NCBI GenBank assembly: GCA_017546445.1 | Contig: JAFYWX010000002.1 | Coordinates: 23,620-87,619 of the forward strand | DNA length: 64,000 nt | Origin: Akkermansia sp. | GTDB taxonomy: Bacteria; Verrucomicrobiota; Verrucomicrobiia; Verrucomicrobiales; Akkermansiaceae | Direction: 5' to 3' | Part shown: positions 1 to 64,000 of the stretch, in pieces | Numbering within the stretch: position 1 is the stretch's first letter | Layout of the letters: every line of letters begins with the position of its first letter | Notes under the pieces: generated by a model | Told to the model about the DNA's origin: nothing | What the model saw: only the letters and a program-made list of their open reading frames with translations | The model's database searches: none | Made by a program: the position numbers and the translations under genes

Positions 1-104
1 TTGAATTTATATGGATTATTGCGGTGTCTCCCGATGCCTCTATTTGCTTTGCTTCTTTCCGTTATCAGAAAATTTAAGGATAAGCACACCCACTCTCCGT
101 CCTG

Positions 105-1229
105 ATGAATCGTCCCAAAATTGCAATACTGGCTCATTTTCCTTTATCGTACCTTCAATCAGAGGGCTCGGAGCCAAAAGGGTATCACTGTGTCTGGCTA
201 ATCGTACTTCACCACCTGCTACGCTCGATTCCAGACTACGATTTCCATTGGATTGTACCTGACAAGGGCATTCGAACCGCCAGTGTTGTCGAGTTCAGTA
301 ACCAGACCTTTCATCTGCTGCCAAAGGCTCGTTCCACGGTGGGACTCTACACGGCCTATGCTTACGACCGATGGCAGATTCGAAAGGTCCTAAAAAAACT
401 GCAACCAGATTTGCTGCATGCCTGGGGGACAGAAGATTGTTATGGGCTGGCAGCCAGCTCGTTTTCCGGGAAGAAGATACTTTCCATACAAGGGCTACTT
501 GTTGCCTGCGCGCAGCGAGCCAGGCTCGCGCGTTTCGAGCGGCACCAGGGAGCGCTCTACGAGGCATATACCTTAAGGCGTTTTACTCATATTACCACAG
601 AATCGACGTGGGCGGCAGATCGCGTTCGGGAACTAAATCCTCTTGCACAGGTCAGGTGCTGGGAATATGCCATCCCTGACTCTTTTTATGAGGTGGAGCG
701 ACATCCTTCAACAGAACCCTGCTGTATTCTGGCTGGCAGCAATACTCCGGTAAAGAATGTTGCCTGTGCAATCCGCGCCTTCAGCCGGCCGGAGGTATCT
801 CATGTCAAGCTGTATATTGCAGGAATAAAGCCAGAGGATTATGCAGGGCTTCCTGACAATATTATTCCTCTCGGCTTCATTCCACACGAAGAAATGGCTC
901 AGAAGTTATCTACTTCCTGGTGCCTGGTTCATCCCAGTCTGGCAGATTCATGCCCCAACATAGTAAAAGAAGCCAGAGTGATGGGAATTCCGGCCATTGT
1001 TACGCATGACTGCGGTGCCAAGCAGTATGTGATTGACGGTAAATCCGGCTTTGTGGTAAAGCCGAATGATGACGAGGCCCTCGCCAGAGCAGTGCTCTAT
1101 GTGACGCAAAGTACCCAGAGAAGCCTGGAGATGGGAGAGTTTGACCGTGACCGCTGCCGCGATGCCATTTCTCAGACAAACATGCTTCGCGGAATCAAGG
1201 AGCTGTATACGAGCATCCTCGGAGCCTGA
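105..1229 (+). CDS. glycosyltransferase, GT-B fold (group 1 / family 4 type)
   Basis: 374-aa ORF with ATG at 105. C-terminal block PSLADSCPNIVKEARVMGIPAIVTHDCGAKQYVIDGKSGFVV resembles the group-1 GT sugar-donor region. Converges on dxr. Confidence 0.7.
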   Translation: MNRPKIAILAHFPLSYLQSEGSEPKGYHCVWLIVLHHLLRSIPDYDFHWIVPDKGIRTASVVEFSNQTFHLLPKARSTVGLYTAYAYDRWQIRKVLKKLQPDLLHAWGTEDCYGLAASSFSGKKILSIQGLLVACAQRARLARFERHQGALYEAYTLRRFTHITTESTWAADRVRELNPLAQVRCWEYAIPDSFYEVERHPSTEPCCILAGSNTPVKNVACAIRAFSRPEVSHVKLYIAGIKPEDYAGLPDNIIPLGFIPHEEMAQKLSTSWCLVHPSLADSCPNIVKEARVMGIPAIVTHDCGAKQYVIDGKSGFVVKPNDDEALARAVLYVTQSTQRSLEMGEFDRDRCRDAISQTNMLRGIKELYTSILGA

Positions 1230-1239
1230 TTCCTGCGCC

Positions 1240-2397
1240 TCACGGCAAGAGTCGCGTAGCTTCCTCCCGGGCCCAGGCATCGTCTTCGAGAATGATGGGG
1301 AGCTGGCCCTGGTAATCGCGGGGGCGGGCGTTGGAAAGCACCTTTTCCACTGTCTCCCAGATACCGGGGAATGAGAGCTTACCATCCACAAAGGCCTGCA
1401 CTGCCACCTCATTGGCCGCATTGTACATGGCGGGCATGGTGCCGCCGGTAAGGCCGGCCTGGCGTGCGAGGGTGAGCGCGGGGAAATCATCCCAGCGGGG
1501 GGCTTCAAACTTCAGGCTGGCTATCTGCGCCAGGTCAAGGTGAGGCAGAGAGTTCGGCAGGCGCTCCGGCCAAGTCACCGCATACTGAATGGGGAAACAC
1601 ATATCGCTGCTGCTCAGCTGAGCCAGGATGGAACCATCCACAAACTCCACCAGCGAATGCACGATACTCTGCGGGTGAACAATCACATCAACTCGCTCCA
1701 TGGGAATATCAAACAGCCAGCGGGCCTCAATCATCTCCAGACCTTTATTGAACATCGTAGCGCTGTCGATGGTAATTTTGCGCCCCATCTGCCAGGTGGG
1801 GTGTTTCAGGGCCTGCTCCAGCGTCACAGCTGCCAGTTGTTCACGAGGCGTGTTGCGGAAAGGGCCGCCGCTGGCTGTGAGAATCAGCCGGCTGACCTGC
1901 CCTGCACCACCGTGGTTTCCCTGCAGACACTGGTAAATGGCATTGTGCTCACTATCCACCGGCAGTACGTTGATGCCCTTGGCCTTGGCGCGGTTCATCA
2001 CCACCTCGCCGGCCATTACCAGAATCTCCTTAGAGGCAATCGCAAGGTCCTTCCCTGCCTCGATAGCCTCCAGCGTGGGTTTCAGACCATCTGTGCCGAT
2101 GATGGAGACCAGCACCATATCCGCCTCTTGCAGCGTGGCCAGCTGGCAAAGGCCTTCCAGACCGGTATACACCTGCACGCCGGCGGGAAGCAGACGCTGC
2201 AGCTCGGCCACCTTGGCACTGTCGTAGATGCACACGTGCTTCACACCGAATTCGCGGGCCTGTTCTGCAAGACTGGCAGCATTACTGTGGGCGGCAAGCG
2301 CCACCACTTCCATGCGCTCCGGTATATCGCGCGCCACTTTCAATGCGCTGGTGCCGATACTGCCGGTAGACCCGAGAATAACCACGCGTTTCTTCAT
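1240..2397 (-). CDS. dxr: 1-deoxy-D-xylulose 5-phosphate reductoisomerase
   Basis: N-terminus MKKRVVILGSTGSIGTSALKV (NADPH fold), DSEHNAI and NKGLE blocks typical of Dxr. Start trimmed from 2436 to the ATG at 2397. Confidence 0.93.
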   Translation of the reverse strand: MKKRVVILGSTGSIGTSALKVARDIPERMEVVALAAHSNAASLAEQAREFGVKHVCIYDSAKVAELQRLLPAGVQVYTGLEGLCQLATLQEADMVLVSIIGTDGLKPTLEAIEAGKDLAIASKEILVMAGEVVMNRAKAKGINVLPVDSEHNAIYQCLQGNHGGAGQVSRLILTASGGPFRNTPREQLAAVTLEQALKHPTWQMGRKITIDSATMFNKGLEMIEARWLFDIPMERVDVIVHPQSIVHSLVEFVDGSILAQLSSSDMCFPIQYAVTWPERLPNSLPHLDLAQIASLKFEAPRWDDFPALTLARQAGLTGGTMPAMYNAANEVAVQAFVDGKLSFPGIWETVEKVLSNARPRDYQGQLPIILEDDAWAREEATRLLP

Positions 2398-2491
2398 AAC
2401 AGGCGCTATTCTACTCCCACCCCGGCACAAAATCAAGCTAAATGGGGCGATTTAGCTTGCCAATTCTGCGGCTTGGGTGTACTCTCTGCAC

Positions 2492-2882
2492 GTGCCGTCC
2501 GGGTCCGGGTGGCCGCTGCGGGGCTTTATGCGCCCGTAGAGGAAAGTCCGGACATCATAAGGCAGCGTGTCCTGCGAAAGCAGGAGACACCCGGAGCCAA
2601 TGCCGGGTGGCCGGAAAGTGCCACAGAAAACAAACCGCCCGCAAGGGTAAGGGTGAAAAGGTGGGGTAAGAGCCCACCGCTCCAAAGGTAACGATGGAGG
2701 CACGGTAAACCCCGCGCGATGCAAGACAAACAGGGAAAGGGTCGCCTGCCCGCTGTATTCCCGGGTATTAGTTGCACCCTGCTATAAACGCAGGGCACGC
2801 CTGGCAACAGGCGCGAGAAAAATGGCCACACAGTCTGCTTTGCAGGTGGACAAAATCTGGCTTACAGGACCCGGACGCGCAC
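2492..2882 (+). ncRNA. rnpB: RNase P RNA, bacterial type A
   Basis: Universally conserved blocks are visible: GGAAAGTCCGGAC, GGAAAGTGCCACAGAAAACAAACCGCC, GGTAAGGGTGAAAAGGTGGGGTAAGAGCCCACC, ACGGTAAACCCC, ACAAAATCTGGCTTA. P1 pairing is GTCCGGGTCC (about 2497) with GGACCCGGAC (about 2867). Ends are approximate. Confidence 0.88.
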
Positions 2883-3458
2883 TTAATCCTGAATTGAGGG
2901 ATGTTGTGAGATATATTCCGACACCGCAGACGGAAGCCATCCTTCGGGTATGGGACGGCGCGCAGTAATCGCCTTGCGTATGGCGGAGGATGAAGCTTCG
3001 TGCAGGCCTGAGCAGATGAAGGTGCTGCGCACATGCTCGCGGGGCGTGGGGGGAGTATCGCGGTGGTACACGATGAAGTGCAGCATTTCACAGAGGTAGT
3101 CATAGCGGGCCCAGCGGTGCAGCTGTTCCCACTGGTCGGTTCCCATGAGCCAGTATAACTCTGCCCCGGGGTGCTGCTCCCGCCAGAGCTCGGCCACACG
3201 CCAGCTCCAGCTGGGTGGCGGCAGTTCTATATCCAGAGTACTCACCCGGGCCCAAGGCAAATGAGCCGTAGCCAGGTGAAGCATCTCTACACGTTGGGCG
3301 TCTGTAAAATATGTAGACTTCTCCACCTTGAACGGCGAGCAGGCCGCCGGGAGAAACACCAACTCATCCAACCCGCATTCGCGCTGCGCCGCCGCGGCAA
3401 TAGCCAGATGCCCGCTGTGCACCGGGTCAAAGGAGCCGCCGAACAGACACGTCTTCAT
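2883..3458 (-). CDS. nadD: nicotinate-nucleotide adenylyltransferase
   Basis: MKTCLFGGSFDPVHSGHL (the (T/H)xGH nucleotidyltransferase motif) and the expected ~190 aa length. Confidence 0.9.
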   Translation of the reverse strand: MKTCLFGGSFDPVHSGHLAIAAAAQRECGLDELVFLPAACSPFKVEKSTYFTDAQRVEMLHLATAHLPWARVSTLDIELPPPSWSWRVAELWREQHPGAELYWLMGTDQWEQLHRWARYDYLCEMLHFIVYHRDTPPTPREHVRSTFICSGLHEASSSAIRKAITARRPIPEGWLPSAVSEYISQHPSIQD

Positions 3459-4151
3459 TTACAGACCACTGGTGTTCTTATAAGGCAGGAAGCCGCCGAT
3501 GGGAAGCTTGACAAACTTCTTCTCCACGGGCAGACGGCGGTAATGCTTGATGAATTCGCTCAGATTGCCGTAATTGGCGGCATTTTTGGGAATACCCTGG
3601 TGGCCGCAATTCACCAGCACGTTGAAGTGCAATTCAGCATGCAGATGCGCGGTGAACATACCGTCATTCGTGCCGATGGTGCCCACCTGAGCACCACGCC
3701 CGACCAACTGACCCAAGCGCACATCAATGCGGTCCAGGTGAGAGTACAGCGACTGGCAGCAAAGTACCTTGCCGCTCTTCGGCTCGCGGAACGCATGGCG
3801 CACAATCACCACCTTACCCCAGCGGCCACGGGCATCTGCAGCATAGGTAACCAGCCCCATACCAATGGAATAGACGGGATCTCCCAGGTCAGAATTACCG
3901 CCTCCCTCGCCATTCCAGTCCTCGCCCAGATGGCGCGGGGTAGCCAGGCGCAAGCCGCGGGACTTATAGTACCCCTTCCCATCCGGCTTACCTACAGGAA
4001 AATCAAAACCATCTGCCAGCGGCACAAACGCCCACTTGCCATCCGGCGTCTTCTTCGCCATGACGATAGCATTCGCTTGCGCACCAAGGCCTGCAACAAG
4101 CAGGGTAGTCAGTAGAAACAGATAACGAAGCAAACGCAGCATGGGGCACAT
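3459..4151 (-). CDS. secreted M23 (LytM-type) metallopeptidase
   Basis: Signal peptide LLRYLFLLTTLLVAGLGAQA. HxxxD (HLGEDW) and HxH (HLHAELH) zinc-ligand motifs of peptidase M23. Abuts the nadD start. Confidence 0.8.
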   Translation of the reverse strand: MCPMLRLLRYLFLLTTLLVAGLGAQANAIVMAKKTPDGKWAFVPLADGFDFPVGKPDGKGYYKSRGLRLATPRHLGEDWNGEGGGNSDLGDPVYSIGMGLVTYAADARGRWGKVVIVRHAFREPKSGKVLCCQSLYSHLDRIDVRLGQLVGRGAQVGTIGTNDGMFTAHLHAELHFNVLVNCGHQGIPKNAANYGNLSEFIKHYRRLPVEKKFVKLPIGGFLPYKNTSGL

Positions 4152-4260
4152 GCTATCACACAGGGTGGCCGGCTGGCAAGCTCCAAAAACGGCATGTTGA
4201 CATTATTCGTATACGCACTTCCTGCTTGTGTGGCCGGGGTAACATGCTACAATAGCTGCC

Positions 4261-6087
4261 ATGAAGCTTCATCACACTCCCCTCATGGTGCTACTTGCAT
4301 GCGCATTAGTGTTGCCTGGGTGCCGTCCTCCTTCACAAGGCCATGCCAGTCCTGAGGCTGCAGAGGAATTGGCGCAGATTACGGCAATCCTGCCGGAGGT
4401 GGGAGTGGAAGAAGTGCTGGAACTTCCTGATGCTGAAGATATCTTTACCCTGGTGGCAGCATTCGGGGTAACCCCCGATGCGCGACAAGCCGCCGCTAAT
4501 TCCGGCATCACCATGCTGCATCTGGCTTGTCTGTTCAAGAAGCCGGAGCTTGCCCGCTGCCTGCTGCTAGACCACGCGGATCCCAATACTCGCAGTGTAA
4601 CGGGGGATACACCGCTGAGTCTTGCCGTTGCCATACGTGGTGTTGAGGATGAGAGGGTAACGGATGACACCATTATCGCGCTCCTTGATATCCTTCTGGC
4701 AGGAGGAGCCGATATTCATGCGGCAGCACCGAATGAGATGCCTCTGCTGAATTATGCAGGTTTAAGCAGTTACAGTGAAAAAATCTTTCTCTATCTGCTG
4801 GATAAAGGCTGCAAGCCGGATGCTGTAACCTGCCAGGCACCTGCAATGATGGGTTGGAATACGGCGCTTCAACGCGTGCTGCATATGGGAGCAGCCAAGG
4901 CGCCTGAGGAAATGGACGCACTTCTGCTCATGGCTGCAGCAAATCTGCACAAGGATACAGTGGAGCTGCTGCTCAATGCCGGGGCAGATGTCAATGCTCA
5001 GCGGATGGCCGGCACAACGCCGCTTCTGGAGGCTGCCGGACACCTGCTTTCCCCGGCGGAAGAAGAAGAAAGCGAGCGCAAGGCCGCCATCCTCGATATC
5101 TGCGCGCTGCTCATTCAGCGCGGTGCAGACCCTCAACTGGCAGAAATACGCCAGGATGGCTCACCCGCCTTCAGCGCCACAGATATTCTGACCAGGGACA
5201 GCGAAACCATAGAGGAGCTTAGAAAACGCGGCGTGGACCTTACCCCGCCGGAAATTACCTACACCAGCGGCATAGCACTGCTGGAGGCCATAGGAAAAGC
5301 CACTGTTCTGGAGCAGGTTCCCCCGGCAGGCGCGTTCGATGCCATCGCCACTGCGCTTACCCCCACAGAGGAGATGTACAAGCACCCGGGCTACCATGAT
5401 ATTCTGCCCATGGCTGTGGAACTGCTGCATGGAATTGATGCAGCCAGGGCATCACAACACGTGGCGGCTATGCTCCTCTGGACAGGCGCAGAAGCCTGGG
5501 AAAAGGGCCATGGAGACTGTGTGCTGCCCGCCATTACGAAATGCGAAAACATTGTGCTGCCCAAGCAGATTATCTGCACCACGGCCGAGCATCTTGCCAA
5601 GGCTGGTAAGGTAGACAATGCAGCCTCCGTTATCGAGCTTCTTTCCCGCTGCCCGGATGCGGAGGCGGAAATTAATCAATATTGCCAGCATGAATCCACC
5701 GCGCTTCGGGCGGGTGCGCTCGGGGCAAAGCTCCGCCGCGCAGGCCTCCCCACGCCGCGAGATGGCGATGTGCAGCTCTGGCTGGAAAACCACAATCGCA
5801 CTGCCGATTCACCTGCAATGCAGAAAGCCGTCCTGCTGACCTCGCTCTCCCGCCTGTGGTACGGCGATATGCTGCCCGGTGAGCAGGAGCAGATGCTCCG
5901 CGCCATGGAGGAAATTGGTGCCACTACAGCGGCCGTCCGCTACCGCGCCATTGTGGCAGCCATGGATGACCCCGATGAACTGGATAAGCTCACAGAGGAT
6001 AGCGATTCCTGGAAATTTGAGCTCGAAATCGCTACGGCTCAGTTTATCCTCAGGAATGCCGCGGCATTTAGAACAGCTGCCCCTTAA
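4261..6087 (+). CDS. ankyrin-repeat lipoprotein
   Basis: Signal/lipobox-like MVLLACALVLPGC. Several ankyrin units, e.g. GITMLHLACLFKKPELARCLLLDHADPNTRSVTGDTPLSLAV and LLMAAANLHKDTVELLLNAGADVNAQRMAGTTPLLEAA. Confidence 0.7.
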   Translation: MKLHHTPLMVLLACALVLPGCRPPSQGHASPEAAEELAQITAILPEVGVEEVLELPDAEDIFTLVAAFGVTPDARQAAANSGITMLHLACLFKKPELARCLLLDHADPNTRSVTGDTPLSLAVAIRGVEDERVTDDTIIALLDILLAGGADIHAAAPNEMPLLNYAGLSSYSEKIFLYLLDKGCKPDAVTCQAPAMMGWNTALQRVLHMGAAKAPEEMDALLLMAAANLHKDTVELLLNAGADVNAQRMAGTTPLLEAAGHLLSPAEEEESERKAAILDICALLIQRGADPQLAEIRQDGSPAFSATDILTRDSETIEELRKRGVDLTPPEITYTSGIALLEAIGKATVLEQVPPAGAFDAIATALTPTEEMYKHPGYHDILPMAVELLHGIDAARASQHVAAMLLWTGAEAWEKGHGDCVLPAITKCENIVLPKQIICTTAEHLAKAGKVDNAASVIELLSRCPDAEAEINQYCQHESTALRAGALGAKLRRAGLPTPRDGDVQLWLENHNRTADSPAMQKAVLLTSLSRLWYGDMLPGEQEQMLRAMEEIGATTAAVRYRAIVAAMDDPDELDKLTEDSDSWKFELEIATAQFILRNAAAFRTAAP

Positions 6088-6135
6088 ATTCCAGGTTGAC
6101 AGACGGGACGATTTGCTTTAGATTTATTAAAGCCA

Positions 6136-7422
6136 ATGAGCATCTGCCGCACAGCTTTATTTTCCTTCATCACAACGGGTCTGGCCATGAGTCAGGAGCC
6201 TGCTCCCACCTCGCAGTCACAGGAAGGTATACGGCTTCCTCAGCTGCTGGATACCCTGCACCTGCCCGATGAGGATGAGAATGGAGACACGCTGCTTATT
6301 GCCCTTGCCCGGGTAGCCAGCAGCCTTCCAGCTTCATCCCGGGGTCAACTGCTGGAGCCACTGCTTGAGGAAATGCTCCGCGAAGGGCACGACCCTCTGC
6401 ATGAGAACAAGTCCGGCTGTAATGCTGTGTTTTACCTGGCAGCCATGCCGGATTTCTACAACAAGCTCCAGGCGAACAATCTGTTGCCGCGTGAGCTGGC
6501 GTTGCGTATTCCTCACGAGGAGGGCCCCCTGCTCCGCTATATGAGATTGCGCAATAGTCAGGCCTTGCTTTCCAAATCTCCCGGGAGCCATGATTACCTG
6601 GTTCGGCGTTATTGCACGCCAGCCTTTGAACGGGCCCAGCGGTTAGTTCAGAATTACCTTGCAGCTCCCGCTCTTTCTGCCATTCCCACCGGGGCGTTGA
6701 GCGACTGCCTTACCTTCATGCATCTTGCCAGCCCACAGGCCGCAGAGGGGTTCATCAATTCTCTCACCCTATGGGAACACGGTGAGCATTTTCTAGAGGA
6801 AATTCCGGCACATCTGCTTATCACGCTGCACAGCATGGGGTGGAATGTTAACCCTGAGCTGCTGCGCAAGGCCCTCCATAAGCTTGGCACCATGCTTCCT
6901 ATCAGCAAGGATGACATGATAGAATGTGCTGCATCGGCCCCCATGTCCCGCATCCTTGAAATGCTGACTAATAGCGAAGGCCAGGGGGCCATGCCTGAAC
7001 TTCAGCAGTATGCCGAAGCCTTTGACCCGGAAATCGTACATACGGCTCTGGTGCTGCAGATGAAACTGCAGGGCTTACCTATTCCCTGGGATGCCGCGTT
7101 CCTCAGTCTCACGCACCCGGAGGCAGTGCAGATTCGCGAGACGCTCAGGGTGGATGCCACCATACGTTATGGGCATATGGATAAGCTCACCGCCCAGCAG
7201 ATTACAGATGCAGTCGCAGTATTGCGCCAGCATAACATGCCGCTTCACGCGGATATGCTGGAAGGTATTGTAGCCAGAGACGCAATCATTCTTCGCCCCG
7301 AGTTACGCCCGGCATTCCGCACCCGGTATGAAGAGCTCCGGGAAGCGGCTCCGCATGTTGCGCTTCTCCGCTACCTGATGGAACACCAGAATCTGCTTAT
7401 CACCGGGGAGGCTGCGCAATGA
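6136..7422 (+). CDS. hypothetical secreted protein, weakly ankyrin-like N-terminal region
   Basis: Signal-like N-terminus. NGDTLLIALA...GHDPLHENKSGCNAVFYLA resembles a degenerate ankyrin unit. Same strand as, and close to, the flanking genes. Confidence 0.5.
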   Translation: MSICRTALFSFITTGLAMSQEPAPTSQSQEGIRLPQLLDTLHLPDEDENGDTLLIALARVASSLPASSRGQLLEPLLEEMLREGHDPLHENKSGCNAVFYLAAMPDFYNKLQANNLLPRELALRIPHEEGPLLRYMRLRNSQALLSKSPGSHDYLVRRYCTPAFERAQRLVQNYLAAPALSAIPTGALSDCLTFMHLASPQAAEGFINSLTLWEHGEHFLEEIPAHLLITLHSMGWNVNPELLRKALHKLGTMLPISKDDMIECAASAPMSRILEMLTNSEGQGAMPELQQYAEAFDPEIVHTALVLQMKLQGLPIPWDAAFLSLTHPEAVQIRETLRVDATIRYGHMDKLTAQQITDAVAVLRQHNMPLHADMLEGIVARDAIILRPELRPAFRTRYEELREAAPHVALLRYLMEHQNLLITGEAAQ

Positions 7423-8801
7423 AGCGCGTTCCTCCTTTGTTCTGGCTGGTCATTCTGAGCCCTACCCGGGTTCATGTTATATGCGTCATTGCTGCGCTGC
7501 TGGCGTGTGTGTTCATTCTCTTTCCGGAAATAGGCCCGGCATGTACGGATGATATGCTGCAGATATATGCCGGTGGCACCCTGCTGACCGCGATGGGGGT
7601 GTCTGCACTTCTCTTTTTTATTTCTGCCGCTACTCACATGCTTCGGTTAAGTAATACCCGAGCTTTCAGTCAGTTGATAAAATGGTGTATCTGCTGGGGA
7701 TGCGGCATAGCGCTGTACGTATTGCTTGCCATTTCAGCAGACGTGCAACCACCTGATACCGAAGAGGATAAACTCGCCATTCAAAGTTCAGATCACCTCT
7801 ATGCGCCCAAGGAGCAGCTGAATGGGCCCGCCTCATTGGTTATTCCCATTGAAACAACTGCACAATCAGCAGACAAGGTGATAGACGCGCCCAACCTGAC
7901 AGCCCTGGAAAGTGAGCATGCAGAGCTTTTCCAGAATTATATTGAAAAATCACCGCGCTGGTCCGGTCAGGAAGGTGATGATACATACTACTCCAAGCCC
8001 GGGCATCTGGTGATGGTACCGCCCACAACCTCCGGCGCCCCAGGCCTGGTTCATGTCTGCTTCCGCACTCTGGTGGAAGGTGACCGACTGCCGCAGGGAT
8101 TCTCCGTTGTGCAGCCTGGTGGCAATTTTCCCGACTCTGCGGACGAGAGTAAATTTGTTTCCGATTTAGCTGTAGATCTGGGTCGGAATCACTTTCTGCT
8201 GCTGGCATGGCGCGGCAGCGCACACCGCGAGACCGCCTATAAGGCCATCAATGCGGCTATTGCCGCCATCGATGCCCGCATGCAGCCTCTGCGAGACACA
8301 CCTACAGAAGAGATGGTCGAGCGTTTGCTGAATGGCCGGGAATCCTACCCGGGCAGCACACCGGAATTCCGGCTTAGTGAACCTATTGCGCAAGAGGGCG
8401 CCTACCAGGCTGAACTATACGCAAACCCCGGCGAACCCGGCATTATTCTGGTTTATATCAAAGAACTTAAATCCAGTCGCACGCTGCGTCTCATGAGCTG
8501 CCCAGCCCGTTACTCCAACAACGACCAGGAGCTTTTCCGGCATGATTTCCCCGGCTCTATGCCAGACTGGATTCGCAGCTCTGTAGCGGGTGACGTATCG
8601 AACCTTTTCCCGGCAAATACACCGATTTTTGCCATACGCCGAGGCCCGCAGCACCAGTACTTCGGCGTTGCGTTCGAGGTATACTTCAAGCCTACGGATG
8701 TGCGTAAGCAGCAGCGCCATCTCATCCGCCGCTGCTACAAGGTTCAGGCCTATGAGCCGCCGGTGGCGGAAAGTCCGGCCGCTGACAGCCCGAAAACTTG
8801 A
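7419..8801 (+). CDS. hypothetical multi-pass membrane protein with a C-terminal soluble domain
   Basis: ATGA start/stop overlap with the upstream gene. About 3-4 hydrophobic helices in the first ~110 aa. No motif recognised in the remainder. Confidence 0.5.
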   Translation: MKRVPPLFWLVILSPTRVHVICVIAALLACVFILFPEIGPACTDDMLQIYAGGTLLTAMGVSALLFFISAATHMLRLSNTRAFSQLIKWCICWGCGIALYVLLAISADVQPPDTEEDKLAIQSSDHLYAPKEQLNGPASLVIPIETTAQSADKVIDAPNLTALESEHAELFQNYIEKSPRWSGQEGDDTYYSKPGHLVMVPPTTSGAPGLVHVCFRTLVEGDRLPQGFSVVQPGGNFPDSADESKFVSDLAVDLGRNHFLLLAWRGSAHRETAYKAINAAIAAIDARMQPLRDTPTEEMVERLLNGRESYPGSTPEFRLSEPIAQEGAYQAELYANPGEPGIILVYIKELKSSRTLRLMSCPARYSNNDQELFRHDFPGSMPDWIRSSVAGDVSNLFPANTPIFAIRRGPQHQYFGVAFEVYFKPTDVRKQQRHLIRRCYKVQAYEPPVAESPAADSPKT

Positions 8802-8835
8802 CAATACACGCATTTCCGGGCATACTTCCCGCGTT

Positions 8836-10251
8836 ATGTTACATTTACACGATACACAGACGGGGGCGGTAAAGCCAGTGCAGGCAGAAGACGGCAAGCA
8901 GCTGCGCTTCTACTGTTGCGGCCCCACTGTGTATGCCGCTGCTCATATCGGTAATTTCCGCACTTTCGTTGTACAGGACGTGTTCCGCCGTGTTGTGGAA
9001 CTGGGTGGCCTCCGTACCAAGCATGTGCGCAACCTCACCGACGTGGACGACAAGACCATCCGTAACTCTCAGGCTCAGGGTATGCCGCTGGGCGAATACA
9101 CCGCCAAGTGGACAGCCAAGTTCCATGCGGACTGCAAGGCGCTCAACTGCCTTTCCCCGCATGTGGAGCCCAGCGCCGTAGGTCACATCAAGGAGCAGCT
9201 GGATATCGTGCAGAAACTTGTAGACGGTGGTCACGCTTACCAGAGCGAGGACGGTTCCGTGTACTTCCGCATTTCTTCCTATGCTGACTACGGCAAGCTG
9301 GCTCACCTTGACCGCCAGGAGCTCGACCTGGGCAAGACGGCCAACTCCCGCGCCGATACGGACGAGTACGAGAAAGACAGCGTGGCTGACTTCGTGCTGT
9401 GGAAAGCCCGTCGCCCGGAGGACGGGCCGAACTTCTGGCCATCTCCCTGGGGGGAAGGCCGCCCCGGCTGGCACCTTGAGTGCTCTGCCATGAGCCACAA
9501 ATATCTGGGCGATACCTTTGACCTGCATTCCGGCGGCGTGGACCTGGTGTTCCCTCACCACGAGAACGAAATTGCCCAGAGCCGCTGCGCCTGCGGCGGC
9601 CACTTTGCCCGCCACTGGTTCCACGTGACCCACCTGCTGGTGGATGGGGCCAAGATGAGCAAGAGCCTGGGTAACATGTACACCCTGGACCAGCTGCAGG
9701 AGATGGGCTATACTCCCGCCGCTCTGCGCTATGTGCTGGCTGGTGCCTACTATCGCCGCCCGCTCAACTTTACCCTCACCGGTATGAAGGATGCCACCAG
9801 TGCCCTCAACAAGCTGGGTCGCTTCGACAAGGAGCTGGCCAAGGCCAGCGGTGCCAAGGAGCCCACCTACCGCGACTTCATCAAGAAAGCCCCTGCTCTG
9901 GGCGCATTCCAGCCCGCCTGGGACAGTCTGGAGGATGACCTGAACGGCCCGGAGGCCCTGGGCCACGTGTTCAGCGCCATGAAAGGCATCAAGCCTGCAG
10001 AGATGGACGCTGCCGAGGCCGAAAAGACCTGGAAAGCCTTCCGTTTCATCATGGAGGCCCTTGGCCTTCAGCTGCCGGACCCGGATGCCGATATCGAGGT
10101 GCCGGAGGACATCAAGGCCATTGCCGATGAGCGCTGGGCTGCCCGTCTGGCCAAGGACTGGGCTGCTGCAGACGCCCTGCGCGGCAAGCTGGCTGAGCTC
10201 GGCTGGGCCATGAAGGACGGCAAGGACGGCTACAAACTCACCAAAGCTTAA
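8836..10251 (+). CDS. cysS: cysteine--tRNA ligase
   Basis: CCGPTVYAAAHIGNFRTF (HIGH-type) and KMSKSLGN motifs. Start trimmed to the ATG at 8836 (MLHLHDTQTG), because the track start at 8590 overlaps the upstream gene. Confidence 0.93.
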   Translation: MLHLHDTQTGAVKPVQAEDGKQLRFYCCGPTVYAAAHIGNFRTFVVQDVFRRVVELGGLRTKHVRNLTDVDDKTIRNSQAQGMPLGEYTAKWTAKFHADCKALNCLSPHVEPSAVGHIKEQLDIVQKLVDGGHAYQSEDGSVYFRISSYADYGKLAHLDRQELDLGKTANSRADTDEYEKDSVADFVLWKARRPEDGPNFWPSPWGEGRPGWHLECSAMSHKYLGDTFDLHSGGVDLVFPHHENEIAQSRCACGGHFARHWFHVTHLLVDGAKMSKSLGNMYTLDQLQEMGYTPAALRYVLAGAYYRRPLNFTLTGMKDATSALNKLGRFDKELAKASGAKEPTYRDFIKKAPALGAFQPAWDSLEDDLNGPEALGHVFSAMKGIKPAEMDAAEAEKTWKAFRFIMEALGLQLPDPDADIEVPEDIKAIADERWAARLAKDWAAADALRGKLAELGWAMKDGKDGYKLTKA

Positions 10252-10266
10252 TTTCTGATACACACC

Positions 10267-10680
10267 ATGGACAACAAGGACCTTTCCCTGCTCGGTAAGC
10301 ACACCGAATTCTTCCGCAGCCCGGAGGACGCTAAACTGGAAGCTTTCCCGAACCGCAGCCCCCAGCGCCGCTATGTCGTCACGCTCGACACGCACGAGTT
10401 TTCCTCACTGTGTCCCGTGACCGGTCAGCCGGACAGCTGCCACCTCACCATCACCTACTGCCCGGCAGAAAAGGTGGTGGAGACAAAGAGTCTCAAGTAC
10501 TACCTCGTATCCTTCCGCAACTATGCTGCGTTCAACGAACAGGTGGTGAATCGCATTCTGGATGACCTCGTGGCCGCAGTGGAGCCTGCATGGATGAAGG
10601 TGACTGGCCGCTTCGGTGCCCGCGGTGGTATTCAGCTTACCTGCGAGGCTGAGCACAATCCTGAGAACCGTCCCGCATGA
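10267..10680 (+). CDS. queF: NADPH-dependent 7-cyano-7-deazaguanine (preQ0) reductase, unimodular type
   Basis: EFSSLCPVTGQPD catalytic-Cys motif and the expected ~137 aa length. ATGA overlap with queC. Confidence 0.88.
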   Translation: MDNKDLSLLGKHTEFFRSPEDAKLEAFPNRSPQRRYVVTLDTHEFSSLCPVTGQPDSCHLTITYCPAEKVVETKSLKYYLVSFRNYAAFNEQVVNRILDDLVAAVEPAWMKVTGRFGARGGIQLTCEAEHNPENRPA

Positions 10681-11333
10681 AGGTAGCCGTTCTACTTTCT
10701 GGCGGTCTGGATTCCACGACTGCCCTGCACTGGGCGCTGCGCCACCACGAGGTGGTCTGCGCCCTTTCCTTCGACTACGGCAGCAACCATGCTGCCCGTG
10801 AGCTGGCCTGTGCCCGCTGGCAGGCTGAGCAGGCCGGTATCCCCTACCACGAGATTGACCTGCGCCCCATTTCTGCCCATCTGGAAAGCGCTCTGCTCAA
10901 CGGCGCAGAGGCCATCCCCACCGGGGATTATGCCGAGGAGAATATGAAGCAGACCGTCGTCCCCTTCCGCAACGGCATTTTCCTTGCCATTGCCGCCGGT
11001 ATCGCCGAAAGCAAGGAGGCAGAGGGGCTGGTGATTGCCGCCCATGGTGGCGACCATGCTCTTTACCCCGACTGCCGGGAGGAATTTATGGCAGCCATGT
11101 CCGCGGCCATATCCCACGGCACCTATGCCAACCTGCAGATTCTGCGGCCCTTCATTGCCAACACTAAGTCAGAAATCACAGCCATCGGTGCCGAGCTTGG
11201 CGTAGACTTCTCGCACACCTATTCCTGCTACTGCGGCGGCGAGCTGCACTGCGGCCAGTGCTCCACCTGCCGCGAACGTCGCGATTCCTTCGCCTCCGCC
11301 GGAATTCCGGACCCGACACACTATAGCAATTGA
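10677..11333 (+). CDS. queC: 7-cyano-7-deazaguanine synthase
   Basis: VLLSGGLDSTTAL PP-loop and the C-terminal Zn cluster CYCGGELHCGQCSTCRERR. Confidence 0.92.
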   Translation: MKVAVLLSGGLDSTTALHWALRHHEVVCALSFDYGSNHAARELACARWQAEQAGIPYHEIDLRPISAHLESALLNGAEAIPTGDYAEENMKQTVVPFRNGIFLAIAAGIAESKEAEGLVIAAHGGDHALYPDCREEFMAAMSAAISHGTYANLQILRPFIANTKSEITAIGAELGVDFSHTYSCYCGGELHCGQCSTCRERRDSFASAGIPDPTHYSN

Positions 11334-11338
11334 ACGTT

Positions 11339-12475
11339 ATGGAAGTCTGTATCATTGAGGATGTGTCCATCATATGCAGCATGGGCTGCCAGGAGCAATC
11401 AATACTTCACGCGCTGGAGCAAGGAGTATACGGCCCCATGGAAATGAGAGAAGTCGGCGGCAGGCTCGTTCCTGTTGGCGCCGTGGGGGTATCCCTGCCG
11501 GAGATATCGGAAAAATGCTGGAATACACGAACAAATGCACTCATCCTGCATTGCCTGCTGCGTCTAAGCGCTGCCTGGCGTAATGTGCCGTCTGAGAGAC
11601 TGGGAATTGTGCTGGGGTCAAGCAATTCCGGCATAGAGGAATACCACAGCGAATGGAAGCAGGGTAACCGCACAGATGAATCGCTGTCTCTGCTTGAGGT
11701 TGGCAATGTTGCTCGTTTTGTTGCAGATTTCACAGGAGCAAAAGGCCCGGCGTTCACACTAAGCACAGCTTGTTCCTCCTCTGCAAAGGCGCTCGCCAGT
11801 GCAGCCCGCCTGCTGGAGGCCGGGGTATGTGATGCGGTCATTGCAGGCGGTGGCGATGCACTTTGCAACTATGCATTGCATGGTTTCGATGCGCTGCAGC
11901 TTATTTCCGATGAGCGCTGTCGCCCCTTTACCCTGCAAGGTGGCGGTGTTAATCACGGAGAAGGCGCGGCTCTATTCCTTCTCACCAGAAGGGAAGCTCA
12001 TTCAGGAGATATTATTCTGGCAGGCTATGGAGAAACGGCAGATGCCTACCATACAACCACCCCGGAACCCGGCGGGGCTCAGGCGGTCCGGGCCATGCGT
12101 ATGGCTATGGACATGGCTGGAATACAGCCGCAGGATATTGACTACGTGAACCTGCACGGAACCGGGACAGATGCCAACGACAGCATGGAACTCGATGCCA
12201 TGCGCGCTTGCTTTGGCACCAGCCAGCCGCCCTGCGGCAGCACCAAGCCCTACACCGGACACACCCTGGGCGCAGCTGGCGCCATAGAAGCTGCCTTCTG
12301 CACAGCGCTCCTGAAACATGGCGGAGAAAAGCTCCCCTCGCAACCTTGGCTTGAGACTCTTCCGGACGGCGTAAACATGGCAGATTATGCCCGCCGCCCC
12401 CTGCAACATTGTATCAGCAACTCTTTCGCTTTCGGCGGCAACAACATCGCACTTCTGCTCTCCCGTCATGCTTGA
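11339..12475 (+). CDS. beta-ketoacyl-ACP synthase (cluster-specific KS)
   Basis: Active-site STACSSS, HGTGTDAND and GHTLGAAGAIEA blocks. The track start at 11330 is TTG, and the first ATG is at 11339. Confidence 0.85.
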   Translation: MEVCIIEDVSIICSMGCQEQSILHALEQGVYGPMEMREVGGRLVPVGAVGVSLPEISEKCWNTRTNALILHCLLRLSAAWRNVPSERLGIVLGSSNSGIEEYHSEWKQGNRTDESLSLLEVGNVARFVADFTGAKGPAFTLSTACSSSAKALASAARLLEAGVCDAVIAGGGDALCNYALHGFDALQLISDERCRPFTLQGGGVNHGEGAALFLLTRREAHSGDIILAGYGETADAYHTTTPEPGGAQAVRAMRMAMDMAGIQPQDIDYVNLHGTGTDANDSMELDAMRACFGTSQPPCGSTKPYTGHTLGAAGAIEAAFCTALLKHGGEKLPSQPWLETLPDGVNMADYARRPLQHCISNSFAFGGNNIALLLSRHA

Positions 12476-12899
12476 TGTCGATATTACAGCACTGTTGCCA
12501 CATCGGCCACCCATGCTTCTTGTTCAGGGAATTCTGGACATCGATATGGAGGCGGAATACATTCTTGCGGCAGCCCGATGCAGCACCAAGGATTTGTTAT
12601 ACGATGCAGAGCTTGGCGGTGTAGCACCGGCCGCAGCCATTGAGATACAGGCTCAGGCTATCGGTTTGTTCAGTGGATATTCTGATATGATGCAGGGAAA
12701 GGGGCCGGCAAACATGGGCAAGTTGCTTTCCGTCAAACAATACAAAGTCTATACTACAGCGCTCCCCGTGGATATCCCTTTGCAGGTAGAAGCCAGGAGT
12801 GTGCTCAATGCGCCTCCTGTAGGTGTATTTGTGTGCAACATCCGCGCCGGGGAACAGTTGCTGTCTGAAGCAGAAATAACAGTTTATAGAGAAGATTAA
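12468..12899 (+). CDS. hotdog-fold 3-hydroxyacyl-ACP dehydratase-like protein
   Basis: LLPHRPPMLLV N-terminal motif, as in FabZ/ApeP-type dehydratases. An 8-nt overlap (ATGCTTGA) with the KS stop suggests translational coupling. Confidence 0.65.
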   Translation: MLDVDITALLPHRPPMLLVQGILDIDMEAEYILAAARCSTKDLLYDAELGGVAPAAAIEIQAQAIGLFSGYSDMMQGKGPANMGKLLSVKQYKVYTTALPVDIPLQVEARSVLNAPPVGVFVCNIRAGEQLLSEAEITVYRED

Positions 12900-12904
12900 G
12901 CGCC

Positions 12905-13324
12905 ATGAAAGTAACGGTGTATCACCAGGTCTCTTTTTTTGAAATGGATCCCATGAACGTGGTCTGGCACGGCAACTATATCAATCTGTTTGAGAAGGCT
13001 CGTGCAGAACTGGTTCTGAAACTCGGTCTTACATATCCCAGAATGGCAGAATTGGGCCACACATGGCCCGTTGTCAAATTGCGCTGCAAATACTTGAAAC
13101 CGGCCACTCTCAACCAGAAGCTTGCCATCACCGCCGAACTGAAGGATTATGTGAATTCGCTTACGATGACGTTCACTATACGCGATGCAGAAACGCAGGA
13201 GCTTCTGACAAAGGGGGAGACAATGCAGATGGCCGTTGATATCAAGACAGGTAAGACAGATATTGTCAACCCACCCTATTTCATTGAACTTGTGAACAAG
13301 GCGTTGGCCGCCGAAATCAATTAG
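12905..13324 (+). CDS. acyl-CoA/ACP thioesterase, YbgC / 4-hydroxybenzoyl-CoA thioesterase family
   Basis: 139-aa hotdog protein with VSFFEMDPMNVVWHGNY (catalytic Asp context). Confidence 0.72.
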   Translation: MKVTVYHQVSFFEMDPMNVVWHGNYINLFEKARAELVLKLGLTYPRMAELGHTWPVVKLRCKYLKPATLNQKLAITAELKDYVNSLTMTFTIRDAETQELLTKGETMQMAVDIKTGKTDIVNPPYFIELVNKALAAEIN

Positions 13325-13329
13325 CGCAT

Positions 13330-14073
13330 ATGCCCCAGCCATTTGCTCTCTGTATCGTTATTCCCTGTTACAACCACGGCAAGGAGCTTTCTGCCTATCT
13401 TCCGCAGGTCGCTGCTTATGGTATTCCTATCATTGTGGTGGATGATGGCAGCGCTGATGCAGAGGCGGCACTTATCAGAGCAACCGTGGAAGCCGCAGGG
13501 GCAAAGCTGCTCCGTCTTTCTGAGAACAAGGGGAAATGGGGCGCTATGACTGCAGGCCTGCAGGAAGCGGCTGCGAGTGGATACACACATGTACTTCAAT
13601 GTGATGCCGATGGCCAACACGACCCGCTGGCCATTCCGCAATTTGAGGAGCAAGCTCGTAAATCACCTGCTCATCTTATCCTCGGGCAGCCGAAGTATGG
13701 TGAAGATGCGCCGGCCGCCCGTATGAAGGGGCGGCAGATAACCAACTTCTTTGTCTGGTTGGAAACCGCCGGCGCTTGCAAGGTGGATGCTATGTGTGGT
13801 TTTCGCCTGTACCCCTTGGAACGTACCCTGCAAATTCTGAATCGCAGGGTTGTTGAGCCGGGAATGGGGGGAGATATTGAGTTGCTGGTGCGGTGTTACT
13901 GGGCAGGAATTCCCGTTACCACTCAGGAGATACGCGTGTGCTATCCGGAAGGAGGCCGCTCCAATTTCCGGATGCTTCGCGATAATCTTATCATTTCCTG
14001 GACTCACACAAAGCTTTGCACGGCCGCACTGCTGCACCCGTGGCGGCTGGTGAGAGCACATAGGCCACGGTAA
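13330..14073 (+). CDS. family 2 glycosyltransferase
   Basis: CIVIPCYNHGKEL, VVDDGSAD and CDADGQHD (DxD) motifs. Confidence 0.82.
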   Translation: MPQPFALCIVIPCYNHGKELSAYLPQVAAYGIPIIVVDDGSADAEAALIRATVEAAGAKLLRLSENKGKWGAMTAGLQEAAASGYTHVLQCDADGQHDPLAIPQFEEQARKSPAHLILGQPKYGEDAPAARMKGRQITNFFVWLETAGACKVDAMCGFRLYPLERTLQILNRRVVEPGMGGDIELLVRCYWAGIPVTTQEIRVCYPEGGRSNFRMLRDNLIISWTHTKLCTAALLHPWRLVRAHRPR

Positions 14074-16213
14074 GCCCCAGACTGACCGCTATGCCCATAT
14101 CCTGAGTAACAGAGAAATTGGTAAAGGCAAGCACGCCAAAGACGCTCCAGGAGGTGAGGAAGGAAATCAGCACCGCGAGAGCCGTGATAGAACTGCCGAG
14201 TTCATGCGTAGCCCTGAAAATGGCATAGTCACACCCCAGACCAAGCACCAGATAACACGCAAGCACATGGAAAAGGGTGAGTGGCACACCAAATAATGCC
14301 AGACCGCCGAAAACACACAGCACGCCGGCAAATACCGGTCCGCATGTACGCAGGGCACTCCTCACCCCGAAACTAATAGAGAGGACAGTGAGCACAAGGG
14401 CCAATACAACGCCCATGAGCACCATGAGCTGCACGCGCCACTGCCGCACCTGATTCTGAAGCTCTGCAAAACGATCAGCCTGCTCCAACCACGGATGCTG
14501 AGGCAACGATTCAAGCTGCGACTCATATTTCCCCGGCACCAGAACCAATCCACACCCTTCGCCCCATAATGAGCCAAGTGATACAAAGGGCGAATCTGCC
14601 CGCAGCAGATGCTCTGGCAGCAAGGGGCCGGGCCAGGTATCCGGCATCTCCACCGGCACATCCTCTGCATATGCCGCAACAAGATTTTTCACCAGTTCAA
14701 AGTTTTCCTTCTGTCGAGCAGCGGATGGCACAATAGCAGATGCTGAGGTATAGAAAGGCACCCCAGCCTCCCTCAGCTCGGCTCCCAATTTTTCCTGTCG
14801 CTGCAGAATCTCCTCAGTATCAGCCCCTCGTACGACAAGTGTGACCACACCTTGCTCCATTCCGTTGAGCTGGGCTAATTCCTTCTCAGCCTGCAGCAAG
14901 GCTGGCTCAGGCCGGTAAAAGCTCCGGAGATCATCACACACAGGAAGTTGGAATACTGCAACAATAAACGCACCCGAAGCCACGCACCAGGGAAGCCACG
15001 CAGGCATGCGCCACCGGGCTGCCACTTCCCCCAGTTTCAAGGAACCAGGAACAAGCTTGATGGGAATGGACCTCCTGTATATCAACGGGTAGAATGCAAA
15101 TATGAACAACATGGAAGCCGCCAGGCCTGCGATGGAAACAGTTGCAATCTGCCCCAGCAAATCAACCTGAGCAACATAGAATGTTGCATATCCTATGGTG
15201 CTGGTAAGCAGGCCCAGCAACAACGAGCGACGCAGGGCTGGTGAAATCTCCGCATCGCGCTCTCCATGGTGCCCTACCAGATAATGCACAACATAATCTG
15301 TTGATATGCCAACAAGTGAACATCCGAAAACCAATGACAGGATGTGGACACTCCCATGAATCAGCACCGCAGCACCAAGCGCCACCACCCCCGCGGCCCC
15401 CAGGGTCATGCTCATGATGAGCATTCCACGCACGGAGCTGAATACCCACAGGAACAAGGCCACCACAATCACAAGGGAAAGTATACTCAGAATGCCCATG
15501 GCCTGCTGGCTGGAGCTGCTGGCACGCCAGGTATGGACAGGTGTGCCACACAGCATTACTCCTTCTTCCTGGCAAACGGCAGCTATGGCCGCCATGTGAG
15601 TCTGAAGCACCTCAAGCGAATCCGCGGCGGTCTCGGGCAGCAGGAGTGGCAGGTAGGCATAATGCACATCCCCCCGGCGGGTCAGCAGAACACCATCCCG
15701 CGGCTCAAACCCATTCTGCCGCACCAGGGGATTTTCTAACAGAAAACTAGTAGCAAATCCGTACGGGTCTTCATCCACCGGATAAAGAGATAAAGGTACA
15801 AAGCTGTATAAATTGGCCAGGGCCTCATCGCACAGGGACTGGCTATCTCCCTGCTGCAATGCAGAACGGTGCCGCGGAGAAAGCAGCTGGAATCTGTATG
15901 GACGGAGAAACTCACAGACTCGTCCCAGGCTGGATTGGTCTGTAATCGGGCGAACGCCCTCCGGAAGCGATGCAGAAAGCTTCCGGGCCTGCTCCAGCAC
16001 CTCCTGTTCCGAAGCGCCCTTTATCAGCACATTAACCTGCCTGCTGCTGGTCCTGGCCATGCGCTCCAGCAATTGCGTGGCCCCACTATCACCACCAGTC
16101 GGCAGCAAATCATACAAACTGGTATGAACATGTACCCCGCGCAGCAAGAGCACCGCCACTGCTGCGAGGAAGATAATGCAGGCAAATGCCCGCTTGAGCA
16201 TGTCTCCGTTCAT
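13991..16213 (-). CDS. MMPL/RND-superfamily exporter (aryl-polyene cluster type)
   Basis: 740 aa with two blocks of ~5-6 hydrophobic helices separated by soluble loops. Sits next to a LolA-like gene. Its 3' end overlaps the GT2 gene convergently. Confidence 0.7.
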   Translation of the reverse strand: MNGDMLKRAFACIIFLAAVAVLLLRGVHVHTSLYDLLPTGGDSGATQLLERMARTSSRQVNVLIKGASEQEVLEQARKLSASLPEGVRPITDQSSLGRVCEFLRPYRFQLLSPRHRSALQQGDSQSLCDEALANLYSFVPLSLYPVDEDPYGFATSFLLENPLVRQNGFEPRDGVLLTRRGDVHYAYLPLLLPETAADSLEVLQTHMAAIAAVCQEEGVMLCGTPVHTWRASSSSQQAMGILSILSLVIVVALFLWVFSSVRGMLIMSMTLGAAGVVALGAAVLIHGSVHILSLVFGCSLVGISTDYVVHYLVGHHGERDAEISPALRRSLLLGLLTSTIGYATFYVAQVDLLGQIATVSIAGLAASMLFIFAFYPLIYRRSIPIKLVPGSLKLGEVAARWRMPAWLPWCVASGAFIVAVFQLPVCDDLRSFYRPEPALLQAEKELAQLNGMEQGVVTLVVRGADTEEILQRQEKLGAELREAGVPFYTSASAIVPSAARQKENFELVKNLVAAYAEDVPVEMPDTWPGPLLPEHLLRADSPFVSLGSLWGEGCGLVLVPGKYESQLESLPQHPWLEQADRFAELQNQVRQWRVQLMVLMGVVLALVLTVLSISFGVRSALRTCGPVFAGVLCVFGGLALFGVPLTLFHVLACYLVLGLGCDYAIFRATHELGSSITALAVLISFLTSWSVFGVLAFTNFSVTQDMGIAVSLGLTVAYVLSPAATGAAVRPCKALCESRK

Positions 16214-16218
16214 ATGGA

Positions 16219-16845
16219 CTAGAGCTCAAAAGGGGACTCGGGCACCTTTTCTCCATTGCGCACATTGGTGAATGTTACCTTAGTCACCCCTTGGCGGCCG
16301 GATTCGTAGTACACGTTATTCAATTCACCTTTACGAATCACCAGCAACATCCAGCGCAAATCATTCGACTCGTGGCGAGCCTTAAGCCCAAGCACCAGTA
16401 CATGCTTCTGCACATCGGCACGGCAGGTGATATCAAAAATACGCTCCATCTGCTTCAGGAAAGCCGGGTCCATCTGTTGTGTAAAGGCCCCGGTAATCCG
16501 CCCGGAGGGTACTCCTTGCAAATCTGTACGGCGAAGCTCCCGCCCCTTGGCATCGTACACAGTTAAAGCGGCAGGGGTAATGAGCATGGCATTGCGTACG
16601 GGATGCGAGGTGCGCCACATCATCCCCTGCCCCAGCCGGTATTCAAAACTACCACGGCTTTTCAGAATACGCCCGGACGGCATCGTCCGCTCCATGGTGA
16701 AAGCAGCAGTTGTATGGGGAGCCTGTTTAATCCACATTTGCAAAGCAGGATAGTCGGTCACCTTATTCACGGGGAACTCCGGCATTGCACCAGAAGCTAT
16801 CGCGCTGTGACACAGCAGAGCCAGAGTGATGATGATACGTTTCAT
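16219..16845 (-). CDS. LolA-like outer-membrane lipoprotein carrier family protein
   Basis: Signal peptide, ~200 aa beta-rich sequence, and a position between the exporter and acyltransferase as in APE clusters. The assignment is mostly contextual. Confidence 0.5.
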   Translation of the reverse strand: MKRIIITLALLCHSAIASGAMPEFPVNKVTDYPALQMWIKQAPHTTAAFTMERTMPSGRILKSRGSFEYRLGQGMMWRTSHPVRNAMLITPAALTVYDAKGRELRRTDLQGVPSGRITGAFTQQMDPAFLKQMERIFDITCRADVQKHVLVLGLKARHESNDLRWMLLVIRKGELNNVYYESGRQGVTKVTFTNVRNGEKVPESPFEL

Positions 16846-17738
16846 TTCCAGAAATTATAGAAGTTAAACCAGTTTGCAGGGTACAGGCAGCACAGCTGCT
16901 GCAGCATTCCTGAAAAGAGCATAGCCAGGGGTTCTGCCTTCAACTCTCCATCAGGAGAAAGACATTCTACATGCAAATCATACATCCCCCCATTCTCGGC
17001 AAGGCAGAATGAATACACTGGGCACCCCAGAGAAGCAGCCCAGCGGAAACAGCCGCGGGGGAATTTGGCCACACGCCCCAGAAACGGCGCTGAATAGTTT
17101 GCCCGGGCTTCCTCTCGCCACGTTCTGTCCCCTGCCATCACCACCATAGCGCCATTCTCGACCTTTTCTGCCATTTCCATAGATAATGCAGGGCCCAGAT
17201 CCTGCACGGCATGCACATAGGTTTCCAGCTTGCTGCCGCCAAATTTCAGCTGATGCTTAGCAAATGCCTGCGTTGCCGTGGTATCCATGAAGACATGTAT
17301 TTCCCCGGGCATGTCACTTCTGGTGCAATCAAACAGAACCCGGAGCATATCAAAGCAGCCCAGGTGGGACGTGACGCAAAATACGCCCTGCCCCTTCCTG
17401 TACAGATTTGTCAATTCCTCATATGCAGCCGGAGTACACACCCGCACCCGCTCCATATTAAAAATGCCGGCACGGCATGCCAGACGATCAGCCAGGGTAT
17501 ACGCAAACGTGCGCAGATGCACAAACCCGCTGAATGGGCGTTTGCCGGTGAACTGGCTCCACTGACGGCGAAACAAAGCCGATGCGTAGCGGGCCCTGCG
17601 CAAAAAGGGATATGCAAAAGCGATGACGACTGCAACCAGCACACGACATGCACGCTGCCCACAATGAAGATAGACCCAGAGCAGTAGATTAATGCCCAGC
17701 CCGCTCACGTGGGTCTCTCTGTTCACGCGAGCACACAT
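16842..17738 (-). CDS. lysophospholipid / lipid A-type (LpxL-like) acyltransferase
   Basis: N-terminal membrane anchor and a ~300 aa LPLAT-like body. 4-nt overlap with the downstream LolA-like gene. Confidence 0.6.
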   Translation of the reverse strand: MCARVNRETHVSGLGINLLLWVYLHCGQRACRVLVAVVIAFAYPFLRRARYASALFRRQWSQFTGKRPFSGFVHLRTFAYTLADRLACRAGIFNMERVRVCTPAAYEELTNLYRKGQGVFCVTSHLGCFDMLRVLFDCTRSDMPGEIHVFMDTTATQAFAKHQLKFGGSKLETYVHAVQDLGPALSMEMAEKVENGAMVVMAGDRTWREEARANYSAPFLGRVAKFPRGCFRWAASLGCPVYSFCLAENGGMYDLHVECLSPDGELKAEPLAMLFSGMLQQLCCLYPANWFNFYNFWK

Positions 17739-18793
17739 TGCATAAGCGAATACTGATACTTACCAAGGGAATGCCAGGACTGGCGAACCTGGAGCCCGGC
17801 CTCGCGTACGCATTCCTCCATCTCTGCAGCGGTGTAGAACTTGCTGTTACCGTTAGCCATGCAGGTGAAATACAGCGAGCCCTGAGCAAGAGAATAGGCG
17901 GCGGCATCAAATGTCTGGCAGTCAATGAAAGGCTCAGAAATAAAGATGCTACCACCCGGCTGGAGCACATCAGCAGCCTTGCGCAGAATATGAACTATCT
18001 GCTCATGGGAGAAACAATCCAGGAACTGAGACATCCATACGACACTTGCCCCCGTAGGCCAGGGAACATCGCTCAGCACGTTTGCAGCCGCATATCGGCA
18101 ACGGTCTCCGGCCCATGCCATATTGGCGCGAGCCATCTCCAGCTGGCCAGGCAGGTCTACAATGGTCACATTGGCGTCTTCTACCGCGCGCAGCAGACAC
18201 CCGGCAAACTTTCCTGTGTTTCCACCCACATCAAACACATTCTCGAGCGATGCATTTGCGCGCATTAACTCAATGGCCTGGGCAAAGAAGGCATCAGAAT
18301 AGAGATGGTCAAAAGTAAACCAGCTTGTACGGGCAGGCTCAGGCAGGCGCGAAAGGCCTTCATAGATGGTGGGCCAATCACCAAATACCTTGAGACCGGA
18401 GGGTTTACTCTCCTCCAGAGCCTCCCAGAGCTTATCTGCTCCCAGGTAGCAGACATCTGCCACAAAATCGAAGTTTGCCCGGGTCATTTCATCGCTGAGC
18501 AGGCAATACCCCACGTCGCTGAGAGTCAGTGTACCATCTTCTGCTTCCGTAAGCACACCGGCTGTCACGCCGGATTCGGTAAGCACATCAGCCATATAAC
18601 GGCCATAACGCACAACAAGGTCTTTTCTCGTTGCGGGTTGATTCTGCTCCAGATACTCTAACATTCCACACTTGAGCATAGCGCGCACAGCCTGAAATGC
18701 AAGCGGGCCAAATGCAATTTGTTGCGCTGCTGCAAGAGCACGCACCATACGGGGAGGTGTATTTCGTTTGCGCCTACGGGGTTCAGATTTCAT
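17723..18793 (-). CDS. SAM-dependent (O-)methyltransferase
   Basis: Motif I VFDVGGNTGKFA, an acidic loop VTIVDLP, and an N-terminal dimerisation/wHTH-like region. The track start at 18811 is TTG, and the first ATG is at 18793. Confidence 0.8.
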   Translation of the reverse strand: MKSEPRRRKRNTPPRMVRALAAAQQIAFGPLAFQAVRAMLKCGMLEYLEQNQPATRKDLVVRYGRYMADVLTESGVTAGVLTEAEDGTLTLSDVGYCLLSDEMTRANFDFVADVCYLGADKLWEALEESKPSGLKVFGDWPTIYEGLSRLPEPARTSWFTFDHLYSDAFFAQAIELMRANASLENVFDVGGNTGKFAGCLLRAVEDANVTIVDLPGQLEMARANMAWAGDRCRYAAANVLSDVPWPTGASVVWMSQFLDCFSHEQIVHILRKAADVLQPGGSIFISEPFIDCQTFDAAAYSLAQGSLYFTCMANGNSKFYTAAEMEECVREAGLQVRQSWHSLGKYQYSLMQCVLA

Positions 18794-18878
18794 GGCAAAA
18801 ATTAGAGACAAGATATGTAGCAGAATTTGCTTTCTTTGTCAACTCGTAATTAATGACTCGCACACATTCAATTTTACA

Positions 18879-18907
18879 TTGACACAAGCAAAGGTTAAGT
18901 GTTATAA
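18879..18907 (+). promoter_or_regulatory. sigma70-like promoter for the KR-KS-KS'-acyltransferase operon
   Basis: TTGACA, a 17-nt spacer, then TTATAA, about 65 nt upstream of the ATG at 18972, in an AT-rich divergent intergenic region. Confidence 0.45.
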
Positions 18908-18971
18908 CATGCGCGCTCTGCTCTAACAATTTATCAATCATCACCAAATCACTCACACTTTTTTCTTGCGC

Positions 18972-19712
18972 ATGCCTCATTCATCCTCCCATAAATGGTG
19001 CCTGATTACGGGCTCAAGTCGCGGCATTGGTGCAGCCATTGCCCGGAAACTGGCAGCCGAAGGCTATGCCATTATTCTTCACGCGCGCAACAATCGCCAG
19101 GCTTGCGATAACCTGGCTGCAGAGCTGACAGACGCCGGCACACCCTGCCGTGTTCTCATGTTCGATATTGCGGATAGAGAGGCAACCACGCAGGCTCTGA
19201 AGGCAGATATTGAGGAACACGGGGCGTATTACGGCATCGTTTGCAATGCGGGAATCACCCGTGACACTCCCTTCCCGGCAATGGAAGGAGAGCAATGGGA
19301 TGCCGTGCTCCGCACCGATCTGGATTCTTTCTATAATATCCTCTCGCCTTGCGTCATGCCCATGATTCAAAACAGAAAGGGTGGCAGAATCATCACCATC
19401 TCATCAGTCTCTGGTGTGGCTGGGAATCGCGGCCAGGTGAACTACAGCGCAGCCAAGGCGGGCATCATCGGCGCCACAAAGGCACTGGCCCTGGAGCTTG
19501 CAAAGCGGAAAATCACCGTGAATTGCATTGCTCCCGGCATCATTGAAACGGACATGATTGAGGGGCTTCCGCTCGATGAGATGCAGAAAATGGTTCCCCT
19601 GCGCAGACTTGGCAAACCTGAGGATATTGCAGCAACCGTGGCATTCCTCATGTCGGACGGCGCATCCTACATTACACGCCAGGTGATTAACGTGAACGGA
19701 GGTCTTGTATGA
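18972..19712 (+). CDS. 3-oxoacyl-ACP reductase (SDR, FabG-like)
   Basis: TGSSRGIGAAIA cofactor motif and YSAAKAG catalytic YxxxK. ATGA overlap with the following KS. Confidence 0.9.
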   Translation: MPHSSSHKWCLITGSSRGIGAAIARKLAAEGYAIILHARNNRQACDNLAAELTDAGTPCRVLMFDIADREATTQALKADIEEHGAYYGIVCNAGITRDTPFPAMEGEQWDAVLRTDLDSFYNILSPCVMPMIQNRKGGRIITISSVSGVAGNRGQVNYSAAKAGIIGATKALALELAKRKITVNCIAPGIIETDMIEGLPLDEMQKMVPLRRLGKPEDIAATVAFLMSDGASYITRQVINVNGGLV

Positions 19713-20941
19713 GCAGAAGAGTAGTCATTACCGGCATGGCCGCCATCAGCACGCTGGGGCGGACTCAGGAGGAAATTCTTCAGAACCTGAAGGCACAGAA
19801 GAATACCACGCGTCACATGGACGAATGGGTACACATTCATGGATTGCGTTCTCATCTTTTTGCAACGCTCAAGGATTACACGCCTCCCGCGGATTTACCT
19901 CGCAAAAAGACCCGCACCATGTCCACCGTCTCGCTGCTGGCTGTTGATTGCACGCGAGAAGCCCTGCGAGATGCAGGACTGGAAGATAGTGAAGTGTTGA
20001 CCAATGGCCGCACCGGCGTAGCCTATGGCTCATGCTCCGGCTCACTGCGCGCCATGAAGGGGTGTGTCACGCTGCTGGAGGATGACAGCACGCGTGACAT
20101 GAACTCCACCACCTACATCAAGATGATGGGCCAGACCGTTCCGGTCAATCTGTCTCTGTTCTTCGGCACCAAGGGCCGCCTGATTAACAGCAGCACAGCC
20201 TGCACATCCGGCAGTGTCTCCATCGGCATGGCATATGAAGCCATTCTCATGGGTAGGCAGGATGTGATGATTGCCGGTGGCGCAGAAGCCTGCAATGTGG
20301 TGCAGACCGCCGTATTCGATACCCTTTTTGCAACCAGTACACGTAATGATACGCCGGAGATAACCCCTGCTCCGTTTGATGCCAATCGCGATGGCCTTGT
20401 GCTTGGCGAAGGCGCCTGCACCCTCATTCTTGAAGAGCTGGAACACGCTCTTGCCCGAGGCGCCAGAATCTACGCAGAGCTGGTTGGTTTCGGCACCAAT
20501 ACAGATGGCTCGCATGTGACTAATCCGAATGCTGCCACCATGAAAAACGCCATGGCTGAGGCGCTCGAAATTGCCGGGCTCACACCGGATGACATCGGCT
20601 ATGTAAGCATGCATGGCACCGGCACGCAGAATGGCGACATAGCCGAGACAACGGCAACCCGCACCATTTTCACCACCCCGATTCCCGCCAGTTCACTTAA
20701 GGGCTACACCGGGCACACCCTGGGGGCCTGCGGTGCGCTGGAATCCATGGTCAGTATCATGATGATGCGCGAGGGCTGGTTCCACCCGAACCTGAATCTT
20801 AACACGCTGGATGAAAACTGCCACGGTGTGGATTTTATTACAGGCGCGGGCAGAAATATCGATACAAAGCATGTGATGAACAATAACTTTGCATTCGGCG
20901 GCATCAACACCAGCCTCATTTTCCGCAAATGGGAAGCCTGA
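19709..20941 (+). CDS. beta-ketoacyl-ACP synthase (FabF/FabB-like)
   Basis: SSTACTSGSVSIG active-site Cys, HGTGTQNGD, GHTLGACGALE. Confidence 0.9.
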   Translation: MSRRVVITGMAAISTLGRTQEEILQNLKAQKNTTRHMDEWVHIHGLRSHLFATLKDYTPPADLPRKKTRTMSTVSLLAVDCTREALRDAGLEDSEVLTNGRTGVAYGSCSGSLRAMKGCVTLLEDDSTRDMNSTTYIKMMGQTVPVNLSLFFGTKGRLINSSTACTSGSVSIGMAYEAILMGRQDVMIAGGAEACNVVQTAVFDTLFATSTRNDTPEITPAPFDANRDGLVLGEGACTLILEELEHALARGARIYAELVGFGTNTDGSHVTNPNAATMKNAMAEALEIAGLTPDDIGYVSMHGTGTQNGDIAETTATRTIFTTPIPASSLKGYTGHTLGACGALESMVSIMMMREGWFHPNLNLNTLDENCHGVDFITGAGRNIDTKHVMNNNFAFGGINTSLIFRKWEA

Positions 20942-21486
20942 ACGCACCATATGCCATCAAGGCAGCATGCTTTTGCACTGAGCCCCCCGCAGCCATACCT
21001 CGCGGGGTCTTCCCCTGCGCTCCGCCCAGGCGGCTCAGCAATCTGAGTAAAGCCTGTCTGACTTGCGTGACTCAGCTTATTGCGGAACAGGGAGACGCTA
21101 TTTTGCAGTTGCCGGTGGTGTACGCCAGTCGCCACGGGGAATTAGAGCGCACGCACTCCTTGTTTGATGAATGGGCAGAATACGGAGAAATGTCTCCTGC
21201 AGGCTTCTCCCTTTCCGTTCACAATGCTACTGCATCCTTACTTGGCCTTGCATCGCACAACCAGAACAACAGTACAACTCTTGCCGCAGGCGAAGATTCC
21301 TTGGCCATGGGCGTGCTGGAGGCGGCAATGTTCTGCAGGAATGGAGGAGATTGTCTCCTGGTGTACGGCGATACATACCCGGACCTTAATGCCGCCGCAC
21401 TACTTATCAGAGCCGGAGACAACAGGCCTCTGCCCTCTACCTTCACCGAACTTCAGGCTTTATGGAATACAAGCTCCCGCCCATGA
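20929..21486 (+). CDS. truncated KS-like / chain-length-factor-like protein
   Basis: 185 aa, overlaps the KS stop, and lacks a KS catalytic Cys context. Its position matches the small KS-partner gene of aryl-polyene clusters. Confidence 0.5.
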   Translation: MGSLNAPYAIKAACFCTEPPAAIPRGVFPCAPPRRLSNLSKACLTCVTQLIAEQGDAILQLPVVYASRHGELERTHSLFDEWAEYGEMSPAGFSLSVHNATASLLGLASHNQNNSTTLAAGEDSLAMGVLEAAMFCRNGGDCLLVYGDTYPDLNAAALLIRAGDNRPLPSTFTELQALWNTSSRP

Positions 21487-22220
21487 GCATCCCGACCCGC
21501 GTGCGATGCGCGCTCGCGGTCATGGATTATTTTCTCTTCGGATTCGGTGGCCTCTGTGTCTCTGTCGTTCTGCTGATACTCAGGCCGTTTTTCCCTGCCA
21601 GAAAGGAGAGAGAATTAGGGAGCAAGACACTGCAGTATTCATGGAAACTCATGTGCATGCTGCTGCGGAGCACATGGAACCTCCGCCTGCACGCCCCGCA
21701 GAAACGAGAAATGGAGCAGATTCGTTCCTCCATTATTGTGGCGAATCATCCATCATTGATAGATGTGGTCATTCTGACAGCAATTATCCCGAAGTGCATG
21801 CTGATAGTAAAGCCGGCACTGATGCGGTGGCCATTCCTTCGCCCCATTCTGCGCCGTCTTTGCATTGTAAACAACGGCGATTCCAATGAATTGCTCAAGC
21901 ACGCGCAAGAGGCCATTGAGCAAGGCTTCAATATCATCATCTTCCCGGAAGGAACCAGAACAACACCTGGCAAGAAGAATAAGCTTCACCGGGGAGCCTT
22001 TCACCTTGCCATCAGAAGCGGAGCCCCCATTGTTCCCATCCGGATAGATACAAGCCAGCCGTTCCTGACAAAAGAAGTTCCCTGGTGGTATGTGGGTGAA
22101 CACTGCCCTGTATTCACCCTCACCCTGCATGAGCCGCAGCTGGCCAGACAAGGGGAACCCGCGCATCCAGAAGCCGTTCGGCTCTGCGGTGAAATTGCTT
22201 CCCGGCTGGGGTTAGATTAA
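21462..22220 (+). CDS. 1-acyl-sn-glycerol-3-phosphate acyltransferase family (PlsC-like)
   Basis: ANHPSLIDV (HX4D) and FPEGTRT motifs, with an N-terminal TM helix. Confidence 0.8.
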   Translation: MEYKLPPMSIPTRVRCALAVMDYFLFGFGGLCVSVVLLILRPFFPARKERELGSKTLQYSWKLMCMLLRSTWNLRLHAPQKREMEQIRSSIIVANHPSLIDVVILTAIIPKCMLIVKPALMRWPFLRPILRRLCIVNNGDSNELLKHAQEAIEQGFNIIIFPEGTRTTPGKKNKLHRGAFHLAIRSGAPIVPIRIDTSQPFLTKEVPWWYVGEHCPVFTLTLHEPQLARQGEPAHPEAVRLCGEIASRLGLD

Positions 22221-23906
22221 ATAACCCGGCTGTTTCCCGGTTTCGCTCACGGCAAATCGTCCCTGACATGCCTTTACCTCATTGTGGGTCAGCATAATCT
22301 CCACGGAGACAGAATCGCCTTTTCTGCTCAACGTCACGAGTTGCTCATCTCCAGGCAACGTTTCTGCAGAGAACTTAAGACGCACAATTCCATCTACGCG
22401 CAGTCCCCAGTAATTCTGCAGCAAAACGCTCAGCCCCTGCAGAATCACCACACCGGGCACAATCGGGTATCCTGGAAAATGCCCGGCAAAGTATGCCGCG
22501 TCCTGCACATACAACAGCCGGAATACAAGCTTGTCAGCAGATTTTGCCACCGGAGTCATCAGCGGTAGCTGCAAGGAGCAGTTAAACAGAGACTCTACAG
22601 CCGCCTGTGTTACCTTCCCCTGTGCATTGCATGGGAGCTCACCGACAATACGCCACTTTCTGGGAAGCAGAGTCTGCTCCACCTGTTGTGAAAGCACGGT
22701 TCGAAGCGCTTTCTTGAGCCCGGTGTATCCCTCAGTTTTGAGAAGCAGCTCTCCCTCCTGCGTTGGAACAACGGCAACAGCCATGCGTGCTACCCTCTGG
22801 TTGGCTGGAACCAGTGCATATGCCTGCGCTACCAGCCCACTGTCCAGCAGGCATTTTTCCACCTCGGTAAGAGATACTCGCTTATCCGCGAGCTTTACAA
22901 TTCTATCCACGCGCGGATGCAAGAGAAAACGCCCGCCGGAAAGAAACTCTGCAGAATCACCCAGGCATGCCGGTGCCCCGGACAACACCGCAGGGGAATA
23001 GATATGCAAACCACCGTCCCTCGCGTTTTCCATATGCACCAGGGTAAACCGCTGCCATTCCTGGGTCTTCAAGGGCATGCGGTGCGCAGCAACCCCGGTT
23101 TCAGAACTGCCGAAGATTTCGTAAACGTCGGCCTCGGTCGCCTCCGCCACGCTGCGAGCAACGGATATGGGCAAAGGCGCACCAGCAGAAAGTAATCGTA
23201 CCGGGCGGTGGGACAATGGAGTCAAATCTGTATTCTCTGCCCAGATGCGAAGGAATGCCGGCGTCGTCACCAGCCAGGCAAGGCTTCCGGGGGTAGCCAA
23301 TGCGTCTACCCGGCTCAACCAGGGAGACAGCCCGACAAATGGGGCTGTGTCGCTCAGCAAACATCGGCTGAGCGGTAATAAGAGGCCGAAAATAATGCCG
23401 TAGGCATGGTGAAAACTCACAGTGGAAAACACCTCAGTGGTAGCGGAGTCTTCAGGGAAGACTTCCTCAAGCATCTGCAACTCGGCCTCCAGATTGGCGA
23501 AACTCCGCACTATTCTCTTGGGCTCACCTGTACTGCCAGAGGTAAAAAACTCAACGGCCACGGAGGCTGAATCCACGGCCTTCAGTTCTGCAGGAGCCTC
23601 TGCTTTGCCTAACTCATGCACAAAGATTGTTCCAGAAGCCTCCAGTCGGGCTCGCGTATTTTCGCACAAGTTGCCCGGCAGGATGGTTCTGATTTCTGCA
23701 TAGAGGCACGCCAGCAGGCCAACTGCAAAATCATAGTTATCATCTGCATGCAGCACGGCGCTCCCGGCTCCACTCTGCCTGATTGCCTGAACCAGACAGG
23801 CAACATCGCTCCGGAAATCACCAAGTGTTACTATGCTTTCGCGTCGACGGAATAAAGGTGTATCCTCCTTGATATCGGAAACTAAAAGGCGTGAAGGAAA
23901 AATCAT
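22212..23906 (-). CDS. AMP-dependent synthetase/ligase fused to a C-terminal hotdog dehydratase domain
   Basis: TSGSTGEPKRI adenylation motif. The C-terminal ~120 aa contain HFPGYPIVPGV (FabA/FabZ-type). Confidence 0.8.
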   Translation of the reverse strand: MIFPSRLLVSDIKEDTPLFRRRESIVTLGDFRSDVACLVQAIRQSGAGSAVLHADDNYDFAVGLLACLYAEIRTILPGNLCENTRARLEASGTIFVHELGKAEAPAELKAVDSASVAVEFFTSGSTGEPKRIVRSFANLEAELQMLEEVFPEDSATTEVFSTVSFHHAYGIIFGLLLPLSRCLLSDTAPFVGLSPWLSRVDALATPGSLAWLVTTPAFLRIWAENTDLTPLSHRPVRLLSAGAPLPISVARSVAEATEADVYEIFGSSETGVAAHRMPLKTQEWQRFTLVHMENARDGGLHIYSPAVLSGAPACLGDSAEFLSGGRFLLHPRVDRIVKLADKRVSLTEVEKCLLDSGLVAQAYALVPANQRVARMAVAVVPTQEGELLLKTEGYTGLKKALRTVLSQQVEQTLLPRKWRIVGELPCNAQGKVTQAAVESLFNCSLQLPLMTPVAKSADKLVFRLLYVQDAAYFAGHFPGYPIVPGVVILQGLSVLLQNYWGLRVDGIVRLKFSAETLPGDEQLVTLSRKGDSVSVEIMLTHNEVKACQGRFAVSETGKQPGYLI

Positions 23907-23918
23907 AACGAAAGAAAT

Positions 23919-24497
23919 TCAATGCTGATTACTCTGCTTTCTCTGCACATACCGGCGCACAAGCCATTCACCGGCAAGCAGCAGACCTATCAGTATATAC
24001 GAAATGCAGCCGTTGTACAAGGTCCAGATTTCCCAGTTCCCCATGAGGGCGGTAAGTGCTGAGACCGTTATATTGAAACAGAAAAAGCCCACCCACACCC
24101 ATGTCACCTTCCGGCAATACGAGATAGCGGAGTCCGGCAAGGGCTCTCCCCTGCTCGCCAGCCGGGCGAAGCGCTCAATCATGCTAGGCGGCGTAATCAA
24201 GCTGCTCCCGAACTGAGCAAGAAGCACTGAGCTCACGAGAATGGGATAGAGCTTGAAAAAATCCGGAGCATCCGTCATTGCTACGGCTACAAACAAGCCC
24301 ATCGCAACCAGAGGATTAAGCAACTTGCCTGGTTTGCGGGACCTGAACCATTCCACTGCGCATACCAGGAGCAATATGGGCAGGATATACAGGCAGATTT
24401 CCTGTAAATGCTCCCGGAAAGAAGTGAGTACCCACAGCACAAGCAGTGGGTACAACACAGCGCAGATTCCTGCCAGTATCTTTATCAGCCAGATCAT
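23919..24497 (-). CDS. small integral membrane protein (aryl-polyene cluster-associated)
   Basis: 192 aa with ~5 hydrophobic helices. 4-nt overlap with the upstream ACP gene. Confidence 0.5.
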   Translation of the reverse strand: MIWLIKILAGICAVLYPLLVLWVLTSFREHLQEICLYILPILLLVCAVEWFRSRKPGKLLNPLVAMGLFVAVAMTDAPDFFKLYPILVSSVLLAQFGSSLITPPSMIERFARLASRGEPLPDSAISYCRKVTWVWVGFFCFNITVSALTALMGNWEIWTLYNGCISYILIGLLLAGEWLVRRYVQRKQSNQH

Positions 24498-24754
24498 GCT
24501 CTGGCGTCTACGGCCTTGCAGATTACATCCAGCAAGCCTCCGTAATTGCGGACTTCCTTGAAATCCTCTGGAGTCAGCGTCACCTCGAATTGCTTCTGTA
24601 CACTCACTACAATGTCAACGGCATCAATACTGTCCAGATCCAGTTCCTCAAAAAGGTTTGTCTCGTCTGTCAGGTTATTTCCCTCCAAATCAATGGAGAA
24701 ATCGTTCTCCAGAACTTCTCGCACAAAGGAATCTACTTTTTCTCTGGTAGTCAT
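24494..24754 (-). CDS. acyl carrier protein
   Basis: 86 aa, with LDLDSIDAVDIV (the DSxD phosphopantetheine site). Confidence 0.85.
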   Translation of the reverse strand: MTTREKVDSFVREVLENDFSIDLEGNNLTDETNLFEELDLDSIDAVDIVVSVQKQFEVTLTPEDFKEVRNYGGLLDVICKAVDARA

Positions 24755-24764
24755 GAGTTCTCTA

Positions 24765-25058
24765 TCACTTATTCTGATTCTTCATTATAAATGCAGCAAG
24801 AGTGGCAACGGTTGCAAAATGGCTGTCCACATCTTCGGTCTCCTTATCAAGCGTCACATGGTAGCGGCGACGCAGCATGGTGCTGATTTCCATAGCATCA
24901 ATAGAATCAAGGGCCAACCCGTCTTCTGTAAAAAGCGGGGTCTCAGGTGTGATAACCACATCGTCCTGCAAATCCGCAACCTCCACAATAAGTGTCTGCA
25001 GCTCCTCTATCAAGGTCTCCAGATTTTTCGTTTCTTCGTTGTTCATGAGGGCGTACAT
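24765..25058 (-). CDS. acyl carrier protein (second copy)
   Basis: LALDSIDAMEIS attachment motif. The start is uncertain (ATG at 25058 or 25046), and the track start at 25109 would give an unusually long ACP. Confidence 0.8.
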   Translation of the reverse strand: MYALMNNEETKNLETLIEELQTLIVEVADLQDDVVITPETPLFTEDGLALDSIDAMEISTMLRRRYHVTLDKETEDVDSHFATVATLAAFIMKNQNK

Positions 25059-25250
25059 TCTAACAATTCTTAATTCTGCTGTCAATGCTTTGTCTCTCCT
25101 CAATAACATCTGGGATAGTTTAATTATGTCTGCATCCTGAAAATTCTTCTATCCCTGCATATTATTTACTTGCGTTCTAATGAGATGCTGATAATATGCA
25201 AAAATCCTCCTCTTTTTAATAGGCTATAACCTTTAACATCATTACTGGCG

Positions 25251-28200
25251 ATGAAACGGACACTCTTTATAGCAGCAGTGATGGCATGCTGCCTGGTCGG
25301 GGCAAAGGCAGCTACCTACACTAATCTCACAGAATCGTGGTGTGATGAGACAAACAACGTCATCTACAACGGCCAGGGTTACTTTGCCGTCTTATCTGCA
25401 ACGATCAACACGTCTGTGAATCTCACCATCAACATGGATTCCCTTGTAAGCTACGTGAACTCGAATGACTATACAGGAAGTTCATACATGCTGCTGTGGG
25501 AGAACAATGTGGCAAGCTACGGTCTTGGGGACAATGCGGATATGAGTCTCGACACAGGGGAAAGAACGCCATATCTCTCCGGCTGGACAGCGGGTGCATG
25601 GAATGCCTCCACCAACAAAACAACATATGACACTCTCATGTCCTATGCTGATGCGAACGGCAACGTCACCCTCACCATTACCAACAGTGCCACCAGCGGC
25701 GTGGTGGTGAGTGCCACGAATGCCCAGGGGACAAGCTCCAACATTTACACCGCATCGAATCTTAAGTACGGAGCCATGAATCAGGTTTCGGGTTACCGGG
25801 TCAACCTGAATTACGTGACTTCTGTAACGCTCAACACGGCATCCAACCTGGACACAGACACCTACGTTCCCCCGCCCGATTACAGCAAGCCCTTTGAAAG
25901 CGAGCGCACCGATGGTACCAGCATTGGTCGAGTCACCTTCCTGGGCGATTCCATTACCCATGGCGTCAACGACCAGAGTTACCGCTGGCAATTCTTCAAA
26001 ATCCTTACCGATAACGGTATTGAGAATGAAATATCCGGTCCTCGCTCCGGGTATTACAACACCCCCACCCACACGGATGATGCCGGCAGCCGCTACGGCG
26101 GCAAGGAGTTTGCCAATGTGCACCTGGCACAGGCTTCGGGGCGCACGCATAACATCATTTCCGGGAGTACGTCGTATAGTGTCAACGGCACTTCCTACAC
26201 CACTGGTGTGAACTACGGTGGCAATTCTACATCCAGTACGGCAGCAAATTACGACAGCAATACCTGGTTCTGCATGATGGGCACGAACGATATCCTTTCC
26301 GACACACCCAACTCCGGTCCTACCACAGCACAATATGCAACCCAGATGCAGAAAGTACTGGGCGGTACCGTTACCTATGACGCCACAAATGACAAGTATA
26401 CCTGGACTGCTGGCGATAACTGGGGGACGATGAGCACCATCGTGGACGATGTGTACACCGACGGCGACACCTTCTACATGCTCTCCATCACTCCCTGGGG
26501 CAGTCACACAAACCACAACCGGGATATGGATCACTATGCCGGTGCCGAATTCAACCGGAATCTGGAGGCATGGACCAAGGCCTACACCGCCAGTACGGGG
26601 AAGAACGTGGTCTTTGTTGATGTATCCCGGGGTATGACCAATCCGGCGTCTTCCATCCGCAACATGGGGCATGATGACTTCTTCAACAGCTCATCTGACC
26701 GTCTTCACCCGAATGACCAGGGCTCCATCCTCATGGCTGGCAACCTGGCCAGAGCCATGGGACTCGGGGGACGTACTGCGGGGTTGGTGCGACAGAGCAC
26801 CAGGGGCTGGGATGCAGCCGATATTGGTGCGGTGACTGCAGGCTCGAGTCTGCTGATTGCCGAGAATGCCTTTACAATGGCCGATGGCTACACCATTGAT
26901 TTATCTGCCAGTTTCGGTGATGGTGCAGCCAACAGCTGGCTTAGCGATATCAATGCTCTGAGTATTATGCTGGGCGATGGCACCAACAGCGGCACACTGA
27001 ACCTGAGCGAAAGCGCCATCATGTGGGGAACAGATGTGCTCTTCTGCTGGGATAATTCCACCCTGGCGGATGAAGGTAACCTGCGCATCGCATGGCACAA
27101 TGGTAACACCTCCGATAATGTGCTGAGCGGCTACTATGTGTGGCTGGATGATATGCTCATCGGCCAGGGCCTCCGCGCCACAGAGGGTACGGGGCTTAAC
27201 GGTATCATGATTTCTGCATCCGGCGCAAATGGTACTATCACTGGGCTCACCTGGGCAGATAAGGCCTATGCGCCTACCACACAGGGCGCCACTTCCCCGG
27301 AAAACTCCTATTACACTACGCAGAATCAGGCTCAGAGCATCGGTCTGGCAGGTAACAAATTCAGCGGCAAGGATTTCTCAAATGCAACAGAGCTTGCACT
27401 CACCAGCTCTACGCAGATTGTGACCTCTGCTCAGTCGGCAAAGACTGTAAAACTGACCTCTGCAAGCGGCTGGACAGGCATGACCAGCATGGCCAACAGC
27501 GGAGAGGTGAATGTGCGGCTCACGGGGCATGTGAACAATACCATCTTCGGCACCATGAACAACGCAACCGGTGCCAGACTTACACTGGAGCTGGTAGATG
27601 GCTCTTCCATTGGCAATGGCTCCTACAGCGGGCAGACCGCCGCCATTGCCGGCTCTTACGGCGGCGGCGATGCGGACTCCTTCCATGTATACCTGAACGG
27701 TGGCACCATCGGCGGAGATGTTGTCGGCGGTTCCATCAATGGTAACGGAAGCATCGGGGAAGTTAAGCTTGTTCAGAACGGCGCTACGGTGACCGGTAGT
27801 ATCATCGGCGGTTCCAAGGTTGATGGAGGTGTGGTAGATTCTGCCAGCATCATCGTGACAGGCGGCACTATTTCCGGCAACATCAATGCCGGTGGCGATA
27901 AGGGAACCGTTGGCAACACCAGCGTATTTATCTCTGGCGGTACAATCAGCGGCAATATCACCAAGGGCGCAGCTACCCGCAAGGAAGGCTCCTCTGCAAG
28001 CGTGACGGTGGTGGGTAATTCGGCCAGAATCGGTGGCGATATCACTGCGGATAATGTGACTCTGCGCGATGTGGCAGTCTCTGGCGCATCGGATGGGTTC
28101 GATACCTATACAGGAACGATTACCGCAAGCAGCCTGACGCTCGATAACGTGCAGGTCGACCTGATGGCGGAACTCAGTGCCAGCATTCAGGAGATTGAGC

Positions 28201-28730
28201 TTATTAACGGCTCCACGACCAGCGCCGTGCTGGGAGACGAGTTCACCCTTGCCAGGCTGACGCTGGCGGACTGCTCCACCTTCTCTGCCCTGAATTCAGT
28301 GGGCCAGCAGACGGTGCTCAGCGTCTCCACGCTGGAGGCACATGCAGGTGTCACGCTAAACGCAGATATGGTATTCGATACATCCTCCATGCTTATTCTG
28401 GGCGATACTCTCCACACCAATAGCGAGATTTGCCTGTCCAGTGGTATGGGGCTCACGCTTTCCGAGGCCATGCTTACCCAGCTTTACGGGATGCAGAGCG
28501 TTGTCCTTTTTGATGGTGTGACCAACCTTGCCTTGAATGGAGATGCTCTGGTAGATGGAGAAACGCTCAAGGTGAACGGCGTATTCGCCAATCTCGATAA
28601 TGCCTATAACTATGGCCTGTCCTACGTGGGCAGCATGGTGACTCTCCAGGTCATTCCAGAACCGACCACCACTGCATTCAGTCTTGCCGCTCTGGCTCTG
28701 CTTGCTGGGCGGCGGCGGCGCAAGAACTAA
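25251..28730 (+). CDS. PEP-CTERM-anchored surface protein with SGNH/GDSL hydrolase domain and beta-helix repeats
   Basis: Signal peptide. SGNH blocks FLGDSITHG (about 25944), MMGTNDI and DRLHPNDQG (about 26697). Gly-rich GGTISGNI-type repeats. C-terminal VIPEPTTTAFSLAALALLAGRRRRKN (about 28650-28727) is a PEP-CTERM sorting signal. Confidence 0.8.
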   Translation: MKRTLFIAAVMACCLVGAKAATYTNLTESWCDETNNVIYNGQGYFAVLSATINTSVNLTINMDSLVSYVNSNDYTGSSYMLLWENNVASYGLGDNADMSLDTGERTPYLSGWTAGAWNASTNKTTYDTLMSYADANGNVTLTITNSATSGVVVSATNAQGTSSNIYTASNLKYGAMNQVSGYRVNLNYVTSVTLNTASNLDTDTYVPPPDYSKPFESERTDGTSIGRVTFLGDSITHGVNDQSYRWQFFKILTDNGIENEISGPRSGYYNTPTHTDDAGSRYGGKEFANVHLAQASGRTHNIISGSTSYSVNGTSYTTGVNYGGNSTSSTAANYDSNTWFCMMGTNDILSDTPNSGPTTAQYATQMQKVLGGTVTYDATNDKYTWTAGDNWGTMSTIVDDVYTDGDTFYMLSITPWGSHTNHNRDMDHYAGAEFNRNLEAWTKAYTASTGKNVVFVDVSRGMTNPASSIRNMGHDDFFNSSSDRLHPNDQGSILMAGNLARAMGLGGRTAGLVRQSTRGWDAADIGAVTAGSSLLIAENAFTMADGYTIDLSASFGDGAANSWLSDINALSIMLGDGTNSGTLNLSESAIMWGTDVLFCWDNSTLADEGNLRIAWHNGNTSDNVLSGYYVWLDDMLIGQGLRATEGTGLNGIMISASGANGTITGLTWADKAYAPTTQGATSPENSYYTTQNQAQSIGLAGNKFSGKDFSNATELALTSSTQIVTSAQSAKTVKLTSASGWTGMTSMANSGEVNVRLTGHVNNTIFGTMNNATGARLTLELVDGSSIGNGSYSGQTAAIAGSYGGGDADSFHVYLNGGTIGGDVVGGSINGNGSIGEVKLVQNGATVTGSIIGGSKVDGGVVDSASIIVTGGTISGNINAGGDKGTVGNTSVFISGGTISGNITKGAATRKEGSSASVTVVGNSARIGGDITADNVTLRDVAVSGASDGFDTYTGTITASSLTLDNVQVDLMAELSASIQEIELINGSTTSAVLGDEFTLARLTLADCSTFSALNSVGQQTVLSVSTLEAHAGVTLNADMVFDTSSMLILGDTLHTNSEICLSSGMGLTLSEAMLTQLYGMQSVVLFDGVTNLALNGDALVDGETLKVNGVFANLDNAYNYGLSYVGSMVTLQVIPEPTTTAFSLAALALLAGRRRRKN

Positions 28731-28735
28731 CAGAT

Positions 28736-28773
28736 AAAAAGCCGGCTGCTTTCTTGCAAGCAGCCGGCTTTTT
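28736..28773. terminator. bidirectional rho-independent terminator
   Basis: AAAAA-GCCGGCTGCTT-loop-AAGCAGCCGGC-TTTTT, between convergent genes. Confidence 0.8.
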
Positions 28774-28790
28774 AAGAGTAAAAGGCAATA

Positions 28791-29675
28791 TCAATAATCG
28801 CGCTTCAGCAGGTAATCATTGATGGCCAACAGATTCTCGCGGCGGCGGTCGGAGAACACATCCAGCGCAGCACGGGCTGCAGCGGTGAGCTCGCGAGCCT
28901 CGGCGCGGGCATTATCCATACCCACCAGGGCGGGATAGGTGGCCTTCTGCACCTTGGCATCCTTGCCGATGCTCTTACCCAGCACCTCCGGCGTGGAGGT
29001 CACGTCGAGAATATCGTCGATAATCTGGAAAGCCAGCCCCAGGCAGCGGCCATATTCCGTGAGGGCATCCAACTGCTCCGGTGTACACCCGGCGGACATA
29101 CCGCCCAGTCTCACAGATGCAATGATGAGAGCGGAGGTCTTGCCATGGTGAATGGCGCGCAGGTCTTCCACGCTCAGTTCACGGCCCTCGCCTTCCAGGT
29201 CAAGCACCTGACCGCCCACCAGGTGACGGCTGCCAGTGCGGTAGGCCATCTCTGCCACGTAGTCAGCGGCATCGTAGCGGTCATTAGCTGGCACTCGGGC
29301 CAGCATGGCAAACACCTCAGTCAGCAGAGCATCACCAGCCAGCACAGCAATACCCTCGCCGAACACCTTGTGGCTCGTGGGGCGCCCGCGGCGCAGGTCG
29401 TCATTGTCCATGCAAGGCAGGTCATCGTGAATCAACGTGTAGGTATGTAGCGTTTCCAGAGCGCAGGCGGCATCCAGCGCAGCTTCCTCGCTGCCACCGC
29501 AGGCCTTGGCAGCCTCCAGGCAAAGCAGCGGACGAATGCGCTTACCACCGGCAAAGATGCTGTAGCGCATAGCTTTGTGGATAGTGCTGGGGGCAATATC
29601 CTCGCCGGGCAGCAGTTCGTTCAGACGAGCTTCCACCTTAGCGGCCGTTTCCTTGATGAGAGTCTTGATGTCCAT
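28791..29675 (-). CDS. polyprenyl diphosphate synthase (FPP/GGPP synthase type)
   Basis: First and second Asp-rich motifs LIHDDLPCMDNDDLRRG and FQIIDDILD. Confidence 0.9.
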   Translation of the reverse strand: MDIKTLIKETAAKVEARLNELLPGEDIAPSTIHKAMRYSIFAGGKRIRPLLCLEAAKACGGSEEAALDAACALETLHTYTLIHDDLPCMDNDDLRRGRPTSHKVFGEGIAVLAGDALLTEVFAMLARVPANDRYDAADYVAEMAYRTGSRHLVGGQVLDLEGEGRELSVEDLRAIHHGKTSALIIASVRLGGMSAGCTPEQLDALTEYGRCLGLAFQIIDDILDVTSTPEVLGKSIGKDAKVQKATYPALVGMDNARAEARELTAAARAALDVFSDRRRENLLAINDYLLKRDY

Positions 29676-29689
29676 GACGGGAAAATGAT

Positions 29690-30706
29690 TTACTTACCCT
29701 TCACCAGCAGCTCAGCAATCTGCACGGCGTTCAGGGCAGCGCCCTTGCGCACCTGGTCACCCACCACCCAGAGGTTCAGGGCGTTGTCGATGGCGATATC
29801 CTTGCGGATACGGCCCACGTAGCAGGTGTCACCGTTGGTGGAGTCAAGCGGGGTGGGCCACACGTTGCTGGCCACATCGTCCATGAGCTCCACACCGGGC
29901 ATGCCATCGAAGCAGCCGCGGGCGCCTTCCACATCCACCGGCTTCTCAAATTGAGCGATGCAGGAGATGGAGTGGCTGCGGTATACGGGAACGCGCACGC
30001 AGGTGCAGGTCACGTTCAGCTCCGGCAGGTTCATAATCTTGCGGCCTTCGTTGAGCATTTTGAGCTCCTCCTTGGTGTAGCCGTTGTCGGCGAACTTGTC
30101 AATCTGGGGCAGCACGTTGAAAGCAATCTGGCGGGGATAGGTCTTAATCTCCACGGGATGACCGTCCACGATGGCGCGTACCTGGTTCTCCAGCTCGGTG
30201 ATGCCGTGCTGCCCGCTGCCGGAAACAGCCTGGTAGCTGCTGGCCACGATGGTCTTCAGACCATACTTCAGGTGCAGCGGGTACAGGGCCATCAGCGTGA
30301 TGATGGTGGTGCAGTTCGGATTGGCAATGATGTTGCGGGGATGATTGAAAGCGGCCTCGCCGTTGATTTCAGGCACTACCAGCGGCACGTCGGCATCCTG
30401 ACGGAAAGCGGAGGAGTTGTCCACCACCACGCAACCGGCAGCACCGGCGATGGGGGCGAACTCGCGGGAAATATCGCCACCGGCAGCAAAGAGAGCAATG
30501 TCCACATCGCCGAAGGAATCAGCGGTGAGCTCCTGCACCGTCAGCATCTCGCCGCGGAATGCAACCTGTTTACCAGCAGAACGATGAGAAGCCAGAAGTT
30601 TAAGTGAGGCCAGCGGGAAGTTGCGGGTCTCAAGGCAGGAAAGAATCTCGACGCCCACCGCACCGGTGGCGCCCACGATAGCGACTCTGGGATTATTCAT
30701 GTTCAT
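29690..30706 (-). CDS. asd: aspartate-semialdehyde dehydrogenase
   Basis: RVAIVGATGAVG NADP fold and NPNCTTI active-site Cys. Start trimmed to MNMNNPRVAIVG. Confidence 0.9.
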   Translation of the reverse strand: MNMNNPRVAIVGATGAVGVEILSCLETRNFPLASLKLLASHRSAGKQVAFRGEMLTVQELTADSFGDVDIALFAAGGDISREFAPIAGAAGCVVVDNSSAFRQDADVPLVVPEINGEAAFNHPRNIIANPNCTTIITLMALYPLHLKYGLKTIVASSYQAVSGSGQHGITELENQVRAIVDGHPVEIKTYPRQIAFNVLPQIDKFADNGYTKEELKMLNEGRKIMNLPELNVTCTCVRVPVYRSHSISCIAQFEKPVDVEGARGCFDGMPGVELMDDVASNVWPTPLDSTNGDTCYVGRIRKDIAIDNALNLWVVGDQVRKGAALNAVQIAELLVKGK

Positions 30707-30825
30707 GAATGATTGGTTTACAGATTGATAATGTGCCCCTGGCACGCGCGTAGTATACACCATTTCCCCGTATTATCAAGCCTAAAGGAAACAGATATTT
30801 CCAGAAATATGCAGCGCAGACGGGC

Positions 30826-31863
30826 TTATTGATGCTGCTCTTTCTGTCGGCACAATTCCGCGAGAGCTTCGGCGCGGGGAAAAGCCATGTAGAAAAGGCG
30901 CTCAGGGGTGGGAATATGCTCCGTCCACACGTTGCCTTGCAGTCCGAGCACCTGCGGCGAAGCCGGTGCGCGGAAACTACGCACCGTTTCCATGGTAATC
31001 ACGTGTTCTCCGGGCGAGGCGTCTGCTCTATTCTGCGGATAATCAAAGTAAAAATGCGAGTTCGGGCACAGAATGACGGGCATCCCCAGGGCCATAATCT
31101 CCTTCATTTTCTCAGCTCGCCAGAGCATAATCCACTGGCCACGCACGCCATTGCACGCAGCCTCATCCCAGGTAATGGCCGGATTCCCCTTTGCTTTCAC
31201 ATAGTCCACCATCTGCTGCATGAACTTCCGCTGCTGCTCAATACCGAGCAGACGGGTATCCACCTCATCGCCACCCAGGTGAATGGGCGTTCCGGCGGGA
31301 AAGAGCTCCACAAGCTCGTCCAGCACATCCTTCACAAACTGCACAACCTCCGGCTTTTCGACGGCCAGAATATCGCGCCCCAGCTTGCAGCCGGGCGGAG
31401 GTTCGAGAGCAAGCTCGGGATAAGCTACAAGTGCGGCATACACATGCCCGGGGATATCAATCTCCGGCACAATCGTGATGCCACGGGCTGCCCCATAAGC
31501 AATGAGGGCTTTCATCTCCTCCTGCGTATAGAATCCACCGTAACAGTTGGCAAAATGGGAGCCGATTTCGTGCTTTCGCCAATCCCAGGCCTGGCCCGGC
31601 AAAGCCTTGCGCCACGCGCCGACGCCGGTAAGCTTCGGGTACTTCCGGATTTCAAGGCGCCAGCCGGGGCCATCTGTCAGGTGTAGATGCAAACGGTTGA
31701 GCTGCAGTGCCGCCATGCGGTCCATCACCTGCTCCAGCACCGGTATATCAAAGAAGTGGCGGGAAACGTCCACATGCAGTCCGCGCCATTCGTATGCCGG
31801 GGCCTCAGCCGCAGCCACACAGGCGGCAGCAAGCGGCATCAGAAGAGATGTAAGCCACTTCAT
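30826..31863 (-). CDS. GH20 beta-N-acetylhexosaminidase (secreted)
   Basis: Signal peptide, GITIVPEIDIPGH, and HLGGDEV (the catalytic D-E pair of family 20). Confidence 0.85.
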   Translation of the reverse strand: MKWLTSLLMPLAAACVAAAEAPAYEWRGLHVDVSRHFFDIPVLEQVMDRMAALQLNRLHLHLTDGPGWRLEIRKYPKLTGVGAWRKALPGQAWDWRKHEIGSHFANCYGGFYTQEEMKALIAYGAARGITIVPEIDIPGHVYAALVAYPELALEPPPGCKLGRDILAVEKPEVVQFVKDVLDELVELFPAGTPIHLGGDEVDTRLLGIEQQRKFMQQMVDYVKAKGNPAITWDEAACNGVRGQWIMLWRAEKMKEIMALGMPVILCPNSHFYFDYPQNRADASPGEHVITMETVRSFRAPASPQVLGLQGNVWTEHIPTPERLFYMAFPRAEALAELCRQKEQHQ

Positions 31864-32411
31864 TTCCTCTCCAGAACCTGCAGCAGCCGTGTTACAGGAA
31901 GACCAATGACATTGTCCAGGTCGCCCTCAAAGCGTTCAATAATCAAATCGCCATGCTCCTGAATAGCGTAGGCCCCTGCCTTGTCGTACACATGCACCAG
32001 GCTCATGTAATGGCGGATGGCGGCTTCATCCAGCGGCCGGAAGGTCACCTTGCTGATTTCCGCGAAATCGCGACGCTCTCCACCGGGCAAGAATACAGCC
32101 ACAGCGGTGCAGACACAATGCGTGCGCCCCTGCAGCTGCATCAGCATAGCCACAGCTTCTGCCTCATCAGCAGGCTTGCCAAGCGGCTGCCCATCAATGA
32201 ACACCAGCGTATCAGCGCCAATGATGGTATCCTCCGGGTATTCCGCCGCCACCGCTGCAGCCTTGGCCGCAGCATTGGTGGCACAGAGATCCTCCGGAGC
32301 CATGGTGGCATCATGCACCTCTTCGGTATCACGCACAACAACACGGAACTCCACCCCCTCACGAGTAAGGAGTTCGCTGCGGCGGGGCGATTGGGAAGCC
32401 AGAATAATCAT
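31860..32411 (-). CDS. maf: Maf-like nucleoside triphosphate pyrophosphatase
   Basis: MIILASQSPRRSELL N-terminus and GAYAIQ block. 4-nt overlaps on both sides. Confidence 0.88.
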   Translation of the reverse strand: MIILASQSPRRSELLTREGVEFRVVVRDTEEVHDATMAPEDLCATNAAAKAAAVAAEYPEDTIIGADTLVFIDGQPLGKPADEAEAVAMLMQLQGRTHCVCTAVAVFLPGGERRDFAEISKVTFRPLDEAAIRHYMSLVHVYDKAGAYAIQEHGDLIIERFEGDLDNVIGLPVTRLLQVLERK

Positions 32412-33970
32412 CGGTTATTGGGGGACATGCGATCCAGAACACGGTGGCGCACCTCATCCGGCAGCTCATGAATGCCCTGAATTGTGGTACCCAGCAATTC
32501 GGAAGCTGCGGCGCGGCAGGCCTCGCGGTCCTCCAGCGTCTCGAACTCCATGCCGACCAGAGCGCGGCCCACATGCTCGCCAGAGTAGCGGTAATTGAAG
32601 TAGCACAGGTTGGCATACTGCCCCATGACGCGCATGAATTCGGAGAAAGCGCCAGGGCGCTCCGGGAATTCAATTACAAAGAATACGGGATGACTCAGAC
32701 GCTCACGGTCATAGGAAATCATGCGGAAACGCACGTCGTCGTGATTGGTCACATCACGGGCGGTAAGGCCCTTCTCTGCCAGCGCGCGTTCAATTTCTTC
32801 AAATTGCGAATCCGTTGCCAGTACACCGAAAACAGGTTGCTGAATATCACCTGCCAGGCGGCCATACTGCACATCCGTCAGAAGCACACCGGACGGAATG
32901 TTTTCCAGATACTTCAGAATCTGCCCCCGCTTGGTCTCCATGGGAATCTGCAGGTATCGCTCATGGCGGTTACTCTCCTGCACACCAGCGCGGCTTGCCA
33001 CCACCCCCATCTGGGCGAAATCCATGTTGGCACCAGAAAGCACCACCAGACACTTCTCACCGGGTTTGATATTACCGTTCTGCCAGTCCTGCAGCAAGGC
33101 GGCCAGGCCCATGGCGCCGGAGGGCTCGGTAATCACGCGCAGACCATTCCAGAGCGAGCGGATAGCCTTGCACACTTCCTCATTGGTCACCGTGACAAAA
33201 CCGTCCAGCAGCTCAGCGCAAAGCTCATAGGTAAGCTCACCGGCCATGCGCACAGCCGTACCATCGCAGAACACATCCACATAAGGCAGGGTCTTGCGCT
33301 CTCCGCTATCCACGGCCAGCTTCATGGATGCCTGGTTTACTCCCTCTACGCCAATGCATTTGCAGTCCGGCCAGAACTTCTTGAACCAGCAGGCGCAGGC
33401 TGCAGCCAGACCGCCACCGCCAATCTGCAAATACACACGGTCAAACGGTCCCTCGCCGCTCATCACCACCTCATCGGCCAATGTACCCTGCCCACCCATG
33501 GTATACACGTGGTCGTAGGGGTGCACGAAGGTGAGGCCATTCGAATCAGCGAACTCATGCGCAGCGTGGGAGGCCGCATCATAGGAGTCGCCCACAAGCA
33601 CAATCTCTACATTCTCGCCACCGTGCATGCGCACGGCATTCTGCTTTACCACCGGGGTGGAACGCGGCATGAAGATATGAGCCTTGCAACCCAGACGCTT
33701 TGCTGCCAAAGCAACGCCCTGCCCGTGATTGCCGGCAGAAGCCGCCACCACGCCGTTGGCACGCTGCTCAGGAGTCAGCTTGGCCATGCAGTTGTAGGCG
33801 CCGCGCCATTTGTAGGCCTTAATCGGGCCTAAATCCTCGCGCTTGGCAAAAACTGTTGCACCGATTTCAGGTAGGCAGATTTCCTGCATGGGAGTGGGGG
33901 AGCCAACGGCATACACGCGCTGGCGAGCCTGCAGAATTTCATCGAAAAGCGTATCTTTGAGTGTGCTCAT
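32408..33970 (-). CDS. ilvA: threonine ammonia-lyase, biosynthetic (two C-terminal regulatory domains)
   Basis: KYRGAYN-like KWRGAYN, SAGNHGQGVALAA, and the ~520 aa length. Confidence 0.92.
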   Translation of the reverse strand: MSTLKDTLFDEILQARQRVYAVGSPTPMQEICLPEIGATVFAKREDLGPIKAYKWRGAYNCMAKLTPEQRANGVVAASAGNHGQGVALAAKRLGCKAHIFMPRSTPVVKQNAVRMHGGENVEIVLVGDSYDAASHAAHEFADSNGLTFVHPYDHVYTMGGQGTLADEVVMSGEGPFDRVYLQIGGGGLAAACACWFKKFWPDCKCIGVEGVNQASMKLAVDSGERKTLPYVDVFCDGTAVRMAGELTYELCAELLDGFVTVTNEEVCKAIRSLWNGLRVITEPSGAMGLAALLQDWQNGNIKPGEKCLVVLSGANMDFAQMGVVASRAGVQESNRHERYLQIPMETKRGQILKYLENIPSGVLLTDVQYGRLAGDIQQPVFGVLATDSQFEEIERALAEKGLTARDVTNHDDVRFRMISYDRERLSHPVFFVIEFPERPGAFSEFMRVMGQYANLCYFNYRYSGEHVGRALVGMEFETLEDREACRAAASELLGTTIQGIHELPDEVRHRVLDRMSPNNR

Positions 33971-34116
33971 AGCCTTATGCGCGGCATTCTACACCAGGAG
34001 TTCATCCCGATGCAAGTACGGAGTGTGTAATGATAACTATTTATACGAGGATACACTGCCGTATGCACCAGATTGCGCTTGATTCCGCCATTTTCGCATG
34101 GTAGAATCGGCGCGCT

Positions 34117-35742
34117 ATGTTCTACATCACAACAGCAATTGACTACACAAACGGCGCTCCCCACATCGGGCATGCGTATGAGAAGGTTCTGGCAGATGTT
34201 CTGGCTCGCTGGCACCGAATGTGTGGCGAAGAAGTTTTCTTCCTGACGGGTGTGGACCAGCACGGTCAGAAGGTACAGCAGAAGGCCGAAGCCGCCGGTA
34301 TGCAGCCGCAGGAATATGCCGACATGGTGACCCGGAAGTTCATTGCCCTCTGGGAGCGTCTCGGTATCCAGTATGATGGCTGGGCTGCCACCACCGATGC
34401 CCGCCACAAGGCCTGTGTGCAGGCTATTCTGACAGATCTTAAGGAAAAGGGCTGCCTGTACAAGAAGGGCTATAAGGGCTTCTACTCCATCCGACAGGAG
34501 CAGTTCCTGACCGACAAGGAGCGCAACGAGGAAGGCGTATTCGGGCCGGAGTGGGGCGAAGTAGTGGAGCTGGAGGAAGAGAACTGGTACTTCAACCTCA
34601 GCCAGCAGGTTGAGTGGCTGAAGGACTACGTAACCACCCACCCCTCCGTAGTCACCCCCGAGTTCCGCCGTCAGGACCTCCTGAACGCCATCGAGCGCTC
34701 CGCCGGCGTGGATTTGTGCATTTCCCGCCCGAAGGACCGTCTTTCCTGGGGCATTCCGCTGCCCTTCGACCCGGATTTCGTGACCTACGTATGGTTCGAC
34801 GCTCTGGTGAACTACATTTCCTTTGCCGGTTACAAGGCTGAGGATGGCGCCGGACTGCCGGACTTCAACAAGCTGTGGCCCGCCGCATGCGAGGTTATCG
34901 GTAAGGACATTCTGGTGCCGGCTCACGGTATCTACTGGCTGTGCATGCTGCACGCCATGGGCTTCTCCGATGACCAGATGCCGGAGCTCCTCGTTCACGG
35001 CTGGCTGAACATTAAGGGTGAGAAGATGTCCAAGTCCCTCGGCAACATCGTAGACCCGAACGACCTGTGCGACGCTTTCGGCCCCGAGGCTGTGCGCTAC
35101 TACCTGGTGCGCGACACCAAGACCGGCTACGACAGCGACTTCGACCCGGAGCGTATGAAGATGATTTACAACACGGAGCTTGCCAACGATATCGGCAACC
35201 TCTGCAACCGATCCCTCAACATGTGCGTGCGCTATTGCGGCGGCACCGTCACCCTCACCGAGGGCGATGACGAGCTCTCCGCAGCCCTGCGCGAGAGCAT
35301 GAGCAACACGGTAGCTAAGTTTGCTGATTGCATGAACTCCTACAACACCTCCGATGCCCTGGCTGCACTGAACGCCCACGTAGGCTTGTGCAACAGCTAC
35401 ATCGAGCAGAAACAGCCCTGGGCTCTGGCCAAGGATGAGGAGAAGCTGCCCGAACTGCAGCGCGTGCTGGCTCACCTGCTGGAATGCTGCGCTCAGGTTG
35501 GTTTCCTGCTTGGCTGCGTACTTCCGGAGGCTTCTGCCCGCATTCTTTCCCAGCTTCAGCTGGATGTTGCCGGCCTTACCCCGCAGGCGATGTCCTGGGG
35601 CCTGGTGAAGGATGGCCACAGCGTGCAGGCTCCCAGCCCGGTATTCCCGCGCATTCTCTCCGAGGAGGAGAAGGAAAAGATGGCCGCCAAGGCTGCCAAG
35701 GCCGCTGAAAAAGCCGCCCGCAAGGCCGCCCAGCAGGGTTAA
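34117..35742 (+). CDS. metG: methionine--tRNA ligase (short form)
   Basis: YTNGAPHIGHAYE and KMSKSLGN motifs, with a Lys/Ala-rich tail. Confidence 0.93.
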   Translation: MFYITTAIDYTNGAPHIGHAYEKVLADVLARWHRMCGEEVFFLTGVDQHGQKVQQKAEAAGMQPQEYADMVTRKFIALWERLGIQYDGWAATTDARHKACVQAILTDLKEKGCLYKKGYKGFYSIRQEQFLTDKERNEEGVFGPEWGEVVELEEENWYFNLSQQVEWLKDYVTTHPSVVTPEFRRQDLLNAIERSAGVDLCISRPKDRLSWGIPLPFDPDFVTYVWFDALVNYISFAGYKAEDGAGLPDFNKLWPAACEVIGKDILVPAHGIYWLCMLHAMGFSDDQMPELLVHGWLNIKGEKMSKSLGNIVDPNDLCDAFGPEAVRYYLVRDTKTGYDSDFDPERMKMIYNTELANDIGNLCNRSLNMCVRYCGGTVTLTEGDDELSAALRESMSNTVAKFADCMNSYNTSDALAALNAHVGLCNSYIEQKQPWALAKDEEKLPELQRVLAHLLECCAQVGFLLGCVLPEASARILSQLQLDVAGLTPQAMSWGLVKDGHSVQAPSPVFPRILSEEEKEKMAAKAAKAAEKAARKAAQQG

Positions 35743-35769
35743 TCATCCCCAATACGCAACTCAATAAAT

Positions 35770-35806
35770 AAAAACAGGCTGAGCACTTAGTGCCAGCCTG
35801 TTTTTA
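35770..35806 (+). terminator. rho-independent terminator after metG
   Basis: AAAAACAGGCTG..GCAC-loop-GTGC-CAGCCTGTTTTT. Confidence 0.75.
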
Positions 35807-36160
35807 TTGCGAAGTATTCCCCGTTATGAAACATTCTTTCCTTTTTTTCTCTGGTTTTAGGTCTATTCTACGGAGTCACATCCCCGATTTCTGCCAAAAG
35901 ATAAGGATAAGGGGGTGAGCCGGGCATTATCCCGGCTCCTGATTTATTTTATGTATTGTATCCAGTTGTAATTAATCTGAACTCCCCCTGCCGAGCTTTG
36001 GCTGCAGAGGGAGAGGTACGAGTCCGAAACAGCCTACCGCAAGCGCCTTGCGAGTGGTACAAACGCTATGAAAAAAGGAATCAGCCAGAATTCCGTCAGA
36101 GGGAACCATGATACATTTGTATTGACACAAGGCCATCATCATGCTAGGCTTTCATGCGCT

Positions 36161-37183
36161 ATGAAGGTTAAGTTTTTCCCCCTTATTCTGCTCAGTGGTC
36201 TGATGACCTGGGTTTTGCCTGTTACCCATGCAGAAGCTGCTGATGCAGCACCGACCACAAAGGTGAGCAAGAAGGCCAAGAAAGCCAAGAAAGGCAAGAA
36301 GAAAGCCTCTAAGGATGATGAGGAAGAAGCGGATGCCGAGGTAGAAGAAAGCGTTGTTGCAGCAAAGCTCAAAGGCAATACCTATTTCACGGATAGCAAG
36401 CCTAATCTGAACGCAAAATATTTCATTTTCCTGGAATCCGCCTCCTGGTGCGGCCCCTGCAATGCAGAGATGCCCGAGGTAGTCAAGGCATATGAAGAAA
36501 TGAAGGCCAGCGGCAAGGTGGAGCTTATTCTGCTGAGCGCAGACCGCACAGCGGCCGAAGCCAAAGGTTTCCTTGACAAATACAAGGCAACCTTCCCCGG
36601 CCTGATGCCGAAGAGCGGAGCTTCTGTTCCCGCACGTCCCGAAGCCAGGGGCATTCCGAATGCAACCATCATGAAGGCTGATGGCACCGTTCTCGACAGC
36701 GGGCACGGCTCCATCATCCGCGGCTGGAAGGACAAGACCATTGGCAAGTTTGCCGTTATCGGCGATGATGGTGAGCCCCGCGTCGGCGCCGCCATGAAAG
36801 GCCTCAAGTTCGCTAATGGCAAGCCCAATTCCAAGGCCGATTTCTATATTTATCTCTACTCACCCACGACGAGCCAGGCCGATACGGACCTGCTGACCGA
36901 GCTGGCCAGCCAGTACAAGGACATGAAGAAGGATAAGGTGGAACTTATCTTCTTCTCCAACTGTAAGACGCCGACAGAGCTGGTCAAACTGCTTAAAGGC
37001 TGCAAAGCCAAGTTCCCGGCTGCACAGAGCAGCGCCAAGGGCATGAAAGACCTGCCTGGGCTGGGTCTCATGGGCGATAAGCCGCAGGCCTGGATTATCA
37101 CCCAGAGCGGAGCCTCCATCATCAGCGGCACTCCCGATATCGTAAAAGATTGGGAAAAAGTTGTTGAGGCCAACCAGGACTGA
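36161..37183 (+). CDS. secreted tandem TlpA-like thioredoxin-fold protein
   Basis: Signal peptide MKVKFFPLILLSGLMTWVLPVTHA (ATG at 36161) and a Lys-rich then acidic linker. The first domain has SASWCGPC. The second, paralogous domain has lost the CxxC (YSPTTSQ). Confidence 0.72.
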   Translation: MKVKFFPLILLSGLMTWVLPVTHAEAADAAPTTKVSKKAKKAKKGKKKASKDDEEEADAEVEESVVAAKLKGNTYFTDSKPNLNAKYFIFLESASWCGPCNAEMPEVVKAYEEMKASGKVELILLSADRTAAEAKGFLDKYKATFPGLMPKSGASVPARPEARGIPNATIMKADGTVLDSGHGSIIRGWKDKTIGKFAVIGDDGEPRVGAAMKGLKFANGKPNSKADFYIYLYSPTTSQADTDLLTELASQYKDMKKDKVELIFFSNCKTPTELVKLLKGCKAKFPAAQSSAKGMKDLPGLGLMGDKPQAWIITQSGASIISGTPDIVKDWEKVVEANQD

Positions 37184-37199
37184 TACCACTTATACACTT

Positions 37200-37721
37200 A
37201 TGCAAGAAACCCTCATTGATTTGAAGAACCGCCGCAGCTGCCGCAAATACACCCAGCAGCAGGTGAGCGAAGAGCAGCTGAATGCTGTTCTGGAGGCCGC
37301 AACCTATGCCCCTACTGGCCATGGTTCCCAGAGCCCGGTTATGGTCGTAGTGCAGGAACCTACCCTGCTTGCCAGACTTTCCGAACTGAACGCCCAGGTG
37401 ATGGGCACCAACCGCGACCCCTTCTACGGCGCACCCACAGCTGTCGTGGTGTTCGAGGATACCAGCGTCGGCACCGGGCACGAAGATGCCTGCATGGTTA
37501 TGGCCAACCTGCTGAACGCCGCTCATGCCGTTGGTCTGGGCTCCTGCTGGATTAACCGCGGGCGCCAGATGTTTGAGCTTCCGGGCGGCCCGGAAATCAA
37601 GGCATCCTGGGGACTCGGAGAGAACATGGCAGGTCTCGCCATCTGCATTCTCGGCTATGAAGCAGAAGGCGGCACCGTGCAGCCCAAGCCCCGCAAGGAG
37701 AACTATATCATCCGCGCCTGA
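37200..37721 (+). CDS. nitroreductase family protein
   Basis: LKNRRSCRKY N-terminal FMN-binding motif and ~170 aa length. Start trimmed to the ATG at 37200. Confidence 0.8.
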   Translation: MQETLIDLKNRRSCRKYTQQQVSEEQLNAVLEAATYAPTGHGSQSPVMVVVQEPTLLARLSELNAQVMGTNRDPFYGAPTAVVVFEDTSVGTGHEDACMVMANLLNAAHAVGLGSCWINRGRQMFELPGGPEIKASWGLGENMAGLAICILGYEAEGGTVQPKPRKENYIIRA

Positions 37722-37744
37722 TCATTTTTTAATATCCTATCATT

Positions 37745-38257
37745 ATGAAAAAAACAATCGTCGCAATCATACTTGCAGCCGTTTGCAGCTGCAACAACAA
37801 CGCACAGGAAACCACTGAGCCCGCAGCACCGGCAGCAGTCAGCAGCACCGCCGCTGTACCCGCTAAACTGCAGGAGATGATTTACATTACTGACACTAAG
37901 CCTGCAGCAGATGCGCAGTTCTATGTGTACCTCAGCTCTGCCTCCTGGTGCCCGCCCTGCCGCGCCATCATGCCCAAGATTGTGGCTGAGTATCCCGCCA
38001 TCAAGGCCGCCGGTGGTGAAATCCTTCTGCTTTGCTGCGACCGCACCGCCGAGGCAGGCCGCGGCTACGTCAAGAAGTATGATGCCAAGTTCCCGGCCGT
38101 CATGGCAGATGTCCGTTCCATGGGCAGTGCAGGCCTGCCTGGTCTTCAGGTTCCCCGTGGCATCCCCGCTATCACCATCGTGACCCCTGCTGGTGAGCTT
38201 ATTCACGCAGGCCATGCCGCCACACTGCTCAACTGGAAAACACTTATCAAGAAGTAA
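37745..38257 (+). CDS. secreted TlpA-like thioredoxin-fold protein
   Basis: Signal/lipobox-like AAVCSC and SASWCPPCRAIMPKIV. Confidence 0.75.
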   Translation: MKKTIVAIILAAVCSCNNNAQETTEPAAPAAVSSTAAVPAKLQEMIYITDTKPAADAQFYVYLSSASWCPPCRAIMPKIVAEYPAIKAAGGEILLLCCDRTAEAGRGYVKKYDAKFPAVMADVRSMGSAGLPGLQVPRGIPAITIVTPAGELIHAGHAATLLNWKTLIKK

Positions 38258-38275
38258 ATCCTGACCTGCTTTATC

Positions 38276-38315
38276 CACAACAAGCCGCGGAGATGATTCT
38301 CCGCGGCTTGTTGTG
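38276..38315. terminator. bidirectional terminator hairpin
   Basis: CACAACAAGCCGCGGAG-loop-CTCCGCGGCTTGTTGTG, between convergent genes. Confidence 0.7.
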
Positions 38316-38336
38316 TTAAGTGATAAAATCTTAAAA

Positions 38337-38996
38337 TCAGGCATTGGCTACAATGCCATCACGAATAATCAGCGTACGGTCTCCGCGTGCGGCAATGGAA
38401 GCATCATGCGTTACAGTCACCAGAGTCTTCCCCCCTTCCTCGGCCAGGCCGAAAAGCAAGTCAAGAATCTGGCCACCATTCCGGGAATCCAGATTACCGG
38501 TGGGCTCGTCAGCAAAGATGATGGCGGGGTCATGCGCCAGAGCTCGCGCTATAGCAACGCGCTGCTGCTCACCACCGGAAAGCTCGTTGGGCAGATGGTC
38601 CATGCGGTCTGCCAGGCCCACTCTCTCGAGAAGAGATTTAACACGCTCCGTAGCCTCCGAGCCTGCTACAGCCGTGGCAAGCGATGCATTTTCCAATGCG
38701 GTCAGCTCAGGCATAAGCATATAGTTCTGGAAAATAAAGCCCATCATCTTATTGCGGAACAGAGCGCGGCGACGCAGGGAAAGCGCATAAATGTCCTCTC
38801 CATCCACAATCACCTGCCCCTGCTGGGGCGGCTCCAGACCGGCAAGTGTGTACATAAGCGTGGTTTTACCTGCACCACTCGGTCCGCAGAGAAACACTCG
38901 CTCCCCCTTGCGGATGTGCAAATCAAGCCCATGCAGCACCTCAATCTGCTTCTTGGCTATGCTGTATGAACGATGAAGATTGAAAGCCTTGATCAT
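38337..38996 (-). CDS. ABC transporter ATP-binding protein (LolD/MacB-type)
   Basis: Walker A GPSGAGKTT, signature LSGGEQQRVAIARAL, Walker B IIFADEPT. Confidence 0.9.
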   Translation of the reverse strand: MIKAFNLHRSYSIAKKQIEVLHGLDLHIRKGERVFLCGPSGAGKTTLMYTLAGLEPPQQGQVIVDGEDIYALSLRRRALFRNKMMGFIFQNYMLMPELTALENASLATAVAGSEATERVKSLLERVGLADRMDHLPNELSGGEQQRVAIARALAHDPAIIFADEPTGNLDSRNGGQILDLLFGLAEEGGKTLVTVTHDASIAARGDRTLIIRDGIVANA

Positions 38997-39841
38997 GAGC
39001 GGGAAAGTTCAATGTTATCAATAAGACGCACATCGCCAAACCAGGCAGCGACGGCAAGAAGTGCAAGGGAATCCGGGGTAGAGAGTGCATGCAGCGTTAC
39101 AGCATCCACCAACTCCACGTAATCACAGCGCACGCCAGGTACAGATTCTAATTCCGCCCGCACCTGAGCACAAATGGCTTCCACCGCAGCACCTGCGGCA
39201 TACACCTCAGCAGCGGCCAGCAGGCTCTTGCGAATAATCGGAGCCGCAGCGCGGTGCTCCGGCGTAAGGCGCACATTGCGGCTGGAAAGGGCCAGGCCAT
39301 CTGCCTCGCGCACAATTTCTGCACCATGCAGAGTGATGGGCATATCCAGATCACGCACCATACGGCGCAGGATGGCAAGCTGCTGGTAATCCTTCTTGCC
39401 GAAAATGGCATCCGTAGGCTGCACAAGATTAAATAGCTTATTCACCACCAGGCAGACACCGGCGAAATGCCCGGGCCGGCTGGCACCGCAGAGCACCGTG
39501 GAAAGATGCGTTTCCTCCAGCGTGATGGAACGGTCTGCGCAATACATGATATCCGGCGTAGGCATGAACACCACATCCACCCCGCAGGATTCGCATATTT
39601 CTAAATCCTGCTCCGGCGTTTTCGGATATGTAGCCAGATCCCCGGCATTATCGAACTGTACAGGGTTCAGGAAAACACTGGCAACCACCACGCCCTCTTC
39701 CCCGGCCAACTGACGGGCCTGGCGAAGCAGGGTGGCGTGTCCCTCATGCAGGGCACCCATTGTCGGCACAAGCACGATGCGATTTCCACGCACGGGGGCC
39801 AGATATGAGCGCAATTCATCCTTCGTGTATGCGGTTTGCAT
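38993..39841 (-). CDS. panC: pantoate--beta-alanine ligase
   Basis: VPTMGALHEGH motif and ~280 aa length. Confidence 0.92.
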   Translation of the reverse strand: MQTAYTKDELRSYLAPVRGNRIVLVPTMGALHEGHATLLRQARQLAGEEGVVVASVFLNPVQFDNAGDLATYPKTPEQDLEICESCGVDVVFMPTPDIMYCADRSITLEETHLSTVLCGASRPGHFAGVCLVVNKLFNLVQPTDAIFGKKDYQQLAILRRMVRDLDMPITLHGAEIVREADGLALSSRNVRLTPEHRAAAPIIRKSLLAAAEVYAAGAAVEAICAQVRAELESVPGVRCDYVELVDAVTLHALSTPDSLALLAVAAWFGDVRLIDNIELSRS

Positions 39842-39926
39842 GAACGTATACTAGCACAAAGGCACAAGTGCATCAACCCATCATGACAGGGATAAATGCC
39901 TCCATGGGCACACCAACGCTCTTTTC

Positions 39927-39955
39927 TTGACTCACCCCGGGCGGCGCGCTATAAT
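39927..39955 (+). promoter_or_regulatory. near-consensus sigma70-type promoter of the GTPase module
   Basis: TTGACT, a 17-nt spacer, then TATAAT, ending ~25 nt upstream of the ATG at 39981. The track start at 39927 is the TTG of the -35 box. Confidence 0.6.
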
Positions 39956-39980
39956 ATCCGCAAGTTCAGCCTCCCTCCAC

Positions 39981-41723
39981 ATGAATAAACAACTATACAT
40001 TTACGATTGTCTGGCCGCCAAACTCCGGGCTTCTGATGGCGTATTCATGACCATTGGGGCGGGCGAGAAAAACACCTTCCGGATTCAGATGAGCGCAGAG
40101 AACGCGGGCTCCTTTGCCCAGCGTGATTCAGTCTGCCGCTTTTTTCCCCATGGCAAGGTTAATCAATACTCCCTGAACGGAATACCGTTGAAATCGGATG
40201 TAGTCATACGCCCCGAAACCATGTATCTGTTTGTGATGGAGGGTGGTTGCTTCATCTGCTGGTATGGGAACGATGCCTCACGCCCGGATTTCAGCATGTA
40301 TGACCCCACGGTCTGGTATCTCTACAACCCCTCCCGTGAGGAATGGTACGGCCCCTATTCCCTGAGCGATTTACCGCTGGTGGCACCGGAACTGCCGGAT
40401 GACGTGCTGGCCTCATTCGATGGTCTTGAACACTGCGCTTTTTATCTGAAGGATATCGTCAGCGTATCCCAGTTTGTTGGAAATAGCGAGATTAAGGAAC
40501 TCGTGCCAGAACCGGCGCAGAGCGGTGCAATTGAGGCTCTACGCTGCCCGAATTGCTGGGAATTCCTTATGCCTGAGGAGATTCTGAGCATTGCCGCGCA
40601 CCCCGAACTCATGGGTGATACCATTCTGGGAGAGGATGCCATGCAGCGTTTCATGCCGGAATATTGCAACGCGAATGGCCTGCCGCTGGATGCCATGGGA
40701 GTGCCGTGCAGCGAATATGCCTGCCCGCATTGCCACTGCAAGCTCCCCCCCTTCTTTGCGCAGACCAAGCAGCACATCATCTCGCTGGTGGGCGTGCCTG
40801 CTGCAGGTAAAAGCTATTACCTTACTTCGCTGGTGCACGAGCTCGAGTCAAAATTCCCGCGGGAATTCGGCATGCCGTTCCGGGATGCAGACCCGGAAAC
40901 CAACGAGCCCTTGAATGAGATGCGCATGCGGTTGTTCACAGCCCGTACCCCGCAGGAGGCCTATATCGCCAAAACCCACATGCAGGGGCGCCGCTACCAC
41001 AAGGTCTGGCGGCAAGGGGTATACGCCAATATGCCCCGTCCGTTTATCTACAACCTCAACAAGGGCTCAGAGGCGCACTCCATTGTGCTATACGATAATG
41101 CCGGCGAGGATTTTCAGCCGGGTCAAAATAACGTGCTTACCCCGGGTAGCCACCATCTCAGCGTAGCATCGGCCATTCTGTTCCTTTTCGACCCGACAGC
41201 CAATCCGGGATTCCGGCAGTTGCTCCAGGAATCTACTGACCCCCAGCTGCGAAATGCTCTGTACCGCCCAGGTCGGCAGGCCATGCTGCTGGCAGAATCG
41301 GAAATGCGGCTTCGCACCAAATTAAACCTGCCACCATCCGAAAAGCTGGATATTCCCCTGGCGGTCATCATCGGCAAGAGCGACACATGGCGCCACCTGT
41401 TGGGACCGGAGGATTTGCTGCCCGCCACGCGCAATGGGATGTTCATGGCAGAGCACGTCAACATCAACTCTGCAAGACTCCGCCAGTTCATCTTCAACAT
41501 CGCTCCGCATATCTGCACCAACGCTGAGACCATCTCCTCGAATGTGCGTTACTTCGCAGCCAGTGCCCTGGGTGAATCTCCTGTTGAATTCACCGATGAA
41601 TCAAGCGGCAGCACACTTATCGGCCCAGCCTCCGGGCAGGTGCATCCGGTGCGTGTCACCGAGCCATTCCTCTGGGCCCTTCACAACGTAGCACCTTCAC
41701 TCATCCCAAGCTCGCAGGTCTGA
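39981..41723 (+). CDS. P-loop (TRAFAC-like) GTPase with Zn-ribbon and N-terminal FHA-like/GYF-like modules
   Basis: Walker A GVPAAGKS (40791), hhhhDxxG VLYDNAGE (41094), GKSD at the NKxD position (41373). CPNC (40545) and CPHC (40722) form a putative Zn ribbon. WYLYNPSREEWYGPYSL is GYF-like. Confidence 0.6.
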   Translation: MNKQLYIYDCLAAKLRASDGVFMTIGAGEKNTFRIQMSAENAGSFAQRDSVCRFFPHGKVNQYSLNGIPLKSDVVIRPETMYLFVMEGGCFICWYGNDASRPDFSMYDPTVWYLYNPSREEWYGPYSLSDLPLVAPELPDDVLASFDGLEHCAFYLKDIVSVSQFVGNSEIKELVPEPAQSGAIEALRCPNCWEFLMPEEILSIAAHPELMGDTILGEDAMQRFMPEYCNANGLPLDAMGVPCSEYACPHCHCKLPPFFAQTKQHIISLVGVPAAGKSYYLTSLVHELESKFPREFGMPFRDADPETNEPLNEMRMRLFTARTPQEAYIAKTHMQGRRYHKVWRQGVYANMPRPFIYNLNKGSEAHSIVLYDNAGEDFQPGQNNVLTPGSHHLSVASAILFLFDPTANPGFRQLLQESTDPQLRNALYRPGRQAMLLAESEMRLRTKLNLPPSEKLDIPLAVIIGKSDTWRHLLGPEDLLPATRNGMFMAEHVNINSARLRQFIFNIAPHICTNAETISSNVRYFAASALGESPVEFTDESSGSTLIGPASGQVHPVRVTEPFLWALHNVAPSLIPSSQV

Positions 41724-41727
41724 GAGC

Positions 41728-44523
41728 ATGCCATTACAACTTATCCATACCAGCGCACCGCACCTGCTCGATTCAAATGCAGCAGGGTATGGCACCGTGG
41801 CAAGATCTGAGAATATGCCGCGCACGCTGTGTGCACAGCTCACCGCACTGAGCATTCTGCGTGACCCCCGTAGAGGGAGAGCCACCACCGGGCCGCAATA
41901 CAGCTACACACTGCTCTGCAACGCTGGCGAAATATGGCACGTACTGACCTGCACCCAGATTGCCGGAGCAGATTACAGCGGGCGCATGTGCCACATTGCT
42001 CACCATCTTCTCCTGAGTCAGGACGAGGTGCGTACCTTGCATGCAAACGAAACCCGGCCGACACCGGCTGGTATGATACTCGCGCTTCAGAAAACTGGTT
42101 TCTGGCAGCAGAAATGGGAAGAAGCCCCACGCTACCTGACGGAAGGGCCGACTCTCAGCCGGGATGATTTACCCAGCGCAGAGGCTCAGCCCACCTGGAA
42201 AAAGCTGACCGGGCACAAATCAAATGCCCGCGCCTTCTTTACGCCTCCCTATGAGCGGGATTGTCTTATCCTGGTATCCCCCGGCACCCCGGCAGCAGAT
42301 ATCCTCAGCCTGTTCCACGAAAGTGACTGGCTTACCCACTCCCGTGGCTGGGGGGTAAGCTTTACTACAGAGGCAGATGAGGGAGATAGCTTTTCTGAAA
42401 CCTTGCGAATGGTCACAGCCTACGATTCCCCGCTGGTTCAACGGGCCCAGCGTACGGGGCATCCAGTGCTCAAAATTGAACAGGGCATGGGAATTCCACT
42501 GACTCCAGAGCCGGCCATCTCCCCACAAAGCAATATACTGCATCCTGCCCCGCCCAGGCAGGATGGGGAACTGACGCGCACGCTTTCCCGCTCTATTTCC
42601 TATTACCATTATACGGAAGAACCGGATTGGCTTATGTATGATGTGCGCCCGGCCCGCACACGCGCACCTTATTATATTTCCGCAGGGGTTGCCGCGCTGG
42701 CCGCACTGGGGCTAATCACCGGGTATTTCTATTTATCAACAGAGCAGCATACAAACGATATAGCAGAGGAAGATGCCGGGCATGGCTCACTCTCCACCAA
42801 CCATGTTCATATTCTGACCGGGCTGCTGGGCTCGCCATATGACCATGAGAAAGCAGAGCAAGTCCTCAACGAGCTTGCCGGTATAACGGAGCACACTCAA
42901 GAGGACTCTCTGCTTCTGGAAACGGTATCCCTTATCCGCAATGCGTCACAGCCCGGGGCTCGCCACGCTCATGTAGTGAAGCGCCTTTGTGAATGCGCGC
43001 GCCTGCTTGGGCTGATGGATAAGGAACTTGTGCAGCTTTATCTTCACGAGGCTACATTCAATATCACCCCGGAGGAATGGCAGAAGCAATTTGATGGACA
43101 GCAGCTGACGGATTGGCTTATCCTGAAGCAAACGGAGCCTCAGATTCTCGGGCTGCTGGAAAATGATACAAAGCTGCGCAATTATGCACCGAAGGAGCAG
43201 CCGGCGCAGCCGACCATACTGGCAGCCGCTAATACGCCCACCCCGGAGCAAATTGAGCAGAATGAGCAGACTCCTCCGCCAGGCCGAGTGTCCCTTATTC
43301 CCACAACCGCTGTCAGCGGTATGGATTTGCCGGATGAACTTGAAGCGGCTCTCTCTAATCTGCCCCATACTATCAGCACGGGGGCCTATGTTGTCTCCAC
43401 TTTCACGAAAGGTGGTGAATTGCAGCCGCCTCAGCGGGTGGACCTGAGCCCGAATGGCTTCAGGCTCTGCATCACCGCTACAGACAAGAGCAACGAAATT
43501 GCTCTGCACCCGGAGCATGTAGAAGGCAAACCCTGCCCGGTGCCGCCCAGCGTATTCACGATGCGAAAAGGCAGGCTTCACCAAATCGAATCCGGCGGGC
43601 AGGAAGCCATTATTGCCTTTCCTGTGCCCACCAGGAAGGATTTCCACGCCAATGTCATCCTGGCAACTTCCTTTGGATTCCCCATACCGAAGGGCGAATC
43701 CATCACCCTGCCCCCTGCAGCCAAGGCAAATCTCGAGGTTACTCAGGATTCTTTTGAGCTTGAAGTGGCGTCCGGCAGCACAAATAGTCCCAGGCTCAAA
43801 CTGAAGAAGACAAAGAAATTTCCCTGGGTGCTCTCCCGGCAGGAGCAGAAGCGCATACGTTTCACAGTAAATCTGCCAGTTCTTGCCGGGCACAACACCA
43901 TGCAGCAGACGGGAAGCAACCTGAGCACCTACCAATGGACGGATGCTGATATTTCCAGGGAAACAGACAGCATGACTACCTTGCGCTGTGTGGTTACGCA
44001 CTGCTCCTCCCTGCCCGAGCGATTGGAACAGGCCTTTGACCGGGTTGCCAATTCACCCTGCTGTGGAGAAATCAAGAACCAGAAGAACGCGTCTCTTACT
44101 CTGGCCAGGCTTTATCATATATGCAATGCGCTGGCCAATGATAAACTGACACGAGAGCAGAAGAAACAGCTGCACCAGGACTATTTCGCGCTTTTTGCCA
44201 GCAAGTCTTTCAATGCTATCCTTGTCCGCATCCTGGCCCAGGACACTTTCCTGCACATCTCTCCGGAGGAAGCCAGTGCGGATAATCAGAAATCGAGAAA
44301 AGCACGCAATAATATCATCAAATATCTCAACGACCGCCAGGTGCGGGATCTCATCAGACAACGAATCAGAGAAGTTCTCACGCGCAGCCTTTATGCTGCC
44401 TATACGCAGGAGCAGCAGGATCTGGCCAGCAAGGCGGATGCCCCCCCTGTCCTGATTCTGAAAAACATCAGCATCGGAAGCCATGTGGAGCTCCTCTGGC
44501 AGTTCCAGATGCAGGAGAATTAA
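41728..44523 (+). CDS. large single-pass membrane protein with a GTPase-associated-protein (GAP1-like) N-terminal domain
   Basis: The N-terminus LQLIHTSAPHLL..AAGYGTVARS....ADYSGRMCHIAHHLLL matches my recollection of the GAP1 N-domain family. One TM helix YYISAGVAALAALGLITGYFYL (about 42670-42735). Starts 4 nt after the GTPase stop. Confidence 0.5.
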   Translation: MPLQLIHTSAPHLLDSNAAGYGTVARSENMPRTLCAQLTALSILRDPRRGRATTGPQYSYTLLCNAGEIWHVLTCTQIAGADYSGRMCHIAHHLLLSQDEVRTLHANETRPTPAGMILALQKTGFWQQKWEEAPRYLTEGPTLSRDDLPSAEAQPTWKKLTGHKSNARAFFTPPYERDCLILVSPGTPAADILSLFHESDWLTHSRGWGVSFTTEADEGDSFSETLRMVTAYDSPLVQRAQRTGHPVLKIEQGMGIPLTPEPAISPQSNILHPAPPRQDGELTRTLSRSISYYHYTEEPDWLMYDVRPARTRAPYYISAGVAALAALGLITGYFYLSTEQHTNDIAEEDAGHGSLSTNHVHILTGLLGSPYDHEKAEQVLNELAGITEHTQEDSLLLETVSLIRNASQPGARHAHVVKRLCECARLLGLMDKELVQLYLHEATFNITPEEWQKQFDGQQLTDWLILKQTEPQILGLLENDTKLRNYAPKEQPAQPTILAAANTPTPEQIEQNEQTPPPGRVSLIPTTAVSGMDLPDELEAALSNLPHTISTGAYVVSTFTKGGELQPPQRVDLSPNGFRLCITATDKSNEIALHPEHVEGKPCPVPPSVFTMRKGRLHQIESGGQEAIIAFPVPTRKDFHANVILATSFGFPIPKGESITLPPAAKANLEVTQDSFELEVASGSTNSPRLKLKKTKKFPWVLSRQEQKRIRFTVNLPVLAGHNTMQQTGSNLSTYQWTDADISRETDSMTTLRCVVTHCSSLPERLEQAFDRVANSPCCGEIKNQKNASLTLARLYHICNALANDKLTREQKKQLHQDYFALFASKSFNAILVRILAQDTFLHISPEEASADNQKSRKARNNIIKYLNDRQVRDLIRQRIREVLTRSLYAAYTQEQQDLASKADAPPVLILKNISIGSHVELLWQFQMQEN

Positions 44524-44535
44524 CATTGTCGCCAC

Positions 44536-46659
44536 ATGGCTCGCCGCCGCCCAGACCCTGTACTCCAGAAAACACGACGACTGGCTCGCGCCGGGCGCCG
44601 CAAGGAGGCTGCCGATATACTGGAACAGGCGCTGCGGGATAACCCGCATAACCTCAAGGCCAGAGAAGAATTCTCCCGCTACCTGACCGGCACCCCCTTT
44701 ACCTTCGAGGAAAGCGATTACAAGGAACTCCAGACCATCATATCCGATTTCCTGCACCATCCGCAGCGTTTCTCTTCAATGCGGAAGAGCAGGCTCAGAC
44801 AACTCCGCCACCGTGTTGCCTTTCTGGAGAAAGCGCTTCTCCATATGCTGACCGTGGCCGATAAGAAATCCCTGCAGCAACTGCATGGGACAATCGGCAG
44901 GGCCCTGCAGCGCCATCGCAAACCAATCGGCAGGCTTGGCATTATCCTGGCAGCAGGGGCAGTTCTGCTTGCAGGCCTGGGTGGTACCGGTTGGTTTCTG
45001 CATCACCAGGCTGCAAAAGCGGCTGAAACCATGGCGGCTTTGTCAAAAAAGGATTATGAAATCAACACGGCTCTTAATCTGCTGAAGATATATGATACCG
45101 GCCTGAATCGCACCCTGAACCGGCAGGTAGGTGAAGAAGCCGAACGCCTGCGCCATTCCATTAAGGTCGCAAGGCAGCGGTATCATGAAATTGATTCCAT
45201 TCTCAAGGAAATTGAGAGCAGAAAACAAAGCGTGGTGGGCCAGGGCGTGCGCCGTCGGGCTCTCATCGAACGCCAGCTCCGCATGCTGGGGAGCAATGCC
45301 GAGGATTTGCAGAAACGCTGGGCCGAACTTTGCCGATTAGAACAAAAGGAACTCAACCAGCAACGCCTTTCACTGGCAGAAGAGCTGATGGCCCCGCTGC
45401 CGACCTGGCAGGATCTGACCGGAATTCCCGAAGATGATACAGCACTGCTGAAGGCTCGACTCAAAGTGCTGCAGCAGCGCATCAATATCTATGAAGATGC
45501 GTCTGAAGCCCTGAAAATACCAGAGGAAATCATTAAGCCTGCCAGGGAGCAGCACGAAGCCAATACAGCCTTGCTTAAAGAGGTGAACGATTACCAGGCC
45601 TTGCTGAATCTACTCCCCACAGCGCGCAGTTACACCCGCTATAGGGAGCTGCTGCAGATGCACCCACGCTCCAGTTACCAACCCGCGCAGATGCTCCGGA
45701 AGGCACTTGAACAGATGCCCGTGGTAGCCACGGTGCGCGGAATGATGCAGGAACATGGCCAGAATATCTCACACAAGCTCTTGCAGGCAGCGAAGAGCAG
45801 TCTGTTGGATGGCAAACCCACATTTTCTGCGGATTTCCCGGCCAGCAAGGAACAGCTGCACCTGCTGGAGGAATTGTTAAGCAATTCTGCCCTGCGTACC
45901 CGGCTGTATGAGCTTACCAATGTGGACGACAGGCTTGAGGCATATTCTGAAGCCTTGCCCAAACTCCGGAATGGACGAGCCTGTTTCATGCGCTCATCGC
46001 TTGACCCGCAACGCAATTTTAACGAACCCAAAGCGGTGGAATGGCAGAACCCACAGGCTGTAGTCAGCCGCACGCTGGATCCGAGGCCTTTGTATAAGGC
46101 ACTCGGGCTGGATAACAGGAGCGGGTTCGCCGCCGTGGTTAACATGCCAGCCACTCTCACCCGCCTGCTTCAGCATGCGCACCCGGACGTGCCGCCACTG
46201 GCTAAGGCATATATTTTCCATCATCTCATCCAAGTGAATAACAACACCAGTAACCCGGTTATCAGCGGCCTGCGTTATGCACCTGATATGCGGCGGATAA
46301 TGGAGGAATTCGAGAACATACGCAAGGAATGCCATATTCAGCTGGATGGAAATTGCTGGTTGCGCCGCACTGAGGCGCATGCCCTGGCAGAACGCCGCTT
46401 CGCTAACTGGTTCCATAAGCACCGCAAGGCTGACTTCGTGGCCGAGCTGCGGAGGAATTTCGGAGTTTTGCTCAATATTGAGCCCCGCTTCTGCGGATAT
46501 ATCAACCAGAATGGTGAACCTGTCCTCTTTGAGCAGGTCAGCAAGGGGCAGATGATATGGCATATGTCGCAATCAGCCATGGTTCCCTCCCCATACGGGC
46601 AGGAGCTGCAGAAGCCGGATTTGTTTTCGCCGGTGTTCCTCATGAAGAAACAAGGTTAA
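44536..46659 (+). CDS. large single-pass membrane protein, TPR-like N-terminus and coiled-coil region
   Basis: Arg-rich TPR-like start, TM helix LGIILAAGAVLLAGLGGTGWFL (about 44932-45000), then heptad-rich sequence and a ~400 aa unassigned domain. Starts 12 nt after the previous stop. Confidence 0.45.
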   Translation: MARRRPDPVLQKTRRLARAGRRKEAADILEQALRDNPHNLKAREEFSRYLTGTPFTFEESDYKELQTIISDFLHHPQRFSSMRKSRLRQLRHRVAFLEKALLHMLTVADKKSLQQLHGTIGRALQRHRKPIGRLGIILAAGAVLLAGLGGTGWFLHHQAAKAAETMAALSKKDYEINTALNLLKIYDTGLNRTLNRQVGEEAERLRHSIKVARQRYHEIDSILKEIESRKQSVVGQGVRRRALIERQLRMLGSNAEDLQKRWAELCRLEQKELNQQRLSLAEELMAPLPTWQDLTGIPEDDTALLKARLKVLQQRINIYEDASEALKIPEEIIKPAREQHEANTALLKEVNDYQALLNLLPTARSYTRYRELLQMHPRSSYQPAQMLRKALEQMPVVATVRGMMQEHGQNISHKLLQAAKSSLLDGKPTFSADFPASKEQLHLLEELLSNSALRTRLYELTNVDDRLEAYSEALPKLRNGRACFMRSSLDPQRNFNEPKAVEWQNPQAVVSRTLDPRPLYKALGLDNRSGFAAVVNMPATLTRLLQHAHPDVPPLAKAYIFHHLIQVNNNTSNPVISGLRYAPDMRRIMEEFENIRKECHIQLDGNCWLRRTEAHALAERRFANWFHKHRKADFVAELRRNFGVLLNIEPRFCGYINQNGEPVLFEQVSKGQMIWHMSQSAMVPSPYGQELQKPDLFSPVFLMKKQG

Positions 46660-46666
46660 CATAGCC

Positions 46667-47158
46667 ATGCGCATAGCCCTTTGCTCAGATATACACGACC
46701 ACATCACCCACCTGCTGCTTGCTCTGGAAACCGCCAGGTCCGCAGGCTGCACGCACCTTCTTTTCATGGGAGATATGGCAGAGCTGAGCACCTTCCGCAC
46801 ACTGCTGGAGGAATGGGTACACCCCATTGACCTGGTTTTCGGCAATAATGAGTACCAGCTACGTGAGTTCCGGAAAATGGCGGCTACTCGGGACAACACA
46901 ACCATGCACGGAGAAATTGCCGATATAACACTCCAGAATCGGCGCATCTTCTTCTGCCACCTGCCCTGGGCTGCCCTTAAAGCGGCAGAAAGCGGGGCGT
47001 ATGATGCGGTGTTCTACGGCCATACCCATGCCGCAGACCTCCGCAGCGTGGGTAACACACTTCTTGTCAACCCTGGCGAGATTTATGGCCGCCAGTCTCG
47101 CCCATCCATTGCTGTTTACGATACAGACACCAACTCTGCCCGCCATATTCTTATCTGA
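46667..47158 (+). CDS. YfcE/MJ0936-type metallophosphoesterase
   Basis: CSDIHDH, GDM, GNNE and GHTH motifs in canonical order, 163 aa. Confidence 0.8.
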   Translation: MRIALCSDIHDHITHLLLALETARSAGCTHLLFMGDMAELSTFRTLLEEWVHPIDLVFGNNEYQLREFRKMAATRDNTTMHGEIADITLQNRRIFFCHLPWAALKAAESGAYDAVFYGHTHAADLRSVGNTLLVNPGEIYGRQSRPSIAVYDTDTNSARHILI

Positions 47159-47733
47159 TGGATTACCTGCTGTACAGATTCTCCGCGCTCGCGCCGGATA
47201 CTTGTGACCTGCAACTGCTGCCGGTGGCAGAACAGGCAATGGCGGCAAAGAGAGGCGGAAAATACGCGATAATCCGCACGCTTCTGCGCCAGGAATTAGA
47301 GCGGCGCTCCGGCGTGCCGGCGCTGGATATCAGCTTCAGCTATTCCGAACACGGGAAACCGATATTTGAGGCGCAGCCATTCAACATCAGCCACTCCGGG
47401 GATATGCTCTGCATGGCTTTCCACCACAGCAGTATTGGCGTGGATGTAGAACGCATGCGGCCGAGGCATTTCGCTGCACTGGCAGCCCGCACCATGTGCC
47501 CGGAGCAACTGGCTGCATTCCTGGAGCGTGGCTGCCAGCAGGAGGAGTTCTATGCCTGCTGGTGCGCCACAGAGGCCCTCGTGAAATGGGCTGGCGATAC
47601 CGTATGGAATGCTCAGCGTTATCCCTTCATCTACCGCCATAACCGCATTGAATGCCTTTTTGCAGATGCCCCCAGAGTTGAACTATTCGTCCCCGGACAG
47701 GGATACATGGGAGCCATTGCCTATACTATATAG
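47158..47733 (+). CDS. 4'-phosphopantetheinyl transferase (Sfp/EntD type)
   Basis: GVDVERM and WCATEALVKW motifs. 1-nt TGATG overlap with the phosphoesterase gene. Confidence 0.8.
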   Translation: MDYLLYRFSALAPDTCDLQLLPVAEQAMAAKRGGKYAIIRTLLRQELERRSGVPALDISFSYSEHGKPIFEAQPFNISHSGDMLCMAFHHSSIGVDVERMRPRHFAALAARTMCPEQLAAFLERGCQQEEFYACWCATEALVKWAGDTVWNAQRYPFIYRHNRIECLFADAPRVELFVPGQGYMGAIAYTI

Positions 47734-47757
47734 TAAGTAAGAATACATTGTAGCACT

Positions 47758-48564
47758 ATGCCATTCCACGTTCAATTAGTCGTCACCCTCATCACTGGAA
47801 GCGTTGTTTTCTGTCTGGTTCTCGGGCTGTTCGGTTTTCTTTCCTATAAAAACCAGCAGACTCTCCCGCCGGCGCCGCTCTTCCCGGATAGCAAATTTCC
47901 CTGCATTTTCTCCTATGTCTACACAATATGCTTCGGTATCATTTTCGCCATGGGCTCTATCCATAGCAGCCTGCTCCAGGGAACAAACTCTGCAGTGGAT
48001 GATAATCTGGCAACATTCTGCATCAATGCGCTGTACCAGATAGCGCTCTATATTCCCTTCCTGATTATTTACATGAGGCTCCCTTCTCGCCGTTTTTCCA
48101 GCACAGCAGGTCAGAAGATGCTCTGGGTTCTCGGGTTCCTGCTGCTGATGCTCATTCCCGGTATGGTTCTGGAGTCCATGAAGTTCTCCGAATGGATTGC
48201 AGAGCAGACAGGGGCACCTCTTCTCCAGGATGTCGTGACAACCATCAAGGACGGCTCCATTGAAATCAAGATTGCAATGATAGTGATGGCTGTGATTATT
48301 GCACCGGTGACGGAGGAGGTGTATTTCCGCGGCTTTGTCTACAATATTCTGAAGCTCTGGACCAGCCCGGTACCAGCAGCAATTGCGTCCTCCTTCTTCT
48401 TTGCCATTGTACACGCCTCACTGACGCAGGCCGTTCCCCTCATGTTATTTGCGCTGATTCAATGCTGGGCTTATGAGAAAGCCCGCTCGCTCTGGCTGCC
48501 GATTGTTCTGCATATGATCTTCAACGCCACGAGCTGCCTTGCCATCCTGTTTCTGCTAGATTAA
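47758..48564 (+). CDS. CPBP (CAAX-type) intramembrane metalloprotease family protein
   Basis: Multi-pass membrane protein with EEVYFRGF and FAIVHA motifs. Confidence 0.8.
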   Translation: MPFHVQLVVTLITGSVVFCLVLGLFGFLSYKNQQTLPPAPLFPDSKFPCIFSYVYTICFGIIFAMGSIHSSLLQGTNSAVDDNLATFCINALYQIALYIPFLIIYMRLPSRRFSSTAGQKMLWVLGFLLLMLIPGMVLESMKFSEWIAEQTGAPLLQDVVTTIKDGSIEIKIAMIVMAVIIAPVTEEVYFRGFVYNILKLWTSPVPAAIASSFFFAIVHASLTQAVPLMLFALIQCWAYEKARSLWLPIVLHMIFNATSCLAILFLLD

Positions 48565-48567
48565 ACC

Positions 48568-49452
48568 ATGCCTGAATCTCTTTCCCAACTGGGCGAAAAT
48601 GCCCTGCTGAAGCGCCTGCTCCATAATTTACCGGAAAACGACTCGCTCATCATCGGCCCGGGTGATGACTGCGCCGTTGTTTCCCGGGATGCAGACTGGG
48701 ACACACTGCTGAAAACGGATGTAGTGGTGGAAAAGGTGCATTTTACGCCTGATACTGAGCCGGAGCGCATCGGCAGAAAGGCGCTGGCCAGGGCTGTATC
48801 AGATATTGCGGCTATGGGCGGCATGCCGGAGCACGCGCTCATCACTATCCTGTGCCACCCATCCCGCCCGGTAACGCTGCTGGAGGGCATCTACCGCGGC
48901 ATGGGTAGCCTCGCGCGCCGCTTCGGCATCTCCCTTGCGGGCGGCGAAACCTCCGGGCTGCCTTATGATGGCCTTGTCATCAATGTTGCCCTCACCGGAA
49001 AGGTGGAGCGCGGACAGGCCATTCTGCGCTCCGGGGGCAAGCCTGGTGACCTGCTCTTCGTCTCAGGACTCCTGGGCGGTTCTTTCCCCACCGGATGGCA
49101 TCTCGACTTCGAACCACGCGTAGAGCTCGCCAGAGGTCTCCTGAAGGCCGGGATTCGCCCCTCTGCCATGATGGACCTCTCCGACGGTCTCGGAACCGAT
49201 TTACCGCGTCTGGCGGCTGCCAGCAGGTGTGGTTTTGAGGTGGATGAATCCCGGCTTCCCTGCAGGCCCGGTTTTACCCCCGCAGATGCTGTTTCACACG
49301 GAGAGGACTACGAACTGCTTCTTGCGCTGTCTCCGGATGATGCCGAGAAACTCGCAACTACCACGTTTGCAACAACCTTGCATTACATCGGCTCGCTCAC
49401 CCCGGAGACGGGGGGGAATCTTTCCTCCGGTTGGCAGCATTTTTACCCCTAA
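48568..49452 (+). CDS. thiL: thiamine-monophosphate kinase
   Basis: IGPGDDCAVV, an AIR-synthase-like fold, and GGMPEHALI block. Confidence 0.87.
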   Translation: MPESLSQLGENALLKRLLHNLPENDSLIIGPGDDCAVVSRDADWDTLLKTDVVVEKVHFTPDTEPERIGRKALARAVSDIAAMGGMPEHALITILCHPSRPVTLLEGIYRGMGSLARRFGISLAGGETSGLPYDGLVINVALTGKVERGQAILRSGGKPGDLLFVSGLLGGSFPTGWHLDFEPRVELARGLLKAGIRPSAMMDLSDGLGTDLPRLAAASRCGFEVDESRLPCRPGFTPADAVSHGEDYELLLALSPDDAEKLATTTFATTLHYIGSLTPETGGNLSSGWQHFYP

Positions 49453-49489
49453 AATGCTTGTTCCTAACTGCTAAAGGAAGCTGTTTCTG

Positions 49490-49710
49490 CCTCTCTTTTT
49501 ATTTGTTACAATTTTTCTCATTTTATTTTTTTACATTGATATTACTACACTTGCACATTTTAGACACCTCAGTTCCACACTCCTCACCTCGGGACCGATA
49601 GTGCAGTGCACAAATATCAGGAAAAGTTAACAAATCAATCCCCCCCTGCGAAAAAAAATTATTTACTGTGGAACCCGCATGGAACACCGTCTCCGGGGTG
49701 GAACGATGTA
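49490..49710. promoter_or_regulatory. candidate oriC: AT-rich unwinding region plus clustered DnaA-box-like GTGGAAC repeats
   Basis: Strongly AT-rich tract at about 49490-49560. GTTCCACA at about 49572, then TGTGGAAC (49667), ATGGAAC (49679) and GGTGGAAC (49697) as direct repeats, all immediately upstream of dnaA. Confidence 0.45.
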
Positions 49711-49825
49711 CCGCATGCACAAAAAAATCTTTTTCTGAAGGGCAACCCGTGGCATATTGCACCCCGCCCTCCCCGAGCGGAAGGCAAAACAGACCGAAAC
49801 AAACGAAACGAGACGGGACCAAAAA

Positions 49826-51232
49826 ATGGAGAAAAAAGTACAGGAGAGTGAGACCTTGTGGAAGCAGATCATGGACGTTCTGCGTACCCTTGGTCAAGAG
49901 GGAGAGTATGTGACTGGTCTTGTCTCCGATATGCGTTTACGTGAAGACACGGGTACCAAGCTGATTATCGAATACCCGTCAGACATGCCTTTCTACTGGG
50001 TAGAGATTAACTACGGTGAACGCATAGCCGAAGCAGTAAGCCAGGTTCTGAAGGAACCGCGCCAGCTGGAATATGTGGAGGCCAACGCGGTGGTGGAGGA
50101 AGAGGTGATTGAAGCCGCCCCTGCCCCCATCGTCAGTCTGGAGCCCGCTACACCGGCCCAGCCGGTGCGGAAAGCCCCCCGCCAGCCCCGCCAGAACAAC
50201 AAGATGGTAACCCAGCTGAACGCTGATTACACCTTTGATAACTACGTAGTAGGCACGAACAATCAGTTCGCCTACGCCGCAGCGCAGGCCCTTGTGAATA
50301 CCCAGGGCCGGGCATTCAACCCGCTGTTCATCTATGGCAACTCCGGTATGGGCAAGACCCACCTGCTGCACGCCATTGGCAACGCTCTGCGCGAACGCGA
50401 CAAGAACGTGAAGGTGCTCTACGAGACCAGCGAACAGTTCATGAACTCCTACATCGAGGCTGTGCGCCAGCGTGGTGATGCCCTCGAGCTCTTCCGCAAG
50501 AGATATCGCAGAGTGGATTATCTGCTGATTGACGACGTGCAGTTCATGGCCCGCGCCGATAAGACTCAGGAGGAATTCTTCCACACCTTTAACGCACTCT
50601 TCGAAAGCGGTAAGCAGATTGTGCTGTCTGCAGACTGCCCGGCTTCCCGCATCACCAAGATGGATGACCGCCTGAAGACCCGCTTCTCTCAGGGCATGAC
50701 GGTTGAGCTCACCGCTCCTTGCTATGAAATGCGCCTGGCCATTCTCCGCCAGAAGATGCAGAAGTGGCAGACCAAGCTCCTGAGCGATGAGGTGGTGGAA
50801 TTCCTGGCCCGCAACATCACGCAGTCCGTCCGTACTCTGGAGGGAGCACTTGTTCGCGCCAGCTCCTTTGCCTCGTTCAACAACTGCTGCCCCTCCATCG
50901 CATTCCTGCGCACCAATCTTGCAGACCTCATGGTTCAGCAGGTCACCCAGACCGTGTCCATTGCTGATATCAAGCAGCGCGTGGCCAACGAATTCGGCAT
51001 CCGAGTGGAGGATATCGACAGCCGCCGCCGTCTGGCCTCTCTGGCTCACCCACGCCAGGTTGCCATGTTCCTGGCCCGCAAGCACACCAACGCCTCTCTG
51101 CAGGATATCGGTGCCGCCTTCGGCCGCGATCACACCACGGTGCTGCACGCCCTGCGCAATGTAGAGGCCAAGATGGAAACAGATGCCCCGCTGCGCAACA
51201 TGCTCGACCAGTTCGCCGAAGCCTTCGCGTAA
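49826..51232 (+). CDS. dnaA: chromosomal replication initiator protein DnaA
   Basis: Walker A GNSGMGKTHL, LLIDDVQF, and C-terminal DNA-binding RDHTTVLHA. Start trimmed to MEKKVQ at 49826. Confidence 0.93.
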   Translation: MEKKVQESETLWKQIMDVLRTLGQEGEYVTGLVSDMRLREDTGTKLIIEYPSDMPFYWVEINYGERIAEAVSQVLKEPRQLEYVEANAVVEEEVIEAAPAPIVSLEPATPAQPVRKAPRQPRQNNKMVTQLNADYTFDNYVVGTNNQFAYAAAQALVNTQGRAFNPLFIYGNSGMGKTHLLHAIGNALRERDKNVKVLYETSEQFMNSYIEAVRQRGDALELFRKRYRRVDYLLIDDVQFMARADKTQEEFFHTFNALFESGKQIVLSADCPASRITKMDDRLKTRFSQGMTVELTAPCYEMRLAILRQKMQKWQTKLLSDEVVEFLARNITQSVRTLEGALVRASSFASFNNCCPSIAFLRTNLADLMVQQVTQTVSIADIKQRVANEFGIRVEDIDSRRRLASLAHPRQVAMFLARKHTNASLQDIGAAFGRDHTTVLHALRNVEAKMETDAPLRNMLDQFAEAFA

Positions 51233-51265
51233 CCAGGGTATTATAAATTAACGCTTCTCCCCAAG

Positions 51266-51295
51266 GCCGTTGCTCACCAATATGAGCAACGGCCA
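51266..51295 (+). terminator. hairpin after dnaA
   Basis: GGCCGTTGCTCA-CCAATA-TGAGCAACGGCC. There is no strong T-tract, so the terminator call is tentative. Confidence 0.45.
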
Positions 51296-51471
51296 GTCTC
51301 ATTTCCCCGGCACCGATGGATTACAATTTTTCAGGCTGCTGGCGAGCGTTAGCATACGGAAATTAATCGAGGAGCAGCAAATTACCGTTTGCAAAGTCAC
51401 AGGGATACATATACGAATGACGCTTTGTTGGAAGCCGGCATTTTTTTGTTCGACCGTGGCGCGATTTCGAG

Positions 51472-51500
51472 CTGACAATCAGGCTCAAATCATGTATAAT
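51472..51500 (+). promoter_or_regulatory. sigma70-like promoter directly upstream of dnaE
   Basis: CTGACA, a 17-nt spacer, then TATAAT. The -10 box ends only 11 nt before the dnaE ATG at 51512. Confidence 0.45.
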
Positions 51501-51511
51501 GTCCACGCGTT

Positions 51512-55027
<3,516 letters not shown>

Positions 55028-55032
55028 TACGT

Positions 55033-56199
55033 ATGAAGAAGCAAATCGTTCTCTGGTGCATTCTGGCTATTCTCGGTTTGTTAGGGGGTGGTCTCGGCAA
55101 GATGTATCTGAAACCGCAGGCGCAGGAAGAAACAGCCCCCGCAGAACAGGAGCAGAAAGCGGAGCTGGCTACGGATGCCTTCAGTATCCGTTTCTTCCAG
55201 CACGCGATTACGGAGAAAGCAAGTGGTAACATCCTGGTGGCGCCCCGCATGGTTTCGGATATGCTGCTGGTGTTGCAGGAGCACGCCGCCGGCCAGACGC
55301 TGGAGGAACTGCGGGCACTGAATCTGCAGGCCGCCAGCACCCCCCGCGCCACAGAGCCCTGCTCAGCCATGCTGCTGGCCATGGATTTCAATCTGCCTCG
55401 CAATGATGGCAACCGCGGGGTGATGCCGCTTCCCTTCTCGGAGAATGTCCCCATGGCTCTCAGCCTGTTCAACGGCACCCTGGCCAACGCCACGGGTAAC
55501 GTCAACGGGCAGCTGGCGGCCAGCCAGATGGTAAGCAACCGCACCAAACTACTGCTTGGCGGCACCCTGCACCTGAGCAAGGACTGGGAAATCGCCATCA
55601 ACCCGGCGAATGCCCGCACGGCAGGCTTTGATAATGCTTCCGGCAGCATGCCGACTATTCACCAGATGCGCACCCGCGGGCTGTATCGCACCGCCCAGGC
55701 AGAGGATGGCAGCTGGAAAGCGGTGGCTCTGCCATTCAGGAAGGACCGGGACTCCGGCAGCTCTCTGGTCTACATCGGCATCCTGCCCGCAGGGTCGGCG
55801 CGCGATTTTGCAGCCCAGCTCACCCCGGAGCAGGTAACAGCTATTCGCAAGGCTCTGGCAGACACCACGCCGCAGGATACCCTGGTCGAGCAGCCCCGCC
55901 AGGAGCTGCAGATTCTCCCCTACGATATGCGTGACACCCTGCGCCGCATGGGGCTGAAGGCCTTGTTTGACCCGGAAACAGCCGATTTCTCGCCCATCAC
56001 CTCTGAGAAAATCCAGCTCGGCGCCGCTCTTTTCTCCGCCTCCGTGTATCTGGGCGAATCAAAGGAGCAGCCCAAGGCGGATGCCGCGCTGGATTACGCC
56101 GGCAAGGTCATCTCCTTCACCCGCCCGTACATCTGGCTCATCGCCGACCTGGAGACCAGCACTCCCATCGAATTTTTCGGTTTGGTGGAGGAGCTGTAA
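55033..56199 (+). CDS. serpin-family protein (secreted or lipoprotein)
   Basis: N-terminal hydrophobic signal, NILVAPRMVSDMLLVLQEHAAGQT (serpin helix B/C region), and C-terminal FTRPYIWLIADLETSTPIEFFGLV (serpin signature). Confidence 0.78.
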   Translation: MKKQIVLWCILAILGLLGGGLGKMYLKPQAQEETAPAEQEQKAELATDAFSIRFFQHAITEKASGNILVAPRMVSDMLLVLQEHAAGQTLEELRALNLQAASTPRATEPCSAMLLAMDFNLPRNDGNRGVMPLPFSENVPMALSLFNGTLANATGNVNGQLAASQMVSNRTKLLLGGTLHLSKDWEIAINPANARTAGFDNASGSMPTIHQMRTRGLYRTAQAEDGSWKAVALPFRKDRDSGSSLVYIGILPAGSARDFAAQLTPEQVTAIRKALADTTPQDTLVEQPRQELQILPYDMRDTLRRMGLKALFDPETADFSPITSEKIQLGAALFSASVYLGESKEQPKADAALDYAGKVISFTRPYIWLIADLETSTPIEFFGLVEEL

Positions 56200-56479
56200 A
56201 TCATTCAGGCAGAACAGAGACTCACAACAAGGGCAAGGCGCCAAGCAAATAAGAATAGCACGTTTCCTCATCCTCGAGCAGCAAATCATACTGTCCGGGA
56301 GTCAGGGGAATGTATTCTGCCTGGCGCAGCAGGAATGCAGTAATCTGGAAGAAATCCGGTATCAATTTGAGCGCACTCCAGGCATGCGAACAAAACACAT
56401 GTCTCCCATAGATTTCTCTATTGACTAGTTATATGCGTCGTTTTGGAGCCAGTCCTTTCTTCATCCGCTAAATGGCGAT

Positions 56480-57085
56480 TTAGCGGGCTGATTCCGGCTC
56501 ATCATGTTCGGCTGCAGCCTTCTTCTTCTGCGCCTTCAGCCTGGCCTGATCCTTCTTGAATGCCTGAAGCTGCTTCTTCCACTCATACATATTCACGCCA
56601 CCGGATGCGCCTACAAAATTGCCATCCGCATCCACAATGCAAAGGGACGGCACACCCAGATTCGGGAACTGCACCCCGGGAATACTACCCAGCTCCGCCG
56701 GCATGACTCCAGGGATATCGATATCCCCTTCCTTCATATACTGCTTCACTGCAGCCTCATCCTCCTGTCCCAGGAAAATCAGCTCCATCCTGGCACCCTT
56801 CATCTTGCCATAATCCTTCAGCAATTTGGGCACAAACATCTTACAAGGCACACACCAGCTCGCAGAGCGCAGAAAGCCATAATACTTCGCCTTCAGATTC
56901 GGCTTCTTCCGCGTCAGATATGTACCCTTCAACAACACCTCCGCAACCGGAGATAATTCCTTCACCGCCTTCTTCTTCCCCCGCTGCACACTAGCCACCG
57001 GCACATCCACCTCCGCATCAATCTCCTGAGCATAACCCGTCAAACCGCCACACAACAGAACAAGAATCAAATGAAAAGCCTTCAT
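56480..57085 (-). CDS. secreted TlpA-like thioredoxin-fold protein
   Basis: Signal peptide MKAFHLILVLLCGG, SASWCVPCKMFVPKLL, and a Lys-rich C-terminal tail. Confidence 0.75.
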   Translation of the reverse strand: MKAFHLILVLLCGGLTGYAQEIDAEVDVPVASVQRGKKKAVKELSPVAEVLLKGTYLTRKKPNLKAKYYGFLRSASWCVPCKMFVPKLLKDYGKMKGARMELIFLGQEDEAAVKQYMKEGDIDIPGVMPAELGSIPGVQFPNLGVPSLCIVDADGNFVGASGGVNMYEWKKQLQAFKKDQARLKAQKKKAAAEHDEPESAR

Positions 57086-57200
57086 TGCCCTGAAATATAC
57101 CACACGCCCCCTGCCCCGTGCAACGCAAAAAAAATCCGCCTACCAAACCAAATTCAAAAGCTTGGATTCCGATTCCATTTCTGCTAACATACCACATGAA

Positions 57201-57326
57201 ATGGATTTAGCATTCAACATCGCCCTGATTCAAGGCTACAAAAGCCCCGCCCAGATAGCCAGACGCCTCACCGAAGACTGGCTCGCCCGCAACATGTACT
57301 ACCCCATCTGCGGCGCCGAGGCCTAA
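57201..57326 (+). pseudogene. 41-codon N-terminal remnant of a DpnI-like methyl-directed (GmATC) restriction endonuclease
   Basis: Translation is MDLAFNIALIQGYKSPAQIARRLTEDWLARNMYYPICGAEA*. It aligns, from my recollection of the DpnI N-terminus, with MELHFNLELVETYKSNSQKARILTEDWVYRQSYCPNCG. The frame stops exactly where base composition switches to AT-rich. Confidence 0.5.
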
Positions 57327-57382
57327 AGGCCGAGTACAATAGCATAGAGCATAGAATTTTCATCAGCCGAAATGTTTTCGAC

Positions 57383-57411
57383 TTGGCTTTTATAACTCAA
57401 ACGTGTATACT
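57383..57411 (+). promoter_or_regulatory. possible promoter of the methylase-endonuclease operon
   Basis: TTGGCT, a 17-nt spacer, then TATACT, about 130 nt upstream of the dam ATG. Confidence 0.35.
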
Positions 57412-57543
57412 GCGCGAGGTGTAGTGTCTACCGACTTTAATATATCTCCCAACTCCCAGCCAATAAATATGAATTATCACTCATCATTTATTTTCAAAAC
57501 AGAATTTTTCTCTCCTAATTTTCAAGCCAACTCGTAAAGCTCC

Positions 57544-58383
57544 ATGAAAGAGAACAAATTAGTAACACCTTTTCTCAAATGGGTTGGCGGAAAACGTCAA
57601 CTACTGAATGAAATTACAAGCTTTCTGCCTAAAGACATTAAGCGATTGCAGTACCACGAACCATTTATAGGAGGTGGTGCTGTTTTCTTTGCATTACAAC
57701 CTAAAAATGCGCGTATCAATGATTTTAATGAGGAATTAATTAACGTATACAGGGTCGTAAGAGACTCCCCTTCGGAACTCATTGAAAGCCTTAAAAAGCA
57801 CAAAAATTCGCACGATTATTACTACAGCATACGGGAACAAGATAGGATGCCTCTTTTCTCTGAATTATCCCCAATCGAACGGGCTTCCCGTATCATATAT
57901 CTGAATAAAACGTGTTATAATGGTTTATTCAGAGTTAACAACGCAGGTGAGTTTAATGTGCCATACGGAAAATATAAAAACCCAAATATCGTTAACGAAC
58001 CCGTAATAAGAGCAACAAGCAAATATCTCAACACAAATCAAATAGCGATATTGCATGGTGATTATGCAGAAGCATTGTCTGACATCTCAAGCAAATCCTT
58101 TGTATATCTTGATCCTCCATATCATCCGATATCCGACACATCAAACTTTACTGGATATATCCAAGGCGGATGGAATGCAGATGACCAACTGAGACTTCGC
58201 GATGTATGTATTGAACTCGACAGAAAAGGAGTCAAGTTTCTTTTATCGAATTCCTCCGCGCAAATGATTAAAGATATTTATTCAAATTTTAATATAGAAA
58301 TCGTTTGTGCCAGCAGAGCCATTAATTGTGACGCCAACAAACGTGGCAACGTGGAAGAAGTCCTTATAAGAAACTATGAATAA
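57544..58383 (+). CDS. dam: Dam-family (DpnM-like) N6-adenine DNA methyltransferase, probable GATC specificity
   Basis: FLKWVGGKRQLL, EPFIGGGAVFF (SAM binding) and DPPY catalytic motif. Colinear along its whole length with my recollection of M.DpnII (DpnM). Confidence 0.9.
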   Translation: MKENKLVTPFLKWVGGKRQLLNEITSFLPKDIKRLQYHEPFIGGGAVFFALQPKNARINDFNEELINVYRVVRDSPSELIESLKKHKNSHDYYYSIREQDRMPLFSELSPIERASRIIYLNKTCYNGLFRVNNAGEFNVPYGKYKNPNIVNEPVIRATSKYLNTNQIAILHGDYAEALSDISSKSFVYLDPPYHPISDTSNFTGYIQGGWNADDQLRLRDVCIELDRKGVKFLLSNSSAQMIKDIYSNFNIEIVCASRAINCDANKRGNVEEVLIRNYE

Positions 58384-59713
58384 AAGAACGAAGATTTCCA
58401 AGAATGATGAAGCATGGGAGCAACTTTTCAACAAACATCAGATATTAGATAAAATAAATTCTACAGGTCAATACATCATAAAAGCTGAGGAGATCAATAC
58501 AGTTAGAGAAGCTCGGCTTATGACGAAAATCGATCATGAATATCAACTTCCCAAGATTTTCAAAGACAACGGCCTCTCCATCCTTCCGATATCGCGAGGA
58601 GAGTATATCATCTCTAAAGCCCTAACCTTTACGAAAATCCAAAGTTCCCAAGATTGCAAAATCAAAGAAGTTGAGTTACCTCCGTTTCTTGAGAGCATAT
58701 CTCCTGAAAATATTACCAGCGAAGCGATTGCTCTAAATTCTGCTTACGCAGCAGGTATAATTTCTGATTTTTTAGGTGAAGATAGCACCTATCCAACCCT
58801 CAGTGGTCGAATGGGGTCGGGTGAGTTCTCTTTCGATATCCACTCGAAAGAGAAAAGCATCATAAACATCCATGTTGATAGAGCACAAATGGAAATCGAT
58901 GCCTGTTATGAAGGCGAACGTTGGGTATGTATTATTGAAGCAAAAAACTCTTTTGACGATGATTTCATTATTAGACAATTATATTATCCCTATAGAGCAT
59001 TAACCGCACGATTAAAAAAGTCTATACGCACTGTTTTTTTTACCTATTCTAATGACATATATCATTTAAGAGAGTACAAGTTTGACACACCACAAAACTA
59101 CAATTCTATTTCATTTGTAGGAGAAAAGCGCTATAGGATCAAGAGAAAAGATGAAGAAATTACAATCAACATAGAATCTATACAGAATCTAGCCAAGAGC
59201 ATCCTCAACCAGCAAGAACCAGAGGGAATTCCATTCCCCCAAGCTGATAACTTTGAACGCATCATCTATCTTTGTGAAATAATCCATCGTAATAACAGTA
59301 GATATACAAAATCTGATCTTTCAATAAATTCGGACTTTACACTTCAAGATAATTTTGACCCAAGGCAGGTTGACTATTACACAAATGCTGCTCAATATTT
59401 AGGACTTATAAGCAAGAATGTCTGTAATAAAAAGATAAGTTACTCACTGACACCCCAGGGTACAGATATATTCAATACTACAGATTACTCGAAAAGGCAA
59501 CTTCAACTTATACGGTGCATACTGGAACACTCTAGTTTCCGTGAGACATTGAATCTCTATCTACACAAAGCGGAGATACCAAGCATTGAGGAAATAGTGC
59601 AGATAATGAAAAATAGGAATCTGTACAAAGTCTCAGCCGATTCTACTTATAAGCGGCGCGCTCAAACTGTCAAGTCATGGGTTAATTGGATCGTGGGAAC
59701 AATAAATGAATAA
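58376..59713 (+). CDS. type II restriction endonuclease candidate (PD-(D/E)xK) with a C-terminal extension
   Basis: 8-nt overlap with the dam stop. EIDACYEGERWVCIIEAKNS fits D...(D/E)xK. It does not resemble DpnII/MboI or Sau3AI as I recall them. Confidence 0.6.
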   Translation: MNKRTKISKNDEAWEQLFNKHQILDKINSTGQYIIKAEEINTVREARLMTKIDHEYQLPKIFKDNGLSILPISRGEYIISKALTFTKIQSSQDCKIKEVELPPFLESISPENITSEAIALNSAYAAGIISDFLGEDSTYPTLSGRMGSGEFSFDIHSKEKSIINIHVDRAQMEIDACYEGERWVCIIEAKNSFDDDFIIRQLYYPYRALTARLKKSIRTVFFTYSNDIYHLREYKFDTPQNYNSISFVGEKRYRIKRKDEEITINIESIQNLAKSILNQQEPEGIPFPQADNFERIIYLCEIIHRNNSRYTKSDLSINSDFTLQDNFDPRQVDYYTNAAQYLGLISKNVCNKKISYSLTPQGTDIFNTTDYSKRQLQLIRCILEHSSFRETLNLYLHKAEIPSIEEIVQIMKNRNLYKVSADSTYKRRAQTVKSWVNWIVGTINE

Positions 59714-59730
59714 CAGCAGCCCGCTTCTTA

Positions 59731-60192
59731 TTACACCCCCGGTCCAAAGCACTTTTCAAAGCGTCTAACACCTTCATCATCCCACAAGCTAGGCTCAAGA
59801 ACCACTGGTATACGCAAATCTATCTTTCCAGATTCGCCTTCGGGAAGAGGATTGTTCTTATACCACTTATCTGCCATTTTTGATGCATCCGCAAATGATT
59901 CGCCATCGATGATATGCAATTTGCCAGGATGCTCCCAGCAGGGTTCAAAACAGTATTCGTCAATTCGATAGGCAGCGGCATCCTCTCCCATATAGTCAGC
60001 CAGAACATCAAATGCGCAGTATTGCCCTTGGCGAATATCCTGACAAAATTCAAAAGGGCCATCAGGTTCTTCCTGATACACTCGCTCAATGGATAAGCGT
60101 TCGCCGTCCTTGTACAGAGCCAGCATCATGTAGCGGCATCCGTTCTCATCCATGCCGCATTCAAAGTTTTTCAAGCAATAATAGTAATTCAC
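59731..60192 (-). CDS. hypothetical Cys-rich acidic protein
   Basis: 153-aa ORF with a GTG start, convergent with the endonuclease gene and divergent from the HTH gene. No motif recognised. Confidence 0.45.
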   Translation of the reverse strand: MNYYYCLKNFECGMDENGCRYMMLALYKDGERLSIERVYQEEPDGPFEFCQDIRQGQYCAFDVLADYMGEDAAAYRIDEYCFEPCWEHPGKLHIIDGESFADASKMADKWYKNNPLPEGESGKIDLRIPVVLEPSLWDDEGVRRFEKCFGPGV

Positions 60193-60225
60193 AATTCCCC
60201 CTTTTCAGACATTCCGTATCACTTT

Positions 60226-60357
60226 AATCCATTTTTATGGATTTCCCGGAAGAATATAACCCAGTTTCCGAGATTCGTCAATCTTTATATTTCTCTTCTG
60301 GCAGATTTTACCATCCATCAATATGGATTTTCTCTTGCATACGTCCATCATAATGGA
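60226..60357. promoter_or_regulatory. three TCCAT-N4-ATGGA inverted-repeat operators
   Basis: AATCCAT-TTTT-ATGGATT (60226-60243), ATCCAT-CAAT-ATGGAT (60313-60328) and TCCAT-CATA-ATGGA (60344-60357), in the divergent intergenic region. Confidence 0.55.
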
Positions 60358-60369
60358 TAAAATCTCCCC

Positions 60370-60675
60370 ATGCCGACATTGGAAAGAATCATAGAGTGGC
60401 AGAAGGCTCACGGAATCAGCCGACGGGAGCTGGCAGACATGTTACACGTGAACTACAAGGCACTCTGCCCGGTTTTGGCTGGCACCAAGCCGCTGACAGC
60501 GCGTCTAGCAGCCCGAATTGCCGATCTCATGGAACGGTACAATAACGGTCTCACAGTCACCCTTCCCCACGAGTATGAGCCACTTCTCACCACTTGGGCA
60601 GCAACTGCCAACATCAGCATCGATGAACTGGTGGCACAGCTGCTAGCAGATGCACTGAAGATTAAGCGAGGCTAA
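60370..60675 (+). CDS. small HTH (XRE-like) DNA-binding protein with a helical C-terminal tail
   Basis: HGISRRELADMLHVNYKALCPVLAG helix-turn-helix. The C-terminal ISIDELVAQLLADALK is antitoxin/RHH-like. Confidence 0.6.
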   Translation: MPTLERIIEWQKAHGISRRELADMLHVNYKALCPVLAGTKPLTARLAARIADLMERYNNGLTVTLPHEYEPLLTTWAATANISIDELVAQLLADALKIKRG

Positions 60676-60704
60676 TTTTTGCTTAAACAAGATGACATTA
60701 AAAA

Positions 60705-60735
60705 GGTGGATTTGTCTGAAACAGATTAGCCCACC
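60705..60735. terminator. imperfect hairpin between convergent genes
   Basis: GGTGGATTTGTCTG-AAA-CAGATTAGCCCACC. Confidence 0.35.
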
Positions 60736-60758
60736 GAGAGTGTTTATTATCAAGCCTC

Positions 60759-61700
60759 TTATCTACCTACTTTTCTAGTATTCATTAATAATAAAAGTTC
60801 ATCCAAGTTTTCTCTAAATCTGTTATCATATAAAATATCAAGTATTATTTCATGTGGTATAATCTGTTTTTCAGTTAAAAAAGAACGAATTTCCTCTCCG
60901 CGTTCATGGTTGTCAGCTCCAGCAAATGTATACACAAGGAACTTCTGTGAATTAGAACAGGTGGACATTATCATCTTGGCATATTCTACAGCTTCCTCTT
61001 CATCAAAATTGTGTCGAACATATTGAAGAACATTCAACGTCGCGCCAAGCCAACGTTCTATATTTAAAAATCTGTCGTAAATATACAATTTCTTAGTTTG
61101 CAATAATTTAGCATCTTTTTCAACAGTTCGCAAAATACTTATTAAATTATTGTGAATCAATATTATTGCTCGAGTAGCTTTTTCACTAAACTCAGACTCT
61201 TGACGTCTAGCCTCAGACGAAATCGATGTATTTATACTTGCAAATACTACCGCCTCAGCTAACTGAACAACAATCGTCAGACGCTTATACAATTCATCTA
61301 TCTTTTGGCCTTTTTCAGCCAGCTCAACTTGCGCTTCAAATTGCCTAGTTTGAGCCTCACTTACCTCACGTTGCTTTTCCATTTCCTTGCGTTGAAGGGC
61401 CAAATCCTCACGCTGATTCTGTAAATCCTTTCGTTGGAGCTTTAGCTGACGTCCCTGCATGCTTAACGAATAGATAAGGGCAATAAAAGCAAACGCCGAA
61501 ACTAAAGGATTCAAAGGGCCATACATATCACCGTATGGCCCGAGAATATTCACATCCTTGCAACCAACGAAAAATCGTAAAACATAGGGGTACACACATA
61601 CTCCCACCACAACAATGATGACCGATCCTATTATGCTTAACCACATCATGACAGATGATGCATTTTCATCGCATTCCTTTTCTTGGTTGTTATTTTTCAT
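60759..61700 (-). CDS. 2-TM, coiled-coil membrane protein (candidate abortive-infection-type effector)
   Basis: Two N-terminal hydrophobic helices (WLSIIGSVIIVVVGVCVYPYVL; LVSAFAFIALIYSLSM), a long heptad region (QLKLQRKDLQNQREDLALQRKEMEKQRE...), and very AT-rich coding sequence. Confidence 0.5.
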   Translation of the reverse strand: MKNNNQEKECDENASSVMMWLSIIGSVIIVVVGVCVYPYVLRFFVGCKDVNILGPYGDMYGPLNPLVSAFAFIALIYSLSMQGRQLKLQRKDLQNQREDLALQRKEMEKQREVSEAQTRQFEAQVELAEKGQKIDELYKRLTIVVQLAEAVVFASINTSISSEARRQESEFSEKATRAIILIHNNLISILRTVEKDAKLLQTKKLYIYDRFLNIERWLGATLNVLQYVRHNFDEEEAVEYAKMIMSTCSNSQKFLVYTFAGADNHERGEEIRSFLTEKQIIPHEIILDILYDNRFRENLDELLLLMNTRKVGR

Positions 61701-61714
61701 AGTGGTATAAAAAA

Positions 61715-62224
61715 TTATGCTCCTTGCTCATCTTCATCCAAATGTCCAAACACTCGTTCTACAACAGAATCGAGTTTCTTATCGGCCTCAGCTGGGTCAA
61801 AATCTATCGGATATGCCGCCACATACGTTCCATCACGAGATTTTTCCAACACTGCATTCATCTCTCTGATATCGTATAACTGTTCGTGATTGAAAGCATG
61901 GACTATGCTCTCTCGTCCCATTTTTATCATCTCATAGGTTGAAACATCCATACGAACAGCAGCTTGCCGAATCGTTTCAAACGAATCATCAGATTCATTA
62001 TCGATGGTTGTGTACAAGCCTCTGGGACTAAACCCAAGAACTGCTGCACACCTGTTCCACCTATCTTCGCTTGGAACAGTCCGTCCATTTTTCCAAGAGG
62101 AAAGAGTGCCTGCACTTACACCTATTTTCTGAGCTATACAAGAAATTGTCTTACCCTGCAGGCACGAAGTAAGTATTACCTTCACATATGTCTTTTGGCT
62201 ATCCTTATTGTATTCTGATTTCAT
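61715..62224 (-). CDS. XRE-family HTH protein with an unassigned C-terminal domain
   Basis: GKTISCIAQKIGVSAGTLSSWKNGRTVP helix-turn-helix. Lies 14 nt upstream of the 2-TM gene on the same strand. Confidence 0.6.
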   Translation of the reverse strand: MKSEYNKDSQKTYVKVILTSCLQGKTISCIAQKIGVSAGTLSSWKNGRTVPSEDRWNRCAAVLGFSPRGLYTTIDNESDDSFETIRQAAVRMDVSTYEMIKMGRESIVHAFNHEQLYDIREMNAVLEKSRDGTYVAAYPIDFDPAEADKKLDSVVERVFGHLDEDEQGA

Positions 62225-62240
62225 TGCGGAGTCGGGGCTT

Positions 62241-62281
62241 CAAAAGATAGCGGCGCATCTACGTGGCGTAGATGCGCCGCT
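62241..62281 (-). terminator. rho-independent terminator downstream of groEL
   Basis: 15-bp perfect stem AGCGGCGCATCTACG / CGTAGATGCGCCGCT, followed on the minus strand by ATCTTTTG. Confidence 0.65.
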
Positions 62282-62493
62282 GGGTTGTTGGGCGTTGTTA
62301 TGAGTAAATTACTCTGACTTGGGTTGTTGGGATTTTTATAACCTGGTTTCTGAGGCTGAGATTTATTTCGCACAGGGTGCGAAGTGAAATCTCCCTGCGG
62401 TCGGTGAAATTGCTAAGCGTTGCTTATCAGTGAAACTTCGTTCGCTGGGGCTTGCTCAGTGAAATTTCGGACTGCGTCCTCAGAGGTGGGGGC

Positions 62494-64000
62494 TTACATC
62501 ATGCCGCCCATGCCACCCATACCGCCCATGGCGTCGGCACCGGGGGCGCCGTGGCCGCAGGAGCACTTCTTCTCGGGCAGGTCGGTGATGAGGCATTCGG
62601 TGGTGAGCATGAGGCCGGCGATGGAGGCGGCGTTCTGCAGAGCGGAACGGGTCACCTTGGTGGGATCCACCACACCGGAAACGAGGAGGTCCTCGTACTC
62701 ATCGGACACAACGTTGTAGCCCATGGTGGGAGCCTCGAGGTTCTTCACCTTCTCCACAATGAGGGCAGCCTCGCGGCCGGCGTTGGCCACCAGCTGACGA
62801 AGGGGAGCCTCAACAGCGCGGTATACGATGGCAGCGCCCGTGGCTTCGTCGCCCGTGAGGTTCAGGCCGCACACAGCCTTCTGGGCGCGGATGAGGGCCA
62901 CACCACCGCCGGGAACGATACCTTCCTCCACAGCAGCGCGGGTGGCGTGCAGAGCGTCGTCCACGCGGTCCTTCTTCTCCTTCATCTCGGTCTCGGTGGC
63001 AGCACCCACCTTGATGACGGCTACACCACCGGCAAGCTTGGCCAGGCGCTCCTGGAGCTTCTCGCGGTCGTAGTCGGAAGTGGTCTCCTGAATCTGGTGG
63101 CGAATCTGGGACACGCGGGCGGAGATATCGGAGGACTTGCCGGCGCCTTCGATGATGACGGTGGTGTCCTTGGTGATAACCACGCGCTTGGCAAGGCCGA
63201 GCATGTCCACATCCACATTCTCGAGCTTGAGGCCGAGGTCCTCGGAGATGCACTGACCACCGGTAAGGATGGCGATATCCTGGAGCATGGCCTTGCGGCG
63301 GTCGCCGAAGCCGGGAGCCTTCACAGCGGCCACATTCAGGGTGCCGCGCAGACGGTTCACCACGAGGGCTGCCAGAGCCTCACCCTCCACGTCCTCAGCA
63401 ATGATGAGGAAGGGCTTGCCGCTCTTGGCCACCTTCTCCAGAATGGGGAGGAAATCCTTCAGGTTGCCAATCTTCTTCTCGAAGATAAGGATGTAGGGGT
63501 TCTCCAGCACAGACTCCATGGTGTCTGCGTTGGTCACGAAGTAGGGGGAGAGGTAGCCCTTGTCGAACTGCATACCTTCCACCACGTCCAGAGAGGTGTC
63601 GATACCCTTGGCTTCTTCCACAGTGATGGTGCCGTCCTTGCCCACCTTGTCCATAGCCTCGGCGATGATATCACCGATTTCGGAGTCCCAGTTGGCGGAT
63701 ACGGTAGCCACCTGAGCAATCTCCTTGGTGGAATCCACGGGCTTGGAGATATTCTTGAGCTCGCCCACGATAGCGGCGGCGGCCTTGTTGATACCACGCT
63801 GCAGGGAGATGGGGTTGGCGCCGGCGGTCACGTTGCGCAGACCTTCGCGGTAGATAGCCTCAGCCAGCACGGTGGCGGTTGTGGTGCCGTCGCCGGCGAT
63901 GTCGTTGGTCTTGCTGGAAACCTCGCGCACCAGCTGGGCGCCCATGTTCTCGTAAGCGTCCTCGAGCTCGATTTCCTTAGCCACAGTCACACCGTCCTTG
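62494..64000 (-). CDS. groEL: chaperonin GroEL, 5' end beyond the window
   Basis: [30 protein letters not shown], and the C-terminal [10 protein letters not shown] tail. The reading frame continues past position 64000. Confidence 0.95.

Follow-up and report, generated by a model that had tools for sequence, protein, structure and literature searches.

A DO-GTPase/GAP1-N2 module conserved in Verrucomicrobiota as a candidate trans-envelope GTPase switch

What kind of system is encoded by a zinc-ribbon GTPase gene that is directly followed by genes for two large single-pass membrane proteins? The original prediction, made for a 64-kb stretch of Akkermansia DNA (the window), regarded it as a candidate for an undescribed system that may be lineage-conserved rather than mobile. 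All coordinates given here are positions in this window, and comparisons with the closest relative are named as such.

The three genes, A (39981..41723, 580 aa), B (41728..44523, 931 aa) and C (44536..46659, 707 aa), are co-directional on the + strand, with gaps of 4 nt between A and B and 12 nt between B and C. Upstream lies a sigma-70-like promoter (39927..39955, + strand; TTGACT-17 nt-TATAAT) that matches the consensus at 11 of 12 positions, so the predicted arrangement of one promoter and three closely spaced ORFs is borne out. Matches of at least 11/12 occur five times in the window compared with 0.43 expected from a first-order Markov simulation, an approximately 12-fold excess. About 15 orthologous loci retain CTCTTTTCTTGACTC...TATAAT, with both boxes conserved and the spacer sequence variable. 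The description as a three-gene unit holds for the packing of A, B and C, but the tight co-directional run extends further: it continues with D, encoding a Metallophos_2 (YfcE/MJ0936-type) phosphoesterase (46667..47158, + strand; PF12850 at 99 bits), E, encoding an Sfp-type 4'-phosphopantetheinyl transferase (PPTase; 47158..47733, + strand; PF01648 at 40 bits), F and thiL. C and D are 7 nt apart, D and E overlap by 1 nt, and gaps of 24 and 3 nt separate E from F and F from thiL. A scan of the + strand from 39000 to 47500 found no terminator-like sites. The GC content of A-C is 0.548-0.557 versus 0.544 for the window, confirming the native base composition claimed before. The same window also harbors a low-GC island at 57.5-62 kb, a real island quite unlike the A-B-C module.

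Gene A, which shows the highest conservation within the module, encodes a soluble protein in which hydropathy analysis detected no hydrophobic helix. Of its two candidate starts (TTG at 39927 and ATG at 39981, for an ORF that runs to 41723), we take the ATG as the true one, since seven homologues open with MN(K/N)QLYIYDC and the TTG lies within the –35 box. Residues 1-105 (39981..40295, + strand) form a divergent FHA-like domain, as judged from an alignment with the N-terminus of a Chthoniobacter homologue that matches Pfam FHA at 26.9 bits (cut-off 20.7). The A protein of the window itself has no Pfam FHA match, and its FHA-like domain lacks the canonical Gly-Arg and contains additional invariant residues (C10, C52, H57, C90 and C93). 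It is followed by a zinc ribbon (CPNC...CPHC; aa 186-255, 40536..40745, + strand), and in an alignment of seven A sequences all four cysteines of the CPxC pairs at positions 189-192 and 248-251 are invariant. The GTPase domain (aa 263-580, 40767..41723, + strand) carries a Walker A motif (GVPAAGKS, 271-278), a Walker B/G3 motif (YDNAGE, 371-376) and a G4-like motif (GKSD, 465-468); the same alignment shows G271, P273, G276-K277, Y371-E376, G465-K466 and D468 to be invariant. The GTPase core and zinc ribbon read from the sequence are therefore present and conserved. At 26.4 bits, the match to DO-GTPase2 (PF19993) is 0.6 bits short of the cut-off of 27; six of the seven A homologues match this family, which is also among the precomputed annotations of many relatives in the database. 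Searches of NCBIfam, PADLOC and PDB sequences returned no match for A and thus no known housekeeping GTPase family. A GYF-like stretch in A is a motif-level hint only (hhalign probability 20%).

The N-terminus of B had been likened to the N-domain of "GTPase-associated protein 1" partners, and this identity was confirmed by a match to GAP1-N2 (PF20013) at residues 4-100 with 44.2 bits (cut-off 24). Pfam detected neither GAP1-M nor GAP1-C in this protein. We retrieved 125 homologues, full-length down to 28% identity, and obtained an AF2 model with a pLDDT of 81. GAP1-N2 and the part following it make up an alpha+beta domain (aa 1-250, 41728..42477, + strand), which is confidently modeled, predicted to be cytoplasmic and conserved phylum-wide in the motifs QLIxTSA, DYxGR, HxAHHL and W..TFTT. 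A disordered, proline-rich linker of low pLDDT (aa 258-312) leads to the membrane helix (aa 313-335, 42664..42732, + strand), which spans residues 316-335 by hydropathy and 313-335 in the model. Its flanking charges (+2/–5) favor an N-in/C-out orientation with about 315 cytoplasmic residues. The predicted periplasmic part (aa 359-931, 42802..44523, + strand) has no Pfam match; in the model, it consists of a helical domain (359-480), two beta-sandwich Ig-like domains (~525-760) and a helical bundle with a hairpin (762-929). Foldseek matched tandem Ig domains to this part (best hit 2pet, E 6e-3).

Protein C belongs to a small family with 67 close homologues and merely 133 representative clusters in 1.84 billion proteins, which context analysis places in the Verrucomicrobiota. 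Its AF2 model (pLDDT 86.6) has no fold match in PDB or BFVD. An arginine-rich (15% Arg) helical head, predicted to be cytoplasmic and TPR-like (aa 8-126, 44557..44913, + strand; weak TPR_14 match, E 0.001, under the cut-off), precedes the membrane helix (aa 130-160, 44923..45015, + strand). This helix, hydrophobic over residues 130-155, has a hydropathy of 1.97, starts at residue 137 in the model and has a charge of +4 on its N-terminal side, which favors N-in/C-out with about 129 cytoplasmic residues. One membrane helix each in B and C, behind N-terminal parts of about 315 and 129 residues, agrees with the original prediction; the large parts of both proteins are assigned to the periplasm on the basis of the positive-inside rule only. 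In C, this part (aa 161-707, 45016..46659, + strand) is modeled as long helices up to about residue 455, followed by an alpha/beta domain (457-707). The latter is the most widely conserved portion of C, and distant relatives of 850-1100 aa match only at about 515-705.

By its sequence features, the module belongs to the DO-GTPase/GAP1-N2 systems, because PF20013 scores above and PF19993 at its threshold, the GTPase combines a Walker B glutamate with a zinc ribbon, and the GAP1 gene lies downstream. These "GTPase-centric" systems are defined computationally only (Kaur, Burroughs, Iyer & Aravind 2020, eLife 9:e52696; PMC7159879). Our literature search for experimental work on the DO-GTPase/GAP1-N2 families found none, and this survey as the sole paper in the searched library naming them, in line with the earlier statement that GAP1 partners are not known to have been characterized experimentally. 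The claim of an undescribed system, however, does not hold for the A+B core, which is of the published kind, and verrucomicrobiae are already named as carriers (Kaur et al. 2020). Shared with the published systems are the TRAFAC GTPase, whose Walker B motif has a glutamate and which carries a zinc ribbon at its N-terminal side, the GAP1-N2 gene directly downstream, the fusion of GAP1 to a C-terminal membrane segment and a membrane-proximal action. The module differs from them in having one GTPase instead of a pair, with an additional FHA-like domain, in lacking detectable GAP1-M and GAP1-C, and in having two Ig-like sandwiches inside the predicted periplasmic part of B but no separate FNIII-repeat protein. 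It further has, as a constant component, a third protein (C) from a new family, whereas the three published accessory themes (tubulin, HSP70/GrpE, kinase/PP2C) are all missing; the MotA/ExbB linkage of its relatives goes unmentioned in PMC7159879. New are the A-B-C triad across Verrucomicrobiota, inherited vertically under purifying selection rather than variable and without a recognizable effector, the MotA/ExbB-type set that is usual beside it outside Akkermansia, and the phosphoesterase and PPTase genes following it within the Akkermansia clade.

The best 80 loci retrieved with A are all from Verrucomicrobiota. B follows A in 73 of them and C follows B in 61, with exceptions mostly due to cut contigs; co-occurrence beyond the own genome is thus widespread. 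At least 20 Akkermansia loci have panC adjoining the module. Relative to the closest orthologue, dN/dS is 0.022 for the GTPase domain of A; it is 0.10-0.16 for B and C, compared with 0.10 for panC and 0.086 for thiL, values that are gene averages and leave room for positive selection at few sites. PADLOC gave no matches for A and B and only two weak ones for C (LmuB, E 3.7e-4; JetA, E 0.04), and PHROGs gave none for A, B or C. Native GC, panC synteny, the conserved promoter, purifying dN/dS and these database results support a vertically inherited module under purifying selection that is lineage-conserved and not mobile, as had been proposed.

With about even confidence, we interpret the module as a variant of the DO-GTPase/GAP1-N2 systems that is specific to Verrucomicrobiota, is fixed in the chromosome and acts as a lineage-conserved trans-envelope GTPase switch. 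In the mechanism that we infer, the N-terminal half of soluble A, with its FHA-like domain and zinc ribbon, would dock onto the GAP1-N2 domain that B exposes to the cytoplasm and probably also touch the helical head of C, giving a membrane-anchored switch. B and C would each cross the inner membrane a single time, with about 600 and about 550 residues, respectively, reaching into the periplasm as helical rods, two Ig-like domains and one new alpha/beta domain, and these may bind a structure or ligand of the envelope. By binding and hydrolyzing GTP under modulation by B, A would set the assembly or conformation of the trans-envelope complex; alternatively, a periplasmic event could be reported inwards to A. 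Among the points that sit less easily with this interpretation are the score of A below the PF19993 cut-off, the undetected GAP1-M and GAP1-C, and the conflict reading of the class.

A hint at a motor comes from the relatives. In 20 of 31 informative non-Akkermansia loci, the triad has next to it a MotA_ExbB gene (PF01618, 40 bits) together with the partners of that gene, and the set is inverted or moved upstream in two of these loci. The two partners encode single-pass proteins whose N-terminal membrane helix contains an Asp, recalling ExbD. From this linkage to a MotA/ExbB-type channel and ExbD-like proteins, we propose that the ancestral machine was probably powered by the proton gradient; the Akkermansia clade of the window retains the switch core alone at this locus. 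Since the window contains no MotA/ExbB or GYF gene, the organism studied here may be one to which this motor link does not extend. A GTPase-gated trans-envelope machine is known from Myxococcus, where GltJ (zinc ribbon and GYF domain) acts with the GTPase MglA and the TolQR-like Agl motor (PMC11135422). This Agl-Glt focal-adhesion machinery of Myxococcus xanthus has a GTPase switch that is read by cytoplasmic zinc-ribbon/GYF-type modules in single-pass inner-membrane proteins with long periplasmic extensions and is coupled to a TolQR/ExbBD-like proton channel; for A-B-C, such a channel is seen in relatives. However, this is a working analogy: the GTPase is of a different family, the zinc ribbon of the module sits on the GTPase itself, and the window lacks motor genes. 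Zorya (ZorAB) and Tol/Ton also combine MotA/ExbB-type stators with long envelope-spanning partners, but the likeness concerns the MotA_ExbB neighbors in relatives only, the conserved core of the module is a GTPase, and no PADLOC Zorya matches and no ZorC/D-like or TonB-like domains were detected.

Kaur et al. (2020; PMC7159879) read the whole class as conflict systems, and an anti-phage or anti-invader role is the alternative to be taken most seriously, although we consider it unlikely. The Ig-like and helical regions that B and C are predicted to expose to the periplasm would then sense an invader at the envelope and A would set the threshold; the effector released could be the neighboring calcineurin-type phosphoesterase D, or B/C oligomers could disrupt the membrane. 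Consistent with fast-evolving sensors, the identity of the periplasmic parts drops to 24-36% at distances where that of panC is still 75%, and they thus diverge far faster than A or the housekeeping neighbors; dN/dS of B and C, however, resembles that of panC and thiL. In the sister GAP1-N1 systems, the effector is most often a phosphoesterase of the calcineurin superfamily, and D follows C throughout the clade, but it is a plain enzyme of 163 aa without an adaptor domain, and loci beyond the Akkermansia clade do not have it. Also in favor of a conflict system, a further, paralogous copy of the module occurs in some genomes, accompanied there by other accessory genes (GYF/PrsW and Sel1-ankyrin proteins). 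Against this stand the conserved position and promoter, the native GC, the lack of PADLOC and PHROG matches for A and B, and domain searches that found no toxic or pore-forming domain in the module. As the module is inherited strictly vertically, is under strong purifying selection and has no toxic effector, we regard a conserved envelope-associated role as more likely than mobile anti-phage defense.

TagF binds the FHA protein Fha as a post-translational checkpoint of type VI secretion (PMC5995506; bioRxiv 10.64898/2025.12.08.692957), and the cytoplasmic domain of B could likewise sequester A through its FHA-like domain, which would make the module a phospho-threonine/FHA-type checkpoint for some membrane machine. 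Both cases pair an alpha+beta regulator domain with an FHA-type partner, and the N-terminus of A shares homology with the true FHA domain of the Chthoniobacter orthologue. We think this reading improbable: Foldseek matches B residues 1-250 to Acinetobacter baylyi TagF (9t0n) with a probability of 0.94 over 246 columns, but the match is weak in its E-value (0.023), TM-score (0.32) and rmsd (7.9 A), a profile built from the B domain matched no PDB sequence at E <= 10, sequence similarity and T6SS genes are lacking, the FHA-like domain is divergent and fused to the GTPase, and the locus has no Ser/Thr kinase or phosphatase gene.

The genes downstream of the switch core had been described as housekeeping neighbors, but the phosphoesterase and PPTase genes are themselves conserved companions of the module in the Akkermansia clade: D follows it in 28 scanned Akkermansia-clade loci, four of them without C, and E always accompanies D there. 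The linkage persists where the outer flanks vary (ArgJ, ParDE or C_GCAxxG upstream; DUF1015 or TP_methylase downstream). Together with the tight C-D-E spacing and the lack of a detected terminator, this would suit a five-gene unit in which E adds and D removes a phosphopantetheine-type or nucleotide-derived modification of some component of the membrane complex, or in which the two make or degrade a signal for this complex. We find such a unit very doubtful: D and E are absent beside 38 more distant A-B-C loci, which limits the linkage to the Akkermansia clade, C and D are 140-390 nt apart in several loci, and Pfam detected no carrier-protein domain in A, B or C. Moreover, dS relative to the closest relative is 1.3-1.4 for D-E-F versus 0.6-1.1 for A-B-C and 0.2-0.4 for the flanks, pointing to a different divergence history. 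D and E are thus conserved neighbors that are possibly accessory to the module.

The three genes of the module are co-directional on the + strand: A, which encodes a 580-aa soluble GTPase, at 39927/39981..41723; B, encoding a 931-aa GAP1-N2 protein, at 41728..44523; and C, encoding a 707-aa single-pass membrane protein, at 44536..46659. The gaps of 4 nt (A-B) and 12 nt (B-C) in the ORF list are those originally described. The predicted three-gene unit is accurate for the ORFs themselves and not for its downstream end: beyond C the packed genes go on with D (a Metallophos_2 phosphoesterase), E (an Sfp-type PPTase), F (an Rce1/CPBP-like protein) and thiL, at gaps of 7, -1, 24 and 3 nt. No terminator-like site was found on the + strand in the scanned stretch 39000-47500.

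The promoter proposed to drive the three genes, TTGACT-17-TATAAT, was found at 39927-39955. Weak promoter-like matches in the region are as numerous as chance predicts. Matches in at least 11 of 12 positions occur five times in the window versus 0.43 times in simulated sequence, and both boxes are kept as CTCTTTTCTTGACTC...TATAAT 5′ of about 15 orthologues, with a variable spacer. Because of this rarity and conservation, and because seven homologues of A begin with MN(K/N)QLYIYDC, we accept the motif as a genuine promoter and place the start of A at the ATG (39981). The alternative TTG start at 39927 was ruled out, as it sits inside the promoter and the homologues start at the ATG.

Protein A carries the predicted TRAFAC-like GTPase motifs and zinc ribbon, and both are invariant in the alignment, including YDNAGE with the Walker B glutamate E376 and the zinc knuckles CPNC (189-192) and CPHC (248-251); C10, C52, H57, C90 and C93 are invariant as well. 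The window protein itself is a borderline match to the Pfam family DO-GTPase2 (PF19993; E 6.7e-6, 26.4 bits at a cut-off of 27), the same family is matched by six of seven A homologues, and it is the precomputed annotation of many database relatives. The first ∼105 amino acids align with a region of the Chthoniobacter orthologue that scores as FHA (26.9 bits, cut-off 20.7); in the window protein this FHA-like region has diverged and acquired invariant Cys/His residues. It is followed at aa ∼110-165 by a GYF-like motif, WYLYxxxxxxWxGP. Pfam gave no match to a GYF domain in A, and hhalign aligned the stretch with the GYF domains of neighbouring proteins at a probability of only 20% over 19 columns; a GYF domain is without statistical support and is treated as a hint only. 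No match to A was found among PDB sequences, and a TAL-effector match was rejected as a repeat artefact lacking a significant stretch. A has 1413 homologues; among the best 120 matches, none at about 45% identity or more is named A. muciniphila.

The GAP1-type N-terminus that had been proposed for B is confirmed by a Pfam match to GAP1-N2 (PF20013) at aa 4-100, well above threshold (44.2 bits, cut-off 24, E 2.5e-11), and the Prosthecobacter orthologue scores 68 bits. Neither GAP1-M nor GAP1-C was detected in the Pfam scan at E ≤ 1; a conserved alpha+beta region at aa ∼100-250, directly after N2, could be a divergent M domain. The AF2 model of B (pLDDT 81) shows a confident alpha+beta cytoplasmic domain at aa 1-250 and continues through a disordered proline-rich linker to the membrane helix, beyond which lie a helical domain (359-480), a pair of beta-sandwich domains (∼525-760) and, at the end, a helical bundle. 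The motifs QLIxTSA, GxGTVAR, DYxGRxxHxAHHL and W..TFTT within the cytoplasmic domain are conserved throughout the phylum. For the beta-sandwiches, Foldseek returned a weak match to tandem Ig domains (best 2pet, E 6e-3); there is no fn3 Pfam match in B and no separate FNIII protein. The homologues of B number 125, with full-length matches extending to 28% identity, and a protein identical to B is annotated as hypothetical in an “Akkermansia sp.” MAG. Directly before the membrane helix, and preceded by the proline-rich disordered linker, lies the juxtamembrane motif HYHYTEEPDW (aa 292-301, window 42601-42630), of which Y293, E297 and D300 do not vary among 38 homologues. This motif could serve to dock A through its FHA-like or GYF-like parts.

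Both B and C contain a single hydrophobic helix, at aa 316-335 and 130-155, respectively, as had been proposed. Based on the positive-inside charge bias of these helices, the large C-terminal parts of both proteins are predicted to be periplasmic. C could not be assigned to any family; its only match, to TPR, is below threshold and lies in the arginine-rich cytoplasmic head. Its AF2 model (pLDDT 86.6) consists of long periplasmic helices followed by an alpha/beta domain (457-707), and the full-length model has no Foldseek match at E ≤ 0.001 in PDB or BFVD. An exhaustive profile search with C recovered no more than 133 representative clusters from 1.84 billion proteins; more distant, longer relatives have aa ∼515-705 alone in common with it.

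A scan with an alignment of A, covering a single genome for each GTDB species, confirmed 529 loci or more. ORF and profile analysis was applied to the 80 best, all of which belong to Verrucomicrobiota; they include Akkermansia, other Akkermansiaceae, Roseibacillus, Prosthecobacter, Brevifollis, Chthoniobacter and Opitutae. In 73 of the 80 loci, A is followed by B (six of the other seven lie on cut contigs), and in 61, B is followed by C; five loci that have enough DNA to hold C are without it. The three genes therefore co-occur outside this genome, a point on which the original prediction depended, and a chance adjacency of three unrelated ORFs is ruled out by this conservation.

The genes that accompany the triad differ between lineages. 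Linkage of D and E to the downstream end of the module is seen in 28 loci, exclusively of the Akkermansia clade (A ∼47% identical or more); it holds where the outer flanks differ and in four loci lacking C, and the order A-B-C-D-E is constant in 24 of the 28. Neither D nor E is present at the 38 A-B-C loci that are more distant. Set against the tight linkage in one clade, this distribution leaves a functional unit of all five genes, A to E, an improbable explanation. In four C-less loci of the Akkermansia clade (L026, L028, L029 and L040), the phosphoesterase and PPTase genes come straight after B; the B-like ORF of L028 comprises ∼1170 aa.

Where the distant loci have enough downstream DNA, 20 of 31 carry a different four-gene set beside the triad instead of D-E. 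It encodes a GYF_2/DUF4190/PrsW-type membrane protein, a MotA/ExbB-family protein (PF01618, 40 bits) and two coiled-coil proteins of single-pass type that have an Asp in their N-terminal helix and resemble ExbD/TolR by eye only. Examples are L049:17244-20558, L070:17325-20783 and about 20 others from Prosthecobacter, Brevifollis, Chthoniobacter and other genera; in two loci the set is inverted or shifted upstream of A. No homologue of the MotA/ExbB, GYF/DUF4190 or two ExbD-like proteins lies within the 64-kb window; the MotA/ExbB/TolQ channel subunit that is encoded with the proton-driven MotA/ExbB-ExbD machines (Tol, Ton, Agl-Glt, Zorya) is seen next to the triad in the relatives and not in this window. 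A second A-B-C system, a paralogue whose A is 34-45% identical, is present in some Akkermansia MAGs (L041, L042, L046 and L051; L051 and L026 share one MAG). Its partners are a Sel1+ankyrin repeat protein and several GYF_2 proteins, of which one is fused to a PrsW-like membrane protease.

The closest published relatives are the “GTPase-centric” DO-GTPase/GAP1 systems, which were defined by sequence analysis (Kaur et al. 2020, PMC7159879). According to this survey, a TRAFAC-clade DO-GTPase with a Walker B glutamate, in 60% of cases preceded by one or two N-terminal zinc ribbons, is encoded upstream of a GAP1 protein, in which an N-terminal GAP1-N2 domain precedes the globular domains GAP1-M and GAP1-C and C-terminal membrane segments are frequent. 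The same authors counted GAP1-N2 in 904 organisms and described an associated protein whose FNIII repeats evolve rapidly, three accessory themes (tubulin, HSP70/GrpE, kinase/PP2C) and effector components that are highly variable between close relatives, and they read the whole class as conflict systems (PMC7159879). The module agrees with this description in its borderline DO-GTPase with Walker B glutamate and zinc ribbon, in the GAP1-N2 terminus of B and in the position of B directly after A, and we consider it very probably a DO-GTPase/GAP1-N2 variant on these sequence grounds. It differs in having a single FHA/zinc-ribbon GTPase, a GAP1 protein that is mostly periplasmic by prediction with predicted Ig-like domains, and a constant third protein, C, which forms a new family. 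None of the published accessory themes is present, the gene content is constant across most Akkermansia-clade loci and dN/dS of B and C is 0.10-0.16 where the class has variable effectors, and the MotA/ExbB link of the relatives is absent from the published account, the supplementary text of which has no Akkermansia, Prosthecobacter or MotA entries. The “undescribed system” of the original prediction thus belongs to a class already described, in silico only, while this variant had not been specifically described. Since we found no other paper naming these families in the searchable literature, the statement that the GAP1 partners lack experimental characterization stands that far; searching the literature for Akkermansia transposon data on genes of this kind yielded nothing useful.

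The proteins evolve at different rates. In comparisons between orthologues, conservation of the GTPase domain of A equals or exceeds that of PanC and ThiL. The cytoplasmic domain of B takes a middle position, and the periplasmic parts of B and C drop to 24-36% identity where PanC holds 75%. In pairwise comparison with the closest orthologue, at a dS of ∼0.6-1.1 and thus not saturated, dN/dS is 0.022 for the GTPase domain of A and 0.10-0.16 for all regions of B and C, compared with 0.10 for panC, 0.086 for thiL, 0.14 for D and 0.18 for E. These values rule out gene-wide diversifying selection on B and C, which are therefore ordinary, moderately constrained genes. Compared with the closest relative, L009, the segment D-E-F (window 46667-48564) shows a dS of 1.3-1.4 and 74/69/57% amino-acid identity, whereas the flanks are much closer (thiL dS 0.23, 96%; panC dS 0.42, 93%) and A-B-C is also less diverged. 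This far higher divergence suggests that D-E-F was replaced by recombination.

The neighbours of the module are housekeeping genes, its position next to panC is fixed and its GC content is native. In PADLOC-DB v2, A and B are without match and C has only weak coiled-coil-type matches (LmuB, E 3.7e-4; JetA, E 0.04); PHROGs gave no match and NCBIfam nothing useful for any of the three proteins, and no effector-type domain was detected. The fixed position, the conserved promoter, the native GC content, the absence of PHROG matches and the PADLOC-DB result argue that the module is not a mobile island, and neither a component match nor an island or mobile context links it to known anti-phage defence. 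GC content, synteny, promoter and purifying selection agree with the originally proposed lineage-conserved module of native composition, and the module is vertically inherited. What sequence comparison newly shows for this variant is the non-mobile, purifying mode of evolution and the previously unreported MotA/ExbB association in relatives.

We therefore favour a conserved GTPase-gated envelope machine over mobile defence, because of the phylum-wide triad, the purifying selection and the MotA/ExbB linkage in relatives; the overall interpretation of the original prediction was essentially right. In our working model, A would bind the GAP1-N2 domain of B, and perhaps also the helical head of C, at the inner membrane face. 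B and C would extend into the periplasm, and the GTP cycle of A may gate the assembly or conformation of this trans-envelope complex; alternatively, a periplasmic event might be reported inwards through it. This composite model, in which the conserved role lies at the envelope and not in defence, has in our view about an even chance. The best working likeness is the Agl-Glt machine of Myxococcus, by analogy and not homology, in which GltJ, a single-pass protein, reads the GTPase MglA through its zinc-ribbon and GYF modules and a TolQR-like motor drives the machine (PMC11135422). A more specific version, in which A-B-C forms the core of an unrecognized phylum-wide trans-envelope machine for envelope-organisation housekeeping, not defence, with an FHA/zinc-ribbon GTPase gating a MotA/ExbB-powered complex and the Akkermansia clade either motor-less or encoding its motor in trans, would add a new counterpart to Tol, Ton, Agl-Glt and Zorya; it is offered tentatively and may well be wrong.

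Among the other explanations, a conflict system as understood by Kaur et al. draws on the class membership of A and B and faces the constant gene content and the purifying selection; we judge it unlikely, if still worth considering. A TagF/Fha-like checkpoint is doubtful, as the Foldseek match of B to TagF 9t0n, a type VI secretion accessory regulator whose N-terminal alpha+beta domain bears Fha-binding loops, is weak (probability 0.94, E 0.023, TM-score 0.32) and a 21-sequence profile of the B cytoplasmic domain found no match among PDB sequences; we keep it as a weak lead.

If the GTPase-gated envelope machine is real, it would be a new envelope apparatus for Verrucomicrobiota, and part of a class filed as “conflict systems” would need re-reading. 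DO-GTPase/GAP1 is a large class described by computation alone, and the present variant is convenient for study: it is compact (its three genes are constant and variable effectors are absent), it is vertically inherited within a gut-relevant genus, and confident structure models of B and C are at hand.

Elsewhere in the window, the only Rfam match is the bacterial class A RNase P RNA at 2497-2880 (205.6 bits), and a bacterial serpin-family gene (55033-56199) directly follows dnaE (51512..55027). A low-GC stretch extends over ∼56000-62000 (GC 0.39-0.47 versus a window mean of 0.544) and contains, in contrast to the native-GC module, a real low-GC island at 57.5-62 kb. Here, a D12 (Dam-type) N6-adenine DNA methyltransferase gene (57544..58383) overlaps a gene for a DUF6996/DUF6997/DUF7226 protein (58376..59713), and the segment 57544-59713 is probably an acquired restriction-modification-like island.

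Follow-up and report, generated by a model that had tools for sequence, protein, structure and literature searches.

The locus described here raises the question of how the beginning of a gene resembling dpnI came to stand, cut short, at the edge of a low-GC island that encodes a Dam-like methylase. The nuclease DpnI cleaves GATC exclusively in its adenine-methylated form, Gm6ATC. An earlier note, made from the letters of the DNA, interpreted the arrangement in an Akkermansia sp. contig as the scar of a DpnI-to-DpnII-type cassette swap, and the analysis of the window (the whole 64-kb stretch of DNA) supports that interpretation in large part. With a probability of about 0.82, the short frame is a defunct 5′ remnant of dpnI, a methylase and restriction-enzyme cassette replaced the rest of the gene, the resulting allele spreads among Akkermansia, and the locus is a multi-allelic site for GATC-acting systems.

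Translation confirmed the 41-codon frame as it had been described, reading MDLAFNIALIQGYKSPAQIARRLTEDWLARNMYYPICGAEA followed by a stop codon (Table 1). Residues 1–40 matched positions 1–40 of the 183 in the Pfam DpnI profile (PF06044; E = 8.1e-12), and the score of 45.6 bits exceeds the gathering score of 26.7; with a full-length Akkermansia DpnI orthologue as the tblastn query, the frame was recovered at E = 3e-14. The N-terminus of DpnI given in the earlier note agrees with PDB 4esj, to which 21 of the 41 residues are identical, as counted from the alignment. A homology search with the 41-aa stub returned four proteins, all of them stubs, and the full-length relatives discussed below were obtained instead by scans of the locus. 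The frame also ends where foreign DNA begins, as claimed: its GC content of 0.57 is close to that of the native part of the window (0.56) and drops to 0.37 at the stop codon, remaining at 0.37–0.38 from position 57327 on, and homology to the alleles of seven other loci (L001, L002, L004, L006, L020, L021, and L073) stops at 57313–57319. Upstream of the frame, TGCTAACAT aligns with TGCTAGAAT, which is conserved 5′ of DpnI or of a stub in five other loci, and may be the extended −10 element of the old dpnI promoter; a consensus scanner made no call there. That scan found 13 promoter-like sites against 9.5 expected, approximately background, and its calls are accordingly tentative. A 28-nt upstream motif considered as a dispersed repeat was rejected, being missing from the window and found in three loci only.

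Little of the enzyme is left in the window. The catalytic residues of DpnI, Asp53, Glu64, and Lys66 (PMC4117772), are all absent because the frame ends ahead of them at residue 41; the winged-helix C-terminal domain (PF17726) is absent as well, and of the four-Cys Zn site the first Cys pair position alone is left, altered by C34Y (YPIC). Every other stub and every intact gene has CP.C at this pair; the earlier note did not mention the Tyr. The window stub carries four nonsynonymous against one or two synonymous changes, small counts that are the basis for proposing relaxed selection. A tblastn search with the full-length orthologue (word size 2, E ≤ 10) found no DpnI-like sequence past residue 43, and thus no 3′ dpnI remnant, anywhere in the 64-kb window, which argues for replacement over simple insertion; the absence of an intact dpnI likewise holds within the window. 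The stub is therefore a remnant of a dpnI gene, not a functional member of the family, and has no function of its own.

Table 1. Features of the variable region and its flanks in the window (positions are those of the 64-kb stretch).
Position	Strand	Feature	Remarks
56480–57103	−	Thioredoxin-like gene, 207 aa	Native left flank, divergent from stub; weak Thioredoxin_8/ResA matches
57182–57190	+	Putative extended −10 of old dpnI promoter, TGCTAACAT	Inferred by alignment
57201–57326	+	DpnI 5′ stub	41 codons plus stop; authentic dpnI in codons 1 to ~40
57316–57323		Left breakpoint of swap	dpnI nt ~116–123
57327–57543	+	Cassette leader, GC 0.37	~99% identical to L007
57383–57411	+	Promoter-like site TTGGCT-17-TATACT	Consensus match only
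57544–58383	+	Dam-family (DpnM-like) N6-adenine methylase, 279 aa	PF02086, 238 bits; TIGR00571, 309 bits
58376–59713	+	445-aa Type II restriction-endonuclease-family protein (DUF6996/DUF6997/DUF7226)	PADLOC REase_II PDLC03513, 358 bits
59731–60192	−	153-aa gene	No family match; stop codon is right boundary of swapped cassette
60370–60675	+	101-aa HTH gene (HigA-like, weak)	3′ two-thirds (60467–60675) common to intact-DpnI alleles
60759–62224	−	Second variable module: 313-aa gene and 169-aa HTH gene	Not part of DpnI swap
62249–62281	−	Perfect 14-bp hairpin, groEL terminator	Right edge of whole variable region; homology to L002, L007, and L073 restarts at 62275
62494–63990	−	groEL	Conserved right flank; TIGR02348, 766 bits

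Comparison of the locus across relatives, which had been proposed as a check, recovered an intact DpnI orthologue at the syntenic position in L006, L020, and L073–L078 (256 aa in L006, L020, and L073–L075). The intact orthologue contains both PF06044 and PF17726 and scores 255.6 bits against the solved DpnI, 4esj. In L073–L075 the gene order is dnaE-serpin-...-DpnI-82aa-...-groEL-groES-dnaK, with dnaE-serpin 93% identical to the window, and in L076–L078 DpnI and an 84-aa frame directly adjoin groEL. Across the stub alleles, that of the window included, dpnI is cut at nt ~120, 123, 159, 178, or 318, which we take as independent truncations, and the cargo differs: an allele truncated at codon 41 carries another Dam with a DndB-like protein; L002, cut at codon 53, carries a MutH/Sau3AI-family enzyme and a C5 methylase (the MutH-domain enzyme is only distantly similar to Sau3AI, at 41.9 bits, and can be labelled Sau3AI-family at most); L004 is cut at codon 60; and L021, cut at codon 106, carries DpnII, DpnM, and DpnA, identified as a DpnII-family enzyme (PF04556, 347 bits) with D12 and N6_N4 methylases, together with MutH. 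Six states were thus found at the locus, namely five stub alleles that differ in cargo or breakpoint and the intact gene, and the swap in the window is not unique: distinct breakpoints number four or five at the least, and cargo types five. The breakpoints of window/L007 and of L001 lie no more than 3 nt apart and could reflect one event followed by replacement of the cargo, in which case fewer of the events were independent. None of the Akkermansia loci examined combined a Dam-family gene with an intact DpnI, a statement that applies to loci rather than to whole genomes.

An alternative history is a single ancient truncation, for example near codon 106 in a DpnII-type allele such as that of L021, after which successive cargo replacements each trimmed the stub further. 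Such a history would account for the nesting of the breakpoints, for the closeness of those in the window and L001, and for the 153-aa gene on the right in all Dam-type alleles. We nevertheless consider it unlikely, since both stub clades include intact DpnI genes, interleaved with stubs (L073 has a clade-1 N-terminus; L006 and L020 belong to clade 2), and since differently cut stubs differ almost only synonymously (pN/pS 0.03–0.11), as expected of genes under selection until recently. The L007 and L004 stubs, for instance, are separated by ten synonymous changes and one nonsynonymous change (pN/pS 0.03), which indicates that they diverged while dpnI was still functional. The intact-DpnI alleles have a scar of their own, as they lack codons 1–33 of the 101-aa gene; illegitimate events have therefore occurred at the locus more than once, and the direction proposed here for the change is provisional.

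In the window, a 2.4-kb cassette (57321–59730) stands in place of DpnI codons ~41–256. Homology to L001 and L021 restarts on its right side at 59731/59732, and the left junction is identical in the window, L007, and L072. Between the window and L007, identity is ~80% at first, climbs to ~99% within the stub, stays there over 57330–59770, and returns to ~85% at 59770, where the 99% block ends, in the midst of flanks that are only 78–85% identical; this profile indicates that the cassette moved between lineages recently and that the left crossover fell within the stub. In L072, stub and cassette are of the same type, at 97% identity, but the left neighbor is different. No recombinase gene was found in the island. 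Three further loci fetched by means of the 169-aa protein (L069–L071) were 100% identical to the window and added no new allele; a 397-aa endonuclease call in them is another choice of start for the 445-aa protein.

The occurrence of one junction and cassette beside three different left neighbors (window, L007, and L072) would also follow if the whole stub had been imported as the 5′ end of the cassette from a donor truncated earlier, in which case this lineage never had dpnI at the site; pairwise homology between alleles, which typically begins within a few bases of the stub ATG, points the same way. The 5′ part of the stub, however, tracks the host clade: it is 96% identical to L001/L002 but ~78–80% to L007, the locus with which the cassette shares 99% identity. 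The native GC content of the stub, the promoter-like element conserved upstream of it, and the intact DpnI at this position in a relative with 93% identical flanks also tell against importation, which we regard as rather improbable. The data fit a crossover that fell within a dpnI gene or stub already present, in which case the cassette brought in no more than the final ~40 nt of the stub.

Where the earlier note placed a DpnM-like methylase and an endonuclease, the foreign DNA encodes a Dam-family methylase and a protein of a Type II restriction-enzyme family, adjacent, co-oriented, and overlapping by 8 nt. The best solved relative of the methylase is DpnM (2dpm, a full-length match at 286 bits). 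Dam-family enzymes of other specificities exist; the conserved contacts of this one, together with the depletion of GATC, indicate that it is probably GATC-specific. All seven residues that contact GATC in EcoDam (PMC4417163) are kept, specifically K9, Y119, N120, L122, R124, P134, and Y138. Among 4-bp palindromes, GATC is the one most strongly depleted, with 34 occurrences observed against 200 expected, and its ratio is 0.03–0.24 in every Akkermansia locus examined; across the genus the depletion is approximately 6-fold. The match of the 445-aa protein to the REBASE-derived REase_II model spans its whole length, and D175...E188-x-K190 is invariant across 37 homologues. Its AlphaFold model has a pLDDT of 90.4, and a fold search with it returned mainly winged-helix proteins, along with weak, partial matches to Cas4-like proteins and FokI (E > 0.02); a sequence search against solved structures gave no match. 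The nuclease fold and the GATC specificity of this protein are predictions. In unrelated genomes (L066, L067, and L068), its homologues lie directly 3′ of a 279–280-aa D12 methylase. We identified no characterized member of the family, and found no mention of DUF6996/6997/7226 in the literature.

These assignments bear on the part of the swap hypothesis that did not stand. A cassette of a DpnM-like methylase and an endonuclease did replace dpnI, but the endonuclease belongs to DUF6996/DUF6997/DUF7226 and not to the DpnII family: DpnII/MboI-family PF04556 is absent from the cassette of the window, L021 being the sole allele to have it at this site, and profile searches found no second, DpnA-like N6_N4 methylase in its island. 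The resemblance of the cassette to DpnII is thus confined to its logic. Several database records name homologues of the 445-aa protein "transcriptional regulator", and with the winged-helix proteins that dominate the fold search and the unrelated defense genes that vary at the locus (OLD, Abi_2, GmrSD, and DndB-like), this could suggest an island unrelated to GATC, with a methylase that recognizes another site or acts as an orphan regulator, a 445-aa protein that regulates by binding DNA, and a dpnI gene hit incidentally in a defense-island hotspot. That account is very unlikely given the strength of the DpnM match and the retained EcoDam contacts, the end-to-end REase_II match with its invariant D...ExK, the conservation of the methylase-endonuclease pair in unrelated genomes, the strong depletion of GATC, and the GATC-family components in four of the five cargos examined (those of the window, L001, L002, and L021; L004 is the fifth). 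A chance ORF or small functional peptide gene resembling DpnI is refuted for practical purposes, since, even with the ATG and open frame kept in every allele, the profile match (E = 8e-12) is co-linear from position 1, tblastn and DNA-level homology tie the frame to full-length genes, the sequence past the breakpoint differs in each allele as tails of 0–21 unrelated residues, and a Zn-ligand Cys has been lost.

The surroundings of the cassette vary as well. The thioredoxin-like gene on the left is 92% identical in L003 and 82% in L073, and elsewhere in Akkermansia it is separated from DpnI by a Sel1-repeat gene, a 199-aa gene, or both. L003 has the closest flank (97%) but was set aside as an informant on the locus, with no stub or groEL nearby and the order Sel1-gatB-...-mutL. 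On the right, the 153-aa gene stands beside four different cargos and is missing from the intact-DpnI alleles. The second variable module is kept in L001 and L006 and is replaced by an OLD-like ATPase in L007, by Abi_2 in L073, and by DUF6119 in L002.

The sequence of events we propose is that, in an ancestor of this strain, dpnI codons ~41–256 and a small partner ORF were exchanged for the low-GC cassette with its own leader. From known enzymology, Dam methylation would make each GATC a target of DpnI, so that a Dam cassette could establish only if DpnI were destroyed in the same event, which would explain why the cassette sits inside dpnI. The stub-plus-cassette allele would then move between Akkermansia lineages by homologous recombination, for which the opening ~120 nt of dpnI would provide homology on the left and the 153-aa and 101-aa genes on the right; to our knowledge, natural transformability is not established for Akkermansia. 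The interval from serpin/thioredoxin to groEL would in this way set how a strain handles GATC, whether by cutting m6A-GATC, by methylating GATC to m6A and restricting sites that lack the mark, or by m5C-type protection.

The dpn locus of Streptococcus pneumoniae and S. mitis is known for DpnI (dpnC, dpnD) and DpnII (dpnM, dpnA, dpnB), and an intercellular cassette mechanism was reportedly described for it by Lacks and colleagues in 1986. The likeness to this precedent, which the earlier note had drawn, holds: both are single chromosomal sites with conserved flanks and mutually exclusive alternative sets of GATC-acting genes, and the Akkermansia alleles match by type, with DpnI and a small ORF (L006, L020, L073, and L076), DpnII with DpnM and DpnA (L021), and a Sau3AI-family enzyme with a C5 methylase (L002). 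The precedent is broader than had been assumed, however, since the pneumococcal locus also has DpnIII (a Sau3AI-like enzyme with a C5 methylase producing m5C) and an MjaIII-like allele (PMC4471560), and Neisseria has dam/drg, so that an occurrence in another phylum is less surprising. In S. pseudopneumoniae, a decayed DpnI lies beside a newer system (PMC4471560). The Akkermansia locus differs in its phylum (Verrucomicrobiota), its flanks (serpin/thioredoxin and groEL), the DUF6996/6997/7226 endonuclease of the window, and additional alleles (Dam with a DndB-like protein; GmrSD and MutH passengers). The Akkermansia swap also left a 5′ dpnI stub as an apparent homology arm, whereas exchange in the pneumococcus is described as taking place between the genes that flank the cassettes.

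In Neisseria, the dam-replacing gene drg (NmeBII, a DpnI homologue) gave PF06044 its name, "Dam-replacing family" (PMC516771, PMC4269198). There too, one locus holds either a Dam methylase or a nuclease of the DpnI family, never both, and the incoming gene has a GC content below that of the genome; drg, however, replaced dam in Neisseria, while Dam replaced dpnI in Akkermansia, and two states are described for Neisseria against at least five here. Outside Akkermansia, gut contigs with the scar of the Neisseria direction, a Dam stub upstream of an intact DpnI, were observed, and five contigs appear to hold an intact Dam-like gene together with an intact DpnI, as apparent exceptions to the mutual exclusion. 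Like defense-island hotspots, the interval from serpin/thioredoxin to the groEL terminator exchanges further modules (OLD-like, Abi_2, DUF6119, GmrSD, and HTH); unlike generic hotspots, its dpnI-proximal module is limited to GATC-acting systems and bears a diagnostic gene scar. The kind of locus is already known from pneumococcal DpnI/II/III and Neisseria dam/drg, and the Akkermansia case adds to that kind. No publication was found that connects Akkermansia to DpnI, to DpnII, or to the locus described here, and the work on Akkermansia methylation that was found concerns a different phenomenon.

A bolder reading is tentative and, on balance, doubtful: that Akkermansia independently evolved a pneumococcus-like GATC switch with at least five alleles (DpnI, two Dam-type, DpnII-type, and Sau3AI/m5C-type), that the 120-nt stub and the 3′ part of the 101-aa gene are a selected landing pad enabling one-step replacement of dpnI by an incompatible Dam cassette, and that DUF6996/6997/7226 is a new family of GATC endonucleases. 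On the swap reading, the locus is a convergent, multi-allelic counterpart of the pneumococcal dpn cassettes in an unrelated phylum, and the genus-wide depletion of GATC points to a long history; the 445-aa protein suggests an uncharacterized restriction-enzyme family consistently paired with DpnM-like methylases. The allele present should set the GATC state of a strain, unmethylated, m6A, or m5C, and hence which incoming DNA is destroyed: strains with the DpnI allele should cut plasmids from dam+ E. coli, and strains with the Dam/restriction-enzyme allele those from dam− hosts. Typing of the locus would thus guide the preparation of DNA for Akkermansia genetics, and the locus bears on gene flow and phage susceptibility among co-resident strains.

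The stub frame opens with ATG and comprises 41 codons plus a stop (translation MDLAFNIALIQGYKSPAQIARRLTEDWLARNMYYPICGAEA). Its residues 1-40 align with positions 1-40 of the 183-position profile PF06044 (DpnI, "Dam-replacing family") at E = 8.1e-12 and 45.6 bits (gathering score 26.7), which bears out the resemblance to DpnI proposed in the earlier note. The pneumococcal DpnI N-terminus given there is correct and agrees with PDB 4esj (MELHFNLELVETYKSNSQKARILTEDWVYRQSYCPNCG), in which 21 of 41 residues, counted from the alignment, are identical to the stub. The frame also ends where AT-rich DNA begins, as that note had stated: GC content is 0.57 in the stub and 0.56 in the native part of the window, then 0.37 in the next 217 bases and 0.38 and 0.37 in the following two genes. 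The observation thus holds in full. Database records from an Akkermansia sp. MAG include a 41-aa protein and a 445-aa protein identical to those encoded here. The DpnI catalytic residues, Asp53, Glu64, and Lys66 (PMC4117772), all lie past the stub end and are thus absent from it; C34Y removes the first Zn-site cysteine, which is Cys in all intact genes and all other stubs, and no DpnI-like sequence beyond the stub was found anywhere in the 64-kb window. Six genes separate the stub from groEL.

Features of the locus (window coordinates), with the identity of L007 (another Akkermansia lineage) to the window, and dpnI breakpoints (distance from the ATG) with the cargo of each allele
Feature	Position	Strand	Remarks
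dnaE, serpin gene			left of stub
thioredoxin-like gene	56480-57103	-	
stub	57201-57326	+	
cassette	~57330-59770		L007 ~99% identical
Dam-family methylase	57544-58383		
445-aa protein	58376-59713		8-nt overlap with methylase gene
153-aa gene	59731-60192	-	L007 ~85% identical
101-aa HTH gene	between 153-aa and 313-aa genes		L007 ~70% identical
313-aa gene + 169-aa HTH gene	60759-62224		second variable module; no identity with L007
groEL	62494-63990		right flank
breakpoint in window, L007, L072	~120 nt		DpnM-like methylase + 445-aa enzyme
breakpoint in L001	~123 nt		another Dam (58% identical, intact 282-aa ORF) + 790-aa DndB-like protein
breakpoint in L002	~159 nt		MutH/Sau3AI-family enzyme + C5 methylase + DUF6119
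breakpoint in L004	~178 nt		contig ends
breakpoint in L021	318 nt		GmrSD, DpnII-family endonuclease, D12 methylase, MutH, N6_N4 (DpnA-like) methylase

Sixty-three loci were collected by searching the thioredoxin-like protein against one genome per species and the stub alignment against metagenomes. Two Akkermansia loci, L006 and L020, contain an unbroken 256-aa ORF whose start resembles the stub, which matches PF06044 (241 bits) and PF17726 (107 bits), the two DpnI domains, and can be aligned over its whole length with solved DpnI (255.6 bits). The full-length homologue expected at the same locus in related strains was found in L073-75, ordered dnaE, serpin, two small genes, Sel1-like, 199 aa, DpnI (256 aa), 82 aa, 48 aa, Abi_2, groEL, groES, and dnaK; compared with the window, L073 shows 93% identity over dnaE-serpin and 98% within groEL, and thus a close relative keeps an intact dpnI exactly at the stub position, of which the stub is a remnant. 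In the more distant Akkermansia loci L076-78, groEL is directly adjoined by DpnI with an 84-aa ORF that overlaps it; this arrangement, probably the older one, is reminiscent of the DpnI cassette of pneumococcus with its two genes, dpnC and dpnD (PMC4471560). A small ORF of 82-84 aa abuts or overlaps the 3' end of intact DpnI genes (L006 2882-3130, L020 8433-8678, L073 9773-10021, L076 9774-10028, and also L053 and L054; the L076, L053, and L054 copies are 29-44% identical); it has no family match and may be the counterpart of pneumococcal dpnD. In L003, the closest species-representative genome, the flank is 97% identical to window 55000-57178, where homology (L003 1-10000) stops and Sel1-gatB-...-mutL follows; neither stub nor groEL is present past that point in L003 1-10000, and the thioredoxin-stub adjacency of the window is thus a rearrangement or deletion relative to L003. 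Mobile elements contribute to left-flank variability, as in L002, where IS66-family transposase genes (TnpB_IS66, DDE_Tnp_IS66; 4731-6718) lie two genes left of the stub and adjoin an 86-aa fragment of a Sel1-repeat gene.

Homology to all other alleles stops on the left at 57313-57319 (dpnI nt ~113-119), and homology to L001 and L021, which have different cargo, resumes on the right at 59731/59732, the 153-aa stop codon; the cassette is thus 57321-59730 and comprises the leader, methylase, and endonuclease. The junction in L007 is the same as in the window (GGCGCCGAGGCC-TAA-AGGCCG), with DNA identity of only ~78% in the thioredoxin-like gene and ~80% in the 5' part of the stub, and the switch from host-like to cassette-like identity falls within the stub. 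Among the few window-L007 differences in the cassette is a small indel or duplication in the leader, at 57335-57350 (AGCATAGAGCATAG in the window, a single AGCATAG in L007). The same stub and cassette (97%) occur in L072 beside a wholly different left neighbor. These comparisons indicate a cassette that moves between lineages. The first ~120 nt of dpnI would have served as the left arm for homologous replacement, which fits the identity step; no recombinase gene was found in the island. Because DpnI cleaves Gm6ATC (PMC4117772), a Dam methylase would make the host chromosome a substrate. This well-established incompatibility is the reason why DpnI and DpnII alternate in pneumococcus and why the dam+/drg- and dam-/drg+ genotypes of Neisseria exclude each other (PMC516771). 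On the simplest reading, a Dam-cassette acquisition would have survived only where that event also destroyed dpnI. At the locus itself, intact DpnI and a Dam-family gene occurred together in none of the Akkermansia loci examined.

The DpnM-like methylase that the earlier note saw in the foreign DNA has DpnM itself (M.DpnIIA, 2dpm) as its best solved relative (286 bits, full length), followed by E. coli Dam (140 bits), and all seven EcoDam residues reading GATC, K9, Y119, N120, L122, R124, P134, and Y138 (PMC4417163), are kept in the alignment; GATC specificity is predicted. The 445-aa protein contains three DUF domains, has no solved relative by sequence search, and matches PADLOC Type II restriction-enzyme model PDLC03513 end to end (358 bits); it does not belong to the DpnII family. 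Residues D175, E188, and K190 are invariant in 37 homologs (46-60% identity), with a spacing that is PD-(D/E)xK-like. Its AlphaFold model, a confident one (pLDDT 90.4), gave weak partial matches only to PDB entries (winged-helix proteins, Cas4-type nucleases, and FokI; all E > 0.02). In two unrelated genomes a homolog lies directly 3' of a 279-280-aa D12 methylase, and the two thus form a conserved M-R pair; no papers on the DUF6996/6997/7226 family were found in a single literature collection. The proposed DpnII-type swap holds for the window in its logic, but not in the ancestry of the R gene.

The locus has multiple alleles, and GATC is their common theme. A literal DpnI-to-DpnII swap is present in L021, whose endonuclease matches PF04556 with 347 bits. 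The L002 allele, whose MutH/Sau3AI-family enzyme scores 485 bits to PADLOC REase_II and 41.9 bits to Sau3AI, corresponds to DpnIII of pneumococcus, which pairs an m5C methylase with a GATC enzyme resembling Sau3AI (PMC4471560). Stubs with unlike breakpoints differ nearly always synonymously (10 synonymous and one nonsynonymous change between L007 and L004, pN/pS 0.03; 0.11 for intact genes in these 39 codons), which implies that function was lost only recently, through independent truncations. The window stub differs from those of L001 and L002 by four nonsynonymous and 1-2 synonymous changes, few in number, which suggests relaxed constraint in its lineage. Independent events at the locus number between two and five.

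On the right, the 153-aa gene is found beside four different Dam-type cargos, with 70-89% identity among them, and searches of Pfam, NCBIfam, and PADLOC gave no match for it. Intact-DpnI alleles (L006, L020, L073) lack this gene, their 101-aa HTH gene is missing its first ~33 codons, and their homology to the window restarts at 60467-60470, ~10 nt past the 82-aa ORF stop; each allele type thus carries a truncated copy of the other's whole gene. Both types share nt 1-120 of dpnI and, from the 101-aa gene, the 3' 200 nt; these two pieces would permit conversion either way by homologous recombination. The present allele forms require a minimum of two illegitimate events. The second variable module, adjoining groEL, is a 313-aa + 169-aa HTH pair also in L001, has DUF2971 added in L006 (1651-2571), and elsewhere is an OLD-like ATPase (L007 3034-4704), Abi_2 (L073 10648-11700), or DUF6119 (L002 11063-12778); the entire serpin-to-groEL interval behaves as a defense hotspot. 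A perfect 14-bp hairpin 3' of groEL (62249-62281; GCGGCGCATCTACG-TGG-CGTAGATGCGCCGC) is probably the groEL terminator, and homology to alleles with other cargo restarts within it, so that the variable region ends there on the right. A 28-nt motif, CCAAGCAnAAAGCnTnGGGCAAGCAAAA, is absent from the window. In L006 (3985-4012, minus) and L007 (8568-8595, minus) it precedes DpnI or the stub by ~85-110 nt, and in L002 (8150-8177, plus) it lies upstream of the MutH-like endonuclease gene; it may be a common regulatory element or a recombination joint.

Outside Akkermansia, a mirror-image scar was observed in gut and rumen contigs (GC 0.35-0.51), in which N-terminal stubs of Dam-family methylases (residues ~1-50 to 1-75) lie directly upstream of intact DpnI (L022, L025, L026, L032-L034, L043, L050, L053, L054, L061), matching the dam-to-drg direction of Neisseria and opposite to the window. 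Five other non-Akkermansia contigs (L039, L028, L029, L037, L048) hold a seemingly intact Dam-like gene together with intact DpnI, which contradicts the expected incompatibility. In L039 (8307-11979), the apparently intact Dam-like gene, which encodes 288 aa including DPPY and shares 38% identity with the window methylase, is followed by KilA-N (273 aa), intact DpnI (255 aa), 70 aa, 97 aa, and a 3' fragment of an N6_N4 (DpnA-like) methylase, as though a DpnI module had been inserted into a cassette of the DpnII type.

GATC is depleted ~6-fold in the native 57.2 kb (window 1-57200), with 34 sites observed vs 200 expected under a second-order Markov model (ratio 0.17, the lowest of all sixteen 4-bp palindromes; CTAG is higher). 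Across L001-L020, ratios of 0.03-0.24 were obtained in every Akkermansia locus fetched, intact-DpnI loci included, independently of the allele. This depletion fits long genus-wide exposure to enzymes cutting unmethylated GATC, which would mean that the alleles have cycled over time.

Among known systems, the streptococcal dpn locus comes closest and Neisseria dam/drg second. In Akkermansia, the locus works in the same way as dpn and reproduces its allele types, but in another phylum, with other flanks and additional alleles, an R gene from another family in the window, and a retained stub apparently acting as a homology arm. No papers tying Akkermansia to DpnI, DpnII, or the stub locus were found in the same single collection. 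Restriction-modification specialists would find the swap logic unsurprising. The locus is a clean, multi-allelic, convergent case in a genus that matters for applied work and bears directly on DNA preparation for Akkermansia genetics.
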